In this document: positions 1 through 64,000 of the stretch, one piece after another
Numbering within the stretch: the stretch's first letter is position 1
Layout of the letters: every line of letters starts with the position of its first letter
Source: a virus
Lineage: Duplodnaviria; Caudoviricetes
Strand: one strand, 5' to 3'
Virus record (IMG/VR): IMGVR_UViG_3300043432_000485
Coordinates: 1-64,000 of that record
DNA length: 64,000 nt
Notes under the pieces: generated by a model
Seen by the model: only the letters and a program-made list of their open reading frames with translations
The model's database searches: none
What the model was told of the DNA's origin: nothing
Program-made: the position numbers and the translations under genes

Positions 1-309
1 GTGACCGAACAGATCAGAGTACATGTGTTCACGGATAAACGGCTGACTGCTGAAACCCTCCAGGACGTATACGGGATGCAGGAAGTCAGGGACCTGACAT
101 CTCTTGGGCTTGTGTCTGGCCTTCTCACACAAGAGTCCATCGACTCGTTGCGGGCTCTGAATGTGTCCGTGTATCCAAACTATGAGCGCCAGCTTCCTCC
201 TCATGAGGTTGCCGATGTCCCACAGGATGCGGCTCCCGTACGCCTGTTCAAGCGTGCGCGGTCTTGGCTCCGCCTGAATCTCGATGACATCGATGACGGG
301 TATCGATGA
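1..309 (+). CDS. Hypothetical protein (possibly 5'-partial; weak resemblance to subtilase propeptide/I9-like small proteins)
   Basis: Open frame from window edge; family resemblance is an impression only. Confidence 0.45.
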   Translation: MTEQIRVHVFTDKRLTAETLQDVYGMQEVRDLTSLGLVSGLLTQESIDSLRALNVSVYPNYERQLPPHEVADVPQDAAPVRLFKRARSWLRLNLDDIDDGYR

Positions 310-329
310 TCATCTCAGAGGCTTGCAAA

Positions 330-764
330 TCACAGTCTTTTGAGCCAGAACGCCCCAAACTTTGGGTCCGGGATAAACCCCAAGGAAGCATAGAAGCATC
401 TCCCCACATCATCATGTGGGTACGCCAGCATTTCTTGGCATGAGGTGTGAGACTTTAGGTCCTCTTCAATAGCGCCGGCAATGCACGTGGCTAGTCTCTT
501 CCGGCGACGTGGCATATCCGTAAACACATTGATCAGTCTCCGGCCAGGCTCCAGCGTCAATGAGTCTAGGGCATGCGTGCCCCATGCTCTGGGTGACACG
601 CTCACCTCCCAAAACGCTATAGTGCCATGCATCTCATCGGTGGTGAGCTGGGAGTAGAGGATGCTGTCCTTAGGCGGCTTCTTCGTCAGGGCAAGCAATC
701 TAGGAAGGATTGGGTTGCCGTCCGCTATGAGGGTCACGATGGGAGAGCTGAGTATGCGGGGCAC
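330..764 (-). CDS. GNAT-family acetyltransferase
   Basis: RRKRLAT acetyl-CoA loop-like segment and C-terminal FYASLGF motif. Confidence 0.6.
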   Translation of the reverse strand: MPRILSSPIVTLIADGNPILPRLLALTKKPPKDSILYSQLTTDEMHGTIAFWEVSVSPRAWGTHALDSLTLEPGRRLINVFTDMPRRRKRLATCIAGAIEEDLKSHTSCQEMLAYPHDDVGRCFYASLGFIPDPKFGAFWLKRL

Positions 765-776
765 CCCTTAGCTGGA

Positions 777-1472
777 TCAGAAGGAGCTTATCCGTCGTCT
801 TCGAGCGTAGCGACAGGGTTTGCATACACGTCTGCGCGTCTTACCAGACAGGAACTCTGAGTATGGTTTATCTTCACAGCAGTCTCTGCACATCTGACTA
901 GATGGTTCCACGAAGGGACGCTTGCTTCCCTTGTTCCACGCAGTCCTCCCCTTAGTGGCGGCCGAGATGTTAGCCTTACGTTCTTGGGAGAAGGATTTTC
1001 CTGTCTGCCTCTCGCTGGTCAATCTCCCAATTCTCAGGTAGACCTCGGAGGAATGCTTGCGCCCTCGACCCTTTTCGCCGATCTTTCGGCGCGTTTCCTC
1101 TGAGTGGCTCCTACCAAACATAGAGTTCCTGGCCCCGGCTTGGGCTATCTTATTAGATTCACTGTTCTTCTTTCTACTATCTTCAGATGGTTTGAAGCCT
1201 GAAACCCCCTCTCCCCCAAGAGTCAAATTTGCTCCCCATCCATCGGGGACGAACGTGTTCAGTAGGGAGATCGTTTCGGATTCCACGTACAAAGCCAAGC
1301 CTTCATCGAATGTCTCGAATATGACTCGACGCTGGATGCCGTACTTAGCCTTTATGCGGGTGTGGACTACATTTCTACTGAAATCCTGCAACCTATTGGC
1401 ATTACCCTTACCAACGTAGAATGGCCTGGAACTCAACTCAGTGGTTGAATCTATGTACACGAAGAACTTCAC
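777..1472 (-). CDS. GIY-YIG-type homing endonuclease with NUMOD3 repeats
   Basis: FFVY...FYVGKG..NRL, NLTLGGEG, repeated HSEETRRKIG-like units. Confidence 0.8.
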   Translation of the reverse strand: MKFFVYIDSTTELSSRPFYVGKGNANRLQDFSRNVVHTRIKAKYGIQRRVIFETFDEGLALYVESETISLLNTFVPDGWGANLTLGGEGVSGFKPSEDSRKKNSESNKIAQAGARNSMFGRSHSEETRRKIGEKGRGRKHSSEVYLRIGRLTSERQTGKSFSQERKANISAATKGRTAWNKGSKRPFVEPSSQMCRDCCEDKPYSEFLSGKTRRRVCKPCRYARRRRISSF

Positions 1473-1496
1473 GAAATGATGGGATCTACACCGGTA

Positions 1497-2813
1497 TCAG
1501 AGCAATTGACTTGCTCTCTCTGCTAATTCGGATCTTTCACCTTTGGTCAAGGTCACGTGAGCGCCGATGCGCTCCTTCTTGAACCGCTCTGCAACCGTCG
1601 AGAGCCCGTTGCTCAGGGAGTCCACGTAGGGGTTGTCGATCTGGTCCGGGTCACCGGTGAGAACGATTTTCGTGTCGGTTCCGCAGCGAGTGACGATCGT
1701 CTTGACCTCGTGTGGCGTGAGGTTCTGAGCCTCATCGACGATCAAGAACTGGTTGGGCAGAGTTCGCCCACGGATGTACGTGAGAGCTTCAACCTGGATG
1801 GTCCCCGAGGCTACCAGCTCTTCATAGCTGCGCCCAATTTCAGCTCTCCCACCACCGGACCCAAAGATGTACTCCAGGTTGTCGAAGATAGGTTGCATCC
1901 AAGGGCTGAGCTTCTCTTCAATGGTGCCGGGTAGGAAGCCTACGTCTTTCCCCAGCGGGAACACGGGACGAGATACGAGCAGCCTGGAATGGGTGCCCTC
2001 TGACAGCACCTTCCGGAGCCCGGCCGCGACTGCCAGCAGTGTCTTTCCAGTGCCTGCTCTCCCAACCAATGTCACAAGCTTGATCTGATCATTGAGTAGC
2101 AGGTCCAGTGCGAAACTCTGTTCGAGGTTGCGCGGCTTCACTCCCATGCATCCCTCTCTCGGTACTCTTAGAGGGACGATCTGAGCCACTTGGGCATCAT
2201 AGCGCCCCAGCGCCGAGTGCTTCATGTTGCACTCATCGATCAGCATGATCCCAGCGTTCGGGTACAGACCATCGATGAACGATGGAGGAGGCGCCACCGG
2301 TTGGCGCTTGCCCAACAGGTCCACCATCTCCGAGCTGACTACCAACGTTTGGAACCCGCTGTAGAGAGTCTCATCTTCGATCTTCCCAGCGTCGTAGGTC
2401 TCAGCCTTCAACCCGAGAGCGTCAGCTCGAATCCTCAGATTCGAGTCCATCGACACCATGATGGTCTGCTTGTCGAGATGCGCATCGCGCTCCAGGAGTG
2501 CGACTTGGATGATCTTGTGATCAGCGTTTCCGCTGTAGTCCATCAGCGCATTTGGCGGGACTGCTACTCTGAGCCTTCCACCAGACGGGAGGTTGACGCC
2601 CGACTGCAGGTTGGTCTCTGCTTTCTCTCGAAGCTCGTCTAGGATACGTGAAATCGTGCGGGCGTTGCGGCCCAGCTCGTTCATCTCCTTCTTGAAATTG
2701 TCTACTTCCTCGATGACATAGATGGGCAGAACTACGTCGTGCTCATCGAACTTGAAGATCGCCCTGGGGTCGTGTAGCAGGACATTGGTGTCAAGGACAA
2801 ATAGCTTGCTCAT
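1497..2813 (-). CDS. phoH: PhoH-family protein with N-terminal PIN domain (YlaK-like)
   Basis: LDTNVLLHDP PIN start, GRAGTGKT Walker A, YIRGRT, IVDEAQN, TGDPDQID. Confidence 0.93.
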   Translation of the reverse strand: MSKLFVLDTNVLLHDPRAIFKFDEHDVVLPIYVIEEVDNFKKEMNELGRNARTISRILDELREKAETNLQSGVNLPSGGRLRVAVPPNALMDYSGNADHKIIQVALLERDAHLDKQTIMVSMDSNLRIRADALGLKAETYDAGKIEDETLYSGFQTLVVSSEMVDLLGKRQPVAPPPSFIDGLYPNAGIMLIDECNMKHSALGRYDAQVAQIVPLRVPREGCMGVKPRNLEQSFALDLLLNDQIKLVTLVGRAGTGKTLLAVAAGLRKVLSEGTHSRLLVSRPVFPLGKDVGFLPGTIEEKLSPWMQPIFDNLEYIFGSGGGRAEIGRSYEELVASGTIQVEALTYIRGRTLPNQFLIVDEAQNLTPHEVKTIVTRCGTDTKIVLTGDPDQIDNPYVDSLSNGLSTVAERFKKERIGAHVTLTKGERSELAERASQLL

Positions 2814-2871
2814 GCGTGGGAAAGGCCCTCACCTAAGCGGTACACCAAAGGGTTCTCGAACGCTAAACCTG

Positions 2872-3576
2872 TTATGAATTCGCAGTTGGAATCACCGAGC
2901 TGCCATCCATGTGGTGGATGCGCTGCTGTACAAATTCTGCTGACTGCTGTTCGTTCGAGATGTTAGTCCCGAAGCGTTTGCGAAACAATCGGGTCAACTT
3001 CGACTTGCAGCTGCGCACCGCTGGCGCCGATTTCCCTCTCAGGGCCTTGACGAGTCCCGTGGTGAGGTAGGCATTGATCTCATCGACCAGGACCTCTTCA
3101 CAGTAGCCCATGTCTCGCAACGCCTGCTTGAACTCCTCGAAGTCGTGTCCCTGCACCACTTCATTCACAGCCTGTGCGTAGTCCTCGTAGAGGTAGAAGA
3201 GCCCGTGCACCACCTCATGCTGAATCAACCCGGCGCGCTTAGGGTTCAGGTAGGTGCCGATCACGTAGAACTTGTCCGGCACATCCTGCAGCTGATCAAG
3301 TAGCCAGACCTCTTTGCGGGTGAATGGCCCGAATCGGCTAGGCGTGAACCTGTCTACCACATAGGAAGGGAAGTTGAATCCTCCCCAGTCTATGTAGTAG
3401 GAGAACTCCCCATTAGCCCGGGTGGTTACGTACCAGTCCTGAAACTCGTCCAGGGTGAATCCCTGACCCCTGAACTTTGGGCTTTCGTAGAACTCCTGGA
3501 AACGCAGGAATGTCGATGTGAGCCAGTACTGGGAGGGCATCTGGAAGTGGTAGACGTGGAATTTGTCATCAGACAT
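2872..3576 (-). CDS. Putative zincin metallopeptidase, conserved phage hypothetical
   Basis: HEVVH followed by downstream EINAY; start placed at MSDD from GGTGTA motif spacing. Confidence 0.55.
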   Translation of the reverse strand: MSDDKFHVYHFQMPSQYWLTSTFLRFQEFYESPKFRGQGFTLDEFQDWYVTTRANGEFSYYIDWGGFNFPSYVVDRFTPSRFGPFTRKEVWLLDQLQDVPDKFYVIGTYLNPKRAGLIQHEVVHGLFYLYEDYAQAVNEVVQGHDFEEFKQALRDMGYCEEVLVDEINAYLTTGLVKALRGKSAPAVRSCKSKLTRLFRKRFGTNISNEQQSAEFVQQRIHHMDGSSVIPTANS

Positions 3577-3594
3577 ACCCCACATCTACACCAC

Positions 3595-3810
3595 TTAGCG
3601 TTCGGGGCGCGGCGCTGGCTTGGTATCGGTACGCGGATAGTCTCGCAACGGCGTCTCCCTAGCGGCCCCCGGGCGCAAGTGCCATTCCTCGCAAGAAGGG
3701 CACAAAGTCCAACGATATCCTTCAGGGGCGGTCCTTCTCACTTCTCGCAACTCTGGCTCATCCTCAGGGGATGGGGTGTGCGGCGGAGGGAGGATGGAAT
3801 CTAGGGCCAT
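3595..3810 (-). CDS. Small hypothetical protein with CxxC
   Basis: Fills gap between co-oriented genes. Confidence 0.45.
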   Translation of the reverse strand: MALDSILPPPHTPSPEDEPELREVRRTAPEGYRWTLCPSCEEWHLRPGAARETPLRDYPRTDTKPAPRPER

Positions 3811-3820
3811 GTTTTTACCG

Positions 3821-4237
3821 CTACCGTGAAATGAGAGCCAACCCTGCCATGATCATAGCTAGCCCGCAACCGGCTTTCAAGGAGATTGTCTCCCCGACAA
3901 ATAGCACTGTTAGAAGTAGAGTAACGACAGGGGCTGCATGGATGACCGCATTGACTACCCCGGGGGACCTAGTCTTCTCCAGGGCTACCACGGTGGAATA
4001 GCCCCCTAGAACTCCCATCAGGGATGCGGCAGCTGCCCAACCCACACCTGGAGCGTTCAGAATGATGGGCCTACCCATCTTGGCCAGTACCCAGGTAAGC
4101 ATCAGGGTGAAAACCACGTTCGTAGAGCTGTAAGCCAGCTGAGTGGACCCGGGATTCAACCTCTTGGCAGCCAGATCAAGGAAGAGGCCCCAGAATCCAA
4201 ATCCGATGATGGCTGTCGTGATGGCTGTCCAGTTCAT
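3821..4237 (-). CDS. EamA/DMT-family small transporter
   Basis: Hydrophobic helices, FWG near N-terminus, APVVTLLLTVLFVGETIS EamA signature. Confidence 0.8.
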   Translation of the reverse strand: MNWTAITTAIIGFGFWGLFLDLAAKRLNPGSTQLAYSSTNVVFTLMLTWVLAKMGRPIILNAPGVGWAAAASLMGVLGGYSTVVALEKTRSPGVVNAVIHAAPVVTLLLTVLFVGETISLKAGCGLAMIMAGLALISR

Positions 4238-4731
4238 TTTGTGACCTCGCACTTGACCCATTGCAGTGGGCCACCGCACGCCACGTGTAGCTCGCATGCG
4301 GCTTTGGCTGCTTTCTTGGCGAGGGTCAAAGCTTGGTCAAGAGTAGTGACCGGATCCGCTACAGAGAGCACCCCGGCCGAGTACTGGGACCCCGAGCCTT
4401 CTGAGGCCCAGTACTTGTGCTTGGTCTCAGAACCAGAGTGGTCGGAAGCCCATAAGCGATCGTTGACCTTGTCGTAGCAGAGGATCCCGAACTCATAGTC
4501 AACCGAACAGTTGGTAAAAAAGTTGCGCACATCTTGGTAGAACTGGATCTCAGCGCGCTTGAAGTGATCGATAATCGCTAGGTTGCCCGAGACAGCAATC
4601 GACACGTATTCGAACTGCACAATTTTGCGCGCTGACTTGGTCCAGATCCTCCCATCGGAACCTGTCACCTGACTGTCGGTGAGCAATATGCAACCTTTTT
4701 TGGGGACCCGGATGCCTACTGCCACTGTCAT
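4234..4731 (-). CDS. Ntn-hydrolase, proteasome-beta/HslV-like protease
   Basis: MT start exposing Thr1, TDSQ, SGN, GSGS, CGG motifs. Confidence 0.65.
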   Translation of the reverse strand: MTVAVGIRVPKKGCILLTDSQVTGSDGRIWTKSARKIVQFEYVSIAVSGNLAIIDHFKRAEIQFYQDVRNFFTNCSVDYEFGILCYDKVNDRLWASDHSGSETKHKYWASEGSGSQYSAGVLSVADPVTTLDQALTLAKKAAKAACELHVACGGPLQWVKCEVTK

Positions 4732-5108
4732 GGTAAAGAGGCCTTCCCTAAGTAAACCAGGGCGGAGGACACGAACTCGGAATGCTCCAAGAAGCCTAGC
4801 CCTACGTTGCACCTATCACACAACAAACCTCTTACGACTTCAGTGGTATGACAATGATCTACGTGAGGCCTGTTGGAGTACTCGGCCCCGAAATCCTTCT
4901 GGCATATCGCGCACCGATTGGATTGTGCCACTTGCATTGCTTTGAAATTTTCTAAGGTGATACCGTACACGCTTTTCAGGCGAAGATTCTTGGTCTGTTC
5001 GGGGTTGGCATCCCTTGACTTCTTCCGCCAAGCCCTCTCCCTTTCGACGTTATTGGCATAACGTCTGCGGCTAGCAGCCTTCCTCTTCTCTATGTCTTTG
5101 TACGGCAT
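4728..5108 (-). CDS. Endonuclease VII-family homing endonuclease
   Basis: CAIC...HVDHCH..VVRGLLC..CN. Confidence 0.85.
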   Translation of the reverse strand: MPYKDIEKRKAASRRRYANNVERERAWRKKSRDANPEQTKNLRLKSVYGITLENFKAMQVAQSNRCAICQKDFGAEYSNRPHVDHCHTTEVVRGLLCDRCNVGLGFLEHSEFVSSALVYLGKASLP

Positions 5109-5109
5109 T

Positions 5110-6171
5110 TCACAGGAACTGTTCTGCCGATAGCTCGTACTTGGCCACCAAACCATTGATCTGATGCCAAACATCACACCTAATGGAGCGGCGAGATCGG
5201 TATCCTGAATTGGCGTGCCAGGCATCTTTGGGGGCCAGGGTGCTGAAATATTCAATCTCAATCCCTGGAAATTCTTGGGCTTTGTGGTGATGAACGTGGC
5301 CACAATAGACGTGCGCCCGATCCGTGTCGCCCCACATCTTTCGCGCGTCCTGCGCTACGATGCTGGGGAGCTTGGCCATTGCAGCCTTGTCTCCGTGGGT
5401 AGAGGCGATCAGATTGCGCCCGAAACGGTGGTACCAGATCATCTGAAGGTTGGGGGCGATGGTGACCCGCGGGTTGTTGCGCCATCTCTCTTCCAACAGC
5501 ATCTGGATCACCAACGACGTCAGGTCATCGTGGTTGCCGCGGTTGTTCACGACCTCTACATGAGTATGCTTCTGCAAGCCCTCCGTGATCGCTAGGTTCA
5601 TGGTCTCAACGAAGATTCGGACTACCTTCGGCCAGCGGGAGTCGGTGTCCACTCGGGTGCCGGCTGTCGTCTGGGAGTTGTTACCGTCGGCATGGACTGC
5701 GTCACCCAGATTGATCAAGAGCAGTCGGGATGATGGAGGGGTGATCCGGAGAGCCTCACGGATTGCATTCGAGTGCACCTTGCGAGCAATGTCGATGTCC
5801 CAATCGTCTCCTGTCTCCTTGTCCCAGGACAGCATGCCGAAGTGGGGGTCACCCAGGACGATTGCCACTTCATGGTCAGCCGTGCTCTCAACCGTTTGAT
5901 TGACCACAGGAGCTGGAGGGAGGGGATCAGCCAGCAAGGCGCCCCGAATGATCTCCATCAGCATCTGAGGGTCATTCACATCCTTGGTCTTGACCCATTG
6001 AAGCACTGGAGTGACGCTGCCATCAGCGTTGAACTTGTTCATCGTGCTCGCGCCGCGCAGCGCATAGCCGGTGGGTGCGCGTTCACGGTGAAGATCCGGA
6101 TTTTTGCGAGCCATCGCAGCTTCGATCAAAACGTCCGCGCTTTCGAGTACAGTGTAATTGTCACACGTCAT
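5110..6171 (-). CDS. Calcineurin-like metallophosphoesterase (phage type)
   Basis: GDPH, GDAVH, GNHD, THGD, GHVHH motifs. Confidence 0.8.
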   Translation of the reverse strand: MTCDNYTVLESADVLIEAAMARKNPDLHRERAPTGYALRGASTMNKFNADGSVTPVLQWVKTKDVNDPQMLMEIIRGALLADPLPPAPVVNQTVESTADHEVAIVLGDPHFGMLSWDKETGDDWDIDIARKVHSNAIREALRITPPSSRLLLINLGDAVHADGNNSQTTAGTRVDTDSRWPKVVRIFVETMNLAITEGLQKHTHVEVVNNRGNHDDLTSLVIQMLLEERWRNNPRVTIAPNLQMIWYHRFGRNLIASTHGDKAAMAKLPSIVAQDARKMWGDTDRAHVYCGHVHHHKAQEFPGIEIEYFSTLAPKDAWHANSGYRSRRSIRCDVWHQINGLVAKYELSAEQFL

Positions 6172-6437
6172 TTAGAACCTTTGCTCCTGTGCTTCATCCA
6201 CCGGTACACCGCATCTTTGCTCACCTCGACCTTGTTGCGCCCGAGCCATTGAGCGACCTTGATAGATCCAATGTGCCGCTCAGGGTGCTTACGGTTGTGT
6301 TCGAGGATTTTTTCCAGCTCAGGGAGAAACACTGGTGGTGGTTGCCAACCTTTCTCCGTGGCTTCGCTGATGAGGTCATCAGCGGATGGTGGTGACTGAT
6401 CTGTAGCGTTGTGCTGAGTCACTTGCCTAGCCTTCAA
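6168..6437 (-). CDS. Hypothetical protein
   Basis: Stop overlaps next start; GGTGTA motif upstream. Confidence 0.55.
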   Translation of the reverse strand: MKARQVTQHNATDQSPPSADDLISEATEKGWQPPPVFLPELEKILEHNRKHPERHIGSIKVAQWLGRNKVEVSKDAVYRWMKHRSKGSK

Positions 6438-6518
6438 ACAAGGGGATTAGAGGCCCGTACACCAGTCCAACGATTTGTGGGCCGGTGTTACTGCATTTAT
6501 TGCGTCTCGTAGATAGCC

Positions 6519-6749
6519 ATGCAGCTGAGAAACCCAGCCGAGCCCAAGCATATCCACAAGTGGCAGCTCTACACTCCTGCCATCGACATAGAGTTGGCGG
6601 AGTACATCGGGGTGGCGGTGGAGCAGAGTTTGTGGGTCTATCGTAAGTGCGATTGCAAGGCCCGCATGCGCTGCAAGGCATACCTGGTGTCCGGGTATTC
6701 CCAGGAATGCAAGCCCTACGCGGACGAGGGCTGGGAGCCGGTGCCATGA
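6519..6749 (+). CDS. Hypothetical Cys/His-containing protein
   Basis: First of three consecutive short plus-strand ORFs. Confidence 0.45.
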   Translation: MQLRNPAEPKHIHKWQLYTPAIDIELAEYIGVAVEQSLWVYRKCDCKARMRCKAYLVSGYSQECKPYADEGWEPVP

Positions 6750-6786
6750 CTTGCTGCGAGTCCCCGAGTGGGGTAGGGTGCCACTG

Positions 6787-7008
6787 ATGGACAACCCTTT
6801 CAAAGGCCAGGAGCGCCCACCAATGGTGGTCCTGATCCTCTTTGGTGTGTGGGTTGCGTTATGGGTAGGAATCATCGTGGGTGATTACCTTGCCCCTACA
6901 CCCAAAACGTGCACCACTACATGCTCGTTACCTGCACCGACGAATGGCCTGCTCTTGTTCCAACACGAGCAGCAGAAGCAGTACCTGGATCAACACCGGA
7001 GCGAATGA
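6787..7008 (+). CDS. Small membrane protein
   Basis: One hydrophobic helix. Confidence 0.5.
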   Translation: MDNPFKGQERPPMVVLILFGVWVALWVGIIVGDYLAPTPKTCTTTCSLPAPTNGLLLFQHEQQKQYLDQHRSE

Positions 7009-7107
7009 ATGCGGAAGCTAGTCGAATCTGAGAAGGAAGGGATCGCGCTGGCGATCGTGTGCTCCCTGATCACTGGCCTGATTGTCATGTGGCTGTGCGG
7101 CCACTAG
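7009..7107 (+). CDS. Very small membrane protein (MRKLVESEKEGIALAIVCSLITGLIVMWLCGH)
   Basis: ATG immediately after upstream TGA; one TM helix; not in supplied ORF track. Confidence 0.45.
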   Translation: MRKLVESEKEGIALAIVCSLITGLIVMWLCGH

Positions 7108-7610
7108 GCCCCGAACTTCACCGGACCCTTGCGGGGGATGGTCAAGATCCGGATGCGCCCGCCGCATGCGGCGTTACGCCGGCAAGCGATCGCCATGGCG
7201 GCCGACACATGCTTGTGCGCAGTTTCTAGCGTCTTAGCCAGTGGCAAGGCCTCCAAAGCCCCTAGCCCGAAAGATGCCCCACACCCGATACCGGCAATGT
7301 TGCGGGTGATCATGACGTCACCGACGAAAAGCCGGTCTGCGCGCTTGTCGTAGGCCATCCATTGGGTGTCCGAATCCGCATGCTCATCGAGCGTAGCGCG
7401 CAGCGTCGTGTAGCTCTTGGGGGGATTTGTTTGGAGTTGCATCCACATTTTCCCTAGAGTGCCGGCCACTAAAACCGTGACTGGGCCACATAGCGCATAT
7501 TTCTTCTCAGCGTCGCTGAGGATCTCATTGGACCCTTCATCGCACACACGGCCATCACAAGCCAGGATTGCCCCTTCCCCGGGAATTCGATATGCAAGGC
7601 ATACAGTCAC
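7104..7610 (-). CDS. Second Ntn-hydrolase, proteasome-beta/HslV-like protease
   Basis: MTV start, ACDG, VAG, GIGCG, CGG motifs; paralogous to 4234..4731. Confidence 0.7.
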   Translation of the reverse strand: MTVCLAYRIPGEGAILACDGRVCDEGSNEILSDAEKKYALCGPVTVLVAGTLGKMWMQLQTNPPKSYTTLRATLDEHADSDTQWMAYDKRADRLFVGDVMITRNIAGIGCGASFGLGALEALPLAKTLETAHKHVSAAMAIACRRNAACGGRIRILTIPRKGPVKFGA

Positions 7611-7676
7611 GGTGTAATATTACCTTCTGGTAGGAAGCGGCAGCGAGGTGCTGCCGGACGCTACTTCAAAGGCAAT

Positions 7677-8267
7677 TTACAAGGGATTAGGCGGTAAAAC
7701 TGAGCCCGGAGGCGGGTTGGTTTTTGGCGGCTGGATGCTTTTCAGGGGCGCCGGGAGCAAGGAATAATGCCACGGACTATCCTCGGGAAGCTCGTCCTGA
7801 GGGACGTGCCTCCACACCAGATCCAGGTGCTGATTGGCTTCGGTTGCGCCTTGCCCCGCGCACCAGATCAGCACGTGGAGGGTCTCATGAACCCTGACTG
7901 AGTAGGCTAGCCCGTTGTTGGCCTCACGGTTGATGACAACTCTGCCACCATGCTCCCAGTCGTAGTGCTCCATGCACGCGGCTACGTGACGGCCGCAAGC
8001 TTCAATGGTGCCCTTGTCATCCAGGATTCGAAACTGAATCCTCAGCGCATCGTTAGCGCAGTGTGCAGAGGCCTTTCCATGCTCTAGCTCCCAGATACGG
8101 ATTGCCGCTTGAACTGGAGTTTCGGGGCTATCTGGAGTAGTGGACCAAACAGGAGGCTTGACATCTGGCTCTGCGGTGACTGGTTGTGGCTTTGGCGGAG
8201 GCTTGACGGGCTGGGTAGCACAACTCAAACCGACGAACACCGCGACCACAACCAAGGCTGAGCGCAT
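7677..8267 (-). CDS. Lipoprotein with HExxH metallopeptidase motif
   Basis: Lipobox GLSC after hydrophobic stretch; HETLH. Confidence 0.6.
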   Translation of the reverse strand: MRSALVVVAVFVGLSCATQPVKPPPKPQPVTAEPDVKPPVWSTTPDSPETPVQAAIRIWELEHGKASAHCANDALRIQFRILDDKGTIEACGRHVAACMEHYDWEHGGRVVINREANNGLAYSVRVHETLHVLIWCAGQGATEANQHLDLVWRHVPQDELPEDSPWHYSLLPAPLKSIQPPKTNPPPGSVLPPNPL

Positions 8268-8308
8268 ACTCAAGCCAAGGCATAAGTGCTTTTCCTACCT
8301 TAGACTAC

Positions 8309-8758
8309 TTAGCGACCTGAGGAGTCCTTGGATTCGATCGGCTGCGGGTTGGACACGAACGACTGACAGCTTAGAGTCAAGAGTGCTACCAAGCCCTTCT
8401 TGTTCTTCAGAGTCACGACACTGACGTTGTTGTCAGCCTTTCCCGTCTGACAGGACACTTGTGTTGTCGTGGTGGAGTTCCCGGTGCTGCACTCCAGGTA
8501 GCTGGTGGTGATTCCGATCCTGTGCTCCATCACAGAGCCCGCGATGCATTTCCACTCCCGGAACTCTTTGGGGAGCCCCAGGTAGCCTCCAAGCATGAAG
8601 GTCGGTAGTGCGGTGGCAACTGATTCCTTGGTGCCAACCTGGAGCTTCAGGTCGAACACGGTGGTCCAAGTATCCGCCGCCTTGGCTCCTCTGATCCCGA
8701 TGACGACCAAGGGGAGCAACATCAGGGACAGATACAGCGCTCGGACGCTAGCTCGCAT
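8309..8758 (-). CDS. Secreted hypothetical protein (start uncertain)
   Basis: Signal peptide ending AKA; beta-rich Cys-containing body. Confidence 0.55.
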   Translation of the reverse strand: MRASVRALYLSLMLLPLVVIGIRGAKAADTWTTVFDLKLQVGTKESVATALPTFMLGGYLGLPKEFREWKCIAGSVMEHRIGITTSYLECSTGNSTTTTQVSCQTGKADNNVSVVTLKNKKGLVALLTLSCQSFVSNPQPIESKDSSGR

Positions 8759-8948
8759 CAACTTCGTCTGGAACGTCATTTTCATCTTCCTTCTCGAACA
8801 GATCCGTCTGACGAGAAACCTCATCGGCAACTTCAGCGATTCGATCCGCGAGCTTGTTGATCCCCCGCCGGATCTCTTCCCTCAGGATGCGCGCCGAATA
8901 GATGAGGGCTCCGCCGAGGATCAGGCTTGCTGCGAAATCGATGTACAT
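8748..8948 (-). CDS. Small membrane-anchored coiled-coil protein
   Basis: N-terminal TM helix, acidic tail. Confidence 0.55.
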   Translation of the reverse strand: MYIDFAASLILGGALIYSARILREEIRRGINKLADRIAEVADEVSRQTDLFEKEDENDVPDEVDAS

Positions 8949-8949
8949 G

Positions 8950-9054
8950 TCACTTCCTGAACGAATGTATGACTACTGACAAGATCCATACCAAGGAGCC
9001 ACTAATGGCCCAGACCCAAGCAACGAAAAGCACACCTTGCAGTACTTGGAGCAT
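8950..9054 (-). CDS. Very small membrane protein
   Basis: TGATG coupling with upstream gene; hydrophobic. Confidence 0.45.
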   Translation of the reverse strand: MLQVLQGVLFVAWVWAISGSLVWILSVVIHSFRK

Positions 9055-9392
9055 CAGACTCGCTGTTCTGTCGGTTTGTCCAGCCCGGACACGATGCGAT
9101 CCTGAGCCTCGGCCACCGCGCGATCGTATGCTTCCTGAGGGGTCAACCTCCACGCATACTTTCCGCTCTCATCCATCAGGTGAGAACCGAGCACCGAGAT
9201 GGCCGTGAAAGTCTCCCCGCTCTCCGGCTCGACATGAGGCTCGTCCAAGATGACGATGTAGTGAAACACCACATGACAGCTTGCGATTCCTCCTACGACC
9301 CCCGTCACCTCTTTGCCGAGGTACTGAGCGTCGACACGGCAACGGGTCTGCAGGGGCACGGGCAGATGGAGGGATGGGGTGATGCGGCTCAT
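9054..9392 (-). CDS. Hypothetical protein
   Basis: GGTGTA motif directly upstream. Confidence 0.6.
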   Translation of the reverse strand: MSRITPSLHLPVPLQTRCRVDAQYLGKEVTGVVGGIASCHVVFHYIVILDEPHVEPESGETFTAISVLGSHLMDESGKYAWRLTPQEAYDRAVAEAQDRIVSGLDKPTEQRV

Positions 9393-9423
9393 GAAAGGTG
9401 CCTACACCGTTGCCGAGTTGAAG

Positions 9424-9723
9424 TCAAGCCCGCCACCGAGCACTGCGTTCAGCCCCGCGTTCGATCGCGCGCTGCGCCGCTTCCCGCTGGCGCCTTGCTT
9501 CGACGACTTCAGGACTGGGTTGCACGGTACGTAGGGAGTCGGCCGGACGGGCCGGCGCAGCCGTTTTGTCAGCCTCGTCCCAATAGTCGACCGGGACGCA
9601 GCGCTCATCAGCGAACTTCTGCGCCAGCTCCGCGGCTTTCTCCGCCGTGCCTCGGAAGCGACGGCGCAATACCGGGCCGAGCGCTTCCGAAAAACCCCAA
9701 TACTGCAGTTCGTGTGTTTCCAT
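9424..9723 (-). CDS. Hypothetical protein
   Basis: AAGGA SD upstream; protein-like composition. Confidence 0.55.
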   Translation of the reverse strand: METHELQYWGFSEALGPVLRRRFRGTAEKAAELAQKFADERCVPVDYWDEADKTAAPARPADSLRTVQPSPEVVEARRQREAAQRAIERGAERSARWRA

Positions 9724-9759
9724 GTCCTTAGCTTACCCGGTACTACATTGGGAAGCCAA

Positions 9760-10293
9760 TCATTTCATGTAAGAGTTCAGATATTCATACACTCGGGGCA
9801 AAATGCCCAAATTATCGTCGGCATACCCCACAATGAAATTACACCCATGACAGAGGAGCCCGCGCAACTCCCCTGTACGGTGACAATGGTCAAAGCACAA
9901 ACTCTTGCCCATGTCTGCCTCGTCCCGCCCACAACAGGCACACTTCAGATCTTGCCCCAGCAGTTCCAAAGCTTTGGAGTCCTGTCCCGGAGCCCAAGGG
10001 CGGCCTTGATGTTTGGCACTTCGCTGTGCTCTTCTTACCCGTTGTAACGGTGTCAGGTCGTATTCACGCCTGCGTTTACGATTTCGTTCTCGCACGTGGG
10101 GCTTGGAGCGATGTTCCCTTTGCCTGTTGGCCAACACCTCTTTGTTGGCTTCCCTATATTCCTTATTCAGAGAACGTTCTGCCTCCTTGTACTCTGGCTT
10201 GAGTCGATAGGCCCGAACTGTTTCTCGCCTATGCTCTTTCCTGCACTCTTCGCACCCAGTCGTGCCGTGTATACATGGGTTTGGTTTTGTCAC
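9760..10293 (-). CDS. Endonuclease VII-family homing endonuclease
   Basis: CACC...FDHCH..GELRGLLC..CN. Confidence 0.85.
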   Translation of the reverse strand: MTKPNPCIHGTTGCEECRKEHRRETVRAYRLKPEYKEAERSLNKEYREANKEVLANRQREHRSKPHVRERNRKRRREYDLTPLQRVRRAQRSAKHQGRPWAPGQDSKALELLGQDLKCACCGRDEADMGKSLCFDHCHRTGELRGLLCHGCNFIVGYADDNLGILPRVYEYLNSYMK

Positions 10294-10937
10294 TCTTCCG
10301 TAGATACACCGATTTCATATCTGCCAGGTTGGTACTGAACTGATGTCAATCCCTGGATTCCGCTGCTCCTATCCTGAGCCCAGGTGTTGGTGGTCTTGCC
10401 GCACCCGCAGTGCATACACACTTCGTTGATGATCACACCCCCACCATTGCCCCACACTCCGGGGTTCTCCTTGATACCGCCCACCAAGCGGTAGGGGGAT
10501 TGCCAGTCGTGATCGGAACCCTCTTCACAGTTGGGCTCGTCCGGGTCCACCGCGATGCTCACCGAGTGCCTGTCACCATCCTCACCCTCGATGCTGGCAG
10601 ATGGCCAGAAGGTCTCGGTGACTTCGTTGTAGTCCCCGTTGCGGAGCATCTCTTCCGCGTGCTCGATCGCCTCCGAGTTTGAGCTGGCCCAGAAGGTGAC
10701 CTCGTAGCCCTCTTCTCGGTACGTGTAGCTGCGCGGCTCATCGCTGGCCAAGAACGCCAGCTGCGCGGCGCGGGTCGCGTCGGAAGCCGCCTCCCAGGCA
10801 AGGTAAGTTGGCGATTGCTCCTCTAAGGCGTCTTCCGAGTCGTGCCAGACGTCTCGGGCCTTGCACTCAGCCTCGATCGCCTGCTGAAATGCCGTCTCTA
10901 GGGGTCCGGATTCCGGTTTCGTCTCGTAAATGGCCAT
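10290..10937 (-). CDS. Hypothetical acidic protein
   Basis: Long open frame, stop overlaps next start. Confidence 0.7.
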   Translation of the reverse strand: MAIYETKPESGPLETAFQQAIEAECKARDVWHDSEDALEEQSPTYLAWEAASDATRAAQLAFLASDEPRSYTYREEGYEVTFWASSNSEAIEHAEEMLRNGDYNEVTETFWPSASIEGEDGDRHSVSIAVDPDEPNCEEGSDHDWQSPYRLVGGIKENPGVWGNGGGVIINEVCMHCGCGKTTNTWAQDRSSGIQGLTSVQYQPGRYEIGVSTEE

Positions 10938-11074
10938 TGGTTTCCACCTAGTGTGAAAAAGGTTGCGTATTTAGGATGCCCCATAACCCTGGCTCTGTCC
11001 ATTGGGGACTTTCTTTTCATGGCCCTTGTAATCCAGGCAGTTCCGAATTACAATCTGCCCAAGGTGTAAACAAA

Positions 11075-11257
11075 ATGTCCCTATCAGACGCAGACCGAGC
11101 CAGGCAGCTGGCAAGGTTCCGAAACCTACGCGGACGTGGGATCGCGGTGAGTTTCCCCCCACTGGGACCAGTGGTCCAAGCCAGTGACCCACAGGAACTG
11201 CAAGAAGCCACCGACCAGGCTCTGGCTGAAGTGGTGTCGGAAGAACCCGCTAGCTAA
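11075..11257 (+). CDS. Small hypothetical protein
   Basis: GGTGTA motif upstream of ATG 11075. Confidence 0.5.
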   Translation: MSLSDADRARQLARFRNLRGRGIAVSFPPLGPVVQASDPQELQEATDQALAEVVSEEPAS

Positions 11258-11280
11258 TCGTCTTGTGATCCGTGGTGTGC

Positions 11281-11865
11281 ATGGCTTTGCAGCACCGAGT
11301 GGCACAGCGTTTTCAGATCCGGGAGGCCCTTGAGCGCCAGCTCCAAGCATTCAGGGTCACTGACCTACAGAAACTCATGGGGATGGGGCGCAGCTTCGGG
11401 GTGATCTCCGCGTACCGCTCGAACCTGTCCAAGTCCGAGAACCAGCAGCGTCACGGTCAGCTGGTGGCTGATCTGCAGAAGCTCGGTTACCGGAACGTCC
11501 ACCCGATGAAGTCTAGCTGGGAGGACATGGCCACGAAAGTGACCCACAAAGAGAAGAGCCTCTTCGTTCCGGCCATCGACTTTTCCACGTTGCTTGACCT
11601 GGGGACTCAGTATGAGCAAGACGCCGTCCTGTTCAAGGACCCAAGCGGGACCATCGGCGTCTACTTCAAGGACCACACGGCGGTGATGGCCTTCGACAAC
11701 TCGGCCGAGATGGGCGTAGACAAGAGCACCAACCCCAATGAGGGCTACTCCAAGGGGCGCGGTATGTCGTTCGGCTTGCAGCTGGTGGAGGGCCAGAAGT
11801 TCCGTTTCTCGGGTCATCCGATCACGCGTAAGCAGCTCGAAAAAGAGATCTCGGCACACCCATGA
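11281..11865 (+). CDS. DUF3293-like phage protein with RVAQRF N-terminal motif
   Basis: ISAYR..EN..R...L..LG....E.S.FV....G..Y.QDAVL pattern recalled from phage proteins. Confidence 0.6.
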   Translation: MALQHRVAQRFQIREALERQLQAFRVTDLQKLMGMGRSFGVISAYRSNLSKSENQQRHGQLVADLQKLGYRNVHPMKSSWEDMATKVTHKEKSLFVPAIDFSTLLDLGTQYEQDAVLFKDPSGTIGVYFKDHTAVMAFDNSAEMGVDKSTNPNEGYSKGRGMSFGLQLVEGQKFRFSGHPITRKQLEKEISAHP

Positions 11866-12404
11866 ACGTGGTGACCGCTCTGAAGGTAGCGGCCCGGTTT
11901 CTGCGCTCCGATCTGCATCCGCCATTGGGAGATCCCGGCGGAGCGTGCCAGGTCATCAAGCGAATCAAGGACGAAGTGCACAGCCCTGCTCAACAGCGGC
12001 GCCTCATCCAAGAGGTGATGCACGGAGATGACCTGACCAATCAAGAGGCGTTTGAGGTCTATGACGCAGACGTGGAGTCGGGCAACAAGCTGATCCGTAA
12101 GTTTGAGATCGGCTCACATGCTCAGTATCGAATGGACCTAAGAGGGGTCAAGGTCAACGACTTACGGAGGGCATTCATAGCATTCGTGAAGCACTTTGAG
12201 AGGCACAGATCCCTGAAGGATCAGGAGTTTGAGTTCTTGACTGATGCGCTTGCCCGAGGGGTCAAGCTAGAGTTCGAGGACCCACAGACGCACTTGTTTG
12301 TGACCTTCGCGGCTACTACCCCTGGTAGCGTCAAGGTGATCACCACGTATTGGACGAATCGCCCCGGGCACCCAACGGTGCCTCGTGACGGCTGCCCAAT
12401 CTAG
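11862..12404 (+). CDS. Protein with KVAARF motif and DUF4258-like putative RNase domain
   Basis: SHAQYRMDLRGV and C-terminal VKVITTYW. Confidence 0.55.
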   Translation: MNVVTALKVAARFLRSDLHPPLGDPGGACQVIKRIKDEVHSPAQQRRLIQEVMHGDDLTNQEAFEVYDADVESGNKLIRKFEIGSHAQYRMDLRGVKVNDLRRAFIAFVKHFERHRSLKDQEFEFLTDALARGVKLEFEDPQTHLFVTFAATTPGSVKVITTYWTNRPGHPTVPRDGCPI

Positions 12405-12595
12405 CGCGCCATCATCGCCCTGAGCTTCTTCAGGATCTCTTCTCCAACGAGCACAGCCTTGTCGACCTCGACGTCCGAGAGTTGCTTACCTTGCTGATCC
12501 TCGAAGATGTACGCGGCCCCGTTCCCTTTCAGGTCGTTCTCCAGAATTGAGATGAGGCCTGTCAGAATTCTCCGCTTGTGCTCTTTTTTGGTCAT
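12401..12595 (-). CDS. Small hypothetical protein
   Basis: Start overlaps upstream stop. Confidence 0.55.
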   Translation of the reverse strand: MTKKEHKRRILTGLISILENDLKGNGAAYIFEDQQGKQLSDVEVDKAVLVGEEILKKLRAMMAR

Positions 12596-13170
12596 GGCGT
12601 TTGCTCTAGTCTGAATCCACCGGATATCACGTATTCAAACGCATTCAAGATCACTGAAGGGCGATCTTTGAATCCTCCAAGAGCGGTGTTACACCCTCGG
12701 CATAGCAGCCCACGGATTTGTCCTGTGCTATGATCGTGATCCACATGACCCACAGTAACGGGGTCCTTGCAAATGGCGCAAGAGTGCTCTTGCTCTGCCA
12801 TGCGTCGCTCATACTCAGAGCGAGAAATGCCATATTTCTTTTGCAGGAACTTGTAGCGATGGTAAATTGCCTGGTTGGCTTGATCCAGTGGGTCTATGTG
12901 CCCATACTTTGGACCAAGCCTCATGTGTGCAGGATTGATGCAACCAATGGTCTTGCATGTTCGCCTAACGTCTTCCTGTTCAGGTACAGGGCCTCGTTCT
13001 ATTTCGAACATAACCCTGTGCCCTCCGTAGTAGCGGCCCCTCAGGTAAAACTTAGGATTCCGGCGTTTACTGGTGGCCGCTAACCACGGCCAGCAATCAT
13101 CAGCTCCCTTGCGATCAACTTTGGTCCAAAACCTGGAAAGTTCCGATTCGGTTAGGGGTAGTAGAGGCAT
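12592..13170 (-). CDS. Two-domain homing endonuclease (degenerate HNH_3 plus endonuclease VII)
   Basis: RFWTKV..DCWPW..HRV..CINPAH, then CAIC..HVDHDH..GLLC..CN. Confidence 0.8.
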   Translation of the reverse strand: MPLLPLTESELSRFWTKVDRKGADDCWPWLAATSKRRNPKFYLRGRYYGGHRVMFEIERGPVPEQEDVRRTCKTIGCINPAHMRLGPKYGHIDPLDQANQAIYHRYKFLQKKYGISRSEYERRMAEQEHSCAICKDPVTVGHVDHDHSTGQIRGLLCRGCNTALGGFKDRPSVILNAFEYVISGGFRLEQTP

Positions 13171-13508
13171 CAGTTGGGGGCTTTTTCGAGAGTTTCGAAG
13201 GGGATCTCTACCACCCCGGGTACCCCGGAGTTGTTCACGAAGTCAGTTTTTCCGTAGGTCAGGACTCGATAGCGTTCGGCGCAATCAGAGCAGACGGTGC
13301 GCCCAGGCTCGGCCAGTGGTCCCTCACAGAACTTGGCTCCTGCTTCGCACTTAGGTTTCTCCTCCGCGGGTTTGAGAGCGGCTAGCTCAGCTTGTAGCCG
13401 CCGGACCTCAAGAGACAGCACAAAGGTATCATCAGTGGTGGTGGCTGGGTTCTCCGCTCTCGCTAGCGCGGCGGCTAGCTGCTGTTCGGCTTGTGTCCTT
13501 TGAGCCAT
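13170..13508 (-). CDS. Hypothetical protein with coiled coil and Cys cluster
   Basis: GAGGAG SD before MAQRTQ. Confidence 0.6.
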   Translation of the reverse strand: MAQRTQAEQQLAAALARAENPATTTDDTFVLSLEVRRLQAELAALKPAEEKPKCEAGAKFCEGPLAEPGRTVCSDCAERYRVLTYGKTDFVNNSGVPGVVEIPFETLEKAPN

Positions 13509-13770
13509 GGGGTTTCTCCTCTTGCGTCTTGGTGGGAGGTATCTCCACCACATCCTTTGGTAGGCTTTTATACACCGCGCCGTCGGAATTCGTTCCGGGC
13601 ACCTTTCTTGCCCCAATTTCCCGCAGCCGGATGCACCAGGATTCGATGCTGACCACGACCCGCGGACAGCTCCAACTCTTGGGGCTCATGATGACGGTTC
13701 CAGGACGCCACCCTTGATGCGTGGCGTAGGACACAGCATCCCAACCATTCAACCTCGAACGGAAACTCAT
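13432..13770 (-). CDS. Hypothetical protein
   Basis: Follows intergenic regulatory region; 3' end overlaps next gene. Confidence 0.45.
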   Translation of the reverse strand: MSFRSRLNGWDAVSYATHQGWRPGTVIMSPKSWSCPRVVVSIESWCIRLREIGARKVPGTNSDGAVYKSLPKDVVEIPPTKTQEEKPHGSKDTSRTAASRRASESGEPSHHH

Positions 13771-13914
13771 GTTTGGGCACCTATACTGTAGGGTAGGTGA
13801 TTGCGCAGCTCCTGCAACCTAAATCGTGACAAGGTTCCTGATTATCCTTGATGTCCAGGCTGCCTGCCTTGAACTTTAGATGAACCGGCTTAAGGTAGTA
13901 GAGGAGCCTCCCAA

Positions 13915-14100
13915 ATGTTGAATCCCTTCATCATCGACCAGATCAAACGGCGAGAGCAAGAGAAGGCGAAGCGCGATCAGGAGCAATACCTGGAGTTGGA
14001 GCTACCGATCTACGTGCCCGAGGCCCCCTACCGCTACACGGAACCCGACGAGGATCCGGAGCCCGGCGAGCGCGGCGTAGTGATCATTGACCTGCTGTGA
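13915..14100 (+). CDS. Small protein resembling a conserved myxobacterial family (MLxxFIIxxIKRRE...RGVVIID)
   Basis: AGAGGAG SD; motif recognition from memory. Confidence 0.6.
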   Translation: MLNPFIIDQIKRREQEKAKRDQEQYLELELPIYVPEAPYRYTEPDEDPEPGERGVVIIDLL

Positions 14101-14452
14101 TTCGGGTGTTGTGGCGTGCCAAGCTGCTCTGAATCCTCAATGTGTCATTCTCCCTGGCCAGGGCATCGTTTTCACTGAGAAGCCGCTGAATCGCCTGTCC
14201 CTCGTTCAACACCTCGTAGTCACCTTCCGGCTCTCCGCTTTCCTTGGCTCGGAACGGGTCGGAGATGAAAGCTCGACAGCGGAGATAGTAGCCATCCGCG
14301 GCCACCAGGGTACACGGGTTGACCTCGATCAATTGGGCTCGCCACCAACCTTGGGGGCTGCCTTCTTGACCGACAAAGATCACCACGCTGATACCCAGGG
14401 CTGGCGGGATGTTCGAGTTGGTGCGATAAAGACCACGTAGTCTTTCTGACAT
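14084..14452 (-). CDS. Hypothetical protein
   Basis: Open frame with C-terminal coiled coil. Confidence 0.5.
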   Translation of the reverse strand: MSERLRGLYRTNSNIPPALGISVVIFVGQEGSPQGWWRAQLIEVNPCTLVAADGYYLRCRAFISDPFRAKESGEPEGDYEVLNEGQAIQRLLSENDALARENDTLRIQSSLARHNTRITAGQ

Positions 14453-14492
14453 GGGCGTACCTTGCCCCAACAACTCCTACCACGCAAGCGAA

Positions 14493-14786
14493 ATGCCAAA
14501 GCCCCTCACTGGAGATGAAGCCACCATCCTAGCCCTGTTCGCGCAAGCGCGCCACATCTGGAACAAGGGGCATCTGACCCGGAGCCAGCGACGATGGCTT
14601 TGGCGCCAGCTGAGCCCGAGGGCGAAAGAGATCGGCCACGCGATCTTCGGGCGCCCGGCTTCTAAATCGGCCATGCGTACCGCAGCGGCATTCAACAAGT
14701 GGGCTGATAGCTTGGGGAAGACCAGCTATCAGCCCCCGCCCAATTCCATCTCGCAGCCGAGCCTGTTCTCCCCTCGATGGTTCTAG
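14493..14786 (+). CDS. Hypothetical basic protein
   Basis: Open frame. Confidence 0.5.
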   Translation: MPKPLTGDEATILALFAQARHIWNKGHLTRSQRRWLWRQLSPRAKEIGHAIFGRPASKSAMRTAAAFNKWADSLGKTSYQPPPNSISQPSLFSPRWF

Positions 14787-14951
14787 CCCGCGTGGTAGGG
14801 CACCTGTGTTTTGGTGACCTCCAGCTCGGACACCGCATGATGTGCCTCTTCAGCGAGTCTACCCAACTCCCGGTCCGCTTCTTCTTTGGAATCGAACGGA
14901 CCGGAGCTGAAGCGCATGTCGTTGCAGACGTAGTTCACGAAGTAGGGCATG

Positions 14952-15329
14952 CTATTGGATCTCTTGCGGGGTTGCGCGGCTGAATCGAATCACATCTGGC
15001 AGCATGCTGTCATGGATGTCCGAGATGTCGATGACCGCGGTCCCGTCCTTGGGATCAAAGCTTGCCTGGATGCGGACTACGCCCTCCGATTCGTCTCCAA
15101 TGGCAACCACTTTCACCCCGTTGAGTTCCAAGAACTCAACAACCTCTACCGCCTCCCGGGTCAAGTAGTCAGGGGTGGACATGATCGAAACATAAGGGGT
15201 CCCACGATCACAATCATGGTCACCGGTCTCCCCATCCCCCGAGTCACAAGTCACGTGCCCCGCTTGATTGAGAGCCATCACTGTGCGTCGAATGCCGGGG
15301 TTGAGGAAGTCGCCGTCGTTGCTATCCAT
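14952..15329 (-). CDS. Hypothetical phage protein
   Basis: PGI..TV.ALN..G..TCDSGDG pattern. Confidence 0.55.
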   Translation of the reverse strand: MDSNDGDFLNPGIRRTVMALNQAGHVTCDSGDGETGDHDCDRGTPYVSIMSTPDYLTREAVEVVEFLELNGVKVVAIGDESEGVVRIQASFDPKDGTAVIDISDIHDSMLPDVIRFSRATPQEIQ

Positions 15330-15351
15330 GCCTATGGTAAAGCACAAAAGG

Positions 15352-15537
15352 CTACTGAGGTCCGGCCATGGACAGCATCACGCTGATCGAAAACATCACC
15401 CACGCTCCGGTGCCAAGCAGCCACAAATTGCTGATGGCCCCGGCGGCGTACCCGGTTGCGATCAGGGGCAGCGAGAACACCAGGGACCAAGCAGCAGAGC
15501 GGATGGGGACGTTGTCCGGGTGGTGATTGTTTCGCAT
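15352..15537 (-). CDS. Small two-TM membrane protein
   Basis: GGTGTA motif 11 nt spacing; hydrophobic. Confidence 0.6.
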   Translation of the reverse strand: MRNNHHPDNVPIRSAAWSLVFSLPLIATGYAAGAISNLWLLGTGAWVMFSISVMLSMAGPQ

Positions 15538-15554
15538 TCAAGTCAATACACCGA

Positions 15555-15908
15555 TCAGCGATTCAACCGATCCTCGATCTTACCCGCAACCCAATCTAAG
15601 GCGCGGAACATGCTGGTCCTGATGCGCCCCTTACTAGATTTCTGGTGCTCCCAATAGGCCTCTGAATCCCCAAAGTCATCCTTCGTAAGATGCACAGAGG
15701 GAGTAGAAGGGATGAGAGGAACGGTTGGGAGAAGAGCCTCATTCTGGGGCTCCAGTTCTTGAAAGTCACTTCGGGCGCGCACCGCCACATCGAAGGCGTC
15801 CAGACATGTCTGCAGGTATTCGGCCAAAATGAAGTCAGGGGTCCCGCTGCCGGACTCCTTGCTGTAGCTGGCCAGTAGCAACTCTAGGTCCTTACGAAAG
15901 TCGGACAT
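15555..15908 (-). CDS. Hypothetical phage protein
   Basis: SKESGSGTPDFILAEYL pattern typical of phage hypotheticals. Confidence 0.6.
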   Translation of the reverse strand: MSDFRKDLELLLASYSKESGSGTPDFILAEYLQTCLDAFDVAVRARSDFQELEPQNEALLPTVPLIPSTPSVHLTKDDFGDSEAYWEHQKSSKGRIRTSMFRALDWVAGKIEDRLNR

Positions 15909-15910
15909 CC

Positions 15911-16255
15911 CTACCCCCATATGAACCCGTCGTCAGCCATCACGTGCAACTCTAGCTCGTTGTCCTCTTCGGGCTCCCCATCCTCTCGGAACAGGTAGTA
16001 GAAACTAGACGGGTCGTGTATCTCAATTTCCCCAAAGCGGTCCACCACCACATAGGTCTGTGGGTCCACCATGAAGGACTTATTGAGTGAAGATATCTTC
16101 ACATCACGGCCCTCAAACCCTACCAGGGTGTAGCTACAGGACCAACCGGGAGGCAGGATGCCTTGGACGGTCAAGATCCCCATCAGAGAGCCGTCGTATT
16201 TGGCATAATCCCTGACGTCGTTAGCGTTTTGCCTCAAGTAGCAATGCTTTCCCAT
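15911..16255 (-). CDS. Hypothetical protein
   Basis: Fits between co-oriented genes. Confidence 0.55.
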   Translation of the reverse strand: MGKHCYLRQNANDVRDYAKYDGSLMGILTVQGILPPGWSCSYTLVGFEGRDVKISSLNKSFMVDPQTYVVVDRFGEIEIHDPSSFYYLFREDGEPEEDNELELHVMADDGFIWG

Positions 16256-16268
16256 GCATACAGTGGAC

Positions 16269-17153
16269 CTAAAGAAGATTAGCCGATGTGAACATGCCGC
16301 AGCTGGCTTGCACATCGAAACCTACCCTGGGGATCACCGCGATGGTTGACCTTGGCATCAGCTCTCTGAAGAGCCGGACGTTGCGCTCGATCACCTCTTC
16401 TTCGGCTTCCTGGCTGCGCTCGTCCGGGGGGTTGTAGCGCACCACATTGAGGTCTACGTGAAGGTTGTTGGCTTCGAGCAATCGGCAGATGTCCTGGACG
16501 TTGTCCGTGCTATCGTTCTCCCCGCGGATGAACGCGAAGTGCACTTTGGGGCGTTTACCGGTAACGGACTGCCAAGCCGCCAGCTTCTGGACAGCTTCCA
16601 CCGGATCCAAAGCCTGGGGCAACCACTTCCTCCGGAACTCTGGATTCACCGAGTACAAGCTGTAGTAAAGCTCCGGGTGAATGGACCGGAACGTATTGGT
16701 CAGGTCCAAGTCCTTCCTGGTCTTTGGGAAGATGGTGGAGATCAGAAACCTGGCTTCCAAACCTCTGGCAGAGGCTTTCTCTCGCAAGGATCCTAACAGC
16801 GCGTCTGCTTGATCCAGGATGGTCCTGCACTCTAACGCTTCACCCCGAGCCATGAAGTTGAAGTGCACCCACTGATGTTCGGCCCTGAGGCTGGGATCCA
16901 GGTTATCCCAATGGCTCAGTACAGCGTCAGCTTGCTGCCCAAAGTCCTGGATGGTCGCATCCACACTCTTGACTTGGCGTGTGGCCGTCAAGTGGCACAT
17001 CCTGCATGCCTTGGCGCATCCGGATTGGGAGGACAGGTACACGATGAAGTAGGGCTTACCAGGGCGGCTCACGAAGCGAGCCTCAAAGTAGCCTACCTCT
17101 GCTGAGGTGACGAAGTTGACTGAACGATCCACTCCACTATACAGTCTTCTCAT
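16269..17153 (-). CDS. RlmN/Cfr-like radical SAM protein, N-terminally short
   Basis: SSQSGCAKACRMC (CxxxCxxC), FMARGEA, YSLYS, DVQASCGMF. Confidence 0.85.
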   Translation of the reverse strand: MRRLYSGVDRSVNFVTSAEVGYFEARFVSRPGKPYFIVYLSSQSGCAKACRMCHLTATRQVKSVDATIQDFGQQADAVLSHWDNLDPSLRAEHQWVHFNFMARGEALECRTILDQADALLGSLREKASARGLEARFLISTIFPKTRKDLDLTNTFRSIHPELYYSLYSVNPEFRRKWLPQALDPVEAVQKLAAWQSVTGKRPKVHFAFIRGENDSTDNVQDICRLLEANNLHVDLNVVRYNPPDERSQEAEEEVIERNVRLFRELMPRSTIAVIPRVGFDVQASCGMFTSANLL

Positions 17154-17457
17154 TGCGGGACTTCCTTTTCAATGCACGACGCAAGCGCTTCCATACACTG
17201 GTCAGACGCCCGGCGATGATGGCTAAGAAAGTGACGGCCCACATAGGGCTGAATAGGGTGCCGGTGATCAGCAACCCTATCAGGTCCAAGTCGCGTTTGA
17301 CCTTGGTAGTCAACGGCTATCCACAGGCCAAGTCCCGCGCCAGCAGGAGGCCCATGGGTATCTCCGTTCCAGAATCACAAAGGGCGTCCATCTGTGGGCC
17401 AGGTAGATTCGGCGCCACTTCCAAAAAGAACCGCCCCCACCGCAAGCCACTCCGAGC

Positions 17458-17682
17458 TTAAGCCAGATCATCTGACACCTTGATTACTATGGGCTGAGGT
17501 GCTTTCTCATACAGGCGCCTCAGCTCGGCGTTCTGCTTTGCCAGCTCGACCACCGCGACCTTCAACACGGTGGCTAGAGGCAAGCTGTCCCGGCGAGCCA
17601 TGTGCATGCACGCGTGCACGATAGGGTCGTCCTTAGCCAGTTTGGCAAAGTCCGACTCGTACTCCAACCACGGGAGGTTCAT
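17458..17682 (-). CDS. Small hypothetical protein
   Basis: Start overlaps upstream stop. Confidence 0.55.
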   Translation of the reverse strand: MNLPWLEYESDFAKLAKDDPIVHACMHMARRDSLPLATVLKVAVVELAKQNAELRRLYEKAPQPIVIKVSDDLA

Positions 17683-17921
17683 GCTTCGCTGGAGGCGGTG
17701 TCCGCCTGGACCTCTTGTACGGGGACCTGACCACGGCTTGGGCGCGGGATGTTGATTCCGTGCTCCTTGAGCTTGTTCAAGAGCCCGCGGCGGCTAATCC
17801 CCAGCGCTATGGCGGTGCGGGACCGATTGCCATTGTGGGCCGTCAGGTGCTGCTCAAGCAGCTGTTTCTCGTGCACGTGCATCAATTCTTTTAGGAGACT
17901 CATGTTCACTCTCACCTTCAC
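17679..17921 (-). CDS. Stand-alone Fis/NtrC-type helix-turn-helix protein
   Basis: GNRSRTAIALGISRRGLLNKLKEHG matches HTH_8 consensus. Confidence 0.85.
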   Translation of the reverse strand: MKVRVNMSLLKELMHVHEKQLLEQHLTAHNGNRSRTAIALGISRRGLLNKLKEHGINIPRPSRGQVPVQEVQADTASSEA

Positions 17922-17943
17922 TAGGGCTTTACACCGAAACTTC

Positions 17944-18405
17944 TCACTCCCTGTCGCCCATTGCGTCGATCATCAAACGAAGCATCGCGTTTAGGTCAGG
18001 CATCATCTCAGCCGCGGCCCATTGCGGGGGCGCGCTGTTATCAACACCCTGGAATGGGTCCTGAGCTGGGTTCTTCCGACGCTTCTTCACAGGAGGCTCT
18101 TGAGGCGGGGGCTCCGGTGGATCAGGGAACGCGACCACAGCAACGGGAGTTGGCCCTGACAAGTAGCTCTCGTCCAATATGGCCCTCCACAAGGCCTTTC
18201 CTGGACGAACCGGCCTTTTAGCCCTAGTTTCTGGGTGGCCCGATGTCCAATCACTGGCTCGAAAGTGCCCCTCTGGTATCAATTTCTTGTCTGCCAACGG
18301 AGCCCCCGTCTCTTGATCAGCATCAAAGGAATGCTGGCACTCCGGGTGCTTGGTGCATCCGTAGAACCAACGAGCGTAAAGCTGGGACCACTTGAGCTTC
18401 ATCAA
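17944..18405 (-). CDS. Zinc-ribbon protein (topoisomerase C4/DUF3268-like); true start unclear
   Basis: FYGCTKHPEC; in-frame CEAC lies upstream of first canonical start. Confidence 0.6.
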   Translation of the reverse strand: MMKLKWSQLYARWFYGCTKHPECQHSFDADQETGAPLADKKLIPEGHFRASDWTSGHPETRAKRPVRPGKALWRAILDESYLSGPTPVAVVAFPDPPEPPPQEPPVKKRRKNPAQDPFQGVDNSAPPQWAAAEMMPDLNAMLRLMIDAMGDRE

Positions 18406-18538
18406 AGCGGCCCGACAAGCTTCACAGGGGAGGTTCTTGACCTCCCCCTTTCATCTGCAATCCTTTCCTGGCTTCCTTGGGAGGCATCGCTCAACCTTTC
18501 CTTTGATCACTACACCGAAACATGGTGTAGTGAACTGA

Positions 18539-19114
18539 ATGGGCCTCAACTTCGAAGAGCTACTCAATACTGCCGACCAGCTGCTCGACCAAGAAGGGCC
18601 GCTCCCTCGGAAATCTGCCGTTATGTACTCTCAAGTATTGGGATTTTTGGCCAGTGACCAACTCCCCAACCCGGCGATCCATAAGATGGCTGAGCCCCTC
18701 GGCGCCATCATCGACAAGAACCTGGTGCTGGTGGTCCCCGTCTCTGGTCCCGATGCCCTGCAGATCGTCGTCCGCGAGCTGGATGGACTACTCGACGCGA
18801 TCATCTTCCTGCCTTTCGATTGGATCCACCTGTTTCGGGACAACCCCATCTATCACCTTGGCAGCGTCCTCTATACGGGGAGCCAAGCGGTCGACTACTA
18901 CAACCACCTACTTGTCCAGAATCCGGGAGAGGCGATGGTTCGGGGGCGCGCATACGAAGCGGAGTTCCTGAACATGGTTCGGGACGATGCTCCGGAGTAC
19001 CCCTTCTCCCCATATCAGCTCCAAGTTCTAGAGGACTTCCCAGAAGGTCTCTTCAGCGAGCTGTCCGCCCACCTCCTCTATGAATCAGCTCCTGTAGAGG
19101 TGATCGAAGCTTGA
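18539..19114 (+). CDS. Hypothetical protein
   Basis: GGTGTA motif upstream; long open frame. Confidence 0.7.
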   Translation: MGLNFEELLNTADQLLDQEGPLPRKSAVMYSQVLGFLASDQLPNPAIHKMAEPLGAIIDKNLVLVVPVSGPDALQIVVRELDGLLDAIIFLPFDWIHLFRDNPIYHLGSVLYTGSQAVDYYNHLLVQNPGEAMVRGRAYEAEFLNMVRDDAPEYPFSPYQLQVLEDFPEGLFSELSAHLLYESAPVEVIEA

Positions 19115-19156
19115 CCGTTCATGTGGGCTGGTGTAGCTTCCAGGCTGAGGTGACTG

Positions 19157-19555
19157 ATGACCTGTAGGCATAAGCGCGGAGATCGAAGCTGCACCACCCA
19201 GTTCCCCGAGTATGCGGGTTCCGGCTCAGCGGAGAGCCCCGACGTAGATAACTTCGAAGTCATTGACGTCGAGCAGTGCAGGGACTTCTTCGTGTTGAAG
19301 GTCGCCTACCCCAACTGTCGCAAGTGCGCCTACGAGGGCACCAAGATCCTGGTCTACCACAAGGTGACCCCGTTGGATGCCCTGCGCTGGCGGAGAATCG
19401 ATCCTCACTTCTCGGATCCGAAGCTGAAGCGGACGAAAACGGAGGCTCCCGCTCCGATCGCCCGCTTTCCAGGTTCGGAAGATGGTTGGAAGGCGGCCCT
19501 TTGGTTCGCCCAGAACTACAACTTTGGGCAGCTGCCCGCGCCCCGTAAGGTATGA
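19157..19555 (+). CDS. Hypothetical phage protein
   Basis: GAGG SD; YPNC..YEG.KILVY...DPHF pattern. Confidence 0.7.
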   Translation: MTCRHKRGDRSCTTQFPEYAGSGSAESPDVDNFEVIDVEQCRDFFVLKVAYPNCRKCAYEGTKILVYHKVTPLDALRWRRIDPHFSDPKLKRTKTEAPAPIARFPGSEDGWKAALWFAQNYNFGQLPAPRKV

Positions 19556-20027
19556 GCCCCGTTACCCGCATCGGCAAGTCTGCCCCTACGTTGCCCCCGG
19601 CCTACAAGCCCCGGCGGGCGCTACTGCTCGCCAAAGTGCTGCTCGCGTTGTCCGTGTACTGCTTGTCCGTGTGGATCGCGGCTAGCTTGCTGCTGGATAG
19701 CGTTCTGCGAGTCCCATGACCCGCCAAGTCCTCAAGTGCACGATTCGCTACCTGGACGAGCCCGGCGTGCAAGCTTCCACTGTCATTGAGCGGATTCGAG
19801 GCTACGCGGCCTACCGAGCAATCAGTGGGGCCTTCGAGGGAAGTGCTCCTGGATCAACTCTTGCAAGCGCTGCCACTGCTCCTTGTCATAGTCCTCCGTG
19901 CCCACTGCTTTGTCCCACAATGTGAGCAATAGTAGGTGGAGTTCCTCTGTGTCTTTCTGAGACGGCATCTTTCGAACCCCCAATCGGTGTAGGTAATGAC
20001 CACACTCGACAATAGAAAGACCATAAC

Positions 20028-20435
20028 ATGATATTGGCAGCACTCATCGCATTTTACGGTGCCATGGCACTCGGCGTAGTGATCGTCATTGGTCACGCGA
20101 TCTTCACCCACGGGCGAGAGGCGGATAGCACCGGGACCCCAGCTCGCGGGAGCCGGGCGCTCGTCTCAGGCTTCTTGATCGCCCTGGGTCATCTGGCCGT
20201 GTGGGGTATCGCCAAGGCTTTTGGGCCGGTGCACATCCTCTTCGCACCCTTCGTGTTGGGCGCGCTCGGCTTGTGGTTGGTGGGGTATGTGGCCCCCAAA
20301 GTTCTCCGGAGTTGGGTCGAAACCAAAATCCGGGAATACATAGACTACTTGTACTTCATTGCCCCCGCGGCTCTGTTGTCGACGCTTCGCGGTGTACGGG
20401 TCGTCATCAGCTGGTTAGGGCTGGCGGTCAAGTAA
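20028..20435 (+). CDS. Membrane protein (about 4 TM)
   Basis: Hydrophobic segments. Confidence 0.6.
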   Translation: MILAALIAFYGAMALGVVIVIGHAIFTHGREADSTGTPARGSRALVSGFLIALGHLAVWGIAKAFGPVHILFAPFVLGALGLWLVGYVAPKVLRSWVETKIREYIDYLYFIAPAALLSTLRGVRVVISWLGLAVK

Positions 20436-20449
20436 CGCAACGAGGACAA

Positions 20450-20653
20450 ATGGAAATCACAGTAAGTCACGAAGTTCGTCATCACGGGGACGACGGGGCA
20501 CAGATCGTTGCCACCGTCATGGTGAATGGGAGCCCCATGGCACCCCAGGTGGTGCTGTCAGGAACAGTGCAGGACGTTGAAGAGTTCCTCCGTGACGAGG
20601 TGACTCTCGAAGACCTGCGCGTTCGAATGCTGCGGCGCCACACGGGGCTCTAG
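20450..20653 (+). CDS. Small hypothetical protein
   Basis: GAGGA SD before ATG 20450. Confidence 0.55.
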   Translation: MEITVSHEVRHHGDDGAQIVATVMVNGSPMAPQVVLSGTVQDVEEFLRDEVTLEDLRVRMLRRHTGL

Positions 20654-20898
20654 GAACAAGAGCATGTCAGGCTGGGGCCGGGACCTTCTCCGGCCGCCTG
20701 GCAGCACGCCCGCTTCATCATCAGGCATGTGGTGGTGCAGCTCTGATCGTGATGGCATCGAGCCTCACACGATACGCAGCTGTGAAAGCACCCGGCCCTG
20801 GATTGAACATCCGCGTGAGCGCTCCCGCCGAAGGCCAGCGCCACGGGGGAGAGACTCACGAGAATTGCAAGAATCAGGCGATGAGTGGTCGAAGACAT
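20650..20898 (-). CDS. Secreted cysteine-rich miniprotein
   Basis: Signal peptide ending AHA; 10 Cys in about 53 mature residues. Confidence 0.65.
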   Translation of the reverse strand: MSSTTHRLILAILVSLSPVALAFGGSAHADVQSRAGCFHSCVSCEARCHHDQSCTTTCLMMKRACCQAAGEGPGPSLTCSCS

Positions 20899-21227
20899 CC
20901 GTTTACCTCTGCGTAGTGAACTGGTGACTCTTCGGTGACGACGTACCCAATCTGTACAGGGTGCCCCGGGGTTGGGCGGGCTCCCATAGCGAACTTGCGG
21001 GGCGAGTAGGGGCGGCCTTCGGCGCGCATCCGACGCAGCGCACGCTTGTGCTCCATCTTGCGCATGAGCGCTCGCAAGTGGTACTGCTTCCCCAGCCATT
21101 CCTTGAGATCGATGTTGTGGTGGATCAACACTCCTCCACCCCGGACGTCCCCGATGTGCGATTGCCCATAGAACGGGTAGGTCAGAGTGAACGGCGTGCC
21201 CCAGAGTTTGACTTGATGTGCCGACAT
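20874..21227 (-). CDS. Hypothetical protein
   Basis: Fits between co-oriented genes. Confidence 0.5.
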   Translation of the reverse strand: MSAHQVKLWGTPFTLTYPFYGQSHIGDVRGGGVLIHHNIDLKEWLGKQYHLRALMRKMEHKRALRRMRAEGRPYSPRKFAMGARPTPGHPVQIGYVVTEESPVHYAEVNGCLRPLIA

Positions 21228-21241
21228 CTGCCCATCTTGGA

Positions 21242-21868
21242 TCAGTACCCGGACATTGCCATGGAAATCTTCACCAAGCAGTAGGATTTGTCGGATATGA
21301 CTCGGGGGTCGTCTCCAATGGTTGGGAACATCATGGACTTGTGGTCCTTGGGTTCATGGTCTAGCCCGAGCACGTGTCCGAGTTCGTGCGCGCCGATCTG
21401 GATGACCGCCCGATCTGTGAAGTAGTCGTTGGCGGTGAGCTTCATGCGCGTCTCCATGGTCTCGACGTTCACGATGTCATCGGCGCAGGACCCGTAGGTG
21501 GTCAGACCAATTTCTTCTGTCTTCCCATCCGCTTCTAGGGGCAGAGCCACATTGTCGGTAAGAACCGCATAGTTGCACTTTCCGTGCATTGCAAGGTTGT
21601 ATGTGATGGTTGCATACAACACCTCTGTCTTGATGCGCTCGTTCCATAGGTCAATGGATTCGAGCATGAGTCCGATGTTGTGATCGGAGATGTTGGCATC
21701 AATCACAATGTTGACTGGGTACTCTTTGGGGGCGAACTGTGCCTGGTAGTCCCCAGTCATGTATTGCCCGCATGCCGCCTGTAGTTGTGGCCCAATGTAC
21801 GGGTCACCCTCGATGACTCCAGTGCAACCCAAAAGCGACAAACTACAGGCGGCGAGCAGAGCTTTCAT
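21242..21868 (-). CDS. Matrixin/M10-like metalloprotease lipoprotein
   Basis: Lipobox LLGC; HELGHVLGLDH and Met-turn SMMFP. Confidence 0.85.
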   Translation of the reverse strand: MKALLAACSLSLLGCTGVIEGDPYIGPQLQAACGQYMTGDYQAQFAPKEYPVNIVIDANISDHNIGLMLESIDLWNERIKTEVLYATITYNLAMHGKCNYAVLTDNVALPLEADGKTEEIGLTTYGSCADDIVNVETMETRMKLTANDYFTDRAVIQIGAHELGHVLGLDHEPKDHKSMMFPTIGDDPRVISDKSYCLVKISMAMSGY

Positions 21869-22635
21869 GACTTCTCCAGGCTTTCTATATAGATCTCGAT
21901 AGGTGCATTACGAGGCAGCTCACCCGCCTCTACCCGGGCTTTGAGCCCAGCCATGACCTTGCCTAGCTCCAAGCCTTGGGACAGGCCCAGGTGCGCCTTG
22001 AGCGCATCCCCAAGGCCCTTGGGGAGAGCTTGGGGAATCTCAGCCTGCTTTTGAAGCCGCGTGATCCGGCTTCGGAGTTCGTGGGTCAGGCGCATGACCT
22101 TGCGGCGCTGCGCCGGCCGGCTGGTAGTGCAATCCGCCCGAGCCACTGCGAAGACATCGTCCAGGTGTGTGCCCAGTTCCAACGCCAACCGGCGCACCGC
22201 GGAGTCTGACCACTCGGGGTAGTATGCCTCGACCTTACCCAAGTTCTCGATGATGAAGCCAATTTTCGCTTCCTCCTCACCGGTGAACAGCCTGCTCTGT
22301 TTGGCTGCCTGAGAGAAGATCCGAGCGCTCGCGATCTCATGGTTGTGGAAGGCCACTTTCCCGGTCGCGGTCGAGATGGACGAGGGCTTTCCCACATCGT
22401 GGAACAAAGCCGCCCAACGCAAGACTGCGACGGGCAAGGTTTGGACCACCACCAGTTTGGTGTGCATCCACAGATCCTTGTGAGCGTACCCACTGGTTTT
22501 CCCACCAAATCCCACCAAGCCCTGCAGGGCAGGGAACGCCGCACGGAGGATGCCCGATTCCTGCAGGTCTTCCAGCCCCTGATCGGCATCTTTGGCCGTC
22601 AGTATCTGGTCCCAAGCTTTGCGCGACAATGCCAT
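21865..22635 (-). CDS. Headless CCA-enzyme-like protein: RNA-binding body plus HD domain
   Basis: GL..L..SGIL...FP.L, HKDLWMHT, LRWAALFHDVGKP, FHNHE; no DxD nucleotidyltransferase head. Confidence 0.8.
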   Translation of the reverse strand: MALSRKAWDQILTAKDADQGLEDLQESGILRAAFPALQGLVGFGGKTSGYAHKDLWMHTKLVVVQTLPVAVLRWAALFHDVGKPSSISTATGKVAFHNHEIASARIFSQAAKQSRLFTGEEEAKIGFIIENLGKVEAYYPEWSDSAVRRLALELGTHLDDVFAVARADCTTSRPAQRRKVMRLTHELRSRITRLQKQAEIPQALPKGLGDALKAHLGLSQGLELGKVMAGLKARVEAGELPRNAPIEIYIESLEKS

Positions 22636-22671
22636 GCTTGAGTATAACACCCCAGGAGCCCAAAACTCCAG

Positions 22672-23154
22672 CTAAATGTCGTCTCTTAGCTGTTCCCACA
22701 AGGAGCGCTGAGGTGGTTTCTCTGGCGCTTTAGAACGTCGCGGTGACACAGGTGCTCTTGCGACGAACAAATCTGAGGTCACATTCTGGTCCAACCCAAG
22801 GGAGTCGTCCGGTATTTCTCCAAAATCGGTGAGCGCCTCTACAATTTGCCTGGTCACTGGAGAAACGAGCCGCGCCCGAGGCCCTCTGGTGATCTCCACA
22901 TCCATCCCGATCTGTCTGCCAAGATCTCGGACCATTTCGGCTAGCCGATGGCTGGACTCGTGTCCGTTGTAGTGATCCTCAACGTCGATCCATCCATCTC
23001 GCCCCACGCCTCCCCCAATGGCCATTCGGCGTAGATAGTTCAGTACCAGTACTCGGGTGCGGCCGGTACGACGTTGGTCCTGTCCTAAGGTGTACAGCCA
23101 CTCCAAAGCATCCATGGCGCGGCGCTGTGTCGGCGTGAGATAGAACGCGGGCAT
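22672..23154 (-). CDS. Hypothetical protein ending LWEQLRDDI
   Basis: GGTGTA motif upstream. Confidence 0.65.
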   Translation of the reverse strand: MPAFYLTPTQRRAMDALEWLYTLGQDQRRTGRTRVLVLNYLRRMAIGGGVGRDGWIDVEDHYNGHESSHRLAEMVRDLGRQIGMDVEITRGPRARLVSPVTRQIVEALTDFGEIPDDSLGLDQNVTSDLFVARAPVSPRRSKAPEKPPQRSLWEQLRDDI

Positions 23155-23163
23155 CCGGCGTTC

Positions 23164-23520
23164 TTACACCGAACCGTTCTTTTCGAGCGTGTACAGCTCA
23201 TGCTCGGCGGCCCGAATTCGCTCATCGAGCGCCGTCCGCTCCTTCTTGAGCTTCTCCACCTGCTGAGCCTTGAGCAAGAATGCCGGCAACGTGCGGCATG
23301 TCCGCTTCTGTTCCTCCCGGCTGAAGTTGGGGACCCATTGAGTGGTGTACCCACACAGGAACTCGCGCTCCTCCCATTCTTGGCCGTTGCAATGCCGCCT
23401 CACTTTGCGCTTGCTCGTCAGGTCCCAGAACCAGGTTGACTCGATTTCCCTGGTCTCGCGAATGACCTCTCGCTCGCCGCAAGTCGGGCATGCTTCAGTC
23501 TTGAGGTGCTTGAAGTGCAT
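23164..23520 (-). CDS. Zn-ribbon/coiled-coil hypothetical protein
   Basis: CPTC and later Cys/His residues. Confidence 0.6.
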   Translation of the reverse strand: MHFKHLKTEACPTCGEREVIRETREIESTWFWDLTSKRKVRRHCNGQEWEEREFLCGYTTQWVPNFSREEQKRTCRTLPAFLLKAQQVEKLKKERTALDERIRAAEHELYTLEKNGSV

Positions 23521-23578
23521 GTGATAGCTTTACCCGCTCGGGTTGTGTGTTCAAGCCCTATGTGGTATATTTCTTCTC

Positions 23579-23830
23579 ATGCCTGCCTCAAACCCTGATA
23601 TCGAAGCCGGTCAGCATTACTGCCACATGTGCCGCAAGGTCACAACGTGGGTCGGGGACAAGAACCAGAAGTGCTACGAGTGTGGACGCAAGTTCCCTTG
23701 TGGTCGCCCAACATGCCATCACCAAGATTGTGAGGCATTCCGCGCAGTGTGGGGCCAGACTGTGGCTCCGGCGGTACCCCTACAGGAAACGGATGACCCA
23801 AGGGAAATCTTTGATTATCTGGAATCCTGA
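23579..23830 (+). CDS. Small Cys-rich zinc-finger protein
   Basis: CHMC, CYEC, CxxxxCHHxxC. Confidence 0.55.
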   Translation: MPASNPDIEAGQHYCHMCRKVTTWVGDKNQKCYECGRKFPCGRPTCHHQDCEAFRAVWGQTVAPAVPLQETDDPREIFDYLES

Positions 23831-24339
23831 TTGCTATCAACCAAGTAGACATGATCTGTGGGCAAACATTGACCGTGGTGGGTCTTTGCATGATGGCAGT
23901 TAGCACATAATAGCTGCAAAGTATTAGGGAAATTGTTGATATACGCCCACCTGTTCATAGTGATCTTGACCTCTCTTCGGTGTGACGCCCCATCGTTGTT
24001 GATGTGGTCTAGTTGGAGGAGACGTGTGTTTGGGTTCCCGCAACACACACATTTTCCGCCATATCCTTTGATCACCAGTTCTCTAATTTTGTCATCCCTC
24101 TTTTTTCCGGCAATCCGGCTGGCGGGTATGCAAAGAAGGCAATAAGTGGAGCCTTCCGCCGGGTTCCTTGCTAGGCATCTTGTGCACATTCCTCTCCTGT
24201 CCTCTTGCCTTTTCCGAGCTTGCAGGCGTTTCCACAGTGTGCATTCGGTGCAGTAGTAGGTTGCCCCAGTCCAAGACTTTGCGCACCTTGGGCATAGCCC
24301 TTGACTGATTCTCTTCTTTATCGTAGATATCCGTCCCAT
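23815..24339 (-). CDS. HNH endonuclease with Cys-rich N-terminus
   Basis: CVCCG..LDHINNDG..LQLLCANCH; lower GC than flanks. Confidence 0.8.
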   Translation of the reverse strand: MGRISTIKKRISQGLCPRCAKSWTGATYYCTECTLWKRLQARKRQEDRRGMCTRCLARNPAEGSTYCLLCIPASRIAGKKRDDKIRELVIKGYGGKCVCCGNPNTRLLQLDHINNDGASHRREVKITMNRWAYINNFPNTLQLLCANCHHAKTHHGQCLPTDHVYLVDSNQDSR

Positions 24340-24414
24340 GCAGGTATGCACATATAAGTGAAATACATGTGGTAACCAAGAGGCCCGTGATTCCGGCTCG
24401 GTGTATAGCCGGGG

Positions 24415-25176
24415 ATGTCAGATCGCATCATTGTAATCGGAGACTTGCAAGGCTGTTTCTCTGAGGCGGAGGCATTGCTTAAAAAATGCAGGGTCACCCC
24501 ACGAGATCACGTAATATTTGCGGGAGATTTGGTGGATCGCGGGCCTGAAAGTGGGCTATGCGTAGACCTTTCAATGAGGCGAGAGGACATTCAAGGAAAA
24601 CCCGCGTGTGTGCTGGGTAATCATGAACAACGGCATCTTGGTTATCGAGTTTTGGATGAAGAAGGCCATGACTCTAAGTGTGTGATTCCTACTCATATCT
24701 CGACTCGTGCCCAGTTGACTGATCAGCATTATGACTACTTCAAACGGCTGCCTCTCTATCTTCGGCTCCCGGAGTACAACGCGGTAGTGGTGCACGCGGG
24801 TGTCTATCCAGGGCGCACGATTGAAGAGCAAGACAAACACCACTTGCTGCACATCCAGATGATCAACCCACCGGACATTGAGACCAAGTGGCCGAGCAAA
24901 TGTCCGGTTGGCTGGAAGTTCTGGACTCACTTTTGGGACGGCCCGGAGCGCATCATCTTCGGCCACTCAGTGTTCGACAAGCCCCTGGTGACCGAGAAGG
25001 CAGTGGGTATCGACGGGGGCGCGTGCTTTGGACGCCAACTGCACGCTTTGATCTTGCCAGAATGGGAGATCGTTTCGGTTGCCGGGAAACATGACCACGG
25101 CAAGGGCTCTCGGGGCCGCAGCAACGAAAAGATCAAGATGATCCTGGTTCATGGGGATGTAAGCACGTATAGTTGA
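24415..25176 (+). CDS. PPP-family metallophosphoesterase (ApaH/PrpE-like)
   Basis: GDLQGC, GDLVDRGP, GNHE, VHAG, FGH, IDGG. Confidence 0.88.
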   Translation: MSDRIIVIGDLQGCFSEAEALLKKCRVTPRDHVIFAGDLVDRGPESGLCVDLSMRREDIQGKPACVLGNHEQRHLGYRVLDEEGHDSKCVIPTHISTRAQLTDQHYDYFKRLPLYLRLPEYNAVVVHAGVYPGRTIEEQDKHHLLHIQMINPPDIETKWPSKCPVGWKFWTHFWDGPERIIFGHSVFDKPLVTEKAVGIDGGACFGRQLHALILPEWEIVSVAGKHDHGKGSRGRSNEKIKMILVHGDVSTYS

Positions 25177-25188
25177 CGGTGATGCCAA

Positions 25189-25920
25189 ATGTCCGAGGAT
25201 GTAAGGTTTTTTGGCTACAAGCATATGACATTGGAAGCAGTTCCGCGTTGCTTCTATGTCGGAAAGGGCACCACTAGAAGGCCGTTCTCCAGATCGCGTA
25301 GTAAAAAGTGGCATGCAGTGGTAGCTGAGTATGGTCTTCGTGTTGAGGTGTGTATTGGACCAGTGTCAAATCGGACCGCAATTGAGTGGGAAATCACCCA
25401 TATTGCTGCTGAAGGTACATACTCAAAATGCACAGCTTTGCGCAATCCTGACAATATAGGTTGTAACTTCACCTTGGGTGGGGACGGTGCAGTGGGCTGC
25501 CCAAGAACCGAAAAGCAAAAAGCTGAGATTTCTGAACGTTTTAGGAGACCAAAAACGCCAGAGCATCGAGAGAAGTTGCGTCAAGCCAACCTAGGTAAGA
25601 AGCTCTCACCGGAACGGGTGGAGAAGACGGCCAAGGCACTTCGCGGGCGTGTGTTCAGTTCGGAACGGCGTGCAAAGATCTGGAAAAACCGTAGTCACGA
25701 ATTCAGCTATGCCCACAAACTGAACATGGGTCAACCGGTCACTCAATATGACCCGATCACTGAAGAACCCCTGCTATCCTTCTTGTCTGTAGGCGCCGCG
25801 GAAAGAGCCCTTGGTATCACTTGTGTGTCTAGAGCATGCCGTTTAGGGTACCTGGCAGGTGGGTACCGCTGGAAATATGCGAAGTCTGCCCCCAGAAAGA
25901 AGAGAGTTCAAAATGTCTGA
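25189..25920 (+). CDS. GIY-YIG-type homing endonuclease with NUMOD3/NUMOD1-like DNA-binding units
   Basis: FYVGKG, NFTLGGDG, EHREKLRQA repeats, AGGYRWKY. Confidence 0.8.
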   Translation: MSEDVRFFGYKHMTLEAVPRCFYVGKGTTRRPFSRSRSKKWHAVVAEYGLRVEVCIGPVSNRTAIEWEITHIAAEGTYSKCTALRNPDNIGCNFTLGGDGAVGCPRTEKQKAEISERFRRPKTPEHREKLRQANLGKKLSPERVEKTAKALRGRVFSSERRAKIWKNRSHEFSYAHKLNMGQPVTQYDPITEEPLLSFLSVGAAERALGITCVSRACRLGYLAGGYRWKYAKSAPRKKRVQNV

Positions 25921-26296
25921 GATCAAACAAGTAATCGTGGTGAATACAAAGCTTGGCATGCGCAGGGGCAAGGAGTCGGCCCAGGTGGCCCACGCCGCGA
26001 TGGAGTGGCTGCGCAAACTAGCTCTGCAGGTAGGAGATCCGATCATTTCTAGAATGTCTACTACAGAGTTGGCATGGCTGGGCGGAAATCATGCCAAAAT
26101 CGTAGTTGGAGTGGACAGTCTAGAAGAGCTGACAGCAGTCCAACGGGCCGCTGAGGCAGCCGGTGTTGCGAATCACTTCGTTGTTGACCACGGACTCACC
26201 GAGTTTCACGGGGAGCACACCACAACATGCCTTGCTCTCGGTCCGGACTACGCGAGCGTGATTGACCCCATCACTAAGCATCTGAAGCTGCGCTAG
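25913..26296 (+). CDS. pth2: Peptidyl-tRNA hydrolase, PTH2 family (intact)
   Basis: KQVIVV..L.M..GK..AQVAHA, KIVV, VDHGLTE, TCLALGP, ITKHLKL. Confidence 0.92.
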   Translation: MSEIKQVIVVNTKLGMRRGKESAQVAHAAMEWLRKLALQVGDPIISRMSTTELAWLGGNHAKIVVGVDSLEELTAVQRAAEAAGVANHFVVDHGLTEFHGEHTTTCLALGPDYASVIDPITKHLKLR

Positions 26297-26523
26297 ACTT
26301 CGTCCTCTGCGAACAGCTCATCCGCACGACGTCGCGCGGCTTCATTCCGGCGTCTTTGGCTGGCCCGGTGTAGGCGCTCGAACTCCAACTCCTCCCAGCG
26401 TCGTACTACGTCAGATGTTATTTGACTGCGAGAGGCTTGGTTGCGGACAACGCAAGGGCCACAAGGACCTGAGCCCCTCGCTATTTTTTTGCACTGGCAT
26501 GATATGTCTATGACCTTGGCCAT
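26293..26523 (-). CDS. Small hypothetical protein
   Basis: Open frame convergent with pth2. Confidence 0.5.
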   Translation of the reverse strand: MAKVIDISCQCKKIARGSGPCGPCVVRNQASRSQITSDVVRRWEELEFERLHRASQRRRNEAARRRADELFAEDEV

Positions 26524-26578
26524 GGTAAGCTAGACTGGCTACAAGAGGTTGCGTAGCAGCCATCCTGGAAAAACTACC

Positions 26579-27223
26579 ATGTCCAAGAAATATCCTCGAA
26601 GTCTGCACCTCCCGTTCAGTCCAGGAGGCACCAACGATGACAAGCGGCTGTCTAGCGTTGACCACTTCCTGGATCAAGACTTGGTGCTGACCGAGAAAAT
26701 GGACGGTTCTAATGTCTGCCTGGAGAGCGCCGCCGTATTTGCCCGCAGTCATTCCGGGGCTCCAAAGCACCCGAGCTTTGATGCCCTCAAACAGATGCAT
26801 GCTTCAATCCGCCACCTGATCTCGGAGGAGGTCCAGGTGTTCGGGGAGTGGTGCTATGCCCGGCACAGCATCGCCTATGATCAGCTCCCTGGGTACTTGC
26901 TGCTGTTCGGTATCCGGCACCGCGGATTGTGGTGCTCTTGGGATGAAGTCCAGATGTGGGCCGAGGAACTTGGAGTGCCAACCGTGCCAGAGCTGGCGCG
27001 CAGCTCCTTTTCCACGGCAAAAGAGCTGCAAGAAGCAGTAGAGGGGCTGGCTGTACAGCCCTCCAAATGTGGCGGGGAACGAGAGGGCGTTGTGGTTCGG
27101 AGAGCTGGCACCTTCTGGGACCATGACTTCCCGCTCGCGTTGGCCAAGTGGGTTCGCAAGGGCCACGTCCAGACCGATGACCATTGGTCCAGCCAGGCGA
27201 TCGTCAAGAACATCTTGCTCTAA
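26579..27223 (+). CDS. ATP-dependent RNA ligase (Rnl2-like)
   Basis: EKMDG motif I, FGEW, LLFGI, EGVVVR, AKWV. Confidence 0.88.
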   Translation: MSKKYPRSLHLPFSPGGTNDDKRLSSVDHFLDQDLVLTEKMDGSNVCLESAAVFARSHSGAPKHPSFDALKQMHASIRHLISEEVQVFGEWCYARHSIAYDQLPGYLLLFGIRHRGLWCSWDEVQMWAEELGVPTVPELARSSFSTAKELQEAVEGLAVQPSKCGGEREGVVVRRAGTFWDHDFPLALAKWVRKGHVQTDDHWSSQAIVKNILL

Positions 27224-27495
27224 GCTCTACGAGCTTCGAAGCCGTTCAAGTACACTTTTGCTACGTCACCGAACACCGGGAGCTTGATGAAAGCTTTGGT
27301 GCACTCGACGCTGACCGCCTCTCCCGCGACCAGCACTCCTAGATGGACCGTGTCAATCGAAACCCGAACCAACTGAAGGCCCGGGTTTCCTGGCCAACGA
27401 ATGTGTAGGTACTCCCCCTCTTTGAGGGGCACACCATCTAGGCTGTCCTGTAGTCCTCCCGAGGGGGCCTGGAAGGTTAGGATCTTGCTTGGCAC
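27220..27495 (-). CDS. Hypothetical protein
   Basis: Adjacent to upstream stop. Confidence 0.55.
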   Translation of the reverse strand: MPSKILTFQAPSGGLQDSLDGVPLKEGEYLHIRWPGNPGLQLVRVSIDTVHLGVLVAGEAVSVECTKAFIKLPVFGDVAKVYLNGFEARRA

Positions 27496-27496
27496 G

Positions 27497-27808
27497 CTAC
27501 CTGATGACGCGGTACACCAGAGTACAAAGCACGCCGGCTATTGAAAAAGTATCGGTCCACCCCGAGGCCCCTTGTCCCCAGCAAGCGGTCAAGTAGGTGG
27601 GAGTCGGCATGATACCGGATAGAGGTTTCTCCTCCGTTCCGCTCTTATACTCCCCTGCAATGGACAACTCAGCCCCGAGAACACTCTTGAAGTTCTCGGC
27701 AGCCTCTTCAGCGGTGTCCCCTTGAGACATGATGTAGTGCTCCAGGCTGAATGCTATCCAGCCTGAGCCCTCATTCAATACAAGAACCCTTAGGTGTACG
27801 TGAGGCAT
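27497..27808 (-). CDS. Hypothetical protein (HicB-like start possible)
   Basis: WIAFSLEH..MSQGDT.EEA..N; GGTGTA motif upstream. Confidence 0.55.
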   Translation of the reverse strand: MPHVHLRVLVLNEGSGWIAFSLEHYIMSQGDTAEEAAENFKSVLGAELSIAGEYKSGTEEKPLSGIMPTPTYLTACWGQGASGWTDTFSIAGVLCTLVYRVIR

Positions 27809-27825
27809 AGGTTACCCTACACCGT

Positions 27826-28989
27826 TCACCCGGCGGAGACTCGTTCCTCCACCAGACGTTCCAGCCTCTCCGGTTCACTGAGGAGGCTTGGGTCTTCCAA
27901 CAGCAGCGCCCGCGCGTGTTGGATCACTCGGCCCCGAGCCGCACCCTTGAGGCCATGCAGCTCGAAGATGCGCTCTTGGTTGATCGCTGGTTGCTTCAGG
28001 GCGCCCACGAAAGGTACCTCGAAGCTGGCAGGGTTGGACCACAACACTTCCCGGAGCCGGCCGCGTTCCGCGGCGCTCAAGAAGGATACCGGGGTCTTCA
28101 ACCCCCAGCCCAGCTCGATCAGATCCAGGACCACATGGATGTTGAGTCCAGGCAGCGCTCGACCAACGCCGGTCGCGAAACCTGGTTCGGCGGCCAGCAT
28201 GTCTTGGATGACGGGAGCCAGCCCGAAGTCCTTGAGCAGGACAACGCTGTGGCGCGGGTTAGGCGCTTCCAGGATGTCCTCCACCAGGATCTTGCGTACT
28301 GCATCCCACGGCATTTGAGCCAGCTTGTGGGCGTTCCTGCGAATCGCCGCGGCGGTGTCCGCGTGCGGCTTCAGGCCGTACTTGGCTTCGAACTTGATTG
28401 CCCGGATCATCCGCGTAGGGTCATCCGAGAAGGTCTTGTCCGGGTCCACCGGGGTGACCAGCTCGCGATTGGTGAGGTGCTGCACCCCGACTCCCAGCAA
28501 ATCGAGCACGGGCGCCTCAGCGGGGCCGTTTCCCAGGTCCGCCAGACGCCACAGCAGCGTGTTGCAGGTGAATTCGCGCCGCAGCAAATCCTCTTCGATG
28601 GTGGCCGGTTCGACCATGTGGGGCTTGTAGCCCTTGCCCTCGGGAGCGCCATAGCTCTCTCGGCGAGCATTCGCGATCTCCAGGACTTCGCCCTTCAAGT
28701 CATGGCCGTCCAGAACCCACGAATCGGCCACTGTCACGATTGCCACCCCGTATTGGTTGGTCACGAGACTGGCGCGAGCGGGAATCCTGGTCAGCAACTT
28801 CTTGGCGAACCATGCTGAATCCTTGTGGGGACCGAGCCCGATTGAGTCCACTACCAGGTCGAAGTCCTTTGGGTCCAGGCCCATCAGGTGGTTCCGGACT
28901 GCCCCGCCAACTACGTACGAGTGCTCGGCCGCGCCAATTTCCTTAGCGAAACCAACCAAGAACTTCAGTAGGGATTCAACTTTCGACAT
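27826..28989 (-). CDS. cca: CCA-adding/poly(A) polymerase class II nucleotidyltransferase without HD domain
   Basis: YVVGGAVRN..PKDFDLVV (DxD), EIANARRE, EEDLLRREFTCN, DDPTRMIRAIKF. Confidence 0.88.
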   Translation of the reverse strand: MSKVESLLKFLVGFAKEIGAAEHSYVVGGAVRNHLMGLDPKDFDLVVDSIGLGPHKDSAWFAKKLLTRIPARASLVTNQYGVAIVTVADSWVLDGHDLKGEVLEIANARRESYGAPEGKGYKPHMVEPATIEEDLLRREFTCNTLLWRLADLGNGPAEAPVLDLLGVGVQHLTNRELVTPVDPDKTFSDDPTRMIRAIKFEAKYGLKPHADTAAAIRRNAHKLAQMPWDAVRKILVEDILEAPNPRHSVVLLKDFGLAPVIQDMLAAEPGFATGVGRALPGLNIHVVLDLIELGWGLKTPVSFLSAAERGRLREVLWSNPASFEVPFVGALKQPAINQERIFELHGLKGAARGRVIQHARALLLEDPSLLSEPERLERLVEERVSAG

Positions 28990-29109
28990 GATGCCCGCTC
29001 TAACCTTAGAGTACCACGGTGGCCGGTAAACGCCAAGGGATTCGTTCCGTTGGCGTCAAATCTTTCACACCACGGCTTTCTTCTCCGGCGGTGTAAGTCT
29101 TAAGAACGC

Positions 29110-29547
29110 ATGGCCTATCAGCTCCGCCAAATCAACGAAACCGTCCGCACGAAAGCCGAGTTGGGACGAAAGGACTTCATTGCTCCGCGCGCCAACAAAG
29201 CGGCGCGACGGGCCAATGCCCCCGGGTACATCACGGCGCTACTCGGTCAGAGCTACTTGGTCATACACGAAGGGACCACTACCCCAGCGGTCTACACGGA
29301 AGAGGAGGTGGAATCTGAAACAGCAGCATACTGGAAAGTAACCCATAACGCATTCGGTCTTCCCTACTGCAAGGAAGTCGCCACTTACGGAGAAGCTGAG
29401 GTCTATGTGGAATCTCTGGACATCTCCGACGGTGTGGCCGAGCCAGTGATAGAAGGCCCCTTTTACTCAGACAAGCCCTTGGTTGAAGGACCCAGGGCTA
29501 CTCAGGATCTATTCGATCACCTGTTGGAAGACAGTGACGAATTATGA
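29110..29547 (+). CDS. Hypothetical protein ending LFDHLLEDSDEL
   Basis: GGTGTA motif upstream. Confidence 0.65.
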   Translation: MAYQLRQINETVRTKAELGRKDFIAPRANKAARRANAPGYITALLGQSYLVIHEGTTTPAVYTEEEVESETAAYWKVTHNAFGLPYCKEVATYGEAEVYVESLDISDGVAEPVIEGPFYSDKPLVEGPRATQDLFDHLLEDSDEL

Positions 29548-29813
29548 CAAGAGACGAAAACATGAAAACACAAGAAAAGCTATGTGCGTTCGGGTGTGGC
29601 AAGGAAGTCCACAACGGACGCAGGCTGTGCAAGGAACACCTCGAACACCAAAAGAACAAGATGGCTGCTTACCGGGCCAAACGTAAGAAATTGATGCTAT
29701 GCTCAAGATGCCCCAACGCTGCTCGGATTCTGCCGGACGGCTCGGCCAGCACTCTGTGTGATCAGTGCAGGGCTCATGTCAGGACACTGGAAGCACAGGG
29801 CGCGGAAGCTTGA
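29544..29813 (+). CDS. Cys-rich zinc-binding protein
   Basis: CAFGC, LCKEH, CSRC, LCDQC. Confidence 0.65.
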   Translation: MTRDENMKTQEKLCAFGCGKEVHNGRRLCKEHLEHQKNKMAAYRAKRKKLMLCSRCPNAARILPDGSASTLCDQCRAHVRTLEAQGAEA

Positions 29814-29814
29814 C

Positions 29815-30309
29815 ATGAAAATCCAGCAAGTCAAAGACGGCCATTGGGAGCGGGCCGAGAAATTATGGCAGCTGCTAGACGACATTGATACCCTCGACGA
29901 TGCGTGCCGCGCCGATGATCGACAGTTCCGGGATCGCGTGCGCTCCGTTCAACAGAAACGCTTTGGAATCTTGACCTCTGACGGGTACGAACTCTACGTG
30001 CCGGATGAACCCATGACCCCTACAAACCAAGCCGCTAACCAAGAAGCCACAACCATCGACGAGAAAATGCTCTTGCTGTCGATGGTGCAGGCAGTCGTCC
30101 GCCAACCGGAGAAGGTAGCCATCTCCACAACCCGAGGACGGGACGTCTCAGTCCTGACCATCTCTGTCGATCCTCAGGACATCAGTCACGTGATCGGCAA
30201 AGAGCACCGTACCATTCAAGCTTTGACCCATCTGATCGCCAAGTCTGCGGCGATGGTTGGCCGCCGCGTGCTGGTCAACCTGGACATACAAAACGACCCT
30301 GAGGTTTAG
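29815..30309 (+). CDS. KhpA-like KH-domain protein with N-terminal extension
   Basis: VRQPEKV..LTISVDPQDISHVIGKEHRTIQAL. Confidence 0.75.
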   Translation: MKIQQVKDGHWERAEKLWQLLDDIDTLDDACRADDRQFRDRVRSVQQKRFGILTSDGYELYVPDEPMTPTNQAANQEATTIDEKMLLLSMVQAVVRQPEKVAISTTRGRDVSVLTISVDPQDISHVIGKEHRTIQALTHLIAKSAAMVGRRVLVNLDIQNDPEV

Positions 30310-30312
30310 ACC

Positions 30313-31020
30313 GTGGCCCGCGTTCCAAAAAGTAGGGCGTTAGAGAGAGTATGCCACTGCGGAAAGGCCTTCACTGCTGATGCCACTAGGGTATCCAGAA
30401 AGGACTTCTATTGCTGCAGTTTGGGGTGCCGAAAAACTGCTCCTTTACCAGCAGAGCTTCTGCTAACGGAATATCTATGTCCTCGTTGCAGTAGGCCATC
30501 CTTGGGCTCCAACTTCGAGTGGTACCGAGACGTAAGGTACAGCGCGGGCTGGAGAAGGTTTGGGTACTGCTATCCTTGTGGGATCATGCGGAGCCAAGTG
30601 TACTATTCTGAACACACAGAAGAAGCTAAAGCTCAGCACACCAAATGGCGAAGGTCTCATTTAGGTAGTCAGGATGATGCCAGTCTGCGTTTTTGGTTTG
30701 CAAGGCAGCTCGGTGGTTACCGGAAGAGAGCCAGAGACGCTGGTTTCCCATTCGATCTCAACATTGAACATTTGAGCAACCTCTATCTGATTCAAAACGG
30801 GGAATGTTACTATACAAAAGAGAAATTGGTGTGGAATAACCCCGAGATCCGCCCCAACTCGATGTCAGTAGATCGTCGAATACCCGAGCTTGGGTATGTA
30901 GTAGGCAATGTCGTACTTTGTACTTTCAGAACCAATACCATGAAGGGTGCTCTATCGGAGAGTGCCTTCTACGAGGAATGTGCCCTCATCTTAGAGAAGA
31001 AGCAGGAGGCCGGACGATGA
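30313..31020 (+). CDS. His-Me finger homing endonuclease
   Basis: CYYT..SVDR..PELGYVVGNVVLC...N; lower GC. Confidence 0.75.
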   Translation: MARVPKSRALERVCHCGKAFTADATRVSRKDFYCCSLGCRKTAPLPAELLLTEYLCPRCSRPSLGSNFEWYRDVRYSAGWRRFGYCYPCGIMRSQVYYSEHTEEAKAQHTKWRRSHLGSQDDASLRFWFARQLGGYRKRARDAGFPFDLNIEHLSNLYLIQNGECYYTKEKLVWNNPEIRPNSMSVDRRIPELGYVVGNVVLCTFRTNTMKGALSESAFYEECALILEKKQEAGR

Positions 31021-31877
31021 CTACCATCTTGTGGATCACGGACCCACACTTGAATTTCCTCAGGGCCACGGAAATGGCAAGAATGTTCGGGGAGTGTGTT
31101 CGTGAAGAGCACATATTCGATAGAGTTGTAATCACCGGGGATATCGCTGAGGCCCATAGCGTTAAGCCCCTTCTGAATCTATTTGCCCAGGGAGTTGGAA
31201 AGGACAAACCCGTTGCGGTTGTCCTTGGTAATCATGATCATTATGGGGGATCAATTGCCTCTGTGAACAAAGAGATGTGCTCAGGATTGGCGGACAACCT
31301 CACATGGCTCGATACCGCTGGTCCGATCCTGTTGGATGACGACACGGCCTTGGTCGGCAAGTACGCATGGTATGACGCACTGCTTGGTGACTGCATCAAG
31401 TCCAATGTGATGCTGCATGACTTCAAGGCCGTGGCTGAATTTCGTGCCGTATTTAATGAGTACGATTGGGAATTCGAGGCTAGACAGGGGAGTCGAAACC
31501 CCCTGTTACGGAGGCTTCGGAACCTAGCGATCGACTCAGCCACCATTGCCAAGAAGAACCTGGAGGAGGCGCTCAAGGTTCGGAAGCATGTGGTGTTCGC
31601 CACGCATATCCCGCCGTTCGCTGGGGCTTGCTGGCATGAAGGCAAGCTGTCCGATGACCAGTGGATGCCTTGGTTCACCTGTTTGACGATGGGCAAGATG
31701 CTAGCCAATACAGCGGAGCGGCACCCGGACTGCAAGATTCTAGTTCTATGCGGGCACACACATAGCCCGGGGCTCTACCAGCATGCCCCCAACCTGAGAG
31801 TGATCACAGGCAAGGCTCGCTACGGTGCCCCGGACGTCGCTGGATTGATTGATCCTACAGCTTTTGAGGGTTGGTGA
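31017..31877 (+). CDS. Calcineurin-like metallophosphoesterase (Icc/CpdA-like)
   Basis: TDPH, TGDI, GNHD, THIPP, GHTH. Confidence 0.85.
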   Translation: MTTILWITDPHLNFLRATEMARMFGECVREEHIFDRVVITGDIAEAHSVKPLLNLFAQGVGKDKPVAVVLGNHDHYGGSIASVNKEMCSGLADNLTWLDTAGPILLDDDTALVGKYAWYDALLGDCIKSNVMLHDFKAVAEFRAVFNEYDWEFEARQGSRNPLLRRLRNLAIDSATIAKKNLEEALKVRKHVVFATHIPPFAGACWHEGKLSDDQWMPWFTCLTMGKMLANTAERHPDCKILVLCGHTHSPGLYQHAPNLRVITGKARYGAPDVAGLIDPTAFEGW

Positions 31878-32053
31878 TCGGCCCATACAAAGCCGAATAC
31901 CGGTGCTGTCAATGCCAACACCGGTTCGACATCATGCAGGGGCCAGGGAGTGATCCACACAGTCACGCTGTTTGCCCGAAGTGCGGCCATCTCTGGGTGG
32001 AGTGGCTCAACTTCCGGCAGCTCGCCAAGGCGCGTGGTTGGCTCAAGCTTTGA
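31871..32053 (+). CDS. Small zinc-ribbon protein
   Basis: CCQC and CPKC. Confidence 0.55.
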   Translation: MVIGPYKAEYRCCQCQHRFDIMQGPGSDPHSHAVCPKCGHLWVEWLNFRQLAKARGWLKL

Positions 32054-32696
32054 GGCGTTGCTCGATCATGGCCTTCACGCGGCCATACACGGCTCCGTAC
32101 TGATGCATCTCGTTGCAGAGGATGCGCTTCGACCAGCGACCAATCTCGCGGTCAACGGCGCCCTTGAATGGCCAAGAGAAGTAGTACTCGGAACCCGTAA
32201 AGCTCTCGGCGATTCGAGCCTTCTCAGCCTGGGGGATCCCACTGCGGCCGTACCAGAATATGACCGCCATAGACATCGCGTAGCCGCGCATCTCGGACTC
32301 TTTACGCCACGGAGCCGGAAGGGGGAGGAGGCATACGAGGGCCAGAAGAGGCCACCAGCTCCAAAGTACCGGTGCCAGGAGCGCGAGCAGGGCTAAGCCT
32401 TGGGGCATCACGTAGCCAAGCATGAACAGGGCCTTGTTCTCCCGGTAGTCGTTGGCGTGCACGCATTCATGGGCCAGTACTGACCAGGAATGGTGGTAGT
32501 TGTTCGCTACCCCTTCCCTGGTGGGGAAGTAGACGGTTTCCCCGATGGTGGTCACGAACCCTCGCATGAAGTCCCGGTTGAAGAACATCAGCGCCCCGAT
32601 CAGCTTCATCAGCCAGGACTCGTTTTTGTACCTGACCGTCACTCCCTCCGAACGTGCCAGGTCTTCGAACATCGCTTTGTGGTCAAAATCTGCCAT
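32043..32696 (-). CDS. Membrane-associated zincin (DUF4157-like)
   Basis: FVTTIGETVYFP, HECVH, TM helix, downstream E.RGY. Confidence 0.65.
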   Translation of the reverse strand: MADFDHKAMFEDLARSEGVTVRYKNESWLMKLIGALMFFNRDFMRGFVTTIGETVYFPTREGVANNYHHSWSVLAHECVHANDYRENKALFMLGYVMPQGLALLALLAPVLWSWWPLLALVCLLPLPAPWRKESEMRGYAMSMAVIFWYGRSGIPQAEKARIAESFTGSEYYFSWPFKGAVDREIGRWSKRILCNEMHQYGAVYGRVKAMIEQRLKA

Positions 32697-32770
32697 CACG
32701 CACCTCAAAAGTTGCTAACCCATACCAGAGGCTCAACACAAATGGGTAAGTCATCGGTGTAGTAAAGGCA

Positions 32771-33109
32771 ATGGAAATCGACAAGAGGGACGAGACAATC
32801 GCGATCCTCAGGGAAGCTCTGCGGTTCTACGCGGCCCCAGGGAACTACCACGCCATCAGCTTCATGTTCGACCGGCCGTGCGGAGGCTTCGCGGACGACT
32901 TCAGCAAGGACCATGGAGACGAGTTCTACCGCCGTAGGATGCCCGGGGCTCTAGCCCGCCGGGTGCTCCGGGAGAGCGACAGCGGGGTACTTTCACCGGT
33001 CCAATGCGAGGCCCACGGAATACCACTCAGGGTCGAGCCTCAGCTCTTCTGTGACAAGTGCACCGAGGAAGCTTTAGGGGACGAGGAAGCGAGCAGCGAC
33101 TCGCTCTGA
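32771..33109 (+). CDS. Hypothetical protein
   Basis: GGTGTA motif 11 nt spacing. Confidence 0.65.
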   Translation: MEIDKRDETIAILREALRFYAAPGNYHAISFMFDRPCGGFADDFSKDHGDEFYRRRMPGALARRVLRESDSGVLSPVQCEAHGIPLRVEPQLFCDKCTEEALGDEEASSDSL

Positions 33110-34111
33110 AGCTGTCTTCTCTTTGGGCTTCTTCTCGGACTCATCGTCCCCGCCCTTCATCTCGTTGAGGATCTTGGTCAGGTCCTCATCCGAGAGGTCC
33201 TCTTCCAAGGTTTTAGCAACGGCTGCCAGGATGAAGTTGGTCATGACCTCTTCCGGGTTCGCGCCCTTCTTACCCTCTTCCGAGGCGAAGTGCTCCATTA
33301 GGTGAGCGATGCCGTGCCCAACGTGGCCTAGCTCGTCCATTACGTGGAGGTGGCCCATGGACTTGTGCACGGATTTAGCCGCGATGTGCCGGGCCAGACC
33401 CTTGGCAAATATACCGGCGGCCCCAAGAGGTCCCGTCGCCGTGAGAGCTGCCGCTGCACCTCCGATAGCCAGATGCGTAGCAACCGCTCTGAAGGCGTGC
33501 TTCTGGTGCTTGGTCATCTTGCCGCCGGATAGCACTGACTTCACGCCAGCCGCTGCATCCTTGAACTCCTTGACCTCATGCTTGGCCGTATCAACCAAGT
33601 TGTCGAGCATCTTCTTGGGGGTCTTGGCTAGGTGAGAACCTGCTTCCTTCAGGGTGTTCTTGCGGAACTCATGATCCCCCAAGAAGCTCTTGATAGCTTT
33701 GGGGGCCGACTTCGCAAATGACTGAGCGGCATCAGACAGCCCCTTCAAGGTGTCCTTCCATGTCTCCAAACGGCCCGGCTTCGCACCCTTGGGGGCCTCA
33801 TGCTCGTCATGATCCCCGTGCTCGTCATGATGGGGCTTCTTAGCTTCTGGCTTCTTAGCTTCTGGCTTTGGAGCCTTGGGCTCTTCCTTCTTGACCTCCG
33901 GCTTGGGTGCTGGAGGCACTTGCTTCTTCTTGGCAGCGTCCGGGATTGGCGGGGGCTGTTTCTTGCCTGGCCCACCCGGCTTCTTTACAGTGTGCTTGGC
34001 CTTATCCGCGTCCGGATGCTCCTTCAGGTATTCCCTGAGAGCTTCGGGAGATGTGAATTCCTTAGCCTGTCGGGTCGCCCTCTGGACAACCCTCTCTGTA
34101 AGACTCGCCAT
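33074..34111 (-). CDS. Probable virion-associated protein with RVAARF motif and P/K/E-rich linker
   Basis: KEFTSPEALREYLKEHPDAD, PEAKK repeats, hydrophobic hairpin, C-terminal KTASERVAARFL. Confidence 0.6.
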   Translation of the reverse strand: MASLTERVVQRATRQAKEFTSPEALREYLKEHPDADKAKHTVKKPGGPGKKQPPPIPDAAKKKQVPPAPKPEVKKEEPKAPKPEAKKPEAKKPHHDEHGDHDEHEAPKGAKPGRLETWKDTLKGLSDAAQSFAKSAPKAIKSFLGDHEFRKNTLKEAGSHLAKTPKKMLDNLVDTAKHEVKEFKDAAAGVKSVLSGGKMTKHQKHAFRAVATHLAIGGAAAALTATGPLGAAGIFAKGLARHIAAKSVHKSMGHLHVMDELGHVGHGIAHLMEHFASEEGKKGANPEEVMTNFILAAVAKTLEEDLSDEDLTKILNEMKGGDDESEKKPKEKTASERVAARFLVP

Positions 34112-34118
34112 GTCTTGG

Positions 34119-34628
34119 CTATTTCATCGAAGGAACCTCGGAACGCTCGCGAGCCCGGATGAACATCAGCATCCTCCCGAGTTTGTTAAGCCCAGTCCCG
34201 TTCTTGCCGGAACCCCAGTAAGCATCTTTGGGGGCGTTCTCGATCAGCTCGACATCCCCGGTGTCGAGCAGTTTACTGCGCAGTTCTCTTCTCTGAGAGA
34301 ACTTGTGCGTCAGACCCATGAACATCATGTGGTCCTTGGTCAGGTCCAGCATGTAGCCATGCTGATCCCGGAACATCTCACGAAGCGCCGGGGTCCCCAC
34401 CTCGTCTTCCCAATCTGGGCGGCATTCAATCTGCCCGCCCCAGCGCTTGGCTATCCCCGGGGTGAGCGCGCTGCGGATCTGCAGTTGCACTGCCGGGTCA
34501 TCGCTCTTCATGCTCTGGTAGAAGTGCTCAACCGAAGGGTACTGAATGCCCTGGACCTCGAAGATTGCCCCGAAGAAGTTGGACAGGTACCCGTTAGGAC
34601 CCCGGTTGCTGTAGAACTTGAGAGTCAT
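34119..34628 (-). CDS. NADAR-family hydrolase
   Basis: FY..YLSNF, SVEHFYQ..K, KFSQ, LL.TGD..LIE..P.D.YWG.G..G.G.N.LG..LM..R. Confidence 0.92.
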   Translation of the reverse strand: MTLKFYSNRGPNGYLSNFFGAIFEVQGIQYPSVEHFYQSMKSDDPAVQLQIRSALTPGIAKRWGGQIECRPDWEDEVGTPALREMFRDQHGYMLDLTKDHMMFMGLTHKFSQRRELRSKLLDTGDVELIENAPKDAYWGSGKNGTGLNKLGRMLMFIRARERSEVPSMK

Positions 34629-34948
34629 GCCCACACTCGAATCTGGGCATTGGGATTCTCTATGCAAGCCTCTAGAACTCTAGTCACAAAGTCCACCAAC
34701 CCGTCGTAGGTTCCCCACCCATTCTCGGGGTCCATGGCTTTGAACCTCTCTGGTTCTGCCTTGAGTAGCGCGAGTCCCCTCTCTAGAGTCGTGATGGCGT
34801 CACCGGCCAGTTTGAATGCATTCTCGTCCGGGCGCCAAAGTACCTCGTACAATCCTGCCTCCTTGGCCATGCCAGCAAGATTGTGGGTGACGTTACCGCT
34901 GAACACCTGGGTGGGGCGCATCTCTTCGAGGTAGAAATCTAGGCTCAT
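34625..34948 (-). CDS. Conserved phage hypothetical protein
   Basis: NVTHNL..MA.EAG, PENGWG.Y pattern. Confidence 0.7.
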   Translation of the reverse strand: MSLDFYLEEMRPTQVFSGNVTHNLAGMAKEAGLYEVLWRPDENAFKLAGDAITTLERGLALLKAEPERFKAMDPENGWGTYDGLVDFVTRVLEACIENPNAQIRVWA

Positions 34949-35517
34949 GTCCGGCTCTCCTGGGCTGCCCAGTCTGAAGTGAATGGGGTTGGGTCGTTGG
35001 CAAGTAGTCTCAGCTCATTCAGGTACTGAGGGTCCGAAAACTGTCCCACGAACGGAGCCACCGAGAATGGTTTGCTTCGATGGTGAACCGGAATGCTCAC
35101 GGTGGGGGTTCCTTGTGCGCATGGCGGGAAGGTCAGGGTCGCCCCGAGCTTAGCGGTACGAAGCAGGGACAGCAATCCGGGCTCCTCTTCCATACCCTCA
35201 GGCCACCCATGGTCCTTGTATGGCCAGACTCTGCCATCCCAACCCAAATCCTCCAAGAAGAGGCAAACCTGCCGATCACTCTTGGGTGTGATCGGCAAGC
35301 CCATCGTCAGGCCGCCGATCGCCTTGATGCCCCCTTGTTCCAAGACCGTGAGCTGAAGCCCTAGCACGGGCCAGTTGGCTTTGCGTTGCTTGATCCACCC
35401 CAGCAGCGCGAAGGCGTGGTAACGACCCAAAGGGAACTTCCCATGCGAGACTGAAGCGGTGGGTACATCCTGCACCCCCCAAGCCTGGATGTAGTCCTTG
35501 GTTTGTTGATCGGTCAC
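34945..35517 (-). CDS. Hypothetical protein
   Basis: GGTGTA motif 11 nt spacing. Confidence 0.65.
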   Translation of the reverse strand: MTDQQTKDYIQAWGVQDVPTASVSHGKFPLGRYHAFALLGWIKQRKANWPVLGLQLTVLEQGGIKAIGGLTMGLPITPKSDRQVCLFLEDLGWDGRVWPYKDHGWPEGMEEEPGLLSLLRTAKLGATLTFPPCAQGTPTVSIPVHHRSKPFSVAPFVGQFSDPQYLNELRLLANDPTPFTSDWAAQESRT

Positions 35518-35532
35518 CTCTCCTATTACACC

Positions 35533-35570
35533 AAAACGAAGGGGCCAGAAGCTTGCGCTCCCAGCCCCTC
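35533..35570 (-). terminator. Rho-independent terminator
   Basis: GAGGGGCTGGGAGC-GCAA-GCTTCTGGCCCCTTC hairpin followed by GTTTT. Confidence 0.75.
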
Positions 35571-35590
35571 TTGGGTGTCACTCAGTCAGA

Positions 35591-35833
35591 TCACTGACTG
35601 CCGTCGTTGCAATCCGGGAGCCCGTCGCCCGCTCCCGTGGAGCAGTCCTCGAATCCGGTATCCGTGAGGGTGCACGAATCGGTGTCGGTCTGATCCGCGG
35701 AGTCCAGGACGCCGTCACCGTCCTTGTCCCCGTTGGTTGCACAAGCGGGAAGGCTGGTGTCGGCGAACCCGATAGCCGGGAACGAGAGCGCAAGCGCGCC
35801 AAGTAGAACGAACGTTGCTGTTAGCTTTTTCAT
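35591..35833 (-). CDS. Small secreted protein with TSP3-like Ca-binding motif
   Basis: Signal peptide; DKDGDGVLDSAD. Confidence 0.7.
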   Translation of the reverse strand: MKKLTATFVLLGALALSFPAIGFADTSLPACATNGDKDGDGVLDSADQTDTDSCTLTDTGFEDCSTGAGDGLPDCNDGSQ

Positions 35834-35871
35834 GGTTGTTGATTCCTTGAGAGTTGGCTGTTGGTGATGGC

Positions 35872-38070
35872 TTACTGGCAGGCCTTGGCCCAGCCGATGC
35901 CCTTGTCCCAGACGTTGATGGTGCCGGCGCTGCAGCCGAACTTGATTTCACCGGTGTCACTGCCGCGTTTGCACGCGAGGATTTGGCTGCAGTTGCAGCC
36001 GCCCTTCTGCAGCACTGAGTCACCAACGCTGTTTGGCTTGAGGGACTGAGTTGGAACAGGGCCGGACAGGTTGGTACCCGGGCAGAGGTCCACGTCGTCA
36101 CTCACTCCATCCAGGTCGCTGTCGCTGATGTAGAAGAGCGCCGTATTCTTGAGACCGTTTACGATGAGGGATGTTCCGGCTCCGGTGGAGCGGCACATCG
36201 TGTCTGGGGTGCGCCAAACGATGCAGGCTCCTGGGGCGGGGAGATCCGCCTTCTTGACCTTGACCGCTGTATTGGGGCAAGCACCTTGTGAGTCGATGGT
36301 TGCACCCGGGACGTCGTTGATGCAGAAGTCGCGGTTTGCGTACGGGATCGTGACCGACTTGGTGACACCCGGTGGCAGGGTTGCATTGATAGCGATCGCT
36401 GGCTTGGTGCTGCCCCCGTTACCATCGGACGCGGTCACGGTGATGACCTGAGAACCACCCACGGGTCCGGTACCAGGCGGGAACGTCACTCCGAAGTTTG
36501 AGCCGCCGGGCGTACTGATCGTGGCGGTGGTGGAGCCATCGGGGTTCGGAGTGGTGGTGGAGTTGCCGCCTGAGGTCTGGATGGGGATGCCCTGCACCAG
36601 TGAGCCGTAGCTCAGGACGCGATTGAGAGCATTGTCGACCACGAACAACCGTCCGTAGGTGGCATCCCATGTAACGCTGTTGGGGAACAACATTGATGCG
36701 GCACTTGCCGGCTGGTCCAGCCAGGTGAAGGTGCCGTCCTGGGTGTTTTGACTCACGTGACCACAACCCAGAATCTGATGAACAGGATCTGATCCTGGAT
36801 CAACGGCGCCACCGGTCAAACTCGGGTATCCGAGCACATTGGACGGCGGGAGCCCATTCTGGGTCTTGGTTTGTGCATCTCCGGAGATGTCATAGGAGAC
36901 GACTCGGCAGTTGTAGAAGTCCGCAACGAACAGCCGGCGACCAGCATTGTCCACCGCAGCGGCGGCTGGGGAGTTCAAGTATGGGCCACCACCGTACGTG
37001 ACGGGCAGGGCGTCATAGTTGGGCTGTCCAATGACCCAAGTGGAGGGTGCACCGTTCGCAACCACGGAGGACAGGTTCGCACCCGCCGAGTAACGCCATG
37101 CGCGTACGCCATTTTGGGTCGGAACGTAAAGCGCACCTTCCGTGGGATCCCACGCCGGTTTGCCCGGGAAGTTGATGCCGCACGCGTTGGGGGTGTGCGT
37201 GCCGACTGGGCCTGAACACGGGGCGTCGACTCCGCCTTCAGACACGAGACTCTGTTGTCCGAGGACTTTCACCGCTGCCATGTTGTTCGAAATGCCCGAA
37301 GACAAGTCGAAGAACATCACGCGATTGCCCTCAGCATCGGACACGATGAGGGTCTTGGAGTTCGCCTCGAATGCGAGCCCGAAGGGGGCTAGCGAACAAG
37401 CATTGATGCCAGAGGTGGCAGATCCACTGCAGAAGCGGTTCGGCTCCGTGGTGGTGAAGTCCGACTGACCCAACACGAACACCGAGGTCTCACCGTTGGT
37501 GTTCGTGTCCCCGATGTTGAAAAACAACACGCGGTGCTGCCAGTAGTCACTGACAGCCAGGTACTTCGCAGTACCGAGCTTGATCACCACTACACTGGTT
37601 GGGGAGTACAGGTTGCAAGCGTTAGCCGGACCGGGCCACGGCACATTCGGATCCGTGCTGTTGACGCAACCAACCGCTGGGTTCTGGAAGTTGCGTTCCA
37701 CGCTGGTATACGTGCCTTGGCCGAGCACGAACAGGGTGGGGGCATTGGTTGAGCCGTTGCGGACATCCTTGGCTAGGACCCGCTGGCCCCAGGACTCCAC
37801 GATGTACAGGATGCCGGTCTCAGGGTCGAAGTCCGCATCATTGGGGGCCGTCACCGTCTGGTCACTCGATGGCTGAAGCACCTCGAATGCCTCGATGTCA
37901 GTCAGGGGAACCCCTACCTGTTTCACCGGATGGTTGAGGTCCGGCTGGCCAATGACCCCACCTGCAGGCATCCCGTTGCTCAGAATGAGCTGGGCGGTTG
38001 CACCTGCTGCGATGGCCAACATTGCGCACGTGAACGCAATTGTTGCCGTTTTTGTGAATGGCTTCTTCAT
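35872..38070 (-). CDS. Secreted NHL-repeat beta-propeller protein with TSP3-like motif
   Basis: Signal peptide; repeated VLGQ..F, LAVSDY..HRVLFF, VADFYNCRV; DSDLDGVSDDVDLCP. Confidence 0.8.
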   Translation of the reverse strand: MKKPFTKTATIAFTCAMLAIAAGATAQLILSNGMPAGGVIGQPDLNHPVKQVGVPLTDIEAFEVLQPSSDQTVTAPNDADFDPETGILYIVESWGQRVLAKDVRNGSTNAPTLFVLGQGTYTSVERNFQNPAVGCVNSTDPNVPWPGPANACNLYSPTSVVVIKLGTAKYLAVSDYWQHRVLFFNIGDTNTNGETSVFVLGQSDFTTTEPNRFCSGSATSGINACSLAPFGLAFEANSKTLIVSDAEGNRVMFFDLSSGISNNMAAVKVLGQQSLVSEGGVDAPCSGPVGTHTPNACGINFPGKPAWDPTEGALYVPTQNGVRAWRYSAGANLSSVVANGAPSTWVIGQPNYDALPVTYGGGPYLNSPAAAAVDNAGRRLFVADFYNCRVVSYDISGDAQTKTQNGLPPSNVLGYPSLTGGAVDPGSDPVHQILGCGHVSQNTQDGTFTWLDQPASAASMLFPNSVTWDATYGRLFVVDNALNRVLSYGSLVQGIPIQTSGGNSTTTPNPDGSTTATISTPGGSNFGVTFPPGTGPVGGSQVITVTASDGNGGSTKPAIAINATLPPGVTKSVTIPYANRDFCINDVPGATIDSQGACPNTAVKVKKADLPAPGACIVWRTPDTMCRSTGAGTSLIVNGLKNTALFYISDSDLDGVSDDVDLCPGTNLSGPVPTQSLKPNSVGDSVLQKGGCNCSQILACKRGSDTGEIKFGCSAGTINVWDKGIGWAKACQ

Positions 38071-38214
38071 ATGGATTTGCGGCTTCACCCGATGGGTACG
38101 GCAGCCGTTCCGGTGAATGGTTACGAGCATCTAACTACCTGGCCGTTTGGGTTTGGTCAATGGCCTATTCGGCTATTTTGACCCGCCCTGGGGTTTTTCG
38201 GTGTAATGGTGTTC

Positions 38215-38841
38215 ATGCTGATCGATGTGTCGAGAAGACCCGTGCGCCTGATCTTTGAGGAGTGCCCAACCATCATTGTGGTGCGCTCCATGCGAGTTAC
38301 AGGACAGGCTGACGGGCTGCTTCACCAGGACATCTCGTCCATGAACGTGTCTCGTTCTCCAGCGCGAACCAACACACTGGCTCCAAAGGTAGCGTTGCAC
38401 CAGAAGGGGTACGAGTACATCGAGACCATTCTCCCCGGTTCAGAGCAACCCCAGGAGCTTGGCTATCTCGAAAGTGAGGTAGCCCGTACCAGAGAAGCAA
38501 TCAGAAGGGGAGAGGTTAGGATCGCTCCCCCGCGCCCGCGGGTAGCACTGAGCAACGAGCCCTACTATGTGATCTCCGGGCATCAGGATCAGTTCGCAAA
38601 GCAGCTTGGGGTATGGAGGATCAACTTCGTCTCTGGGGCCGGCCCTAAGAGTCAGCGACTGTTGACCCTGTTGGACGAAACGCACGGCACGGTACTGTTC
38701 ACATGCCAGGTCCCTCCGGTATCCACCACAGATGGGATCTTCAAGATCAACACTCCACTGGAGCGCTACATTCGCCGCCCAGATGCAGCCCCTGGGTTGT
38801 GGAAGATGCTGCGGGAAGAGGGCGACGATGAAGTCGACTGA
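38215..38841 (+). CDS. Hypothetical protein
   Basis: GGTGTA motif 11 nt before ATG 38215. Confidence 0.65.
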   Translation: MLIDVSRRPVRLIFEECPTIIVVRSMRVTGQADGLLHQDISSMNVSRSPARTNTLAPKVALHQKGYEYIETILPGSEQPQELGYLESEVARTREAIRRGEVRIAPPRPRVALSNEPYYVISGHQDQFAKQLGVWRINFVSGAGPKSQRLLTLLDETHGTVLFTCQVPPVSTTDGIFKINTPLERYIRRPDAAPGLWKMLREEGDDEVD

Positions 38842-39640
38842 CTATAACTGCCGCTGGTATGGAGGTGCCTACGGTAGCTTCAACTATGAGTCCGAATATT
38901 TCACACGTTGGGGAGCCCGTTGGGACTACTCGGCTGTGATCCGTGATTCTGAGGGGCCTAGGGATAGTGCCACCACTGTCATGGGTAGGCTGGACATTGA
39001 CGGGTTCCGTAGCCAGAAGACTAGGCGCTATCGTCCCACTGAATGGTCGGTGAGCTTGGAGTTAGGACACCACAAGCAAGGGGTGGCCACCGGGAAGTGT
39101 CGCTCTCTCCTGCAAGCCATGCGAGATGCCGATGCAGCTCTAACTCAAGACGTGGTAAGCCAGTTCTTGTCCGAGGTGTACTGTCTATCCCCTTTGACCG
39201 AAAGCGTGTATAGGTACGTCCATAAGACCCCTAGCTTGTTTGAACACCTAAGAGCTGGGAGCCCGGCTGAGCTGAAGCGCATCCAACTGCTGAACCCGCG
39301 TAACTGGATTCCTTGGATGTCAGATCTGGGGATTCGAGGGGAATCCAGTTGGGCACTAGGGGGCACGTCCAGCGCGCCCAACACAGGCACCTTCCTAACT
39401 GTCAGCTCTCAGGATGGGAAGCTCCGCGGTAGCATCACCATCCGTGAGAACTGGTCCACCACCTGGCAGTCAGATGAAGGAGTGCAGGAGCTTGCTAGAC
39501 GCCTCGGTTCCTGGACTCACGGATCTGAGTCGAACTCAGATCTTGATAGGGAGACGGGGGCATCGACGAGAACATGTACCGATACTCTTTCGGCACGCCC
39601 TGCAAGATCTCTTCTACATTGTCTTCTCCCCGGGGGTTGA
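38828..39640 (+). CDS. Hypothetical protein (3' end overlaps opposite gene by about 146 nt)
   Basis: GAGG SD; open frame. Confidence 0.55.
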   Translation: MKSTDYNCRWYGGAYGSFNYESEYFTRWGARWDYSAVIRDSEGPRDSATTVMGRLDIDGFRSQKTRRYRPTEWSVSLELGHHKQGVATGKCRSLLQAMRDADAALTQDVVSQFLSEVYCLSPLTESVYRYVHKTPSLFEHLRAGSPAELKRIQLLNPRNWIPWMSDLGIRGESSWALGGTSSAPNTGTFLTVSSQDGKLRGSITIRENWSTTWQSDEGVQELARRLGSWTHGSESNSDLDRETGASTRTCTDTLSARPARSLLHCLLPGG

Positions 39641-40190
39641 CCAAGAAGCCAACGTAGAGGTTCGACATCTCTTCCAGCATGGGTTGGATCTCGTGACCCC
39701 ACTTCGGGTCCAACAACGTCCGCAGAGAGTCTGTGCCCATGATGATGGTGCACCCCGGAAAGAGTCTGGCTTTCTCCAGGTAGGTGGCTCCTTGATCCAG
39801 GAACAACACATCGCGCTTCCCATGCAACCAATGCAGGCGGTCCAGCATGTCCGACAAAGACAACGGGGGCTTGTGCGGGGCATTGGTTGTGATCTGGAAG
39901 ACTGTGTATTCGTCCCCACAGTGAAAATGACCGTCATGTGCCGGATTGAAAGAGCCCGGGTACAAGACGGGGCTCTTGTCAGTCAGCTCCGCTAGCCTCC
40001 TGCCATCACGGGTGAAGAAAGGTCGGGCCAAGAGGGCCTTGCGGGCGTCGTCCGAGGCATCTACGATCTTGGAATAGCAGTAGCCTGGCAGCTCGGTCTC
40101 GACTCCCGCGGCATGAAGGATCATCATCAACCCGTCGGCGTCGGCGCAGTTACCGTCCCCAACTCTGGCGTCAACCCCTGCCTTGTCCAA
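39495..40190 (-). CDS. NMN/NaMN adenylyltransferase-like (NadD-type) protein, apparently 5'-truncated
   Basis: YPGSFNPAHDGH (HxGH), TYLEKARLFP..IIMGTD, LSSTQIR. Confidence 0.75.
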   Translation of the reverse strand: MDKAGVDARVGDGNCADADGLMMILHAAGVETELPGYCYSKIVDASDDARKALLARPFFTRDGRRLAELTDKSPVLYPGSFNPAHDGHFHCGDEYTVFQITTNAPHKPPLSLSDMLDRLHWLHGKRDVLFLDQGATYLEKARLFPGCTIIMGTDSLRTLLDPKWGHEIQPMLEEMSNLYVGFLVNPRGEDNVEEILQGVPKEYRYMFSSMPPSPYQDLSSTQIRESRNRGV

Positions 40191-40345
40191 GGTCGTCTCT
40201 GATCTTCTGCGTGCTCTTTCTCGCTGAAGAACTTCATGAACACGTAGGTGACATCACGCCTTTCGCTAGGTCTGGCTTGTGACTTACGTTGTTCTTTTCG
40301 ACGACGTGCGGCTCTTTTGGCTCGCTTTTTTATGGTATTGGACAC
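40127..40345 (-). pseudogene. Probable truncated gene fragment at a deletion junction
   Basis: Strong AGGAGG SD, basic N-terminus and FMKFFSEKEHA, then runs out of frame into the NMNAT-like sequence. Confidence 0.45.
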
Positions 40346-40357
40346 TCCTGTCCCTCC

Positions 40358-41110
40358 TCACAGTTCGAAGTTGATTCCACGCCGGGTAGCGCGATCGTAA
40401 GCCTCTTTGTTGAAGCGGTAGAGACGTGCAGCACCACCGGTGCGCCGCTCCTTGACGGTCCCAGTTTCCTCTAAGAAGCCGGCCTTCTTGTTCAAGACAC
40501 GCAGTTTTTTGCGGAAGTTGCTGGGTTCTGGGTAAGGCTTATCAGGGGTCGCCTTACCCAGAATTGCCTGGTAGACCTTGCGGAGCTGTTCCAGCGTGAA
40601 TGTCTCGGGGAGCAGATTGAACCCCACCGGGGCGTAGCGGATCTTGGCCTGCAAGCGCTGCACCGCAGTCCGAAGAATCAGGGCGTGATCGAACGCCACC
40701 GAATCTTTCCCAAAAGACAGCGCCTCCCAAACGTCCACCCACTCGGCGCGGCTCGCGTCGGAACCGGCTTCAGGCTTGTGGTCTTGAGTGCGGACTAACG
40801 CATAGTGCGCCACCGAGAAAACGCGGCCCCGAGGGTCGCGCTCGGGAGCATCAAACGTCCCGAGCTGTTCGAGGTAAGCAACCTCGATGCCCGTCTCCTC
40901 TTGCATCTCGCGGCGCGCTGCTTCGTAAGAGGTCTCGCCCTTGAGGAACTCTATGAAGCCACCGGGGAGCGCCCACTTTCCCTTGAAGGGGTCTTCTGCA
41001 CGCTTGATCAGCACCACCTCCAAGCGCCAATCCGGGGTGAGCCCGAACAGGACACAGTCTACGGTGATGTCCGCTTTGGGGTAGTCGTAGGTGTATTTGG
41101 ATTTGGGCAT
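40358..41110 (-). CDS. nrtR: NrtR-family Nudix-wHTH regulator/ADP-ribose pyrophosphatase
   Basis: WALPGGF, Nudix box GETSYEAARREMQEETG, RDPRGR, AFDH, FTL..L...Y, NFRKK. Confidence 0.9.
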   Translation of the reverse strand: MPKSKYTYDYPKADITVDCVLFGLTPDWRLEVVLIKRAEDPFKGKWALPGGFIEFLKGETSYEAARREMQEETGIEVAYLEQLGTFDAPERDPRGRVFSVAHYALVRTQDHKPEAGSDASRAEWVDVWEALSFGKDSVAFDHALILRTAVQRLQAKIRYAPVGFNLLPETFTLEQLRKVYQAILGKATPDKPYPEPSNFRKKLRVLNKKAGFLEETGTVKERRTGGAARLYRFNKEAYDRATRRGINFEL

Positions 41111-41123
41111 CGGTTCTTTCAAT

Positions 41124-41181
41124 GTGGTATCTCTTACCACGTTCGATGAGTGGATTATGGTATCTGGTACCACGTTGTCAA
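41124..41181 (-). promoter_or_regulatory. Sigma70-type promoter with two NrtR-box-like palindromes
   Basis: TTGACA (41176-41181), 16 nt, CATAAT (41154-41159); palindromes GTGGTA-N5-TACCA[C/T] at 41124-41140 and 41157-41173. Confidence 0.8.
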
Positions 41182-41271
41182 CGCGTTTTCTCAACTATCT
41201 TGTAAACGGTTGAAATGTGGCCCATTGCGGGTACTATTGCATATCGGTGTACTAGATGCTACACCGGCCAC

Positions 41272-42189
41272 ATGGGTTGTTTTGACTACAGCTGTGCCAT
41301 CTCTGGGCTGTCCATTGGATCCCAGGATCCCGTGCGCTTCCTGCTACTTACTCAGAACCCTGTCACCGATGAGAAGGGACATCGAGGGTGGAACCCTAAC
41401 TCCTGGTGGGTGCCTCGCTGCTTTCCCGTGCGCGCTCTTTACAGCCACTACGGCACCGTCGAGAACATCGAGCAGGGCGTAGGGTTTGACATCATGTTGG
41501 AGGGGCTCCGCCGGGACATCGTGACCCGGGAAGTCGGGGAGAACGAGTACCATGACGTCCCGGTTTGGCCCGACATGCCGTGGGACAAATTGATGGAGGC
41601 CCTTTGGGAAGAACGGGTCCTGGTCAAGATCGAACCTGCGATTGCGGTCCTCGCGACGATCAAGACCCCGCTTGTCGACTATGCGATGATCAGAGAAGAC
41701 GTGTGGCAGCGCTTGCTCCGCGTTCCCATCATCAACACGTTCACGGACAACACCCTGAGGATCAAGCACTTCCGGAAGGAGATCCGGAAGCTGTACTCAG
41801 AAGCCTTGGCTCACCGAGACGATAGTGTGAGGATCAAGGAGATCATGGACAAGGCGGGACAGCCAGATTTCGATTTCGATCAGGCGTGGGAGGATTTCCA
41901 CCACCCGCTCGCGTCTCTTGGTCTTCAGGTTCAGTTCGTCCCCGGAGTTGAGACTCATTGGCGGCTGCTGGTATCTCGCGGGCTGCCGATCGAGCAGGTT
42001 GAGGGCATCTTGGATTCGATCGCCGAACTCGGCTACTTGACCTGCATGCTGGCCAACCTCGGGCACCAGTGGAGGCCCTCCACCACGTACGGGATGCAAC
42101 ACGGGGACTTCCGTTTTCACACGCAATTCCTGCAGGCACTCGCGCAAGTTGGGAACAAACTTGCCAAGGAGCAAGAACAAAACGATTGA
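41272..42189 (+). CDS. Conserved phage hypothetical protein
   Basis: MGCFDYSCAISGLSI start pattern. Confidence 0.7.
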   Translation: MGCFDYSCAISGLSIGSQDPVRFLLLTQNPVTDEKGHRGWNPNSWWVPRCFPVRALYSHYGTVENIEQGVGFDIMLEGLRRDIVTREVGENEYHDVPVWPDMPWDKLMEALWEERVLVKIEPAIAVLATIKTPLVDYAMIREDVWQRLLRVPIINTFTDNTLRIKHFRKEIRKLYSEALAHRDDSVRIKEIMDKAGQPDFDFDQAWEDFHHPLASLGLQVQFVPGVETHWRLLVSRGLPIEQVEGILDSIAELGYLTCMLANLGHQWRPSTTYGMQHGDFRFHTQFLQALAQVGNKLAKEQEQND

Positions 42190-42231
42190 CCCCCTCCCGA
42201 TCTTAGGTACCATTCATCCAGGAGACAACTC

Positions 42232-42657
42232 ATGCCCGACCAACGCCACGTTCTGCAAACCCTTCTGGAAGATTACGGCCTGCCGACCCGGAGCTACTCG
42301 GGGCGCGGCATGTACGGCAAACCCTGTCTTGGGGTGGAAGCCGGTGACCGGGATCTCCTGAAGGCGGTTTTTGAGATCGGCTTCGAGCTGGGGGAACGCA
42401 CCGGCGAAGATGAAGCGGAGAACAAAGACCGCGACCCGAACTACGCGCTCAAGCAGGAACGTGAGGCCATCACCAAGGCCCTGTCCAGCATGCGCCAAGA
42501 GTCTCTCGGGCTCGGGGTGATCACGTACTTCCCGGGGGTTCCTTTCGTGGAGAATGCGTCGGAGCAAGACTTCGACGGGTGTTCTAACTGTGACCTGCCA
42601 CTCTCCGAATGTGAGTGTTCCAGCTTCAGCATCCGGCTCTGTCGGCGATCGCGTTAG
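42232..42657 (+). CDS. Hypothetical phage protein
   Basis: AGGAG SD; RSYSGRGMYG..CLG..D/ESLG...I.YFP pattern. Confidence 0.7.
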   Translation: MPDQRHVLQTLLEDYGLPTRSYSGRGMYGKPCLGVEAGDRDLLKAVFEIGFELGERTGEDEAENKDRDPNYALKQEREAITKALSSMRQESLGLGVITYFPGVPFVENASEQDFDGCSNCDLPLSECECSSFSIRLCRRSR

Positions 42658-42836
42658 GCATCAGCCTTGTGACGTAGGGACTCGACCCAGAGCTTCTGGT
42701 GCTCTGTCAAGTCCTTCCCATCTCTCAGCTCGGTGGAAAACCCTTCGAACGCAGTCCGCTCCCCCGGCGACAGATTCTTGGAGGCCAACAGCTTCCCGAT
42801 CAGGATCTTGTAGGAGGGCTTCTTCGGTTTGGGCAT
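42654..42836 (-). CDS. Small hypothetical protein
   Basis: GGTGTA motif 11 nt before ATG 42836. Confidence 0.6.
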   Translation of the reverse strand: MPKPKKPSYKILIGKLLASKNLSPGERTAFEGFSTELRDGKDLTEHQKLWVESLRHKADA

Positions 42837-42923
42837 CCTGATACATACACCAGTGAAATCGGTCACTTGCCGGTGTAACAGTGACGAAATGTTTCGGCTA
42901 TGAATCTGCGCACCCCATAAGTA

Positions 42924-42952
42924 TTGACAGATGCCCCACTCCGGTGTATTCA
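42924..42952 (+). promoter_or_regulatory. Promoter: TTGACA-17-TATTCA with GGTG directly before the -10
   Basis: Canonical -35 at 17 nt spacing anchors the recurrent GGTG-TAnnnn motif as a -10 element. Confidence 0.65.
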
Positions 42953-42992
42953 CAGAGAGCCAGCCTGCAGTCACTAGCAGCAGAGGAACTAC

Positions 42993-43223
42993 ATGATCAT
43001 CGATCACCCAACGATCCGACACGATACGCGTTTTGGCAGTGAATCGGCCAAGATGGTGCAGTGCGACTTTTGCCCCACCACGGCCCCCGTCGGGTTCGAC
43101 ATGCATGAAGCGGTGGACAAGGCGCGCTCGGCCGGGTTCATCACGATCCGCGGGCGGACCGCGATCTCTCCGCGCAAGTGGAGTTGCCCGAAGTGCACCG
43201 TCAGGCGTAACACCGCCTCGTAG
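42993..43223 (+). CDS. Small zinc-binding protein
   Basis: GAGGA SD; CDFC and CPKC. Confidence 0.65.
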   Translation: MIIDHPTIRHDTRFGSESAKMVQCDFCPTTAPVGFDMHEAVDKARSAGFITIRGRTAISPRKWSCPKCTVRRNTAS

Positions 43224-43240
43224 CTGGTGTAGATGGGAGC

Positions 43241-43444
43241 ATGTGGCAATTCATGTTCCCATCTAAAGCTCCCCTGGTGGAGGCTGTGGGGCGTCAGTAT
43301 CGACGCAAGCAGGACACCATGACCTAGGAGCTGGTGGCTATCGACACGACGGCTGACACGGTCAAGCTTCGCGGCCCCGGCTACGGCAAGGGCCACATGA
43401 CGATCAGCCGCACCGAGTTTCAAAAGGATTGGGTAGCAGCATGA
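43241..43444 (+). CDS. Small hypothetical protein interrupted by in-frame TAG (43325-43327)
   Basis: GGTGTA motif upstream; MWQF...DTMT*ELVAID...DWVAA then TGA overlapping coaD ATG. Confidence 0.65.
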
Positions 43445-43977
43445 CCACAGCAGTTTACGCGGGAAGCTTCGACCCTGTTACATTGGGGCATCTGGACTTG
43501 ATCCTCAAGGCCAGCAAGTCGTTTCAAGAGGTCATCGTAGGAGTAGGTGCCAACTCCCAGAAGAAGCAGCCCTTGTTCGATCAAGACGAGCGAATCAAGC
43601 TGGTCCGAGGGGCCTTATCAGAGATTAGTGCCACGAAGTCAGGGCTCCTGAGCAACAGCACTCGGGACCGCATCTATGTGATGCCATTTAATGGCTTGCT
43701 GGTGGACTTCTGCCTAGCACAATCGGCAACCGTGATCGTGCGCGGGCTGCGCGCCGTAAGTGACTTCGAGGTCGAGATGGCTATTGCACATGCCAACAGC
43801 AGCATGTGCCAGCACATCGATACCGTGTTCTTCCCCACCAAGCCCGAGCACTCTTTCGTGTCCAGCTCCACCGTCAAAGAGATCGCCTTCCATCCCAGCA
43901 CCACCGGATGGGCCAGCCTTCACCAATACGTGACCTCCAATGTGTTGGAAGCTCTTCGAGAGAAGAAGTTCAAATGA
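43441..43977 (+). CDS. coaD: Phosphopantetheine adenylyltransferase
   Basis: YAGSFDPVTLGHLDLI, RGLRAVSDFE.E, FVSSSTVKEIA. Confidence 0.92.
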   Translation: MTTAVYAGSFDPVTLGHLDLILKASKSFQEVIVGVGANSQKKQPLFDQDERIKLVRGALSEISATKSGLLSNSTRDRIYVMPFNGLLVDFCLAQSATVIVRGLRAVSDFEVEMAIAHANSSMCQHIDTVFFPTKPEHSFVSSSTVKEIAFHPSTTGWASLHQYVTSNVLEALREKKFK

Positions 43978-44216
43978 GCCCCCTACTTGGGCTCTACTGC
44001 ATCGGCGCCATCGTGGCTGGGATCATTGAGGGTCACTATCAGTACGGGCGATTCAAGAATCGAGCCCAGCTGGGATTGAGTACCTCCGAAGCGGTCCAAG
44101 AAGCCGCATTCTACGTGCTGGGGACTGCCATCTCTTGGCCGCCCGTCGCTGCATTCTGGTTGCTCATGGTGCTGATCTTCAAATTGTGGGATCTCTACGT
44201 CGCATGGAAACGTTGA
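43974..44216 (+). CDS. Small membrane protein
   Basis: ATGA coupling; two hydrophobic segments. Confidence 0.6.
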   Translation: MSPLLGLYCIGAIVAGIIEGHYQYGRFKNRAQLGLSTSEAVQEAAFYVLGTAISWPPVAAFWLLMVLIFKLWDLYVAWKR

Positions 44217-44234
44217 GTCGGTGTAGTCTAGGGT

Positions 44235-44747
44235 ATGCGAAAACCCATTGTCTATACTGCCGGTCCGCTCGGGTTCTCTGAGGTTGGCCGCGCTTTCCAC
44301 AACGGCACGTTCGTACCCATGCTTGAGCGGCTCGGCTTCGAGGTGCTGGATCCTTGGAAACTGACCCCTGATGAGTTGGTGCGCCCCGTGCTGGACATGC
44401 CGTACGGGCAAGCCAAGAAGAGCACCCTTGAGACCCTCAACATCGTGATCGGGCGGAACAACCGCAATGCGATCCAAGCCTGTGACCTGGTGGTCGCCGT
44501 GCTGGATGGAACCGACGTTGACAGTGGGACCGCGGCAGAGGTCGGCTACGCGGCCGGGCTCAACAAGCCGATCGAGGGCTATCGGGGAGATTTCCGCCGG
44601 GCATCAGACAACGACGGCAGTGTGGTGAACCTGCAGGTCGAGTTCTTCATGATGCATCATTCGTACCATGGTCGGATTGCAACCAACATGAGTGAGCTGG
44701 AAGCCAACCTTCTCGGGTACTTGAGAATGTTCTCGGCTCTGAGGTGA
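44235..44747 (+). CDS. Nucleoside 2-deoxyribosyltransferase-family protein
   Basis: VYTAGPLGF, DGTDVDSGTAAEVGYA, YRGDFR, NLQV. Confidence 0.88.
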   Translation: MRKPIVYTAGPLGFSEVGRAFHNGTFVPMLERLGFEVLDPWKLTPDELVRPVLDMPYGQAKKSTLETLNIVIGRNNRNAIQACDLVVAVLDGTDVDSGTAAEVGYAAGLNKPIEGYRGDFRRASDNDGSVVNLQVEFFMMHHSYHGRIATNMSELEANLLGYLRMFSALR

Positions 44748-44759
44748 TGAGTCTACTGG

Positions 44760-45218
44760 CTAGCTGTGGTCACGATTGTTCCGCCCACAAAAAGTTGGAG
44801 ATTGGGAGTCGCAGTTGGGGCACACGAAACGGAGATTGTCAATCCGATCATCATTGCGTTCACCGTTAATGTGGTCTAAACGCAGGACAAGAGGTTTCCC
44901 TCTCCACTCTGGTCCCATGCCACATTCTGCGCAATTGTAGGGAATCAGACTATGAGTCAGGATCACGCGTTTCAGAGTCTTACGGGCATAGGATCCGTTG
45001 GGAACAAGAGCCGACTCCGGAGTAGCCAGTGGACGTCGAGTCACCGCTTTCCAGTGTTCTGTACTCAACCCTAGCTTCTGTACCGTGTTTCTTACTAGCG
45101 CATAGCTCGTGCCAACTCTGGCTATCCCCAGATATTGGATGGCTCTCAGAGTGGATGTGGTACGAGAGACCGCTTCTATGATTTCTTGTTCAGTAGGTGT
45201 ACGAGATTTTTTACCCAT
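44760..45218 (-). CDS. HNH endonuclease
   Basis: CAECG..LRLDHING..DNLRFVCPNCDSQ. Confidence 0.88.
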   Translation of the reverse strand: MGKKSRTPTEQEIIEAVSRTTSTLRAIQYLGIARVGTSYALVRNTVQKLGLSTEHWKAVTRRPLATPESALVPNGSYARKTLKRVILTHSLIPYNCAECGMGPEWRGKPLVLRLDHINGERNDDRIDNLRFVCPNCDSQSPTFCGRNNRDHS

Positions 45219-45238
45219 ATGTAGGTTAGGACTTAGAA

Positions 45239-45313
45239 TGGCGGTCCCGAGGTGATTCGAACACCCCTACTGCAATTTTAGAGGTTGCTGCCTGGCCACT
45301 AGGCTACGGGACC
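45239..45313 (-). tRNA. Amber suppressor tRNA, anticodon CUA (tRNA-Trp-like scaffold)
   Basis: Full cloverleaf GGTCCCG/CGGGACC, D stem GCCT/AGGC, anticodon loop CT-CTA-AA, TTCGAAT T loop, G73 and encoded CCA. Confidence 0.93.
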
Positions 45314-45426
45314 ATGTCCTACATCTACACCATTTTATGGATTCTGTCGCGCTCTTTTGTCTGGAGTTTTTGACCGCCCAAGTGTCTTAGGGGTAAGACT
45401 TCCCTCTGAACCAAAGGACACTGAAC

Positions 45427-46299
45427 ATGGGTAAGACAGCAATCAAGGCTCCTCGCGGCAAGACCAGCTTCCGGCTCGATCCGAACGACCCGCGCCTGCG
45501 TCTCATCGGGCACGACACCAACCACAAGGATGGCGAGCACATCTGCTACCAGGAGCGCGCCCACCTTCCGGTGGATGAGGAGTTCGCGCAGTACATGGCG
45601 GTCCATGGCTGCACCAGCGTCCTCATCGTCTTCCGGGACGGGGACTTCCTGGACATCGTGGTCGGCCGCCGCCGTCTCAAGGCTGCACGCCGCGCCAACG
45701 AGATCCGAGCTGAGCGCGGGCTGGACCCGATCCGCATCGAAGTCCAGGTCTTCGACGGTACGCCCCTCGAAGTTCTGGCCCTCATGATCACCGAGAACTC
45801 GCGGCGTCTCGAACCGCACGCCATTCAGATGGCGCTCGATCTCAACCGCTTCCTCCGCCTGGGGGCGACTCTTACGGAGGCAGCGTTCACGATCGGCAAG
45901 TCCGAGCAGACGGTCACCAACTACATCAGCCTTCTGCGCCTCTCGACTCCGGTGCAGGAAGCGGTTGCCCGCGGTGACCTCGCGGTGTCGGCGGCCATCG
46001 AACTGCTGAGCCTCACACGCGACGAGCAGACGGTCGAGCTGGTGAGCTTGCTGGCAAAGGGCGAGCGCCCGACGGCCGCCAACGTCAACGCGGCGGTCCG
46101 TACCAAGAAGTCCGGTGAGGCGGTTTCCCCCGCGCCCAAGACGCGCACTCTCCGCAAGCTGATCGCAGCGGAGGGCGCCGAGGAAGTGCTCGGGGAGAAC
46201 GGGATCGCGCTCATCCGCTTCGTGCTCGGCGAGCTGCCGGCGCGCAACATCAAGGGCCTGACCGAGCTGCTCCGCAAGGTGGAGAGCAAGAAGGCCTGA
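45427..46299 (+). CDS. ParB/Spo0J-like protein
   Basis: VVGRRRLKAA, ITEN..R, HTH region; high GC. Confidence 0.8.
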   Translation: MGKTAIKAPRGKTSFRLDPNDPRLRLIGHDTNHKDGEHICYQERAHLPVDEEFAQYMAVHGCTSVLIVFRDGDFLDIVVGRRRLKAARRANEIRAERGLDPIRIEVQVFDGTPLEVLALMITENSRRLEPHAIQMALDLNRFLRLGATLTEAAFTIGKSEQTVTNYISLLRLSTPVQEAVARGDLAVSAAIELLSLTRDEQTVELVSLLAKGERPTAANVNAAVRTKKSGEAVSPAPKTRTLRKLIAAEGAEEVLGENGIALIRFVLGELPARNIKGLTELLRKVESKKA

Positions 46300-46309
46300 C
46301 CAACAACCA

Positions 46310-46337
46310 ACGCCGCCCGGGGAAACCTGGGCGGCGT
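46310..46337 (+). terminator. GC-rich hairpin, probable terminator
   Basis: ACGCCGCCCGGG-GAAA-CCTGGGCGGCGT just after stop; weak U-tract. Confidence 0.6.
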
Positions 46338-46355
46338 ATCGGTGTAATCATAGCG

Positions 46356-47036
46356 GTGCGGAACAGAGCCCACAAGAACCTATCCCTGAGTTACTACCAA
46401 GAAGGTGGTGCCCCAGAGGTATGCGCCACGCTCAATCTGACACCTCCGGATACCAGGCAGTACGTGCTCCGGATGTTGGTGCACCACCCCATACATGGGT
46501 GGGAGATCCCGTCAGACTTGGCTTGGTTGGCCCCCGGGATCGCGCTGGCCGTCGACTACCAAAAGTCGGTACTGCACAGAGAGGTGGCCTACTGCTATGT
46601 CACCGTCCGACATGGGGAGGTAACCTCCAGCACGGATGATGTATGGCATGTGGACGGCTTTTCGATGCGAGAACCTCACTTGCCGGAGCACGACTACCTC
46701 TGGTGTGACCGCAGTCCTACCGAGTGTTACACGGCAGGCGTGCGTGTGCCGGATGACTTTGATCCGATGCACCACAACCTACACTGGCTCTTCCAGGACG
46801 TGATCCCTGAGGGAGCCCCCGTTCACACTTTACCGACACGAACGCTGGTGGTGATGGACCCCTACCACATCCACCGGCGGCCCAAGATGCCCATGGGAGC
46901 GCATCGAACTCTGGTGCGTATCTCCATGTTACCTATACCCATTTTGACCCCGGATTGCGCCGTCAACCCGGCATACCCTCCGACGGTGTTGGACCGAGAA
47001 GACATTCGTCTGAAGTTGGCGCGGTACCCAATTTAA
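46356..47036 (+). CDS. Putative 2OG-Fe(II) oxygenase-fold protein
   Basis: WHVD and distal H.R..R.L.RIS arrangement. Confidence 0.55.
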   Translation: MRNRAHKNLSLSYYQEGGAPEVCATLNLTPPDTRQYVLRMLVHHPIHGWEIPSDLAWLAPGIALAVDYQKSVLHREVAYCYVTVRHGEVTSSTDDVWHVDGFSMREPHLPEHDYLWCDRSPTECYTAGVRVPDDFDPMHHNLHWLFQDVIPEGAPVHTLPTRTLVVMDPYHIHRRPKMPMGAHRTLVRISMLPIPILTPDCAVNPAYPPTVLDREDIRLKLARYPI

Positions 47037-47072
47037 CCCTGGAGTTCTTTCGCGCTGAAGTGTAGTAAAGGC

Positions 47073-48785
47073 ATGCCCTGCTACGAAGTACAATACCACA
47101 TGAACAAACCATCTAAAACCCGATTCTGCCCTCTCAACCGCAAGCTCCTTGCCGCATATCCAAGCGGAGAAGAGCAGATCGCCCTCGGAGAGCAAGTGGC
47201 CCTCAAGGTGTTCAAAAGCCGGGCCACGTTCCCCTACACTCGCATCATCGAGATCGTGGGGATGATGCAGGTGGGTAAAACTCTTACCGTCAAGGCGGCG
47301 ATCAACAAGCTGACTAGTCTCGCCCCGGAACTGCGCCCATTGCTCATGTACTTCATGAGCCAGAACCAGAACATCAATAAGGTTCAAGCTGAGGACGATC
47401 TAGATCCTGACCCGAGTTCCAAGGACATAGGATGTGAACCTAACGCCATGTGTGAAGATTACATCGGCTTACACCCAAGTGCATTGAAGCAGTTCCTTGG
47501 TGGGAGGTTGGCTGGTAAACGCGCAGACGATGATGGAAAGCTTCGTTATTTTAGGGACTGGCGCAAATTGTTAGCTCGTGGTCATCAGCTCATCTTAGCG
47601 TTTGACGAGGACCATCAAGCGCTGAATCGGAACGGGCAACTTAGCAAGCTCTTTTCAGCACTTGGCATCAGCTTCCGCGACGGGCAAGAAACCATCCCGG
47701 AAAACGTAATGATATTGGCCATAGGTGCCACTGGGTGGCCTACGCGCCTAAAAGGTGTTGAGCGAGTGAAGGTGCCGGAGACCAGGGACTACTTGAGTCC
47801 TGAGGGTCTCTTTCCCCGTCTTCATCACATTACCGAGGAAGTTGTGGATGACAATGGGGAGGTCACCACTTCGTTCACAAAGTTTCTCAAGAGGTGTGCC
47901 AAAAAGCAGCCTATGAGCCTGGTCGTTCAAGCTTCTGGAGACAAGCACCTACGTGGGCACCAGGCTATAGCAAAGGCATATCGGGCTCACTACAAGAGTT
48001 TGGGGGTTCCGCGGGTCTCAGTGGTGTCCTACGGATCTACCGTTGCTTGCGACAAGCCGGTAGAGGAGTTTCGAAAGGACATGCTCCGTAAGCCTACGGA
48101 GCCAACCCTCAGACTGCTCATCAACAGCTACGGTTGTGGCATGCGTCTTGACGCTGAGATGTCCAGGTACATCTGTGGTCGCTGGCTAGGTTGTGGGGTG
48201 AAGCCGGGACAGTCGTTTGCGGACGTCCAAGCCGATGTGTGGGCTCAACGTCTGGGCCGAGATTGTGGACGTAGAAAGCGTCATCTAACCTATCCAATCG
48301 CTTGTCACGCCGAGTTCATGAAGTGGGTGATAAAGCAGATGCGCGCTGACATCCCACTCAAAGGAACCTACACGACCTCCAAAGTCAAAGGACGGCGCAC
48401 TCAAGGTGGGGTGAAGGTTTATCGAGAACTAGTGGCGGTCACTGAGAAAGTCGCACGCGCACGCTACTGGTCTGAAAAGGATGGAGAGAAACTTCCCAAC
48501 TGCGTGCGGCCAGGTGGCCGTACCGTCAGTACAGGTAAGAGAAATCGTGACATCTTTCGCCTGATGCTTGGCGGCAACTCTATCGGCACAAGGCATCACC
48601 ATCGTGAGTTTTGCTACATCGAAGTGCCGACTCCAGGGTATGAAGATTCATTTAAAGAGTTCAAGGCCAAGTACCCGGAATTCTTCAAAGAAAATGGCGG
48701 TACCGGTTACGTGGAAATGGTCCGCGTCACGGCGGCAAACGACACGTTCACAGTCCCGCACAAAAAGTCAAGCATGATGGCCTGA
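47073..48785 (+). CDS. Divergent SF2-like helicase/ATPase
   Basis: GMMQVGKT Walker A-like, LAFDEDH DExH, QRLGRDCG motif VI-like. Confidence 0.6.
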   Translation: MPCYEVQYHMNKPSKTRFCPLNRKLLAAYPSGEEQIALGEQVALKVFKSRATFPYTRIIEIVGMMQVGKTLTVKAAINKLTSLAPELRPLLMYFMSQNQNINKVQAEDDLDPDPSSKDIGCEPNAMCEDYIGLHPSALKQFLGGRLAGKRADDDGKLRYFRDWRKLLARGHQLILAFDEDHQALNRNGQLSKLFSALGISFRDGQETIPENVMILAIGATGWPTRLKGVERVKVPETRDYLSPEGLFPRLHHITEEVVDDNGEVTTSFTKFLKRCAKKQPMSLVVQASGDKHLRGHQAIAKAYRAHYKSLGVPRVSVVSYGSTVACDKPVEEFRKDMLRKPTEPTLRLLINSYGCGMRLDAEMSRYICGRWLGCGVKPGQSFADVQADVWAQRLGRDCGRRKRHLTYPIACHAEFMKWVIKQMRADIPLKGTYTTSKVKGRRTQGGVKVYRELVAVTEKVARARYWSEKDGEKLPNCVRPGGRTVSTGKRNRDIFRLMLGGNSIGTRHHHREFCYIEVPTPGYEDSFKEFKAKYPEFFKENGGTGYVEMVRVTAANDTFTVPHKKSSMMA

Positions 48786-48872
48786 TTAGCGTTGCAGGGC
48801 CGCATGGAGGCCAGTCGACGGTGTATAGAAGAGTGTTCGGGTGCATCGGCTAGGTGTAAGTAAAGGGGCGCG

Positions 48873-49052
48873 ATGGAATCCATCAAACCCGCCCCATCAC
48901 CTGATTCCGTGCGCCATGCGATGGTCCTGCACCGTCTGGCGAAGCACCCTTTCGAGAGAAGGATTCCAGGCCGCCTCGTACAACAAGACGGCCTGGATAT
49001 CCACATGGTATGCGGGGTATGCTCAGAAGTGATCTATGTGCTGAGCAACTAG
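48873..49052 (+). CDS. Small hypothetical protein with CxxC
   Basis: GGTGTA motif and GGGG SD upstream; not in supplied ORF track. Confidence 0.5.
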   Translation: MESIKPAPSPDSVRHAMVLHRLAKHPFERRIPGRLVQQDGLDIHMVCGVCSEVIYVLSN

Positions 49053-49366
49053 CGGGAGAGGGCCAGGGGTAGAGAGCTAGTGATCCTCCTCCCCTCGGGT
49101 CCGAGCGCGATTGCAGTCAGCTCGTTGTTGCGATCCGGCTCCCTGAATCTGGACACCTGGATGTACCGGCCTTCAGCTTTCTTGGCCAGTGCCTCCAAGG
49201 CATCCTCATTGGGAGCCACCAGTAGCGCTAGGGTGTTGGACTCTTGGTGCCATTGCTTGGCTACCTATCCATGTTCGAAAATGAACTCGGTTATGGCATG
49301 TATTGATTGTACTGCCTGTTGTGCATAGCTTAGATCAGACCTTACAATCACGTATAGTTTCGAGAT
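49049..49366 (-). CDS. PTH2-like protein with in-frame TAG (49265-49267) and no canonical start next to it
   Basis: ISKLYVIVRSDLSYAQQAVQSIHA...EHG*VAKQW..SNTLALL..FREPD.NNELTAIALGP..TSSLPLAL. Confidence 0.8.
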
Positions 49367-49952
49367 ACGTGATCGCCGTTCGCATTGCTGTGGTGTTGTC
49401 ATGAAAATATCCTAGTCCTTGGTTACAGGGGTTACACAGAAGTCCACGAACCCTGCCTGAGACATGGTCGTGATCTACATCGAATCTATTTGGGGTGCCC
49501 CTACATATTGCACATACCCCACCTTGAAAAGCTAACATGTCATTGTATTCATTTAGGGTTATGCCATGTGTTTTCAATAGGTAGCCATTTTTCCTACGTT
49601 CTTGGTTCTTAGCTACCCAGGCTTGCCATACGATTTTTCTCTTCTCTGGATTGGAATTTCTCCAGGCAGTATTTTTAGCCTTTTGGCACGCTTTGCAACA
49701 GCTTTGGAGGCCTCCTTCACCCGACTTGCTGAGGTGATACTCAGTGACTGGTTTAGTTTCCATACAGGTAGAGCAACGTTTGGAGCCGGTTGTTCTAACC
49801 GGGGCGCCATTCTCGGCTCTGGACTTTCTCCATTCCTTAGTGCGTTCCCTCTGACAAAGCTTACAGTAGGCTCCAACCCCCTGGCTACCCCTGGAAGCTT
49901 TGTGAAAGGAATCTATGGGCAACTCTTCTTGACATCTCGAACATTTCTTCAT
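49335..49952 (-). CDS. Endonuclease VII-family homing endonuclease
   Basis: Tandem CxxC zinc modules; CAIC..DVDHDH..RVRGLLC..CN; low GC. Confidence 0.88.
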   Translation of the reverse strand: MKKCSRCQEELPIDSFHKASRGSQGVGAYCKLCQRERTKEWRKSRAENGAPVRTTGSKRCSTCMETKPVTEYHLSKSGEGGLQSCCKACQKAKNTAWRNSNPEKRKIVWQAWVAKNQERRKNGYLLKTHGITLNEYNDMLAFQGGVCAICRGTPNRFDVDHDHVSGRVRGLLCNPCNQGLGYFHDNTTAMRTAITYLETIRDCKV

Positions 49953-49992
49953 ACAGCAGCAGAGCAACAAGAATAGTATTGAGTCAACAGGC

Positions 49993-50568
49993 TTAGAGGC
50001 CATCTGGACCTCCAAAGAGCTTCTGACAGATGGCACGGCCCCGCCGGTCAATCTGTTTCCACTTGATCTTGAATGACGTGCTCTCTGGGCCTCCAAACAT
50101 GGAGGCGTTTGCGTGGATTTCCGCTAGGCCTGAGATCAACAACGTGGGTGCTTCCGGAAGAGCGCAGAACGCATCTATCCCATCAGCTTTCAAGGTGTGG
50201 ATCTTCATGTCGAGCCGCATCAGATTGGCGGAGGCCTGGGTTCCACCTACGCCAAGCCACGTACGGTACGAGACCTCAGCGTGCTCCGGGAACTTGGTTA
50301 TGCCATCTGACTGGCAGTAAGGCTTCCCACAGTCATGATAGGTCGTGTACTCCTCGATGATGTCGATTGGAGCCAACGCGCTTAACAGCTGCCCTCGATA
50401 CTGTTTGATCCAACTGGGCAGTACCCACCAACCCTCTAGATGCCCTCCTTGCAAATAGGAGATCAACTGGAGGGTGTGCCAACGGACTGACAATCCATGG
50501 TCAAACACTGACTGACCTTTGGTTTGTTGACAGTCCTGCATGTCTTGGATGAGGTCAATCTACGTCAT
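49993..50568 (-). CDS. HD-domain protein; proposed start has TAG as codon 3 (50560-50562)
   Basis: YHDCGKP, FP.HA..S; GAGGA SD 5 nt before ATG-ACG-TAG-ATT, in frame with ATG 50541. Confidence 0.75.
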
Positions 50569-50881
50569 CGGAGTCCTCATCAGCATCAGGGTCCATACCG
50601 GCTAGAATCATGGCATCGAAGTCCAGGTAGCGGACTGCCCACCAGCCTATGATTTCTTTGTCCTTGAGATCCGGGTACCGGGGCCTGTCCTTAGCGTCGT
50701 AGTACCTGGCTTTCAGGTCCTCCATCGTGTAAGGGATGTGCGTTTCATGTCTGCGACGTCGACCATCTTCATAGGTATAGCGCCGCAGCCCTAGGATGGA
50801 TTCGAAAAGCTCATGGTTGGCACATGAGACCTGATACTCTTCCGCACTCATCGGAACCACACCAAACACGCGGGCCGCCAT
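50555..50881 (-). CDS. Hypothetical protein
   Basis: Operon position; start uncertain. Confidence 0.6.
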   Translation of the reverse strand: MAARVFGVVPMSAEEYQVSCANHELFESILGLRRYTYEDGRRRRHETHIPYTMEDLKARYYDAKDRPRYPDLKDKEIIGWWAVRYLDFDAMILAGMDPDADEDSDDVD

Positions 50882-51210
50882 TGGTGTGCCATCTGGATCT
50901 GGGTCGACGCTCCCTTCACCAATACAGTCGAACCAGTGAGGGGCTCTAGCTCGTTCTGGATGAAACGACGCCGGTAGCGGAAGGCGTCTATCACTCCAGT
51001 CTGCAGCTCTACGAGCCGGTTCAGATCAGTGTGCTCCAGAGTCCTTAGCCACACCTCATAGTCCGAGGCTCCTCCGAACCCGTGCCCTTTCTCTTTGGAG
51101 AAAAGCAGGGACAGGCCGCCCCTTTTCATGGGGGTGGCTTGGAACACTAGACGCTGGAGACGTTTGATCTCAGCCTGCAGCTGTTGAATGGTTTGCTCTT
51201 GCTCGGTCAC
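50848..51210 (-). CDS. Hypothetical coiled-coil protein
   Basis: GTGA coupling with upstream gene. Confidence 0.6.
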   Translation of the reverse strand: MTEQEQTIQQLQAEIKRLQRLVFQATPMKRGGLSLLFSKEKGHGFGGASDYEVWLRTLEHTDLNRLVELQTGVIDAFRYRRRFIQNELEPLTGSTVLVKGASTQIQMAHQWRPACLVWFR

Positions 51211-51566
51211 TCGGCAGCCTCCGTGACCTGGGCCACTACCGGCGCCGCTGCATTCAACCACTGCTCGATAGCTTCGCTGGAAAGTGCCAGCCCTCGCTGA
51301 TCAGCCATGGCTTTCATCCCACGGTTGATCCAGTAGAGGACATTGCGATCGTACTTGGGCTCCACCACATGATGGGGGATTCCGCGCAACATCGCGTAGC
51401 ACAACAACAGGCATCGGGTGTCGCGGCCGTAGCTGCGCTTGTCGTCCCAATGCTGCCAGCGGTCCATACCGCTAGACCCATGGATCAGCTTGCGGATCTC
51501 GCGACTCTCCGCTTCACGTTGACGTAACTCTGCTTTCAATTCCGGGAACTTAGACTTCTTGCTCAT
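51207..51566 (-). CDS. Conserved phage hypothetical protein, first gene of the TAG operon
   Basis: AGGAG SD inside hairpin; R.LLL.YAMLRG.P...VE motif. Confidence 0.75.
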   Translation of the reverse strand: MSKKSKFPELKAELRQREAESREIRKLIHGSSGMDRWQHWDDKRSYGRDTRCLLLCYAMLRGIPHHVVEPKYDRNVLYWINRGMKAMADQRGLALSSEAIEQWLNAAAPVVAQVTEAAE

Positions 51567-51676
51567 GACAATTTCTCCTGTGACTGGGTGTTGACTCGTT
51601 GAAGACAACACGTCACAGGAGGGCCACGCGCGCGAGCCCAACTAGCAATCTACCAGAGATGTCCGTGAATCTGCAT
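51563..51676 (-). promoter_or_regulatory. Leader peptide/attenuator: MQIHGHLW*IASWARARGPPVTCC...EKLS with SD-sequestering hairpin
   Basis: TAG at 51650-51652; hairpin 51575-51621 (CTCCTGTGAC/GTCACAGGAG plus GTGTTG/CAACAC); read-through TGA overlaps next ATG. Confidence 0.8.
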
Positions 51677-51685
51677 AGTGGGCCT

Positions 51686-51713
51686 AATATAGTGGCTATT
51701 GCCTACCTGTCAA
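51686..51713 (-). promoter_or_regulatory. Sigma70-type promoter
   Basis: TTGACA (51708-51713), 16 nt, TATATT (51686-51691), 9 nt before leader ATG. Confidence 0.75.
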
Positions 51714-51731
51714 GAGACAAGTAGAAAAATC

Positions 51732-52076
51732 TCACCAATCCCGGTCTTCGTCCATCTCATGACGGCGGCGGCTGCCCTTGTGCTGCTTTCGCGGCCGTGA
51801 AGGCATCTCGGGCGCGGGCTCATACCTGGGCTGCGAACGGTAGACTTCGGGGGCGGGCGCAGCGCGATGCTGGGCGGCTCCGGGATTGAACCCCTGTCCG
51901 GCTGCAGCGGCCTTGCGCTTTGCTCGGCAGCTCGGGCACCGGGTGGGAGGGTTGAACTGCTTCTCGGCAAAGAATGCCTGTTCCCCTGCTGTAAACACAA
52001 ACTTTTCGGGACAATCCCGACACATCTTTTCCTGATCTACGTAATCCGACACTGACTCAGTCTCCTTTGGTTGCAA
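51732..52076 (-). CDS. zf-trcl zinc-ribbon protein
   Basis: CRDC..FVFTAGEQAFFAEK.F..PTRCPSCR. Confidence 0.88.
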   Translation of the reverse strand: MQPKETESVSDYVDQEKMCRDCPEKFVFTAGEQAFFAEKQFNPPTRCPSCRAKRKAAAAGQGFNPGAAQHRAAPAPEVYRSQPRYEPAPEMPSRPRKQHKGSRRRHEMDEDRDW

Positions 52077-52080
52077 ATGG

Positions 52081-52497
52081 TTAGGGCCTCATTTTAGAGA
52101 GGCGGCTCGCTACTTCCTGGGAACCCTTTGAGGAGAGCCCAGATTGACGTCGTATGTTTACCCGCATAACAGGTTCCGCGCTAGTGTTCACAGTGTAGTT
52201 AATGGTGCGCGGAACCGATTCTTCTAGTCCCGGGCGCGCTTGGCGCCGAGCCAGGTCTTTTGAGACCCGCGTCACCAGCAAGAACAGCTCGCTCTTAGCG
52301 GGGTCCCCCTGATTGTGATCGGGGTGCAGCTCTAGGGCAGCCTTCTTGTAGTTCTTGCGTACCTTAATCTTCAGCTTCTTGAGGGATGCCTCTCCTTCCA
52401 GAAAGGGGGCATTTTCTATGCTCTTCAGTTCCGCCTCGGTGACACCAAGGACCTGGTAGGCTCTCTGAAGATCGTATGCTGAAAGTGGCGCGGGCAT
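52081..52497 (-). CDS. J-domain (DnaJ-like) protein
   Basis: AYQVLGV..KNYKKAALELHPDHN. Confidence 0.8.
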   Translation of the reverse strand: MPAPLSAYDLQRAYQVLGVTEAELKSIENAPFLEGEASLKKLKIKVRKNYKKAALELHPDHNQGDPAKSELFLLVTRVSKDLARRQARPGLEESVPRTINYTVNTSAEPVMRVNIRRQSGLSSKGSQEVASRLSKMRP

Positions 52498-52560
52498 GTG
52501 GGTTGAGGCCGGTGGGCCTCACTCAATCAACATAGTGGGGGCACAAAAGCAAACGTGCTA

Positions 52561-52959
52561 TTAGGAACGCCCATAGTTAGTGTAGAACACGAGTCCGGAA
52601 GGCATCTCCATAGGCTTGATTTCAACCTCCCCAATCTGAAACAACCCAAAACTGGACGGTGGAGACTCTGGCTTAGGGGGGTACTCTAACAATAGTCCGG
52701 GGTTCTCATTATTGATGAGTGCATAAGCCTCCTTTACCGGCAAAGACAGTCCCCGAGCCGTGTTGGTAGCGGTCGATGAATGATGATCATGGCTGCATCT
52801 GGGTTTGTGAATCACCCAACCAAGGGCTTCTAACTCAGCCTCGTTGTGGGCATGCACCTTCTTAGATTCAATCAGCCATTGACGCTCGCGCTCGAAATCC
52901 TCTGGTGCCCAATTATCTACGCCGAGTCTGCGGATCCCTGGGAATGTTTGTTCGGTCAT
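52561..52959 (-). CDS. Hypothetical protein
   Basis: Start overlaps upstream stop. Confidence 0.6.
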   Translation of the reverse strand: MTEQTFPGIRRLGVDNWAPEDFERERQWLIESKKVHAHNEAELEALGWVIHKPRCSHDHHSSTATNTARGLSLPVKEAYALINNENPGLLLEYPPKPESPPSSFGLFQIGEVEIKPMEMPSGLVFYTNYGRS

Positions 52960-53540
52960 ACCAAACTATCCTTTTTGCTCCATTGGGACAGCTTCACAGC
53001 TGCGCGCTTCAAAGCGTCGGGCTGACTGGCAACCTTCACGCCTGGCAAGCTCAACGGGAACTTGATCACAAGACGGCCAGTGCCTCGGTTGGAGCCCCAG
53101 AGCAGCAGCTCGTGCGCCCCCCAAGAGATCTCCGGGATCTCTCCATCGTAATGAGCTTCAGGGTCCGGATCGTAGGCCAACGTCACGTGGGGCTTGTACT
53201 CCGGATAGTTGTTCGAGTAGGGCATCTTCGCCGCATCGAGCTTGGCCTTTAGTGCATCCCGAAAGTCATGCAGCTCGGGCGAGAAGACCCTGCAGATCAC
53301 TGGCGTACCATCATCGCCCGCTGGGAAGCTGGAAACCCAATTGGTAGACACCGAGAAGGGGAGCGTCTTGGACGTCACTTCATACAACAAGGGAAGCATC
53401 TCCGAGATGCGTTCAATCGGGACGTCCTTTCCAAGATGAATCACCGTGATGTGAGAATGCTGCTCTCGCTTACCCTCTACAGGGATCTCCTGCAGGATTC
53501 TGGACGTCTCTTCGGGGACCGCGATCATCAATGCTGCCAT
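52956..53540 (-). CDS. 2H phosphoesterase (2'-5' RNA ligase superfamily)
   Basis: HITV and PHVTL motifs. Confidence 0.88.
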   Translation of the reverse strand: MAALMIAVPEETSRILQEIPVEGKREQHSHITVIHLGKDVPIERISEMLPLLYEVTSKTLPFSVSTNWVSSFPAGDDGTPVICRVFSPELHDFRDALKAKLDAAKMPYSNNYPEYKPHVTLAYDPDPEAHYDGEIPEISWGAHELLLWGSNRGTGRLVIKFPLSLPGVKVASQPDALKRAAVKLSQWSKKDSLV

Positions 53541-53558
53541 GTTGTCCTCACTAGGCGG

Positions 53559-54032
53559 TTACACAAGAGGTTCCCGCGACAGGAGACGCCGGGGCATCCA
53601 GTCCGGAAGCACATCGTCACCTGAGAACCCGAAAGCCACCCAGTACTGAGGCTCGCGCTGGAGCTGCAGCAAGCGTCCGGTCAGCGTCACCTTCTTGAAG
53701 AGCTGGCTGTACCCGCGCACCATCTTGGCTGTCTGTTCGGGATATTTTTTGCACACCTCAAACACAGAGGTGACCATCTTGTCGAATTGGTCCAGGAGCC
53801 ACTTCTCATGCTTGATCGGGGCCAGTACCAGCACCTTGTCATTGGCAAAGCCTGAACACAGAGCCAGTACTAGAACGCTCTCAGCAATCTGGGGGTCCAA
53901 TGTCCGATCGGCAATTCCCCTATATTTTGGGTAACTGTCGTATAGGCACAACTGATCATCCGTAGGTTCGGTTTCCAGCAAGGTCCTATGCCAAACATGG
54001 GCAGTTGGAGCCGGGCTCAAAAAGTCGGGCAT
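53559..54032 (-). CDS. Hypothetical protein
   Basis: GGTGTA motif 11 nt before ATG 54032. Confidence 0.6.
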   Translation of the reverse strand: MPDFLSPAPTAHVWHRTLLETEPTDDQLCLYDSYPKYRGIADRTLDPQIAESVLVLALCSGFANDKVLVLAPIKHEKWLLDQFDKMVTSVFEVCKKYPEQTAKMVRGYSQLFKKVTLTGRLLQLQREPQYWVAFGFSGDDVLPDWMPRRLLSREPLV

Positions 54033-54066
54033 GTGATTGGTTACACCGAACAGAAGGAAGCAGCGT

Positions 54067-54456
54067 ATGAAAATGCACGAACTAGTCGAACTCCGGACCC
54101 GGTTGTGGTCCGCAAAGACCCACGGATTCAAGGTGGGGGCTGCCGCCGGATTGGTCGCGTCCCTTGAGGCAATGGTTGGCCCGGTAGGCGGGGAACATCA
54201 GCGCGGCTCGGTGGATCACCTAATCGCCCTGGTGGAAAAAGCCATCAAGGCTCCGAGCGCCCCAGTCCACAAGCCAGCACCGGCATCCAAGCCCGCCCCA
54301 GCGGCGGCTAAACCGGCCCCGGCGCCCGCGGCGAAGCCCGCCGCACCCGCTCCGGCGAAGCCTGCAGCGCCTAAGCCCGCTGAAGCTCCAAAGCCAGCTC
54401 CCAAAGAGGAAGCACCCGCGGCGGAAGAGCCAGCCAAGGATCATTCAGAGAGCTGA
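54067..54456 (+). CDS. Small protein with Pro/Ala/Lys low-complexity tail
   Basis: Repeated KPAPA units. Confidence 0.65.
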   Translation: MKMHELVELRTRLWSAKTHGFKVGAAAGLVASLEAMVGPVGGEHQRGSVDHLIALVEKAIKAPSAPVHKPAPASKPAPAAAKPAPAPAAKPAAPAPAKPAAPKPAEAPKPAPKEEAPAAEEPAKDHSES

Positions 54457-54542
54457 ACGGTGTAGGAAGAAAGCAATCCGGATGGGTCACGGCCCTATTG
54501 CCATTCCGGGGCTGTGTTCGGGTGGGCTGACCCGAACACGAC

Positions 54543-55091
54543 CTAGCCTTTAGCGGCTGCGATGAACAACGCCGCGGTGGCCTGATTGCGTGCCGCTTGT
54601 ACGCCGGTGCGGGAACACTGCTTGGCCGCAGTAGACCAGTCACCCTTGGCGCATGCAGCACGCAACGAAGGCCACTTGGTCAAGAGTGCCCCGGCCCCTA
54701 GATTGAAGGCCATGTCCAGGAGCGCAACTTGCGCTGACTCAGGGTACTGTTGTAGCTGGTAGCCCTTCGACAGAATGGATGCAAAATCCTGCACCCGGCG
54801 ATCGAACTCGGCGCGCAGCCCCTTTGGAGGCAAGACGCAAACCGTGTGATCCTTGTACCAAGCCGCAACCTTGCCAGGTGGGCACGCCTTCACCGCTGCC
54901 CAATCTAGAGCCACGTGATCCGCCGGCACGAAGCCCAGCTTCGCGGCATCGGCCGGACTGAACAGGGCAAAGCCGATACCACAGGTCACGACTCCAACAG
55001 TATCGAGGTACATGTGATTGATGCAACCCTCGAATGGAGAAGTAAAGGCAAACAACCTGTCAAGAACTTGCTGAGAGATGTTACCCATCAT
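54543..55091 (-). CDS. Lysozyme-family muramidase (GH24-like)
   Basis: FEG...MYLDTVG..T.GIG; ALLDMAFNLG. Confidence 0.82.
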   Translation of the reverse strand: MMGNISQQVLDRLFAFTSPFEGCINHMYLDTVGVVTCGIGFALFSPADAAKLGFVPADHVALDWAAVKACPPGKVAAWYKDHTVCVLPPKGLRAEFDRRVQDFASILSKGYQLQQYPESAQVALLDMAFNLGAGALLTKWPSLRAACAKGDWSTAAKQCSRTGVQAARNQATAALFIAAAKG

Positions 55092-55110
55092 AATGGGTAG
55101 AGCACAAGAG

Positions 55111-55695
55111 CTATTTCGATGCCCATGTTCTCAGATAGGCCTGCCAAGCACTCGTCAAAGGGTGTTCCAGATTACCTATGGCGAGGTTACAACGTTGGCA
55201 CAGAACCGCTCTAGTTTGACCTGTTTGGTGGTTATGGTCAGCGTGGCCTCCGCCTTTGGTTGAGGCCAGCACGTTCTCGCAGCCATCGATTGCGCATTTC
55301 CCACCCTGAAGTCTGACGCACTCTTCAAAATGCTCTTGCGTGAACCCGGTGGTTTTCAGCCTGTGATGGCGTCGTTGCCCCTCCTTGATAGGTTCAGGGT
55401 TGGCCACGTAAGCCTCCTTGCGAGCCCTCAGCCTCGTCGCTCTTTCCTCGGATGTCTCAGAGGCTCGGGTCTGTTTACGCGCCGCGGATACAATATGCTT
55501 AGTCTCAGCATAGTACCGCTGGTTCCTTTCCTTTATGTTATCAAGGTTGTCCCTTCGGTATGCCTTAGCCCTGGCAAGTCCCTGGTCACGATTGGCCCAA
55601 TATGCAGACTTACTGACAGCAATGGACGTGCAAACAGTGCAAGGCTCTTCGATGGTGCAAGGGCCGGCACAAGGGCGGGTTCTTTTTCTTCCCAT
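55111..55695 (-). CDS. Endonuclease VII-family homing endonuclease
   Basis: CAI..C..HADHNH.TG..RAVLC..CN. Confidence 0.82.
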   Translation of the reverse strand: MGRKRTRPCAGPCTIEEPCTVCTSIAVSKSAYWANRDQGLARAKAYRRDNLDNIKERNQRYYAETKHIVSAARKQTRASETSEERATRLRARKEAYVANPEPIKEGQRRHHRLKTTGFTQEHFEECVRLQGGKCAIDGCENVLASTKGGGHADHNHQTGQTRAVLCQRCNLAIGNLEHPLTSAWQAYLRTWASK

Positions 55696-55722
55696 GTACC
55701 TGAATACGCATAAGTGCTATAT

Positions 55723-56256
55723 TCAGGTACATAGACGAACGATATCCGTCCATGTTGCAAGTTGGACTTGCTCAGCAGTATGGAACAATTCTTGCCCTAT
55801 CTCGCTCTGGAAGCCGTCCCATACTGCCCTGATCAGTCTCTCCAAGGCAGACTTGTCTTCTAGAGTCTCCTTGAGCACGCGTCGCTTCAAAAGATGACGC
55901 AGCTTGTGTGTTCCTTCCTTTTGCGCTCTCTCAAAATCTCCCTTAGCATGCAGATTGGCTATATCCTTTCTACCGTTCCATACCACCTCTCCCGCCCAGC
56001 CAGAGTAGAGCATGCGCAAACGCCCTTCCACAGTGGGATGCCCTTGATAATCGAAGCCACCAGGACAGCAAATATTTCCAGGATGTTTGCTTAGGAAGAT
56101 CCCAAGGTCTCCTCTCTTTTTCCCCTCAGGAGTTAGAGTTCCAGGAATTAGCCCCAAACGAACCGCCTGAAGGGCATGCCCGCATTCGTGGGCTATGACC
56201 AGATCCCACCTCTCTTGTTCCCATTGGTACCCAGAGTTTGAAGAAGACTCAGGCAT
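55723..56256 (-). CDS. M41/FtsH-protease-domain-like zincin
   Basis: IAHECGHA, AGE, GD..A spacing. Confidence 0.55.
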   Translation of the reverse strand: MPESSSNSGYQWEQERWDLVIAHECGHALQAVRLGLIPGTLTPEGKKRGDLGIFLSKHPGNICCPGGFDYQGHPTVEGRLRMLYSGWAGEVVWNGRKDIANLHAKGDFERAQKEGTHKLRHLLKRRVLKETLEDKSALERLIRAVWDGFQSEIGQELFHTAEQVQLATWTDIVRLCT

Positions 56257-56899
56257 ACCGAGCCATGAACTCTCGAACGGCTGCCCGCAGATCTTCCAGG
56301 GTCCCAGAGTTCTGGATCACGTGATCGAACTCCGAGTCCGGGATGCTCGCCTGCTCTGTCTCGGATGGGTGCAGCTCGCGCCCGCCTGATAGCCCGGCGC
56401 CCGGCCGCGTGATGCGCAGCACCTTGCCGCCCGCGGCCCGGATTGCGATCATCTCATTGCGGAAGCGGCAGTCCGGGATCACTACGCCCTTCGTGGTCAT
56501 GGTGTTACCAGCCGTGGTACCACCTAGCTCGTCCAGAAAGTAGAGCCCCTGCTTCTGGTCGTAGCGCGCAATCGGCTCGGTCAGCAGCGTTTGGGCGGTA
56601 CGTACGCAAAGTTCTGCCCACGTATTGGGGTAACAGTTGCGACCCCATTCGGTGCCCAAAGTCTGCAGCGCCTCACGCGGGGACAGGCATGTCCCATTCG
56701 GGCGAGGATAGCGCGAGTCTTCAGCGTTGCGAAACTGGCTAGGCCCCCATAGCTGCTGATCCGTGAATGCGTACACGTTGCGGCAGATCTGCTTCAGTGG
56801 GTCCGCGAGGGAGATTCGGATGAACCCGTGATCCTCGATCAGATACGTTGCAGTTTGGTCTTTACCCGAGCCAGCGAGTCCTGAGATTCCTATGAGCAT
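56249..56899 (-). CDS. Deoxynucleoside monophosphate kinase
   Basis: GLAGSGKD, ADPLK, REALQTLGTEWGR, DCRFRNE, HPSE. Confidence 0.9.
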   Translation of the reverse strand: MLIGISGLAGSGKDQTATYLIEDHGFIRISLADPLKQICRNVYAFTDQQLWGPSQFRNAEDSRYPRPNGTCLSPREALQTLGTEWGRNCYPNTWAELCVRTAQTLLTEPIARYDQKQGLYFLDELGGTTAGNTMTTKGVVIPDCRFRNEMIAIRAAGGKVLRITRPGAGLSGGRELHPSETEQASIPDSEFDHVIQNSGTLEDLRAAVREFMARYA

Positions 56900-56930
56900 G
56901 TAGCCTCCTGTTCGAGGGCGCTACACCAAC

Positions 56931-57446
56931 TCAGGGAACTCGGATCCCAACTTCCCAGTGCATTCCGTCAATTCTTCCACCAACGAATGTCCCGCCCCAC
57001 ACGATGTCATGCTTCTCCGCGAACGGAACCAGCTCCAAGAGACACCCGCGAACCCCAATCTCCGCGGGCGGGCGCCCCATCCGATTCCAGTTTGCGTTCA
57101 GGTCCATCGCAGTGCCCCACGCATGATTCGAGAGGTTGTCGTCCGTTCCAGTCTTTCCTCGTTTGTATCTGGCACAGAACCCGCCGTCAAAAGTCAACAC
57201 CCGATCAAGGAGCCCAGCGGCTTCCCAATCATGCCAAAGTGCCATGAACTGGTCAGCGGCCAGCCGGTGAACCCTAGTCTTCCGCCCGTGCCACGGTAGA
57301 GGTAGCTCAATGGTCACTAGGTTGGCGGCTTCCCAACCGTCAGTAATTACAATGGCCTCCTGGTTATCGGCAACGGGTTGAGGCCGATATGCGAAGCGCC
57401 CAAACCTGGCACAACGCTCTTGGTGGGTCATCGTCCTAAGGGGCAT
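56931..57446 (-). CDS. M15-family peptidoglycan peptidase
   Basis: SNHAWGTAMDLN, WGG, DGMHWE. Confidence 0.88.
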   Translation of the reverse strand: MPLRTMTHQERCARFGRFAYRPQPVADNQEAIVITDGWEAANLVTIELPLPWHGRKTRVHRLAADQFMALWHDWEAAGLLDRVLTFDGGFCARYKRGKTGTDDNLSNHAWGTAMDLNANWNRMGRPPAEIGVRGCLLELVPFAEKHDIVWGGTFVGGRIDGMHWEVGIRVP

Positions 57447-57494
57447 GACCTAGAACCTTGACAAGAGCTTCCGGATTCGGTGTAGTAGGAGGGT

Positions 57495-57857
57495 GTGACC
57501 AAAATCAACCTAGATGAGATCGAGGCCCGCGCCAAAGCCGCCACCCCGGGACCGTGGACCGTGTGTCCAATGGACATGTACATTTTTGGTGGTGACGGTC
57601 ACATGATCGCGTCTAACTGCCCCATGGAAGATACCTGGCAAGTCCGGGGCGCGGGAGCCGAAGGCAGCGGCCAGCGGCCAGAAGGGTCCCAGGACGCAAA
57701 CGCGGCCTTCATTGCGGCTGCTCGCGAGGACATCCCTCGTTTGATCGCGGAAGTCCGACGGTTGCAAGCGCAAGTGAATGGTGAGCCGCCACCATTACGA
57801 GGGCGCTCGGATGTGGTACAGTACATCGACGACCCTGCATGGGAGAAGAAACCATGA
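57495..57857 (+). CDS. Ead/Ea22-like phage protein
   Basis: ATPGPW and NAAFIAAAR.D.PRLI.EVRRL. Confidence 0.75.
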   Translation: MTKINLDEIEARAKAATPGPWTVCPMDMYIFGGDGHMIASNCPMEDTWQVRGAGAEGSGQRPEGSQDANAAFIAAAREDIPRLIAEVRRLQAQVNGEPPPLRGRSDVVQYIDDPAWEKKP

Positions 57858-58252
57858 TCTACACACCATTCGAAGAAGAGCAGATCCTACTCAACAGCGG
57901 CCTTCTGGACGAGATCACCCATCAGGCGTTGGAGGCGGTCCACGACAACTACAACGAGCCACATCGCCACTACCATGCGTGGCACCACGCCCTGTCCACC
58001 ATTTCCTGGGTCAACTACTGCGCGGGGGAAACCAGGCTCAGGGGCTACACGCACTTGGAGATGGCTCTCGCGGCTCTCTACCATGACGCGGTTTACGACA
58101 CCGCGGGCTCGCCCTCCAATGAGGAGCGCAGCGTTCAGTTCCTGAGGCAGCACAATCAAGGTTACAACACGGCAGCCACCGAGCGGCTCATCATGCTCAC
58201 GGCTAAGCATGGCAAGTTGGAGCGGCTCGGTCACCATCACCTGGGAGAATGA
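57854..58252 (+). pseudogene. HD-domain phosphohydrolase, apparently 3'-truncated
   Basis: YNEPHRHYH, LYHDAVYD, NEERS present; usual distal DxDL..L..EY region absent. Confidence 0.55.
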
Positions 58253-58299
58253 TGACCCAGAAGTCGAACCAGAAGTCGAACCGGAAGACGAGTTCCTAG

Positions 58300-58785
58300 A
58301 TGCCGGCTGAATGCTTCCTATTGGACGGCACCGAGGTGCCGCTGACCATGTGCCCAGACTGCGGGGCGGCTCCCTTCGAGCCGTTCTTGAGGGGTGAGGT
58401 CCAACGGTCCAAGCGCACTCTATTCTCATGGCCACCATTCAAGGTTCGCCCGTATTGCGCTTTGATCTGCCGGGCTTGCAAGAACATCGTGGGGCATGAA
58501 ATGCCCTATGTGCTAAGTTCCATGGAGAAGAGCGAGCTTCTCCGCGAAGCCGGGTTCGGTGAAAGGTTGATAGCAGAAGTGGCAGCCCTAGATCAAGTGA
58601 AGCAACGTGAGACCTTCGACCCAAACGCCGTGCGTTGGTTGCTGGACGCGGTAGCCGAGGAATACAAGATCTCCCCGGACCTGGACGCCCTTGAGGTCGA
58701 GGTGCTGCGCGCAGCTGCGGTGGTCCGGGCTTCAGAGTTCAAACCAACGCAAGAGCCCAAGCCAATTCTAGGGCTCTGGAAGTAA
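58300..58785 (+). CDS. Hypothetical protein with zinc ribbon
   Basis: CPDC and CRAC. Confidence 0.6.
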   Translation: MPAECFLLDGTEVPLTMCPDCGAAPFEPFLRGEVQRSKRTLFSWPPFKVRPYCALICRACKNIVGHEMPYVLSSMEKSELLREAGFGERLIAEVAALDQVKQRETFDPNAVRWLLDAVAEEYKISPDLDALEVEVLRAAAVVRASEFKPTQEPKPILGLWK

Positions 58786-58795
58786 GGAACTGCTC

Positions 58796-58990
58796 ATGTG
58801 CTACCTGTGCCTCAAGGAAAACCCCTTCTCTACCATCGTTCCCCCGAATAGCTTGGACGAGAAGAAGAAGCGTCTTCGGGAGATCAAGCAAGTTCTCCGC
58901 GAAGCCAAAGGTCTCGACAAGTGCGGGACTGGAGACTCCATCGTCGAGGCTCTGATCAAAGAGCAGTACGACCTAGCCAAGGAATTGTGA
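58796..58990 (+). CDS. Small hypothetical protein
   Basis: AAGGA SD. Confidence 0.55.
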   Translation: MCYLCLKENPFSTIVPPNSLDEKKKRLREIKQVLREAKGLDKCGTGDSIVEALIKEQYDLAKEL

Positions 58991-58991
58991 C

Positions 58992-59432
58992 ATGCCGCGC
59001 AAGACAATCGCCCAATGTGAAGAACAGATCCGTAAGCTCCAGAAGGACAACGAGTTCTTATCCAAACGTGTGAACCACCTCTCCAGCTCCGCCCCGCAGA
59101 AGGAAATCGAAGCCCTGAAGCAGAGCGTGGAGATCCTCGGAAATGAGATCGTGAAGCGCAACGCATTCATCCTGGAGGTGGAGGCTAAGCTGGCTGCCGC
59201 CACGGGGACCGCTCAGGAAGAGGAGCCCCATCATATCCGAGTCCGACTGCACAAAGACGTGGTTGCGATTGCAGAACGTCTGCAGAAGACGCTGAGCATC
59301 TACACCCCCGGTGACGTTGTGGCCCACGCGCTCAACGCACTGGAGGAGCGTGAGAAGTCCACCTTGCACCACCTGAAGAATCAGGTACGCTATCTGTGGT
59401 CACAAGTTGTCGAGATCACACGTTCACGCTGA
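58992..59432 (+). CDS. Coiled-coil protein, possible ribbon-helix-helix C-terminus
   Basis: Heptad pattern, then IRVRLHKD. Confidence 0.6.
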   Translation: MPRKTIAQCEEQIRKLQKDNEFLSKRVNHLSSSAPQKEIEALKQSVEILGNEIVKRNAFILEVEAKLAAATGTAQEEEPHHIRVRLHKDVVAIAERLQKTLSIYTPGDVVAHALNALEEREKSTLHHLKNQVRYLWSQVVEITRSR

Positions 59433-59443
59433 AGGAGTCTCAA

Positions 59444-59698
59444 ATGAAGACGCTGTCTCTGATCATGGTTCTGGGACTGGTTGGCTGTGCCTCCACTGAG
59501 GTGACGTCACGCCCCATCTCTTACCCGTGGCTGTGTGAGCAGGATCACGTTGCTCATCAATGCACGCGGCTCGGCTACGAAGTCAACACCGACGAACCCG
59601 CGTTGGTGATGGCTCAGGCCCGAGACGTCTGCCCTCAGGGAGCCAAGTCCTTCACGAGCAACGAGCACACGCACAAGACCTTGATCGTCTGCAAGTAG
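59444..59698 (+). CDS. Small lipoprotein
   Basis: AAGGAG SD; lipobox LVGC. Confidence 0.7.
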   Translation: MKTLSLIMVLGLVGCASTEVTSRPISYPWLCEQDHVAHQCTRLGYEVNTDEPALVMAQARDVCPQGAKSFTSNEHTHKTLIVCK

Positions 59699-59701
59699 CT
59701 C

Positions 59702-60523
59702 ATGACCACCATCCTTGTCACGAAGCGGTCTGTGTGGGAGCAGTACAACCGGGAACGGGAGCTGTTCGGCAACATCAGCAAGGCTTCGTTGAAGAGGATG
59801 CATGACAGCCATCTGCGCCATCGAAGGATGGTGGACGAGGTTGCAGGGGAGCTGAAGAGACTCAAGATCAAGTACTGGCTGGTGGAGGGGGCTGACATCT
59901 CCTTCAAGACACAACCCGGGGACGAAGTCGTGTGCGTGGGAGGGGATGGCACCGTGCTATCCTCCAGCCACAACTGCGGCCCCGGGGTGGATCTCATGGC
60001 CATCAACAGTGATCCGTTGTTGAGCAAGGGCCGGCTCTGCAACGCTATCTTCGCAGACGTCCGGCACATTCTCGACAAGAAGCGCAAAGTGACTCTCATA
60101 CCTCGGATGCAGGTAGAGGTCGATGGTCAGGTAGTCAGCAAACGAGTTCTCAATGAGGCCCTGTTCAGTCATACCTGCCCAGCAGCGATGACCCGATTTT
60201 CGGAGGGGAAGACTCGTTATGCGTGCTCGGGGATGTGGGTTGGCACTGGAGCGGGATCAACCGGCGCCATCAAATCGGCTGGCGGTGAGGTGCTTCCCAT
60301 TGGATCCAAGCTACTCCAGGCAGTGATTCGAGAGCCCTTCGATCACCCGGACGGCAAAACCATCTCTACGGTTGACCACAAGTTCAAGTTCACTAGCAAG
60401 ACAGCGGACGCTACCCTCTACCTGGACGGCCCCTTCCTTCGGGTCCCAGTGGGGTTTGATCAGACCATGCGATTCACTCAGTCTCCGGAGCCACTCCGGA
60501 TGATTGGGCCAGAGCCGCAATGA
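59702..60523 (+). CDS. nadK: NAD+ kinase
   Basis: VGGDGT, LNE, GTGAGSTG...SAGG. Confidence 0.88.
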   Translation: MTTILVTKRSVWEQYNRERELFGNISKASLKRMHDSHLRHRRMVDEVAGELKRLKIKYWLVEGADISFKTQPGDEVVCVGGDGTVLSSSHNCGPGVDLMAINSDPLLSKGRLCNAIFADVRHILDKKRKVTLIPRMQVEVDGQVVSKRVLNEALFSHTCPAAMTRFSEGKTRYACSGMWVGTGAGSTGAIKSAGGEVLPIGSKLLQAVIREPFDHPDGKTISTVDHKFKFTSKTADATLYLDGPFLRVPVGFDQTMRFTQSPEPLRMIGPEPQ

Positions 60524-60530
60524 GATCGTC

Positions 60531-61376
60531 ATGGGGATCGTTTATCTGATACGTAACCGTGAAAATGGGATGGGGTATGTAGGTCAGACCTCAAGTACCT
60601 TGGAGAAACGGTGGCGCCAGCACAAACTTCCTGGATCGGAGTGTCGGGCGATATCTGAAGCTATCCGGGACCACGGGACAGATGCTTTCGAGTGCAGCGT
60701 ATTGGAGCAAGTGAATGACCACGTTCAGCTGAAAGAACGGGAGGCCCATTGGGTAGAGGCTCTCGGCACCCTAGCCCCTAAAGGGTATAACCTGATGCTC
60801 GGATCAGTGCATTCCCCGGCGTCCCGCCGCAAGGCTTCCCAATCAATGCGTAGAGCATTGGCTGAAAAGGGCGCAACTGGGGCGCCAAGAGGGCAGTCCA
60901 CGCTAGATGCTCAGGATGTACGGGATATCTTTCGTAGATTTGATATTGGAGAGACTCAGAAGAGCGTCGCGCAGAGCTATGGGGTGGATAAATCCACGAT
61001 CAGCCACATTCTCCGAGGCACCACTTGGAGCCATCTCGGGCTGAAGCGGAAGAAACCCATCGTCAGGGCACTCACAGCGCTCCAACTGGCGGCAATAAGC
61101 AAGCTTTACAACCAGGGCCTGACCTACTCTCAGATCTCCAAAGAAGTGGGGCGCCCTCTTGGTACCATCAAAAAGGCATTGAAAAGGGCTAGGCGGGGCG
61201 GGATCACAACGCACAAACCAGTTCCACAATGGTGGGTTCAGATCAAGGCACTGTATGAAAGAGGCCTGACATACGCTCAGGTAGGAGAGAAGCTAGGTAA
61301 GTCCGAGCCAGCCGTGGCCCAAGCAGCAAAGCGGCTCGGGGTCGTGAGTCGCCCACCCGGGACTCGGTGTAAGTGA
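60531..61376 (+). CDS. GIY-YIG homing endonuclease with multiple HTH units
   Basis: IVYLIRN..GYVGQT..KRW..H, GYNL. Confidence 0.85.
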   Translation: MGIVYLIRNRENGMGYVGQTSSTLEKRWRQHKLPGSECRAISEAIRDHGTDAFECSVLEQVNDHVQLKEREAHWVEALGTLAPKGYNLMLGSVHSPASRRKASQSMRRALAEKGATGAPRGQSTLDAQDVRDIFRRFDIGETQKSVAQSYGVDKSTISHILRGTTWSHLGLKRKKPIVRALTALQLAAISKLYNQGLTYSQISKEVGRPLGTIKKALKRARRGGITTHKPVPQWWVQIKALYERGLTYAQVGEKLGKSEPAVAQAAKRLGVVSRPPGTRCK

Positions 61377-61927
61377 GGCCCATGGACTTGTGGGCCATCT
61401 ATCAAAAGTGCTGGGTCAGAGCCAACGCCTCTCTGTACTACTACGACACGTTGCAGGATCGCTACGACGCAAAGCAGATGTGGCTCGACGGCTTGACTAC
61501 GGTTGTCGTAAGCGGCCTTAGCGTTGAGCTTCTGCTTGAAGCCTGCAGTTTGCTGCCCATCCTCACTTTGTTGTTGAGGTTCACTTGGTCCGCTTTCGGA
61601 CTTGGGCTTGTCATCATGAACATGCAGCTGGCACCTGGACGTAGAGCCGAGAGATGCCAGGTTCTGTCTAATCACTGGAGGAGAAGGTTCGAGTTCTGGG
61701 ACCGCCTGGATCTGAGCACTACCTCTATAGAAATACTACAACAGGCCCAAAAAGAAGACTGGGACTACGATAACCCGAGAATTTCAACCAATGACAAACT
61801 ACTCAAAAGATCAACCGTCGAAGCCACGCACAGATTCGAATGTGGGTCCAGCAACGGACATACCCCGAGTTCTTCCGCCGCCTCCGCCTCCGCCTCCGCC
61901 TCCTCCGCTGAAGAGGTGAGCCCATGA
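61373..61927 (+). CDS. Two-TM membrane protein, SLATT-like
   Basis: Amphipathic helix, two TM helices, then P..RAE.C..L...W. Confidence 0.45.
   Translation: MRPMDLWAIYQKCWVRANASLYYYDTLQDRYDAKQMWLDGLTTVVVSGLSVELLLEACSLLPILTLLLRFTWSAFGLGLVIMNMQLAPGRRAERCQVLSNHWRRRFEFWDRLDLSTTSIEILQQAQKEDWDYDNPRISTNDKLLKRSTVEATHRFECGSSNGHTPSSSAASASASASSAEEVSP
61880..61903 (+). repeat. Tandem GCCTCC x4 (Ala-Ser)
   Basis: Four perfect hexamer copies. Confidence 0.9.
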
Positions 61928-62589
61928 TCCCGACTAACATCCAGGCTGCCATCGACGCATGCGAGTTCACACTAGGGTCGGACGAGTGCGGACTCGGAAG
62001 CTGGGCCGGTCCCCTCTGCGTATGTGCGGCAGTCACGCCCAGGGATTGGAAGTACCCAGGGGTGATGGACTCAAAGCAGCTCACGCGAGCCGCCCGAGAG
62101 AAGGTCTACCCGAAGTTGATCGAGGAGGTCACCTTCTACTACGTTCAAATCGAACCCCAGGAGATCGATTCTCTGGGAGTGGGGGCAGCGCTGAGGCAGG
62201 GGCACATGCTGGCCACTCTAGCGGCTATCAGGAGCCACCAAGAGAAGGGCCACACCGATACCCCATGTTGCATTGTGGATGGCACCAAGCCTGTGCCAAT
62301 GCCTCCTGGATACCCGGTGATCTTGACACTACCCAAAGCGGATGCTCTGATCCCGGCTGTGAGCGCGGCCAGCATCATCGCCAAAGTCCGACATGATTGG
62401 GAGATGGATGAGCTGGATCGAAAGTACCCAGGATACTCCCTAAGCAAGGGAGCCGGATATGGGACAGCCGCCCATCAGGAAGGACTGAAGAAGTTGGGTT
62501 GCAGCCCCGCTCACCGTATGAGCTACGCCCCCATGAAGGACATGCTCAAGAATGCGGAGTCAGACATCTTCGCAGGCATGGAGGAGTGA
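61924..62589 (+). CDS. rnhB: Ribonuclease HII
   Basis: GSDECG.G.WAGP, DSKQL, VDG, KAD..AVSAASIIAKV, GYGT..H, HR.SY.P. Confidence 0.92.
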   Translation: MIPTNIQAAIDACEFTLGSDECGLGSWAGPLCVCAAVTPRDWKYPGVMDSKQLTRAAREKVYPKLIEEVTFYYVQIEPQEIDSLGVGAALRQGHMLATLAAIRSHQEKGHTDTPCCIVDGTKPVPMPPGYPVILTLPKADALIPAVSAASIIAKVRHDWEMDELDRKYPGYSLSKGAGYGTAAHQEGLKKLGCSPAHRMSYAPMKDMLKNAESDIFAGMEE

Positions 62590-63287
62590 TGAGGACCCTC
62601 CCCGGAAAAATCACCCTCACTGAGTTCATCTTGGAGGCAGCCAATCGGCTGTCAAATCCTAACCCCCAGTTGAAGACTCTGTTACATACTGCTCTAGAGA
62701 CGTCAGATCCGAGAAGCTGGCGCGAGGTGCTGAACCACGTTTTGTGCTGCAAGAATGCCTCGGATGCCGCCCTGGAAGATGAATATTGGGTACCGTCTTA
62801 CATCCCAGGTTTTGATGTCTCTAATCTTGGTCGCGTGAGATCACATGTGTGGTGGAGATCCGGAAAAACTAGACCAGATCGTTCGTATCTCCCCAAGTTG
62901 CGCCACCCCACTAGGAATAAGGATGGGCATCTGTGTTTGGGGGTTCACGTGGAGGGAGTTCACAGCTCTCATTTCGTCCACACTCTGGTTTGCACAGCCT
63001 TTCATGGGCCAAGACCTGATCCTGAATTGGTATGCAGGCATCTCGACGGCAATCCAGAGAACAATAAGCCAGGGAACCTCGCTTGGGGCACATCCGAAGA
63101 GAACGTCGCAGACGCTATTCGTCATGGGCGCCGCAGGTCAGGAGCCGCGAGTAGTTGTGCAGCACTGACTGAAGGTGATGTGGCTTACATCTTGTCTAGC
63201 TCAGCTACTGGAACGGCTCTGTCAGAAGAACTGGGAGTCTCTCAGGCCACCGTGAGTCGAGTCAGGAGTGGAGTCCGTTATGGCTAA
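62589..63287 (+). CDS. NUMOD4-HNH homing endonuclease
   Basis: VSNLGRVRS; VHTLV..AF.GP..RHLDGN..NN...NL.W. Confidence 0.85.
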   Translation: MRTLPGKITLTEFILEAANRLSNPNPQLKTLLHTALETSDPRSWREVLNHVLCCKNASDAALEDEYWVPSYIPGFDVSNLGRVRSHVWWRSGKTRPDRSYLPKLRHPTRNKDGHLCLGVHVEGVHSSHFVHTLVCTAFHGPRPDPELVCRHLDGNPENNKPGNLAWGTSEENVADAIRHGRRRSGAASSCAALTEGDVAYILSSSATGTALSEELGVSQATVSRVRSGVRYG

Positions 63288-64000
63288 GCCCATGACCAAA
63301 TGGGTTGGCGGGAAGACTCAACTCCTCCCCGATCTAATACGTCTTATTCCAGCCACTAAGGGAACCTACTATGAGCCTTTTGTTGGAGGCGGGGCTGTCT
63401 TTTGGAGACTTCAAGAGCTGGGCCGATTCGGTCGTGCAGTCCTGAACGACGTCAACCCCGAAGTGATCAACACCTATATGATGGTCCGAGATCAGCTGCC
63501 TGGTCTGATCGAGCGCCTTGATCTGGTGCTGGGTCTACCGTGGAACACGTCTGAGTACTTCTACGAAGTGCGCGCCAGCAAGCCGTCGCAACCGATCGAT
63601 CGCGCGGTCCGGTTCCTCTACCTGCTCAAGACGTGCTTCAATGGGCTCTATCGCATCAACCGCAAAGGCGAGTTCAACACGCCGTTCGGAAAGTACACGA
63701 ACCCCAAGCTCTACAGCGCAACCGAGTTGCAAGCCTGCTCGGTTGCGCTGCAAGGTGTCGAGCTGCGGGTCGGTAACTTCCGTGATGCGGTGAGCGACGT
63801 CCAAGCCGGGGACGTCGTGTACTTTGACCCGCCTTACGTGCCACTATCCTCAACAGCAAACTTCACCGCGTACGCTGGCCAGTTCGGTCCGCAAGAACAG
63901 CAGGAGCTGGCTGACACGTTCCGCGCGTTAGTCGCCCGAGGAGTGGTGTGTGTACAATCCAACTCAGATGCCCCGTTGGTCCGTGAGCTGTACAGTGACT
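63280..64000 (+). CDS. dam: Dam-family DNA adenine methyltransferase (runs off window end)
   Basis: KWVGGK, YEPFVGGGAV, NDVN, CFNGLYR, YFDPPY; not in supplied ORF track. Confidence 0.93.
   Translation, partial: MAKPMTKWVGGKTQLLPDLIRLIPATKGTYYEPFVGGGAVFWRLQELGRFGRAVLNDVNPEVINTYMMVRDQLPGLIERLDLVLGLPWNTSEYFYEVRASKPSQPIDRAVRFLYLLKTCFNGLYRINRKGEFNTPFGKYTNPKLYSATELQACSVALQGVELRVGNFRDAVSDVQAGDVVYFDPPYVPLSSTANFTAYAGQFGPQEQQELADTFRALVARGVVCVQSNSDAPLVRELYSD

Follow-up and report, generated by a model that had tools for sequence, protein, structure and literature searches.

A CUA-anticodon tRNA in a standard-code jumbo phage and its probable role as key to two UAG-bearing, tRNA-related genes

Phage suppressor tRNAs are strongly linked with recoding (10.1101/2021.08.26.457843), and in jumbo phages that keep the standard code they have so far been an unexplained annotation. 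The window analysed here, a stretch of 64,000 nucleotides from a giant freshwater phage whose virus record comprises 203,362 bp (~43% complete), encodes a tRNA of this type, the only tRNA in the whole record. What might such a tRNA read, and why would a phage that ends many of its genes in TAG carry it?

ARAGORN places a single tRNA in the window, with anticodon CTA and on the minus strand (Table 1); the preliminary description had named no strand, and its interval of 45239-45331 proves to be the tRNA plus an upstream motif. The gene scores 51.3 bits (E 4e-8) on the Rfam tRNA model RF00005, for which the gathering score is 29. Reading of the sequence gives an acceptor stem of 7 bp, from G1-C72 to G7-C66, a D stem of 4 bp with GG in the D loop, a variable loop of 5 nt, an anticodon loop C-U-CUA-A-A, and a T arm with TTCGAAT followed by G73 and an encoded CCA. 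This is a canonical elongator tRNA in RF00005 terms, U33 included, in which C31 facing A39 in the anticodon stem is the sole non-standard pair, and the intact suppressor-type tRNA with CUA anticodon, encoded CCA and C31-A39 that had been proposed from the sequence is confirmed. The tRNA call rests on the covariance model and ARAGORN, the minimum-free-energy fold by itself being unremarkable (z -1.5), as is usual for tRNAs. The possibility that the anticodon was really CCA is settled by a wetland metagenome contig from an independent study (run X4, 2017), which spans 45037-45505 with zero differences and contains the identical tRNA gene; CTA is therefore not an assembly slip. Among RNA sequencing runs, none contained the locus. 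ARAGORN's label for the gene, tRNA-Pyl, stems from the anticodon only. Whereas tRNA-Pyl is recognized by a 6-bp anticodon stem, a 3-nt variable loop, a small D loop that lacks GG and pylS as partner, the phage tRNA is ruled out as one by its five-position anticodon stem with a mismatch, its 5-nt variable loop and its D loop with GG, and no match to PylS occurs anywhere in the 203 kb. Neither the exact pattern of the tRNA in IMG/VR nor a search that used ParB as query gave any hit, and with blastn the tRNA had no match among E. coli genomes or GenBank phages.

Table 1. Features of the window considered in the text.
Feature	Positions	Strand	Basis and remarks
tRNA nucleotidyltransferase (CCA-adding-type) gene	27826-28989	minus	PHROG E 2.5e-28; Pfam PolyA_pol E 1.6e-13
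HNH homing-endonuclease gene	44760-45218	minus	phrog_10822, E 7.5e-36; begins 20 nt downstream of tRNA
tRNA, anticodon CUA, amber-suppressor type	45239-45313	minus	ARAGORN, Rfam, sequence reading; 75 nt
Promoter-like motif GGTGTAGATG (10-mer)	45322-45331	minus	ends 8 nt before tRNA 5' end
PTH2-family peptidyl-tRNA hydrolase gene	49052-49402	minus	TAG in frame at 49265-49267, codon 46 of 117
Endonuclease VII-type homing-endonuclease gene	49335-50096	minus	Pfam Endonuclease_7, E 1.1e-22
HD-domain gene	49993-50568	minus	frame opens ATG-ACG-TAG; TAG at 50560-50562
Short leader frame M-Q-I-H-G-H-L-W-TAG-I-A-S-...-R-G-P-P-...	51563-51676	minus	TAG at 51650-51652

The scaffold that carries this anticodon had been called Trp-like, a description that is not supported. 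Judged by A1-U72 with G73, as in bacterial-type Trp tRNAs, and by overall similarity to Trp tRNAs, the gene has a fitting G73, but its first pair is G1-C72 (five of seven Trp tRNAs of the lineage have A1-U72), and its identity to those Trp tRNAs, 51% at most and 43% on average, is among the lowest of all isotypes. Nor can the anticodon loop serve as the Trp signature for which it had been taken: YU-CUA-AA is present in 40 of the lineage's 43 CUA tRNAs, on every scaffold type and on A73 tRNAs too, and is therefore uninformative on origin. The match is instead to tRNA-Cys(GCA) of Chlorobiota, Kapabacteria and Bacteroidota, with which the tRNA is identical over nucleotides 1-26, along the 3' acceptor strand and in the T loop; across the genomes of 185,579 species, the 21-nt 5' pattern has five exact cellular carriers, four of them tRNA-Cys(GCA) and one a tRNA-Arg. 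The agreement with tRNA-Cys covers the acceptor stem and D arm, but the phage tRNA has CUA for GCA and G73 for U73, and its anticodon stem, variable loop and T stem differ as well. The main determinants for CysRS are U73 and the GCA anticodon. On this comparison the body appears to be Cys-derived (FCB-group-like), yet under the known rules the tRNA is no Cys acceptor. Its source may have been a tRNA-Cys of the Bacteroidota/Chlorobiota group in which the anticodon became CUA and the discriminator went from U to G, changes that should abolish Cys identity and favour GlnRS. The C31-A39 mismatch is a family trait, because all CUA tRNAs have a weak 31-39 pair: 24 of the 43 have a mismatch there, compared with 47 of 284 tRNAs of other kinds (Fisher p 1e-7), and none of the 43 has G-C.

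The phage itself keeps the standard code and is not recoded. A weighted-interval gene caller run under four codes scored code 11 best, with 228 genes at a density of 0.861, and reading TAG as sense gave a density of 0.863 at a lower score. Among the 228 gene stops TGA accounts for 142, TAG for 45 and TAA for 41, and ClpX ends at TAG at its normal length. Codon-score windows around every stop revealed no excess of frames coding on both sides of TAG, stop-to-stop ORF statistics gave no support for genome-wide recoding, and the leader-stop frames of this genome (TAG 6, TGA 7) show no general excess of TAG. On density and on the share of genes that end in TAG, a code-15 recoded phage is rejected. 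We likewise treated as adjacent genes a set of candidate joins across TAG, six in the window (21865-23154, 29758-31020, 59396-60523, 9054-9608, 11017-11925 and 35872-38400) and three elsewhere in the genome (81275-83080, 140797-147285 and 192140-192646), in which Pfam and PHROG matches never span the TAG.

Two genes are different. The in-frame TAG in the PTH2-like frame (EHG-TAG-VAK), to which the preliminary description had drawn attention, is real: the PF01981 match runs over it unbroken (Pfam, E 1.7e-8), and 535 PTH2 homologues, at most 69% identical, align across it without a break. In a second strain (run X5) the TAG is kept and both flanking codons carry synonymous third-position changes (49262 and 49268; GTA to GTG, GGA to GGG). 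The gene lies 3.7 kb from the tRNA, and its TAG is young, as the PTH2 genes of the nearest relatives (L007, L008 and L009) have none. In 14 relatives, PTH2 begins with GGAG, a spacer of 5-8 nt, ATG, one or two codons and TAG, followed by ATT, GTT or ATC, and no canonical start lies between this TAG and the conserved first strand of the PTH2 core. Sequence reading places the Endonuclease VII-type gene between the HD-like and PTH2 genes, overlapping the 5' end of the latter, unlike the arrangement in relatives, where the two genes abut or overlap. The homing endonuclease may have replaced the ancestral 5' end of PTH2, and the UAG of PTH2 now lies within the domain at a variable surface position.

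The HD-domain gene carries its TAG in a leader, six codons before a conserved Met at 50541. The opening ATG-ACG-TAG is conserved in L007, L008 and L009, and in the window this leader overlaps, in another frame, the part of the gene upstream that encodes its conserved C-terminus. Neither a Pfam family nor a PDB sequence matches the HD-like protein, whose AF2 model (pLDDT 93.5) finds its best fold match in the HD domain of a CC-adding tRNA nucleotidyltransferase, residues 256-448 (Z 14.4, rmsd 2.8 A over 153 residues). Among 46 distinct homologues, 43 have Met, 1-8 codons and an in-frame TAG, one more has an internal TAG, and none has TAA or TGA at the leader stop, an exclusivity with a binomial p of 1e-17 against the background share of TAG. 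Homologues free of TAG translate the same helix; the exceptions with no TAG in the HD frame are L030, L061 and phage ME3. A short leader frame further upstream, which ends in a TGA overlapping the next ATG and whose peptide is conserved on both sides of its TAG in L008, L009 and L011, is a possible further target of the tRNA. Separately, the phage encodes its own tRNA 3'-end maturation enzyme, the CCA-adding-type nucleotidyltransferase of Table 1.

The tRNA, the TAGs, their conservation and their synteny are direct observations. Of 46 distinct homologous loci, 44 retain a single TAG within the HD or PTH2-HD frame, among them those of the cultured jumbo phages XacN1, RsoM2USA, pT24 and GAP32. 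CUA tRNAs stand beside the module in L007, L008, L011 and about 38 of 52 IMG/VR loci, and five more contigs hold atypical CUA tRNA-like genes, two of which differ by two compensatory D-stem pairs; in one 94%-complete contig with a TAG leader, a pattern search found no CUA tRNA. Across 832 kb, the counts for the architecture of Shine-Dalgarno sequence, ATG, 1-8 codons, stop and open frame are 37 for TAG, 12 for TGA and 7 for TAA, and in a TAG-only scan that tested for a Shine-Dalgarno sequence before each candidate ATG, 38 of 42 cases were an HD-like or PTH2 gene. Cultured jumbo phages show the same pattern: XacN1 has an HD-PTH2 fusion, ORF364 (which the window's HD-like protein matches), led by MK-TAG ahead of its annotated start, RsoM2USA has MKS-TAG, pT24 has MK-TAG on a PTH2-HD fusion together with an annotated tRNA-Sup, and in GAP32 the TAG is internal and an annotated Sup-tRNA lies at a distance of 2.3 kb. 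The window holds this cassette too, with its CUA tRNA near PTH2 and TAGs in both PTH2 and the HD-like partner. We found no published description of a tRNA(CUA)/PTH2/HD module.

The tRNA gene has a candidate promoter of its own. The preliminary description had pointed to a GGTG-TAGATG motif 8 nt upstream, and this is a genuine element linked to gene starts: the 10-mer has four exact copies in the window, and its core GGTGTA (45326-45331, ending 12 nt short of the tRNA) has 119 copies in the genome. Of these, 34 (29%) lie 0-40 nt upstream of a same-strand gene start, whereas the share for permuted 6-mers is 3.8%; the spacing peaks at 9-10 nt. On the other side of the tRNA, the HNH gene is missing from the syntenic gap in L008.

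The alignments do not reveal which residue the tRNA inserts, since the TAGs all fall at positions that are variable or N-terminal; the PTH2 column that faces the TAG holds E 19 times, D 6, Q 6 and others, and never W. Of the two residues proposed earlier, Gln stands as the best guess, plausible on account of G73 plus U35, and Trp is unlikely. GlnRS identity elements include U35 and G73. The small frame cited in favour of Trp (43241-43444, DTMT-TAG-ELVAID) has no family match and no homologue in 70 related loci, and so is not evidence on the residue. A search of the 203 kb for a phage-encoded synthetase (GlxRS, Trp/TyrRS, CysRS, PylS) found none.

We consider it likely that tRNA(CUA) is a functional UAG-reading elongator that gates the PTH2 and HD-domain genes within a module of standard-code jumbo phages. 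It probably acts as a key for these genes rather than as a genome-wide change of code, because related giant phages keep an early UAG in both genes beside such a tRNA. The decoding of UAG, the gating and the charging enzyme are what we infer from sequence comparison. The module comprises tRNA(CUA), PTH2 and a protein with an HD domain similar to that of bacterial tRNA nucleotidyltransferases; it is conserved across many jumbo and huge phages, nearly all members carrying one in-frame UAG in the frames of the two enzymes, usually directly after a Shine-Dalgarno-led Met and 1-8 codons. Ribosomes that start at the leader Met would end at the UAG unless the phage tRNA, charged by a host synthetase, inserts a residue, so that full enzymes would be made only where the tRNA is present, matured, charged and outcompeting release factor 1. 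Against this reading counts that TAG terminates 45 of the 228 genes: about one-fifth of phage proteins and many host proteins would be lengthened by an efficient suppressor, so suppression would have to be weak or timed. As to purpose, we favour, speculatively and by analogy with prfB, a gate through which the amount of tRNA-3'-end enzymes made follows how much read-through there is. In its explicit form, a possible but doubtful one, the early UAG would sense how much charged suppressor there is relative to release factor 1 and set the output of two enzymes acting on tRNA 3' ends, PTH2 and an HD phosphodiesterase similar to that of CCA-adding enzymes. This self-contained homeostat of jumbo phages would scale clean-up capacity to read-through or else regulate the suppressor in return. 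It would not matter to such a sensor which residue is inserted, and this would account for the free swapping among Cys-, Lys- and Gln-like tRNA bodies.

The UAGs might alternatively be true stops of minigenes followed by re-initiation, with the tRNA a decoy or spare against host tRNA-targeting nucleases, or cargo of the HNH gene. Minigenes of two to four codons, such as lambda bar, cause peptidyl-tRNA drop-off that is relieved by Pth, and several features of these loci agree with this account: a canonical ATG 6-13 codons past the TAG in the HD-like gene, the overlap of the window's HD leader with the upstream gene (compatible with termination and re-initiation at the downstream ATG), the HNH gene that abuts the tRNA and is missing in L008, and the free replacement of CUA-tRNA scaffolds. 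We nonetheless judge it improbable, given that the stop is always TAG and always in frame, that PTH2 in 14 relatives has no start codon from the TAG to the conserved core, that the TAG lies within the domain in GAP32 and in the window, and that otherwise diverse CUA tRNAs keep one invariant feature, the loop YU-CUA-AA (40/43).

A general suppressor at an early stage towards code 15, inserting Gln or Trp at any UAG while TAGs begin to accumulate at tolerant sites, would gain neither coding density nor score from TAG as sense, in a genome where TAG is undepleted as a stop (45/228) and leader-TAG frames are not in excess (TAG 6, TGA 7); it would also have to confine in-frame TAGs to the same two genes in 46 lineages of widely different G+C. 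The strong link of phage suppressor tRNAs with recoding (10.1101/2021.08.26.457843) and the PTH2 TAG, which falls on a surface column that varies and which the nearest relatives lack, speak for this explanation, to which we give a low probability. Simple decay, the tRNA being a non-functional remnant crippled by C31-A39 and the PTH2 TAG a plain nonsense mutation, is very improbable: the one anticodon-stem mismatch follows the rule of a weak 31-39 pair in the CUA class, and against a modest folding z-score stand intact remaining stems, a canonical CCA and T loop, and an identical gene in an independent sample. The PTH2 TAG is indeed single and not found in the nearest relatives, but another strain shows only synonymous change around the retained TAG, and the module is conserved over dozens of lineages.

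If the start UAGs of PTH2 and its HD partner are the targets of the tRNA, a stop codon and a private tRNA would together lock the translation of particular genes. Phage suppressor tRNAs would then have a third use in addition to recoding whole genomes and supplying codons, and the idea is directly testable in cultured Xanthomonas, Ralstonia, Cronobacter and Tenacibaculum phages. These genes are given wrong starts or broken up by gene callers (the HD-like gene of GAP32 is listed as three ORFs), and a class of atypical CUA tRNAs, with long D arms, has been overlooked by tools. Natural CUA tRNAs on varied scaffolds would also be a resource for genetic-code expansion.

Known systems resemble this one in part. 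E. coli Su7 (supU), an amber suppressor derived from tRNA-Trp, is charged mostly with Gln; the phage tRNA shares its CUA anticodon with G73, but has a body that is not Trp-like and G1-C72 instead of A1-U72. The release factor 2 gene, prfB, is autoregulated by an early in-frame UGA through a +1 frameshift that senses its own product, and there, as in the module, an early in-frame stop in a translation-factor gene ties synthesis to how well the stop is read; in the phage, however, a dedicated tRNA would take the ribosome through the stop without a change of frame. GAP32, ME3 and pT24, of the same phage group, have annotated Sup-tRNAs of the same kind as the window's tRNA. XacN1 carries two CUA 'suppressor' tRNAs for which no target was reported, its authors having checked read-through of the 18 TAG-terminated genes and found nothing (PMC5852040); it belongs to the same phage group, has the same kind of tRNA and encodes a PTH and a CCA-adding enzyme, but its tRNA scaffold is unrelated to the window's (no blastn match). 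In TAG-recoded phages (code 15: crAss-like, Lak megaphages and other gut phages; Borges et al., 10.1101/2021.08.26.457843; PMC9523058), a CUA tRNA also overrides the host's stop, is presumably, as here, charged by a host synthetase, and has likewise been proposed to time the translation of particular phage genes. Those phages, however, have hundreds of TAGs in late and structural genes, low coding density under the standard code and TAG as a rare stop, whereas the phage of the window keeps the standard code and has its TAGs only in two tRNA-related genes, mostly at codons 2-9.

The window holds a conserved, TAG-specific module that consists of a tRNA(CUA), a gene for a PTH2 peptidyl-tRNA hydrolase and an HD-like partner gene. 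The tRNA is the only one across the 203,362-bp virus record and scores 51.3 bits against the Rfam tRNA model (gathering score 29). Its acceptor stem is a perfect 7 bp (G1-C72 to G7-C66), followed by U8, A9 and a 4-bp D stem with GG within the D loop; the anticodon loop reads C-U-CUA-A-A above a stem whose innermost position sets C31 opposite A39, and the variable loop has 5 nt, the T arm carries TTCGAAT and the 3' end has G73 and an encoded CCA. ARAGORN, Rfam and reading of the sequence bear out every observed feature in the preliminary description of this tRNA, which left its strand unstated. The CTA is real and not a misread CCA, the doubt raised there: a contig from an independent 2017 wetland study covers 45037-45505 with 0 differences.

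Coordinates of features in the window, in the rest of the virus record and in two related loci
Feature	Coordinates	Strand	Remarks
GGTGTA motif, examples	3587-3592, 23165-23170, 32756-32761, 44220-44225, 57479-57484, 61366-61371		
HNH homing-endonuclease gene	44760-45218	minus	20 nt past tRNA(CUA)
tRNA(CUA)	45239-45313	minus	ARAGORN, anticodon CTA; single tRNA called in the window
10-mer GGTGTAGATG	45322-45331	minus	8 nt upstream of tRNA(CUA)
PTH2 frame	49052-49402	minus	Pfam PTH2 in one stretch, E 1.7e-8
PTH2 in-frame TAG	49265-49267		Within the Pfam match
Endonuclease VII-type homing-endonuclease gene	49335-50096	minus	E 1e-22; between HD-like gene and PTH2
HD-like gene	49996-50541	minus	No Pfam family; HD-domain fold by model
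Short leader frame	51563-51676	minus	M-Q-I-H-G-H-L-W-TAG-I-A-S-...-R-G-P-P
ClpX	record 81275-83080	minus	Just outside the window; TAG-terminated, usual length
ATG-TAG-ATG	record 114251-114259, 140677-140685	minus	Outside the window; each directly before a large gene
tRNA beside PTH2 gene, L010	10558-10631		ARAGORN call Ser(ACT); enlarged loop also contains CTA
HD-like gene, GAP32 (L066)	NC_019401 290461-291027		Annotated as GAP32_398, 398A and 399

IMG/VR classes the record as a provirus and CheckV estimates its completeness at 43%; it is a fragment of a huge phage, the closest GenBank records by PTH2 protein being uncultured huge phages of 460-735 kb. Logan contigs place the phage in freshwater, sediment and wetland metagenomes. 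Gene products of the window include PhoH and ParB, an SbcD-type exonuclease, a CCA-adding-type nucleotidyltransferase, a cytidylyltransferase and a nucleoside deoxyribosyltransferase. There is no recoding of the genome. Codon scores in windows to either side of each stop flagged 12 TAG, 9 TAA and 12 TGA, with no excess of TAG; the gene caller, which predicts 228 genes at a coding density of 0.861 under code 11, scored highest in total with that code and gained nothing from treating TAG as sense; and 45 of the 228 genes end in TAG. Among them is ClpX, with the next gene lying in the same frame 10 codons past its TAG, so that read-through would fuse the two. The two ATG-TAG-ATG sites elsewhere in the record are possibly further amber-sensitive starts or mere promoter-motif variants.

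The window's one solid in-frame TAG is that of the PTH2 frame: the Pfam match (residues 18-108 when the frame is taken upstream to 49411) is uninterrupted, and 535 homologues, at most 69% identical, align across the TAG gap-free. In a diverged strain from an independent study (metagenome run X5), both codons flanking the TAG are synonymously changed (at 49262 and 49268; GTA to GTG and GGA to GGG on the coding strand) while the TAG is retained, which argues that the frame is translated and is no pseudogene. At 14 distinct related loci a PTH2 leader consists of GGAG, 5-8 nt, ATG, 1-2 codons, TAG, ATT, GTT or ATC, and AAA, and its frame runs on to GAT-AAG-CTN-TAT, the stretch of the conserved first strand D-K-L-Y-V-I-T-R. 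Since no ATG, GTG or conserved TTG stands between TAG and first strand at any of the 14, the PTH2 core is unreachable without passing the TAG.

The partner protein is predicted to be an HD-domain fold, from a structure model built on 35 homologues (pLDDT 93.5) that matches residues 256-448 of the Aquifex CC-adding tRNA nucleotidyltransferase (Z 14.4; rmsd 2.8 Å over 153 residues; 20% identity), the HD domain of the GlyRS beta subunit (Z 11.1) and PhnZ (Z 10.0). Its frame opens ATG-ACG-TAG, six codons before a conserved Met, with GAGGA 6-7 nt before the first ATG and no Shine-Dalgarno at the second. Alone this TAG proves little, because the same nine bases also encode, in another frame, the C-terminus of the upstream gene; unlike this single case, comparison of 46 distinct homologues is decisive. 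In 43 of them, Met and 1-8 codons precede an in-frame TAG that lies 4-13 codons before the conserved Met, and the 43 include seven PTH2-HD fusions, whose joint frame opens in this way too. GAP32, a Cronobacter phage, has its TAG inside the domain, and the other two have none. TAA or TGA never takes the place of the TAG, though many relatives are A+T-rich (binomial p 1e-17 against the background share of TAG). In homologues that lack the TAG, translation begins upstream and takes in the same short leader helix, so the helix belongs to the HD protein. A further leader frame in the window, at 51563-51676, is preceded by a promoter-like TTGACA-N17-TATATT and ends in a TGA overlapping the next ATG; peptide and TAG are kept in three related contigs (L008, L009, L011).

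In relatives the HD-like gene and PTH2 abut or overlap, whereas in the window the Endonuclease VII-type gene intervenes, its 3' end overlapping the PTH2 5' end in another frame. Insertion of this homing endonuclease seems, from the arrangement of the genes, to explain why the ancestral PTH2 leader is gone and the TAG now lies inside the domain. The HNH gene is missing from the corresponding gap in L008. A second run on the same sample yields a contig that is 26 nt short inside this gene, at 44883, so a fraction of the population may have a decaying copy.

A blind scan of 832 kb of relatives for SD-ATG-(1-8 codons)-stop ahead of 90 or more open codons returned TAG 37 times, TGA 12 and TAA 7; when TAG alone was scanned, with the SD tested for each candidate ATG, 38 of 42 cases were PTH2 or the HD-like gene. 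The window phage's genome shows no general excess of leader TAG (TAG 6, TGA 7), so the amber lock is specific to the module. The contigs with the closest PTH2 proteins (L007, L008, L011) share the window's gene order and have a CUA tRNA at the matching place. Using the gene adjoining PTH2 as query, we found 52 IMG/VR loci, whose contigs reach 480 kb, about 38 of the loci with an ARAGORN-called CUA tRNA within 10 kb, often two in tandem. A pattern search of ten contigs without such a call found CUA tRNA-like genes near position 1500 in five (L067, L068, L070, L071, L073), all missed by both ARAGORN and Rfam; these atypical genes combine a 7-bp acceptor stem with an 8-nt connector and a 5-bp D stem, and those of L067 and L073 differ by two compensatory pairs. 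A sixth contig has a normal CUA tRNA 40 kb off. Around the module, ten loci (L013, L018-L020, L027, L046, L053, L057, L060, L062) carry a phage tmRNA, arrays of 3-5 Thr tRNAs and an Arg(CCU) tRNA, all absent from the window phage's 203-kb fragment.

The module extends to cultured phages, tblastn with the HD-like protein returning 29 GenBank jumbo-phage records. The HD-PTH2 fusion of XacN1, ORF364, has a frame that opens MK-TAG slightly upstream of where its start is annotated; the authors of this phage reported two CUA tRNAs, for which they read through its 18 TAG-terminated genes and found no target (PMC5852040). The PTH2-HD fusion of pT24 has the leader MK-TAG, with an annotated tRNA-Sup 2.6 kb upstream, and RsoM2USA has the leader MKS-TAG, with no CUA tRNA called by ARAGORN within its 16.5-kb locus. 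In GAP32 an annotated Sup-tRNA lies 2.3 kb from the HD-like gene, whose division into three small ORFs is an annotation artefact in a RefSeq phage, caused by one internal TAG. The HD frame of ME3 is free of TAG and a CUA tRNA is present.

Among 43 distinct CUA tRNAs, the loop YU-CUA-AA is almost the sole common feature: at position 73, 17 carry G, 21 A, 2 C and 3 U, and the 1-72 pair is G-C, C-G or U-A. The C31-A39 mismatch is a class trait, since 24 of the 43 are mismatched at 31-39, compared with 47 among 284 other tRNAs of these loci (Fisher p 1e-7), and none has G-C there; it recalls the weak pair that efficient suppressors have at 31-39 under the extended-anticodon idea. Nine loci (L021, L022, L024, L026, L027, L030, L053, L060, L064) have two CUA tRNAs, in most cases in tandem, usually one with A73, presumably Lys-like by analogy with E. 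coli tRNA-Lys, and one with G73 on an unrelated scaffold; such pairs could supply two residues at UAG, or redundancy across hosts.

The Trp-like scaffold proposed in the preliminary description is not supported: Trp tRNAs of related loci are at most 51% identical to the window tRNA, which has no close relative among the lineage's tRNAs (best match 69%, a Met tRNA). A search of 185,579 species, one genome each, for a pattern of its nucleotides 4-24 that left two positions free gave five hits, one tRNA-Arg and four tRNA-Cys(GCA) from Bacteroidota, Gemmatimonadota, Chlorobiota and Kapabacteria. By alignment the body is Cys-derived: it is identical to Chlorobiota and Kapabacteria tRNA-Cys over nucleotides 1-26, in the 3' acceptor strand and in the T loop, with differences in the anticodon arm, variable loop, T stem and N73 (U in Cys, G here); this would point to a host in a group carrying the matching tRNA-Cys. 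CysRS recognizes U73 and the GCA anticodon, both lost here, and GlnRS recognizes G73, U35, G2-C71 and G10. The 203 kb encode no Glx, Trp/Tyr, Cys or Pyl synthetase. The residue facing the PTH2 TAG varies: of 36 related loci, 19 have E, 6 have D and 6 have Q, single loci have A, H, P, R and T, and W never occurs. We tentatively name Gln as the inserted residue, somewhat short of an even chance, and estimate that Lys, Cys, Trp and others share the remaining probability; free swapping of scaffolds and unconstrained TAG positions suggest that its identity hardly matters.

The 10-mer upstream of the tRNA belongs to a broader motif, tc-GGTGTA-(G/A). GGTGTA has 119 copies in the genome, 34 of which (29%) lie 0-40 nt upstream of a same-strand start, against a mean of 3.8% for permuted 6-mers; in 17 of the 34 the distance to the start codon is 8-11 nt, a gap that often takes in a Shine-Dalgarno. 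The motif probably acts as promoter for one phage transcription class, whose leaders are very short, and its presence before an untranslated tRNA gene argues for a signal in transcription rather than translation. A promoter of the tRNA's own, as the earlier reading had it, is plausible, though unproven.

The tRNA(CUA) would decode the TAGs of the module, and the PTH2 and HD-like enzymes would then be made only while it is active. The 3' ends of tRNAs are plausible substrates of both, and a CCA-adding enzyme is encoded by the phage as well. Cost is the main objection, a fifth of the phage's genes being TAG-terminated. Our literature searches returned no account of amber gating confined to particular genes in jumbo phages that use the standard code. 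The reading we favour, while still rather unlikely, is by analogy with prfB: the gate may serve as a sensor of suppressor against RF1.

What the first reader, a model, noticed from the sequence alone, without database searches (positions are those of the whole stretch)
49993..50568. HD-domain gene whose best start reads ATG-ACG-TAG-ATT
Seen: a GAGGA SD lies 5 nt before ATG 50568. Codon 3 is TAG, and the frame continues IDLIQD into the track start (ATG 50541), which has no obvious SD. The TAG-ATT-G context matches the leader's TAG-ATT-G. Inference: an amber at codon 3 shuts the gene off cheaply unless suppressed.
Basis: partly seen in the sequence, partly recalled or inferred. Interest (0 to 1): 0.7.

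Follow-up and report, generated by a model that had tools for sequence, protein, structure and literature searches.

The report
Stop-codon-gated phage tRNA-enzyme gene
This huge phage uses the normal genetic code, yet the third codon of one tRNA-related enzyme gene is the stop codon UAG; over a hundred related phages, including lab-grown ones, keep this early stop beside their own UAG-reading tRNA, so the enzyme is probably made only when that tRNA overrides the stop.

Summary
On the minus strand, GAGGA (50578-50574) lies 5 nt before ATG 50568. ACG, TAG (50562-50560) and six codons (IDLIQD) then run in frame into ATG 50541.

In the window alone this could be chance, because it sits out of frame in the 3' end of the upstream ORF. 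The comparative evidence says otherwise:
- Of 177 distinct homologues, 122 have ATG, 1-12 codons, TAG, then 4-15 codons before the near-invariant Met.
- 16 more are PTH2-HD fusions with the same leader. 11 carry TAG in a surface loop instead. 2 carry TGA.
- Post-TAG codons evolve as coding sequence and model as part of the first helix.
- The SD sits before the leader ATG, not before the Met. Two lineages have lost the Met.
- tRNA(CUA) is the commonest tRNA nearby. The TGA lineage carries tRNA(UCA).
- The genome otherwise uses TAG as a stop: 53 of 240 ORFs end in TAG.

The protein is a stand-alone HD domain, closest to that of a bacterial CC-adding enzyme. Cultured phages XacN1, RsoM2USA and GAP32 carry the module, and the XacN1 paper reports finding no target for its suppressor tRNAs.

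The scan noted this module on at least 8 other genomes. Readthrough and its purpose are untested.

The parts
50574..50578 (-). Shine-Dalgarno-like GAGGA, 5 nt before the leader ATG. It lies inside the Asp-Glu-Asp codons of the upstream ORF.
   Evidence: In relatives an SD-like core precedes the leader ATG in 62 of 101 loci, against 4 of 101 before the conserved Met.
50563..50568 (-). Leader: ATG (50568-50566) and ACG (50565-50563).
   Evidence: Leaders of 1-12 sense codons (mode 2, counting the ATG) occur in 101 relatives.
50560..50562 (-). In-frame TAG at codon 3, the proposed gate, followed by ATT.
   Evidence: In this position relatives have TAG 101 times, TGA 2 and TAA 0.
50542..50559 (-). 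Six post-TAG codons, ATT GAC CTC ATC CAA GAC (I-D-L-I-Q-D). They match the family's conserved N-terminal helix ..L-I-x-D before the Met.
   Evidence: amino acids are conserved, third codon positions vary, and 91 of 101 relatives have no alternative start codon here; residues 3-12 form a helix, mean pLDDT 97 for residues 1-10.
49993..50541 (-). HD-domain ORF as a standard gene caller would report it (182 aa, ATG 50541 to TAA 49995-49993). The proposed full-length CDS is 49993-50568 with TAG decoded.
45239..45313 (-). tRNA with anticodon CUA (amber suppressor) and encoded CCA, the proposed reader of the gate.
   Evidence: ARAGORN; Rfam RF00005, 51.3 bits. It is the only tRNA in the window.
49049..49402 (-). 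PTH2-like gene, the partner of the HD gene in relatives. Here it has an in-frame TAG at codon 46 (49267-49265) instead of an early one.
49335..50096 (-). Endonuclease VII (HNH-type) ORF between the HD and PTH2-like genes, overlapping both. It is absent from this position in the relatives inspected, where the two genes abut or overlap.
   Evidence: PF02945, E 1e-22. Searches show HD and PTH2 adjacent in relatives.
50555..50881 (-). Upstream ORF (108 aa) whose last codons overlap, out of frame, the SD, the leader ATG and the TAG.
   Evidence: Not shown to be a real gene beyond being an ORF in an operon-like run.

Best explanation
The gene at 49993-50568 (minus strand) encodes a stand-alone HD-domain enzyme related to the HD-bearing body-tail part of bacterial tRNA nucleotidyltransferases.

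Proposed mechanism:
- Translation starts at the SD-preceded ATG 50568.
- The ribosome meets UAG at codon 3.
- It continues into the conserved N-terminal helix and the rest of the protein only if the phage's own tRNA(CUA) decodes that UAG in competition with release factor 1.
- Without the suppressor only a dipeptide is made.

The UAG is therefore a translational gate that ties production of this enzyme to the presence of functional suppressor tRNA. In relatives the neighbouring PTH2-like hydrolase carries the same kind of gate.

Shown here:
- The gate is conserved and specific to TAG.
- The codons downstream of the TAG are under coding constraint.
- The SD is placed before the leader ATG.
- The gate co-occurs with the suppressor tRNA, and stop codon and anticodon co-vary in one lineage.
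- The genome otherwise uses the standard code.

Inferred:
- Readthrough actually happens.
- Which amino acid is inserted is unknown. The gate sits only in variable leader or loop positions, so any residue may do.
- The purpose could be a timing device or checkpoint, or a feedback sensor of suppressor activity.
For: (1) 129 non-redundant loci from IMG/VR and metagenomes:
- 101 have ATG, 1-12 codons, TAG, then 4-15 codons before the conserved Met.
- 12 more are PTH2-HD fusions with the same leader in front of the PTH2 part.
- With more distant and cultured relatives there are 177 distinct proteins: 122 early TAG, 16 fusion TAG, 11 mid-gene TAG, 2 early TGA and 26 none. The ungated ones fall in 16 small scattered clades.

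(2) Stop type in the leader position is TAG 101, TGA 2, TAA 0. TAG makes up only 10% of ORF-ending stops in the same loci.

(3) Post-TAG codons keep the L-I-x-D pattern while third positions vary. 91 of 101 loci have no ATG, GTG or TTG between the TAG and the Met. In the sister PTH2-like gene, 82 loci have the leader and TAG with no alternative start before the conserved KLYVITR.

(4) SD-like cores occur before the leader ATG in 62 of 101 loci, and before the Met in 4 of 101.

(5) The Met is replaced by Leu (CTA) in Stenotrophomonas phage RAS14 and by Val (GTA) in L077. Both keep the leader and the TAG.

(6) The base after TAG is A 65, G 19, C 17, T 0. From general knowledge of E. coli, A favours suppression and U gives the strongest termination.

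(7) Suppressor tRNAs:
- tRNA(CUA) is the commonest tRNA in the loci (101 copies).
- All 44 copies in loci with full flanks lie on the HD gene's strand, at a median of about 1.1 kb from the HD Met, about two thirds of them downstream.
- Five complete genomes lacked one nearby. Four carry one elsewhere, and the fifth has only a weak, divergent candidate.
- The two TGA-gate contigs carry tRNA(UCA), and no tRNA(CUA) was detected in them.

(8) The genome uses the standard code:
- Coding density is 94%.
- 53 of 240 ORFs end in TAG.
- The frame after TAG stops scores as non-coding (-0.35), like TAA and TGA.
- In-frame TAGs flanked by coding-like sequence are not in excess.

(9) The AF2 model has pLDDT 95. 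The post-TAG residues form part of helix 3-12, and the structural alignment to PDB 3WFR starts at model residue 1.
Against: - No expression, proteomic or ribosome-profiling data exist for this uncultured phage.
- The Met at 50541 is almost invariant in the family (all but one of 130 non-redundant metagenomic loci, plus RAS14/CM1 among the cultured phages), including in fusions where it is internal. An N-terminally shorter form made by initiation or reinitiation there is therefore not excluded.
- In this window the tRNA lies 4.7 kb away, with plus-strand ORFs in between, so it is not co-transcribed with the gene as it may be in relatives.
- The leader here overlaps another ORF's 3' end, so its sequence is doubly constrained.
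- Stop-anticodon covariation rests on one lineage (two contigs that are 74% identical).
- In one complete genome (G004) only a weak, divergent tRNA(CUA) candidate was found (25 bits).
- About 15% of homologues have no gate, although several of them still have a tRNA(CUA) nearby.
Confidence: 0.8

Rival explanations
1. Mini-ORF with reinitiation. The SD-ATG-ACG-TAG is a two-codon upstream ORF. Ribosomes terminate at UAG and restart at the conserved Met 18 nt downstream, which is the true N-terminus. The suppressor tRNA plays no part, or it only shifts the ratio between a long and a short isoform.
For: - The Met is nearly invariant, even inside fusions.
- The TAG lies only 12-45 nt before it.
- The Met has no SD of its own, so coupling would be needed.
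- Two-codon minigenes with a strong SD are known regulators (lambda bar; general knowledge).
- A peptidyl-tRNA hydrolase-like gene is the neighbour.
Against: - A coupling device has no reason to use TAG 101 times against 2 TGA and 0 TAA when TAA dominates as a stop.
- It has no reason to switch to TGA exactly where the phage carries tRNA(UCA).
- Codons between the TAG and the Met evolve as coding sequence and are part of the modelled fold.
- RAS14/CM1 and L077 lack the Met.
- The PTH2-like genes and the PTH2-HD fusions have the same leader with no start codon after the TAG.
- The GAP32 clade has the TAG in mid-gene, where reinitiation would truncate the domain.
Confidence: 0.12
2. Chance. ATG-ACG-TAG is an accidental out-of-frame reading of the upstream ORF's acidic tail (…DEDSDDVD), and the gene simply starts at 50541.
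For: - The leader lies wholly inside the upstream ORF.
- Similar SD-ATG-stop leaders occur 5 times in the contig.
- Only about 29% of longest-ORF starts in this genome have an SD core, so a missing SD at 50541 is not unusual.
Against: The same architecture recurs in more than 130 distinct relatives with unrelated upstream sequence, often tRNA-Thr arrays.
Confidence: 0.02
3. Genome-wide TAG reassignment (code 15). The phage reads every TAG as an amino acid, and this is just one of many in-frame TAGs.
For: - A tRNA(CUA) is present.
- Public gene callers translated the homologous TAG as Q on short contigs.
- Recoding restricted to late genes is known in other phages (bioRxiv 10.1101/2021.08.26.457843).
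Against: - In the 203-kb contig, code 11 gives 94% coding density and 53 of 240 ORFs end in TAG, with non-coding sequence after them.
- In-frame TAGs with coding-like flanks are not enriched over TGA or TAA.
- Relatives' loci show no excess of in-frame continuation after TAG.
- The TAG sits at a conserved place in an otherwise variable leader, unlike scattered recoded codons.
- Only part of the genome (203 kb of at least 341 kb) could be tested.
Confidence: 0.04
4. Decaying gene. The TAG is a nonsense mutation in a pseudogene.
For: In this window the partner PTH2-like gene has a mid-gene TAG, and a homing-endonuclease-type gene has landed between the two.
Against: - The HD ORF is intact.
- All conserved His, Asp and other invariant residues are present.
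- The TAG position is shared across proteins that are only 35-65% identical.
Confidence: 0.02

Closest known systems
Stop-codon-recoded phages with phage-encoded suppressor tRNAs (TAG read as Gln, 'code 15'; crAss-like, Lak and other gut phages; bioRxiv 10.1101/2021.08.26.457843)
   Same: A phage-encoded tRNA(CUA) decodes in-frame UAG in phage genes. In both cases dependence on the suppressor is proposed to regulate when those genes are translated.
   Different: - There, TAG is largely abandoned as a terminator. It appears at many scattered positions in many late, structural and lysis genes of low-GC genomes.
- Here the genome (56% GC) still ends 22% of its ORFs with TAG.
- The in-frame TAG is confined to one or two tRNA-related genes.
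- It sits at a conserved place a few codons after the start, or in one loop.
Orphan amber-suppressor tRNAs of cultured jumbo phages (XacN1, PMC5852040; RsoM2USA, PMC8504454)
   Same: These are the same phage group and the same tRNA(CUA). Both phages carry a homologue of this gene with ATG-AAG-TAG (XacN1) or ATG-AAA-TCG-TAG (RsoM2USA) behind an SD.
   Different: - The XacN1 paper read through the 18 annotated amber stops and found nothing, stating that no target genes could be identified.
- The RsoM2USA paper only surmises several potential target genes and names none.
- The target proposed here lies upstream of an annotated start, where such a search cannot see it.
Autoregulatory early in-frame stop of prfB (release factor 2). 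Related in logic: the AUU start of infC.
   Same: An early in-frame stop codon makes synthesis of a translation-related protein depend on how that codon is decoded, so the mRNA senses the state of the decoding machinery.
   Different: - prfB escapes by a +1 frameshift and senses RF2, which is its own product.
- Here escape would be by a dedicated suppressor tRNA.
- It is not shown that the HD or PTH2-like products act back on UAG decoding.
HD domain of bacterial class II tRNA nucleotidyltransferases (CC-adding enzyme, PDB 3WFO-3WFS). From general knowledge: the E. coli CCA enzyme's HD domain has 2',3'-cyclic phosphodiesterase and phosphatase activity.
   Same: - Best structural match: Z 15.1, rmsd 3.0 Å over 159 residues, 20% identity, chain residues 250-448.
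- A profile match aligns YHDCGKP...FPNHA with FHDIGKP...FYEHD.
   Different: - The phage protein is a stand-alone domain of 182-191 residues without the nucleotidyltransferase head.
- It does not reach any Pfam model, including PF01966, at E <= 0.1.
- Its activity is untested.
Lambda bar minigenes (two-codon ORFs toxic when peptidyl-tRNA hydrolase is limiting; general knowledge)
   Same: A strong SD, an ATG, one sense codon and a stop. The genomic neighbour is a peptidyl-tRNA-hydrolase-like gene.
   Different: Here the frame continues into a conserved protein, the stop is always the suppressible one, and no toxicity or drop-off has been tested.

Membership tests
HD superfamily of metal-dependent phosphohydrolases | Conserved H...HD...D metal-binding motif | tested here: met
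   In P0001 numbering, H15, H69-D70, H87, D111, H115, E141 and H143 are invariant in 25-30 homologues. The HD aligns with the HD of PDB 3WFP.
HD superfamily of metal-dependent phosphohydrolases | Match to the Pfam HD model (PF01966) above its threshold | tested here: not met
   hmmscan of P0001 against Pfam-A gave no family at E <= 0.1. The precomputed Pfam column is empty for all full-length homologues.
HD superfamily of metal-dependent phosphohydrolases | All-helical HD fold | tested here: met
   The AF2 model has pLDDT 95. Z is 15.1 to the HD-bearing region of 3WFR, and 9-11 to PhnZ, PgpH, PPX/GppA, YfbR and the GlyRS beta HD domain.
HD superfamily of metal-dependent phosphohydrolases | Phosphohydrolase or phosphodiesterase activity | not testable with these tools
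   Needs an enzyme assay.
Genome-wide TAG-recoded phage (code 15) | In-frame TAG in many genes; standard-code gene calling gives fragmented genes and low coding density | tested here: not met
   Code 11 gives 94% density and 240 ORFs with mean length 268 aa. Reading TAG as sense does not improve this. In-frame TAGs with coding-like flanks are 9.9%, against 7.1% for TGA and 12.2% for TAA.
Genome-wide TAG-recoded phage (code 15) | TAG not used, or hardly used, as a terminator | tested here: not met
   53 of 240 ORFs end in TAG, and the same frame downstream scores as non-coding.
Genome-wide TAG-recoded phage (code 15) | Phage-encoded tRNA(CUA) | tested here: met
Suppressor-tRNA-dependent gene (programmed UAG decoding at a conserved site) | In-frame stop conserved in position and type across diverged homologues | tested here: met
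Suppressor-tRNA-dependent gene (programmed UAG decoding at a conserved site) | Coding constraint continues across the stop | tested here: met
   amino-acid conservation with third-position variation; part of a confident helix.
Suppressor-tRNA-dependent gene (programmed UAG decoding at a conserved site) | Cognate suppressor tRNA in the same genome, and covariation of stop and anticodon | tested here: met
   CUA; TGA with UCA, one lineage only.
Suppressor-tRNA-dependent gene (programmed UAG decoding at a conserved site) | Full-length product detected and dependent on the tRNA | not testable with these tools
   Needs proteomics or reporters in a cultured relative.
prfB-type autoregulation | The gene product controls decoding of its own early stop | not testable with these tools
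   No evidence either way. This is only an analogy of logic.

The most novel reading that the evidence does not exclude
The tRNA(CUA) of these standard-code jumbo phages is not a step toward code change. It is a dedicated signalling tRNA. Its only conserved clients are two enzymes that act on tRNA 3' ends: an HD phosphoesterase and a PTH2-like ester hydrolase.

The early UAG makes their synthesis report on the state of the phage's tRNA supply, meaning whether the tRNAs are expressed, have an intact CCA end and are charged. Alternatively the two enzymes act back on the suppressor and set its level.

Either way this would be a natural closed-loop translational circuit built from a stop codon and a tRNA. 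Amber dependence appears to be kept even when its position moves: to codon +33 or +41 in the GAP32 clade, and to codon 46 of the PTH2-like gene in this window.
Probability: 0.3. Interest if true: 0.9.

Novelty: new variant of a known kind. Interest (0 to 1): 0.8.

Why it matters
- Suppressor tRNAs in phages have so far been explained as tools for wholesale stop-codon reassignment.
- Many jumbo phages use the standard code and still carry a tRNA(CUA). The XacN1 paper states that no target genes could be identified, and the RsoM2USA paper names none.
- This finding gives those tRNAs a concrete, conserved target: one or two tRNA-end enzyme genes locked by an early UAG.
- It makes the question testable in phages that can be grown, such as XacN1, Xoo-sp13, RsoM2USA, pT24 and GAP32 with its relatives.
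- It is also a natural example of the suppressor-tRNA logic gate that synthetic biologists build.
- It shows a systematic annotation error. These genes are called from an internal Met, split into fragments (GAP32_398, 398A and 399), or translated with Q by code-15 gene callers.

Tried and rejected
(1) Inferring the inserted amino acid from homologues with 'M-x-Q-..LIxD-M' N-termini (P0028, P0015 and others). These Q residues are TAG translated as Q by the source's gene caller. They carry no information.

(2) Inferring tRNA identity from sequence. The 69 distinct tRNA(CUA) sequences fall on several scaffolds. Their nearest sense tRNAs are a mix (Arg, Met, Leu, Val, Thr and others) at about 70% identity. 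No conclusion is possible.

(3) Looking for more TGA-gate lineages to strengthen the stop-anticodon covariation. A scan with the L060 protein found only itself. A scan with a profile of distant members found no further TGA gates.

(4) An RNA structure around the leader. The minimum-free-energy fold pairs GAUGAGG (the SD) with CCUCAUC (post-TAG codons). The energy is ordinary (z -0.19), and the anti-SD-like CCUC element is absent from the one relative leader I compared by eye (L014).

(5) Pfam gave no family for the protein. Foldseek against PDB gave no hit at E <= 0.001. The assignment rests on the VIA-align second look and the profile hit to PDB sequences.

(6) A genome-wide search for further SD-ATG-x-TAG leaders in the 203-kb contig. 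Only one other case turned up (G000 153453, minus strand), and it was not followed up.

Full report
**1. The observation**

On the minus strand the window reads GAT GAG GAC TCC GAT GAC GTA GAT TGA. This is the end of a 108-codon ORF (50555-50881). Thirteen bases later comes ATG 50541, the start a gene caller would give to a 182-codon ORF ending at TAA 49995-49993.

In the frame of that ORF the same bases read ATG(50568) ACG TAG(50562-50560) ATT GAC CTC ATC CAA GAC ATG(50541). GAGGA lies at 50578-50574, five bases before ATG 50568. No SD-like core precedes ATG 50541.

Taken alone it could be an accident of the upstream ORF's acidic tail. In the 203-kb contig that holds the window there are five SD-ATG-(1-12 codons)-stop leaders in front of long open frames, two of them with TAG.

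**2. The family shows it is not an accident**

Protein searches found 753 homologues. Many that are called longer than 182 residues begin with an extra ..L-I-x-D just before the Met, and the window's post-TAG codons (I-D-L-I-Q-D) fit that pattern.

I fetched the DNA of relatives from IMG/VR and metagenomes and read the frame upstream of the conserved Met. Results for 129 non-redundant loci:
- 101 have ATG, then 1-12 codons counting that ATG (mostly two), then TAG, then 4-15 codons ending in L-I-x-D, then the Met.
- 12 more are PTH2-HD fusions in which the same ATG-x-TAG leader stands in front of the PTH2 part, about 125 codons upstream.
- 2 loci have TGA in the leader position. None has TAA.
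- ORF-ending stops in the same loci are 58% TAA, 10% TAG and 32% TGA.

Adding more distant and cultured relatives gives 177 distinct proteins:

| State | Number |
|---|---|
| Early TAG | 122 |
| PTH2-HD fusion with leader TAG | 16 |
| TAG inside the gene | 11 |
| Early TGA | 2 |
| No gate | 26 |

On a maximum-likelihood tree the ungated ones fall in 16 small scattered clades. That is the pattern of repeated loss from a gated ancestor. The relatives are not independent samples, but they span 35-65% protein identity and very different base composition (25-61% GC).

**3. The stretch after the TAG is translated**

- In the 48 loci with six codons between TAG and Met, positions -4, -3 and -1 are L (39), I (40) and D (37). 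Their third codon positions vary freely.
- 91 of the 101 loci have no ATG, GTG or TTG between the TAG and the Met.
- An SD-like core precedes the leader ATG in 62 of 101 loci and the Met in 4 of 101.
- Two lineages have lost the Met altogether but keep the leader and the TAG. Stenotrophomonas phages RAS14/CM1 read MK*TLNK followed by Leu CTA. L077 reads MKNM*ITKNDLLKA followed by Val GTA.
- An AlphaFold2 model of the full-length reading has mean pLDDT 95 and pTM 0.91. Residues 3-12 form a helix (mean pLDDT 97 for residues 1-10), and the structural alignment to the closest solved structure starts at model residue 1.
- The base after the TAG is A in 65 loci, G in 19, C in 17 and T in none. From general knowledge of E. 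coli, A favours amber suppression and U gives the strongest termination.

**4.

The window holds one tRNA, at 45239-45313 on the same strand as the gene. It has anticodon CUA and an encoded CCA end (Rfam tRNA, 51 bits).

- In the relatives' loci, tRNA(CUA) is the single most frequent tRNA (101 copies), often in two different copies.
- All 44 copies in loci with full flanks lie on the HD gene's strand, at a median of about 1.1 kb from the HD Met; about two thirds of them lie downstream of it.
- Five complete genomes (372-572 kb) have the gate but no tRNA(CUA) within 6 kb. Four carry one elsewhere in the genome. The fifth has only a weak, divergent candidate 4 kb upstream.
- The two contigs with a TGA gate carry tRNA(UCA), and no tRNA(CUA) was detected in them. 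This is one lineage, and further scans found no second one.

**5. The genome is not recoded**

- In the 203-kb contig the standard code gives 94% coding density.
- 53 of 240 ORFs end in TAG.
- The same frame after a TAG stop scores as non-coding (-0.35), like TAA (-0.30) and TGA (-0.49).
- In-frame TAGs with coding-like sequence on both sides are no commoner than TGA or TAA.
- The relatives' loci likewise show no excess of in-frame continuation after TAG.
- The Q that public protein sets show at this position is the TAG translated as Q by a gene caller that chose code 15 for short contigs.

**6. What the protein is**

Pfam does not recognise it. A profile of the family hits one solved protein, deposited as 'Poly A polymerase / tRNA processing enzyme' (PDB 3WFO-3WFS). 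PMC4810234 lists this as the bacterial CC-adding enzyme. The match aligns YHDCGKP...FPNHA with FHDIGKP...FYEHD.

The model's best structural match is residues 250-448 of the same enzyme (Z 15.1, rmsd 3.0 Å, 159 residues). Classical HD phosphohydrolases follow at Z 9-11. Invariant His, Asp and Glu residues suggest an intact metal site.

So it is a stand-alone HD domain, closest to the one built into tRNA nucleotidyltransferases. From general knowledge, the corresponding domain in E. coli trims phosphates from tRNA 3' ends.

**7. The partner gene**

In relatives the next gene is a PTH2-like hydrolase. It has its own ATG-x-x-TAG leader in 82 of about 98 loci, with no alternative start before the conserved KLYVITR.

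This window differs in two ways:
- An Endonuclease VII-type ORF (49335-50096) sits between the two genes.
- The PTH2-like gene (49049-49402) starts at an ordinary ATG but has TAG at codon 46. Relatives have ordinary sense codons at that variable position.

The GAP32 clade of cultured phages likewise has a normal N-terminus on the HD gene and a TAG at codon +33 or +41. That position falls in the loop at residues 40-51 of the model. Dependence on UAG decoding thus seems to be kept even when its position changes. It always falls where the identity of the inserted residue should not matter.

**8. Mechanism**

The best-supported reading is a translational gate:
- Ribosomes start at the SD-preceded leader ATG.
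- Release factor 1 and the phage tRNA(CUA) compete at codon 3.
- Only suppression yields the enzyme. Failure costs a dipeptide.

The main rival is termination followed by reinitiation at the Met. It has the near-invariance of that Met in its favour. It does not explain:
- the exclusive use of the suppressible stop
- the TGA/UCA switch
- the coding constraint between stop and Met
- the Met-less variants
- the start-less PTH2-like leaders
- the mid-gene TAGs

A mixed model is not excluded: a short isoform without the suppressor and a long one with it. The purpose of the gate is inferred only. It could be a delay or checkpoint that waits for the phage's tRNA supply, or a feedback loop in which tRNA-end enzymes sense or set suppressor activity.

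**9. Relation to what is known**

Phage suppressor tRNAs are known from phages that reassign TAG or TGA in many late genes of low-GC genomes, where TAG is depleted as a stop (bioRxiv 10.1101/2021.08.26.457843). That does not describe this genome.

The papers on cultured jumbo phages note orphan tRNA(CUA) genes:
- For XacN1 the authors read through all 18 annotated amber stops, found nothing, and wrote that they could not identify target genes (PMC5852040).
- For RsoM2USA, the paper surmises several potential target genes and names none (PMC8504454).

Both phages have a homologue of this gene with an SD and an early TAG: AGAGGA..ATG AAG TAG in XacN1, and GAGGA..ATG AAA TCG TAG in RsoM2USA. In GAP32 the gene is annotated as three fragments beside a 'Sup-tRNA'. 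I found no paper describing the gate, though the searchable library is incomplete.

**10. Earlier notes of this scan**

Notes on this window (e1-5365894, e1-5365893) and on at least eight other genomes describe the same HD/PTH2-like amber-gated module. My tests agree with them. They add:
- the Met-less variants
- the absence of T after the TAG
- the structural role of the post-TAG helix
- the tree of gate states
- the rearranged state of this particular window

**Verdict**

This is a new variant of suppressor-tRNA-dependent decoding. It is interesting because it gives orphan phage suppressor tRNAs a target and is directly testable in culture.

Noticed in passing
window 49049-49402 (-): The PTH2-like gene has an in-frame TAG at codon 46 (49267-49265) and an ordinary ATG start. 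In relatives the TAG sits 2-4 codons after a leader ATG, and the position equivalent to codon 46 is a variable sense codon (E, T, I or A). Either the amber dependence has moved, or this copy is decaying.
   Followed up: partly
window 49335-50096 (-): An Endonuclease VII / HNH-type ORF (PF02945, E 1e-22) with several CxxC pairs lies between the HD and PTH2-like genes and overlaps both. In relatives those two genes abut or overlap directly. This looks like an inserted homing-endonuclease-type gene.
   Followed up: partly
window 50545-50580 (-): GAUGAGG, which contains the SD, can pair with CCUCAUC in the post-TAG codons, enclosing the leader ATG and the UAG in the loop. The fold energy is ordinary (z -0.19), and the anti-SD-like CCUC element is absent from the one relative leader I compared by eye (L014).
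   Followed up: partly
G000:C1:153453 (-), outside the window: This is the only other SD-ATG-(8 codons)-TAG leader in the 203-kb contig (MPLSKNLSP*FDILGGYAMPRSPF...). It stands in frame before an open frame of 1161 codons. It may be chance.
   Followed up: no
L001, L015, L024, L026, L029, L110, L123, L126 and others: Synteny is conserved around the module in one large clade: an array of 2-4 tRNA-Thr genes upstream, then HD, PTH2-like, one or two tRNA(CUA) genes, and a tRNA-Arg(CCU) about 2-3 kb further on.
   Followed up: no
L273 (Cronobacter phage GAP32, NC_019401.1 290461-291027); L276 (Xanthomonas phage XbC2): GAP32_398, GAP32_398A and GAP32_399 overlap what reads as one HD gene split by an in-frame TAG. 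398A is annotated as a membrane protein. In XbC2 the two pieces are XbC2_408 and XbC2_409. A 'Sup-tRNA' or 'tRNA-Pyl (CTA)' lies 2.3-3 kb downstream.
   Followed up: partly
L272 (Xanthomonas phage XacN1, AP018399.1 243756-244595, ORF364); L278 (RAS14): XacN1 ORF364 is an HD-PTH2-like fusion annotated from the internal Met. The SD-ATG-AAG-TAG leader lies 15 nt upstream. In RAS14 the annotated start is 18 codons inside the domain, because the family's Met is a Leu codon there.
   Followed up: partly
L264 and L266 (G005, a 572-kb complete phage genome): One genome carries both a long-arm tRNA(CUA) of 93 nt and a tRNA(UCA). L353 has tRNA(CUA) and tRNA(UUA). Some of these phages keep suppressors for more than one stop codon.
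   Followed up: no
P0028, P0015, P0039, P0042, P0046 and others (public protein sets): Public gene calls on short contigs translate the gate TAG as Q, which means code 15 was chosen automatically. This produces proteins with a spurious M-x-Q N-terminus.
   Followed up: yes
L280 (Salmonella phage Arash) and L341-L345, L350, L353: This clade has an uninterrupted N-terminus (..GG[RH]MYATNF..LI..M) and no TAG in the HD gene, yet a tRNA(CUA) lies close by. In Arash a 50-residue 'peptidyl-tRNA hydrolase' fragment is annotated just upstream, so the gate may survive only in the PTH2-like gene.
   Followed up: no

What the first reader, a model, noticed from the sequence alone, without database searches (positions are those of the whole stretch)
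51563..51713. Stop-codon-read-through attenuator: leader with internal TAG, RGPP motif and anti-SD Pro codons
Seen: the promoter is followed almost directly by ATG CAG ATT CAC GGA CAT CTC TGG TAG. Read through, the frame continues IASWARARGPPVTCC...EKLS and ends in a TGA overlapping the next ATG. The CCT CCT (Pro-Pro) codons form the 5' arm of a 16-bp hairpin whose 3' arm contains the AGGAG SD of the next gene. Known: RAGP/RAPP/RGPP-type motifs are ribosome arrest motifs (SecM, ApdA/ApdP-like). Inference: only a ribosome that reads through the TAG reaches or stalls on the hairpin and frees the SD. The leader would act as a sensor of amber suppression or RF1 shortage.
Basis: partly seen in the sequence, partly recalled or inferred. 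Interest (0 to 1): 0.9.

Follow-up and report, generated by a model that had tools for sequence, protein, structure and literature searches.

The report
Amber-codon-gated ribosome-arrest leader switch
In front of a huge-phage operon lies a tiny translated leader whose UAG stop must be read through, probably by the phage's own and only tRNA, an amber suppressor, before the ribosome reaches an Arg-Gly-Pro-Pro stalling motif and uncovers the next gene's hidden ribosome-binding site; this would be a natural sensor of stop-codon suppression.

Summary
It comprises a near-consensus promoter, an 8-codon mini-ORF (MQIHGHLW) ending in TAG, an in-frame RGPP, and a 16-bp hairpin whose 5' arm is the Pro-Pro codons and whose 3' arm is the AGGAG SD of a 119-aa gene.

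Ten distinct homologous leaders, retrieved without regard to leader content, all share the design: M-x-I-x-G-H-L-W, TAG, 4-7 codons, [A/S]-R-G-P-P, always in frame. Variation is concentrated at third codon positions. The frame after RGPP is not conserved. A distant eleventh leader, in front of a different gene, encodes A-R-G-P-P with other codons.

The only tRNA in the 203-kb record has a CUA anticodon and lies 6.4 kb away. Four relatives also carry a tRNA-CUA 2.6-5.5 kb from their leader. The genome is not recoded. However, the operon's PTH2-like gene has an in-frame TAG at the same column in three phages.

RGPP is the strongest published arrest core. My best reading (about 0.6, no experiment) is that amber suppression lets the ribosome reach RGPP, stall on the anti-RBS strand and switch on translation.

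Five literature searches found no natural precedent. This scan's earlier notes describe the same design on other phage DNA.

The parts
51686..51713 (-). Sigma-70-type promoter: TTGACA (51713-51708), 16-nt spacer, TATATT (51691-51686). The mini-ORF ATG follows 9 nt after the -10 box, so the mRNA is leaderless or nearly so.
   Evidence: 11 of 12 consensus matches. In all 10 homologous leaders, TTGAC[AT] is followed by 16-17 nt, a T-A-x-x-x-T hexamer and then the ATG 6-9 nt later.
51650..51676 (-). Mini-ORF of 8 sense codons, MQIHGHLW, closed by TAG at 51652-51650.
   Evidence: It is conserved as a peptide, M-[QP]-I-x-G-H-L-W. Ile has 3 codons, Gly 3, His 2 and Leu 2, with no amino-acid change at these positions. 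TGG and TAG are invariant.
51629..51649 (-). Read-through spacer of 7 codons (IASWARA). It contains no in-frame start codon.
   Evidence: The spacer is 4, 5, 6 or 7 codons in the 10 leaders and is always a multiple of 3 nt. The first codon is always Ile or Val and the last is Ala or Ser.
51617..51628 (-). Arg-Gly-Pro-Pro codons (CGT GGC CCT CCT), an arrest-type motif in frame with the mini-ORF.
   Evidence: Invariant as amino acids in 11 of 11 leaders. The codons vary only at third positions, and all four Pro codons are seen at the first Pro. The distant leader uses CGA GGA. RGPP arrest data: PMC12992588.
51575..51621 (-). RBS-sequestering hairpin. The 5' arm is CUCCUGUGAC plus GUGUUG (51621-51606), the loop is 51605-51594, and the 3' arm is CAACAC, a CCA bulge and GUCACAGGAG (51593-51575), which includes the SD.
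   Evidence: In every leader the GGAG pairs with the Pro-Pro codons. The consensus structure has 4 compensatory pairs. No U-tract follows, so it is not an intrinsic terminator.
51207..51566 (-). Regulated gene: a 119-aa all-helical protein of unknown function and first gene of the operon. Its stop overlaps the next start.
   Evidence: No Pfam or PHROG match. 15 homologues, all from metagenomes. AF2 model with pLDDT 86 and no significant fold match.
49049..49402 (-). PTH2-like (peptidyl-tRNA hydrolase 2 family) gene at the distal end of the same-strand gene block. It has an in-frame TAG at 49267-49265 and also ends in TAG.
   Evidence: The Pfam PTH2 match (35 bits, residues 15-105) spans the TAG. 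The TAG sits at the same alignment column in L024 and L023; L022, L025, L021 and G001 have sense codons there.
45239..45313 (-). tRNA with anticodon CUA (amber suppressor) and an encoded CCA. It is the only tRNA in the 203-kb record.
   Evidence: ARAGORN and Rfam tRNA at 51 bits. Counterparts in L022, L025, G001 and L031.
43241..43444 (+). 67-aa gene with an in-frame TAG at 43325-43327. It shows that amber read-through is needed elsewhere in this phage.
   Evidence: The L022 orthologue is 79% identical and has Trp (TGG) at that position.

Best explanation
The leader is a translational switch gated by amber suppression.

Transcription from the TTGACA/TATATT promoter starts at or next to the AUG, so a ribosome begins the mini-ORF without an SD.

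- Default state: RF1 ends translation at UAG after MQIHGHLW. The terminating ribosome does not reach the downstream helix, and the SD (and in most relatives the start codon) of the 119-aa gene stays buried. The switch is OFF.
- Suppressed state: UAG is decoded, most likely by the phage's own tRNA-CUA. The ribosome then translates 4-7 more codons and reaches Arg-Gly-Pro-Pro.
- Arrest: by analogy with RAPP/RGPP arrest peptides, it stalls with the first Pro codon in the P site and the second in the A site.
- Opening: in that position the ribosome's mRNA channel holds exactly the strand (Ala-Arg-Gly-Pro-Pro-Val codons) that pairs with the SD and start region. The RBS is released, and the 119-aa gene, and by coupling the operon behind it, is translated. 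Because such arrests are long-lived, a small amount of read-through could give a large output.

Shown: the sequence anatomy, its conservation, the coding signature across UAG, the RNA pairing, the tRNA-CUA co-occurrence, and other in-frame TAGs in the same phages.

Inferred: UAG decoding at this site, the arrest itself, the opening of the RBS, and the biological purpose. I suggest a checkpoint or timer that makes the operon depend on active suppression, with the PTH2-like gene needing suppression a second time.
For: 1. Unbiased retrieval. Homologues of the downstream protein, plus a pattern covering only the mini-ORF, gave 10 distinct leaders. All read M-x-I-x-GHLW, TAG, 4-7 codons, [AS]RGPP.

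2. Coding signature. In the mini-ORF, variable sites by codon position are 1, 2 and 6, and every change at I, G, H and L is synonymous. In RGPP the counts are 0, 0 and 3. After the TAG, pairwise differences by codon position are 5, 4 and 18 (binomial P = 4e-4). Spacers are 12, 15, 18 or 21 nt, which needs at least 4 indels, all multiples of 3.

3. TAG itself never changes to TAA or TGA, although neighbouring synonymous sites are saturated. It is always followed by a purine.

4. After RGPP the frame is free. L004 and L005 differ by a 1-nt indel. The frame ends at a TAA in the loop, at a TGA over the ATG, or runs on. This is as expected if translation normally stops at RGPP.

5. Published arrest data. 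RGPP gave the most robust arrest in ApcA, ApdP and SecM contexts in vivo and in PURE systems, and RAPP-type arrest is refractory to EF-P (PMC12992588). RGPP and RAPP occur 0 times in 218 predicted proteins of this genome.

6. Geometry. The SD always pairs with the Pro-Pro codons, and GCUCGYGGC (Ala-Arg-Gly) pairs with the start region. Masking the footprint of a ribosome at UAG leaves the RBS as closed as in free RNA. Masking a ribosome on RGP-P leaves 3' RNA that folds at only -1 to -6 kcal/mol, against -32 to -47 for the free leader.

7. Suppressor tRNA. tRNA-CUA is the sole tRNA in G000 (203 kb) and in G001 (208 kb). It also lies near the leader in L022, L025 and L031. The stems have diverged with compensatory changes.

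8. Suppression is needed elsewhere. The PTH2-like gene carries a TAG at one column in three phages, and the 67-aa gene has TAG where its orthologue has Trp.

9. Distant leader in L031: MFPTGHT, TAG, IAVEARGPP. It uses different codons (GCA CGA GGA) with matching changes in its partner strand, and sits before a different gene, DUF7873.
Against: - No experimental or expression data exist; no RNA runs hold this DNA.
- The RGPP-coding nucleotides are also constrained by RNA pairing with the SD and start region. Their conservation and third-position variation are therefore partly explained without translation. In the spacer alone the codon-position bias is weak (5, 4, 9).
- If the 5' mini-ORF RNA is allowed to pair across a stalled ribosome, in-silico folding lets CAUCUCUG of the mini-ORF re-pair with the SD at -10 to -19 kcal/mol. 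Opening of the RBS is therefore not guaranteed by the fold calculations.
- In one clade (L023, L024, L026) no tRNA-CUA lies within 8-10 kb of the leader. The rest of those contigs could not be read.
- The nascent chain at the presumed stall is only 16-19 residues, and the distance from the conserved GHLW to RGPP varies. Arrest efficiency in this context and in the unknown host is untested.
- The amino acid carried by the tRNA is unknown.
Confidence: 0.6

Rival explanations
1. The switch works the same way but reads a different input. It senses RF1 activity or general UAG read-through in the infected cell (for example RF1 shortage, host suppressors or stress) rather than the phage's own tRNA-CUA. 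The tRNA would serve the other in-frame TAG genes.
For: One clade has leaders but no tRNA-CUA within 8-10 kb. The TAG (RF1-specific) is invariant. No release-factor gene is present in the 203 kb.
Against: A tRNA-CUA lies 2.6-6.4 kb from the leader in five phage lineages and is the only tRNA in two records of about 200 kb. The clade without a nearby tRNA still keeps an in-frame TAG in its PTH2-like gene, so it too must have a suppressor source.
Confidence: 0.14
2. The 8-codon mini-ORF ending at UAG is the whole functional peptide. For example, a nascent-chain or RF1-dependent pause at the stop codon, or simply ribosome traffic, modulates the structure. The in-frame RGPP would then be a by-product of the anti-SD and anti-start sequence, which happens to read Ala-Arg-Gly-Pro-Pro.
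For: The mini-ORF peptide is strongly conserved. GCUCGYGGCCCNCCY is the complement of the start region and SD, so RNA pairing alone constrains it. The positions that vary in RGPP are unpaired or pair with A.
Against: - The frame is kept through spacers of 12, 15, 18 and 21 nt in 10 of 10 leaders.
- Synonymous changes occur in the spacer (TTC/TTT, TAT/TAC, AGT/AGC, CGA/CGG, ATT/ATC).
- The first post-TAG codon is always Ile or Val.
- The distant leader keeps A-R-G-P-P with different codons and a different partner strand.
- A ribosome at UAG does not reach the helix.
Confidence: 0.12
3. The hairpin is a translation-independent RBS occluder, opened by temperature, an RNA-binding protein, an sRNA or RNase processing. 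The upstream ORF-like features would then be irrelevant.
For: The hairpin is stable and conserved, with some covariation. Many phage genes are controlled by RBS hairpins.
Against: This does not explain the synonymous-only variation of the mini-ORF, the invariant TAG, the conserved frame, the promoter placed so that the transcript starts at the ATG, or the link with tRNA-CUA. No Rfam family matches.
Confidence: 0.05

Closest known systems
RAPP-type ribosome arrest peptides (ApdA, ApdP, ApcA) and SecM-secA regulation
   Same: - A C-terminal Arg-(Ala/Gly)-Pro-Pro core. RGPP is the strongest variant tested (PMC12992588).
- The peptide is encoded just upstream of the regulated gene.
- The stalled ribosome sits on the strand that pairs with the downstream SD, so stalling unmasks the RBS.
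   Different: - No signal peptide or membrane segment, and no pulling-force release. The chain is only 16-19 residues.
- The arrest motif lies behind an in-frame UAG, so entry into the arrest is conditional on stop-codon suppression rather than release being conditional on secretion.
- The mRNA is leaderless in this family.
- The host is a phage and the regulated genes are unrelated to protein localisation.
Classical leader-peptide attenuation (trp and his operons; ermC-type translational attenuation)
   Same: A short translated leader reports the availability of a particular decoding event. It converts that into an RNA-structure change controlling downstream genes. In ermC, a stalled ribosome frees the SD.
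   Different: - The tested codon is a stop codon read by a suppressor tRNA.
- Lack of the tRNA gives termination rather than stalling.
- There is no alternative 1:2 / 2:3 / 3:4 hairpin set and no terminator.
- The stall is intrinsic (RGPP) and not caused by a drug or by starvation.
Engineered amber-codon leader switches (Liu, Qi, Yanofsky, Arkin 2011, cited in PMC6412442)
   Same: A UAG placed in a leader peptide makes downstream expression depend on an amber-suppressor tRNA.
   Different: The engineered version is synthetic, built on the tna leader, and acts on Rho-dependent transcription termination. The present element is natural and acts on translation initiation through an arrest motif.
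AMD1 stop-codon read-through followed by arrest in mammals (PMC13025110)
   Same: Ribosomes that read through a stop codon run into a conserved arrest sequence, and the stall has a regulatory consequence.
   Different: AMD1 is eukaryotic, its read-through is spontaneous, the stall lies 384 nt downstream at a second stop, the effect is repressive through ribosome queuing, and there is no dedicated tRNA or RBS hairpin.
Stop-codon-recoded (code 15) phages with suppressor tRNAs (Borges et al., 10.1101/2021.08.26.457843)
   Same: A phage-encoded tRNA-CUA, with in-frame TAG proposed as a means of translational regulation.
   Different: - This genome uses the standard code. About 21% of crude gene calls end in TAG, and only 2 verified genes plus the leader carry an in-frame TAG.
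- GC content is 56%, and the habitat is freshwater and sediment, not gut.
- The regulation runs through a dedicated cis element rather than TAGs spread over late genes.

Membership tests
RAPP/RGPP-type ribosome arrest peptides | An R-[AG]-P-P (or RAGP) core at the C-terminal end of a small ORF | tested here: met
   RGPP is invariant in 11 of 11 leaders and in frame with the mini-ORF through the TAG. The frame after it is not conserved.
RAPP/RGPP-type ribosome arrest peptides | Demonstrated elongation arrest, with peptidyl-tRNA in the P site and Pro-tRNA in the A site | not testable with these tools
   This needs toeprinting, a PURE system or a reporter assay. Only published data for RGPP in other contexts are available (PMC12992588).
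RAPP/RGPP-type ribosome arrest peptides | Located upstream of a gene whose RBS is sequestered by a structure overlapping the arrest site | tested here: met
   The SD pairs with the Pro-Pro codons in every leader, and the start region pairs with the Ala-Arg-Gly codons in most.
Monitoring substrates (SecM, MifM, VemP, ApdA/ApdP class) | An N-terminal signal or transmembrane segment, so that arrest is released by the localisation machinery; the downstream gene encodes a Sec/YidC component | tested here: not met
   The peptide is 16-19 residues up to the stall and has no hydrophobic segment. The downstream genes are a 119-aa helical protein, an HD-like protein and a PTH2-like protein.
Code-15 (TAG-recoded) phages | In-frame TAG in many genes and TAG depleted as a terminator | tested here: not met
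   46 of 218 crude genes end in TAG. Scans found no excess of in-frame TAG over TGA or TAA. Comparison with G001 leaves only the PTH2-like gene.
Code-15 (TAG-recoded) phages | A phage-encoded suppressor tRNA with CUA anticodon | tested here: met
Intrinsic-terminator attenuators | A GC-rich hairpin followed by a U-tract, with an alternative antiterminator | tested here: not met
   The hairpin is followed by AAAUUGUCAUG with no U-tract. The terminator scan found nothing at this site.
Known RNA families (Rfam 15) | A match to a curated covariance model | tested here: not met
   Only the tRNA matched in the 64-kb window.

The most novel reading that the evidence does not exclude
The suppressor tRNA of these standard-code huge phages is first of all a regulatory molecule. 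Its one target conserved in every relative examined here is this leader, so tRNA-CUA would act as a trans-activator of an operon. The operon ends in a PTH2-like gene, which in three of the phages examined itself needs a second amber read-through. That would give a steep, thresholded or feedback-controlled response to the level of suppression. On this reading, 'orphan' suppressor tRNAs in non-recoded phages would be parts of a translation-state sensing circuit and not relics or precursors of recoding.
Probability: 0.3. Interest if true: 0.92.

Novelty: new variant of a known kind. Interest (0 to 1): 0.86.

Why it matters
- Suppressor tRNAs in phages that are not recoded have had no clear target. 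Here a conserved cis element provides one, and it can be tested directly with standard reporters and toeprinting.
- It would be the first natural bacterial or phage switch in which stop-codon read-through is the input and a ribosome-arrest peptide is the transducer. It would be the natural counterpart of engineered amber-leader switches, and a prokaryotic parallel to AMD1.
- It extends RAPP/RGPP arrest peptides beyond secretion monitoring and into phage biology.
- It offers a compact, portable part (about 110 nt) for reporting suppression efficiency.
- It gives concrete form to the idea that phages use stop-codon decoding to time gene expression.

Tried and rejected
- **Genome-wide TAG recoding: rejected.** ORF statistics and coding-potential scans show no excess of in-frame TAG. 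The two long candidates (G000 146712 and 81811) are adjacent genes in the same frame. Crude standard-code gene calls cover 86% of the genome and 21% end in TAG.
Homologues start at the later ATG.
- **Release-factor gene in the record:** none.
- **Phage GenBank collection:** no DNA or protein match for the region, the 119-aa protein or the tRNA.
- **IMG/VR scans:** two protein-pattern scans found nothing. A 17-nt leader pattern gave only chance hits, L009-L016.
- **Bacterial genomes:** the mini-ORF pattern is absent from 185,579 species genomes, so no host or prophage was identified.
- **Function of the 119-aa protein:** no Pfam or PHROG match and no significant fold match in PDB or AFDB clusters.
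- **tRNA identity by BLAST against E. coli:** uninformative.
- **Reads laid from four metagenomes:** only identical or L002-type sequence appeared, and there is no RNA.
- **ATG TTG TAG upstream of the distant homologue in L031:** this is the ordinary end of an HNH gene, not a leader. The real L031 leader lies at 1884.
- **Stem-loop enclosing the mini-ORF in the first fold:** it uses bases upstream of the likely transcription start and is not conserved. I dropped it.
- **Whole-record tRNA search of the Logan, ENA and JGI contigs:** not possible.

Full report
**1. What is there**

The feature lies on the minus strand of the window. The window is the first 64 kb of a 203,362-bp IMG/VR virus record (G000). 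The record has uniform 56% GC and an estimated completeness of 43%.

A near-consensus promoter (TTGACA, 16 nt, TATATT; 51713-51686) is followed after 9 nt by ATG CAG ATT CAC GGA CAT CTC TGG TAG (51676-51650). Read through, the frame continues IASWARA-RGPP-VTCCLQRVNTQSQEKLS. It ends in a TGA that overlaps the ATG (51566) of a 119-aa gene.

The Pro-Pro codons begin a bipartite 16-bp hairpin whose 3' arm contains the AGGAG SD. The region folds at -54.6 kcal/mol (z = -4.4; 0 of 200 shuffles fold as well). No U-tract follows, so this is not a transcription terminator. No Rfam family matches.

**2. Relatives**

The 119-aa protein has no Pfam or PHROG family. It has 15 metagenomic homologues at 50-69% identity, some on contigs of 267, 341 and 434 kb, so this is a group of huge phages. 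The runs holding the DNA are freshwater, sediment and wetland metagenomes.

I fetched the DNA upstream of these homologues, a retrieval that does not depend on the leader. I also scanned collections with a pattern covering only the mini-ORF. Together these gave ten distinct leaders: window, L002, L004/L005, L007, L017/L025, L018, L019, L021, G001/L032 and L046.

All ten have the following:
- TTGAC[AT], 16-17 nt, then a T-A-x-x-x-T hexamer;
- the ATG 6-9 nt later, so the mini-ORF is leaderless or nearly so;
- M-[QP]-I-x-G-H-L-W, then TAG;
- 4, 5, 6 or 7 codons;
- [A/S]-R-G-P-P.

**3. Is the frame across TAG translated?**

*Mini-ORF.*
- Ile is written ATT, ATC or ATA. Gly is GGA, GGC or GGT. His is CAT or CAC. 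Leu is CTC or CTT.
- None of these positions shows an amino-acid change.
- Variable sites by codon position are 1, 2 and 6.

*Region after the TAG.*
- The first codon is always Ile or Val and the last is Ala or Ser.
- Synonymous pairs are frequent: TTC/TTT, TAT/TAC, AGT/AGC, CGA/CGG, GCT/GCG, TCT/TCC.
- RGPP varies only at third positions, and all four Pro codons are seen at the first Pro.
- Pairwise differences after the TAG fall 5, 4 and 18 by codon position (P = 4e-4).
- Spacer lengths of 12, 15, 18 and 21 nt require at least four indels, all multiples of three.
- No start codon lies between the TAG and RGPP.

*The TAG and what follows RGPP.*
- TAG itself never appears as TAA or TGA and is always followed by a purine.
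- Behind RGPP the frame is not kept. L004 and L005, otherwise near-identical, differ by one C. The frame then ends in a loop TAA, in a TGA over the ATG, or runs into the gene.

This is the pattern expected if ribosomes sometimes decode UAG, and if what matters is the peptide up to RGPP.

*Caveat.* GCUCGYGGCCCNCCY is also the strand that pairs with the start region and the SD. RNA structure therefore contributes to its conservation, and in the spacer alone the position bias is weak (5, 4, 9).

*Distant example.* An eleventh leader helps separate the two constraints. In L031, a different phage lineage, a mini-ORF with its own SD reads MFPTGHT, TAG, IAVE-ARGPP. It uses GCA CGA GGA CCT CCT, and this strand pairs with a different partner (GAGGU and CGUGC, around a GTG start) in front of a DUF7873 gene. 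The amino acids are kept while the nucleotides and the partner strand change.

**4. The suppressor tRNA**

- ARAGORN finds a single tRNA in the 203 kb. Its anticodon is CUA and it lies at 45239-45313 on the leader's strand, 6.4 kb downstream. Rfam confirms it is a tRNA.
- In G001 (208 kb), the only tRNA is again a tRNA-CUA, 5.2 kb from its leader.
- L022 and L025 carry one 5.4 and 4.8 kb from the leader, next to a ParB-like gene.
- L031 carries one 2.6 kb from its leader.
- The tRNAs share G1, G73 and a YU-CUA-AA loop. Their stems have diverged with compensation, which suggests long maintenance.
- In L023, L024 and L026 (one clade) none lies within 8-10 kb. The rest of those contigs could not be read.

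**5. Not a recoded genome, but amber codons are in use**

Standard-code gene calls cover the record, and about 21% of them end in TAG. Scans show no excess of in-frame TAG, and there is no release-factor gene.

Following leads from this scan's earlier notes, I confirmed two in-frame TAGs.
- **PTH2-like gene (49402-49049).** It lies at the far end of the gene block behind the leader, and the Pfam match spans the TAG. The same alignment column holds TAG in L024 and L023, the clade without a nearby tRNA. It holds a sense codon in L022, L025, L021 and G001.
- **67-aa gene (43241-43444).** Its TAG aligns with Trp in the L022 orthologue.

A third claim, a TAG at codon 3 of the HD-like gene, is not supported. 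The leader TAG is the only amber codon conserved in every relative.

**6. Mechanism**

Fujiwara et al. 2025 (PMC12992588) report three relevant results. RGPP supports the most robust arrest among RAPP-like cores in ApcA, ApdP and SecM contexts, in vivo and in PURE systems. RAPP-type arrest is refractory to EF-P. Such motifs are excluded from proteomes. In this genome I count 0 RGPP or RAPP in 218 predicted proteins.

These peptides stall with the first Pro in the P site. In that position, the Ala-Arg-Gly codons (the anti-start strand) and the Pro-Pro-Val codons (the anti-SD strand) lie inside the ribosome.

Folding with footprints masked gives the following.
- A ribosome terminating at UAG leaves the RBS as closed as in free RNA.
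- A ribosome on RGP-P leaves 3' RNA that folds at only -1 to -6 kcal/mol, against -32 to -47 for the free leader.
- If the 5' mini-ORF is allowed to pair across the ribosome, CAUCUCUG can re-pair with the SD in silico. I regard this as sterically doubtful, but it is an open point.

I therefore read the element as an amber-suppression-gated, SecM-like unmasking of an RBS, with confidence about 0.6.

**7. Comparison and novelty**

The element works like RAPP/SecM-type arrest leaders and like classical leader-peptide sensing of a decoding event. It fails the 'monitoring substrate' definition: it has no signal sequence and no Sec/YidC gene downstream. It also fails the recoded-phage definition.

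An engineered analogue exists, amber codons placed in the tna leader. A eukaryotic analogue of read-through followed by arrest also exists, AMD1. Searches for a natural bacterial or phage precedent found none.

This scan's earlier notes describe the same design on other phage DNA: e1-5319523, e1-5319433, e1-5379223, e1-5379235 and e1-5350885. These are unchecked AI notes. The L031 leader I found here is in line with them.

**8. Verdict**

The mechanism is inferred and has not been shown experimentally.

Noticed in passing
window 45239-45313 (-): The only tRNA of the 203-kb record has a CUA anticodon, G73, a short variable loop, a CU-CUA-AA loop and an encoded CCA. Which amino acid it carries is unresolved. 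One in-frame TAG aligns with Trp in an orthologue.
   Followed up: partly
window 49049-49402 (-); L024 12332-12658; L023 12027-12341: The PTH2-like gene has an in-frame TAG at the same alignment column in three diverged phages and a sense codon there in four others. In the window and in L023 the gene also terminates with TAG.
   Followed up: yes
window 43241-43444 (+): A 67-aa gene upstream of a cytidylyltransferase-like gene has an in-frame TAG where the L022 orthologue has TGG (Trp).
   Followed up: yes
L031 1884-2010 (+), tRNA at 4501-4577: A distant phage contig carries a second type of amber-gated leader (MFPTGHT, TAG, IAVEARGPP) with its own SD, in front of a DUF7873 gene. A tRNA-CUA lies 2.6 kb downstream, and a distant homologue of the 119-aa protein lies further on. 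Gly5-His6 sit at the same distance from the N-terminus as in the main family.
   Followed up: partly
L004 2443-2460 versus L005 2444-2460: Two near-identical leaders differ by one C in the C-run that encodes Pro-Pro. RGPP is kept but the frame after it shifts.
   Followed up: yes
window 51650-51665 (-) and 51575-51584 (-): The His-Leu-Trp codons of the mini-ORF (CAUCUCUG) are partly complementary to the SD region. In silico they can replace the Pro-Pro strand as the SD's partner once that strand is masked. Whether this is a second lock or chance is unknown.
   Followed up: partly
window 52956-53540 (-), 52081-52497 (-), 51732-52076 (-): Upstream neighbours on the same strand are a 2H-phosphoesterase (LigT/Acb1-like) protein, a DnaJ-domain protein and a treble-clef zinc-finger protein. 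All three neighbours are seen in L022, and two of the three in most other relatives.
   Followed up: partly
window 49335-50096 (-): An endonuclease VII/HNH-type ORF sits between the HD-like gene and the PTH2-like gene in the window, but not in L022 or L025. It is possibly a mobile insertion in the operon.
   Followed up: no
window 45314-45345 (-): The octamer GGTGTAGA lies 14 nt upstream of the tRNA 5' end. I did not examine this.
   Followed up: no
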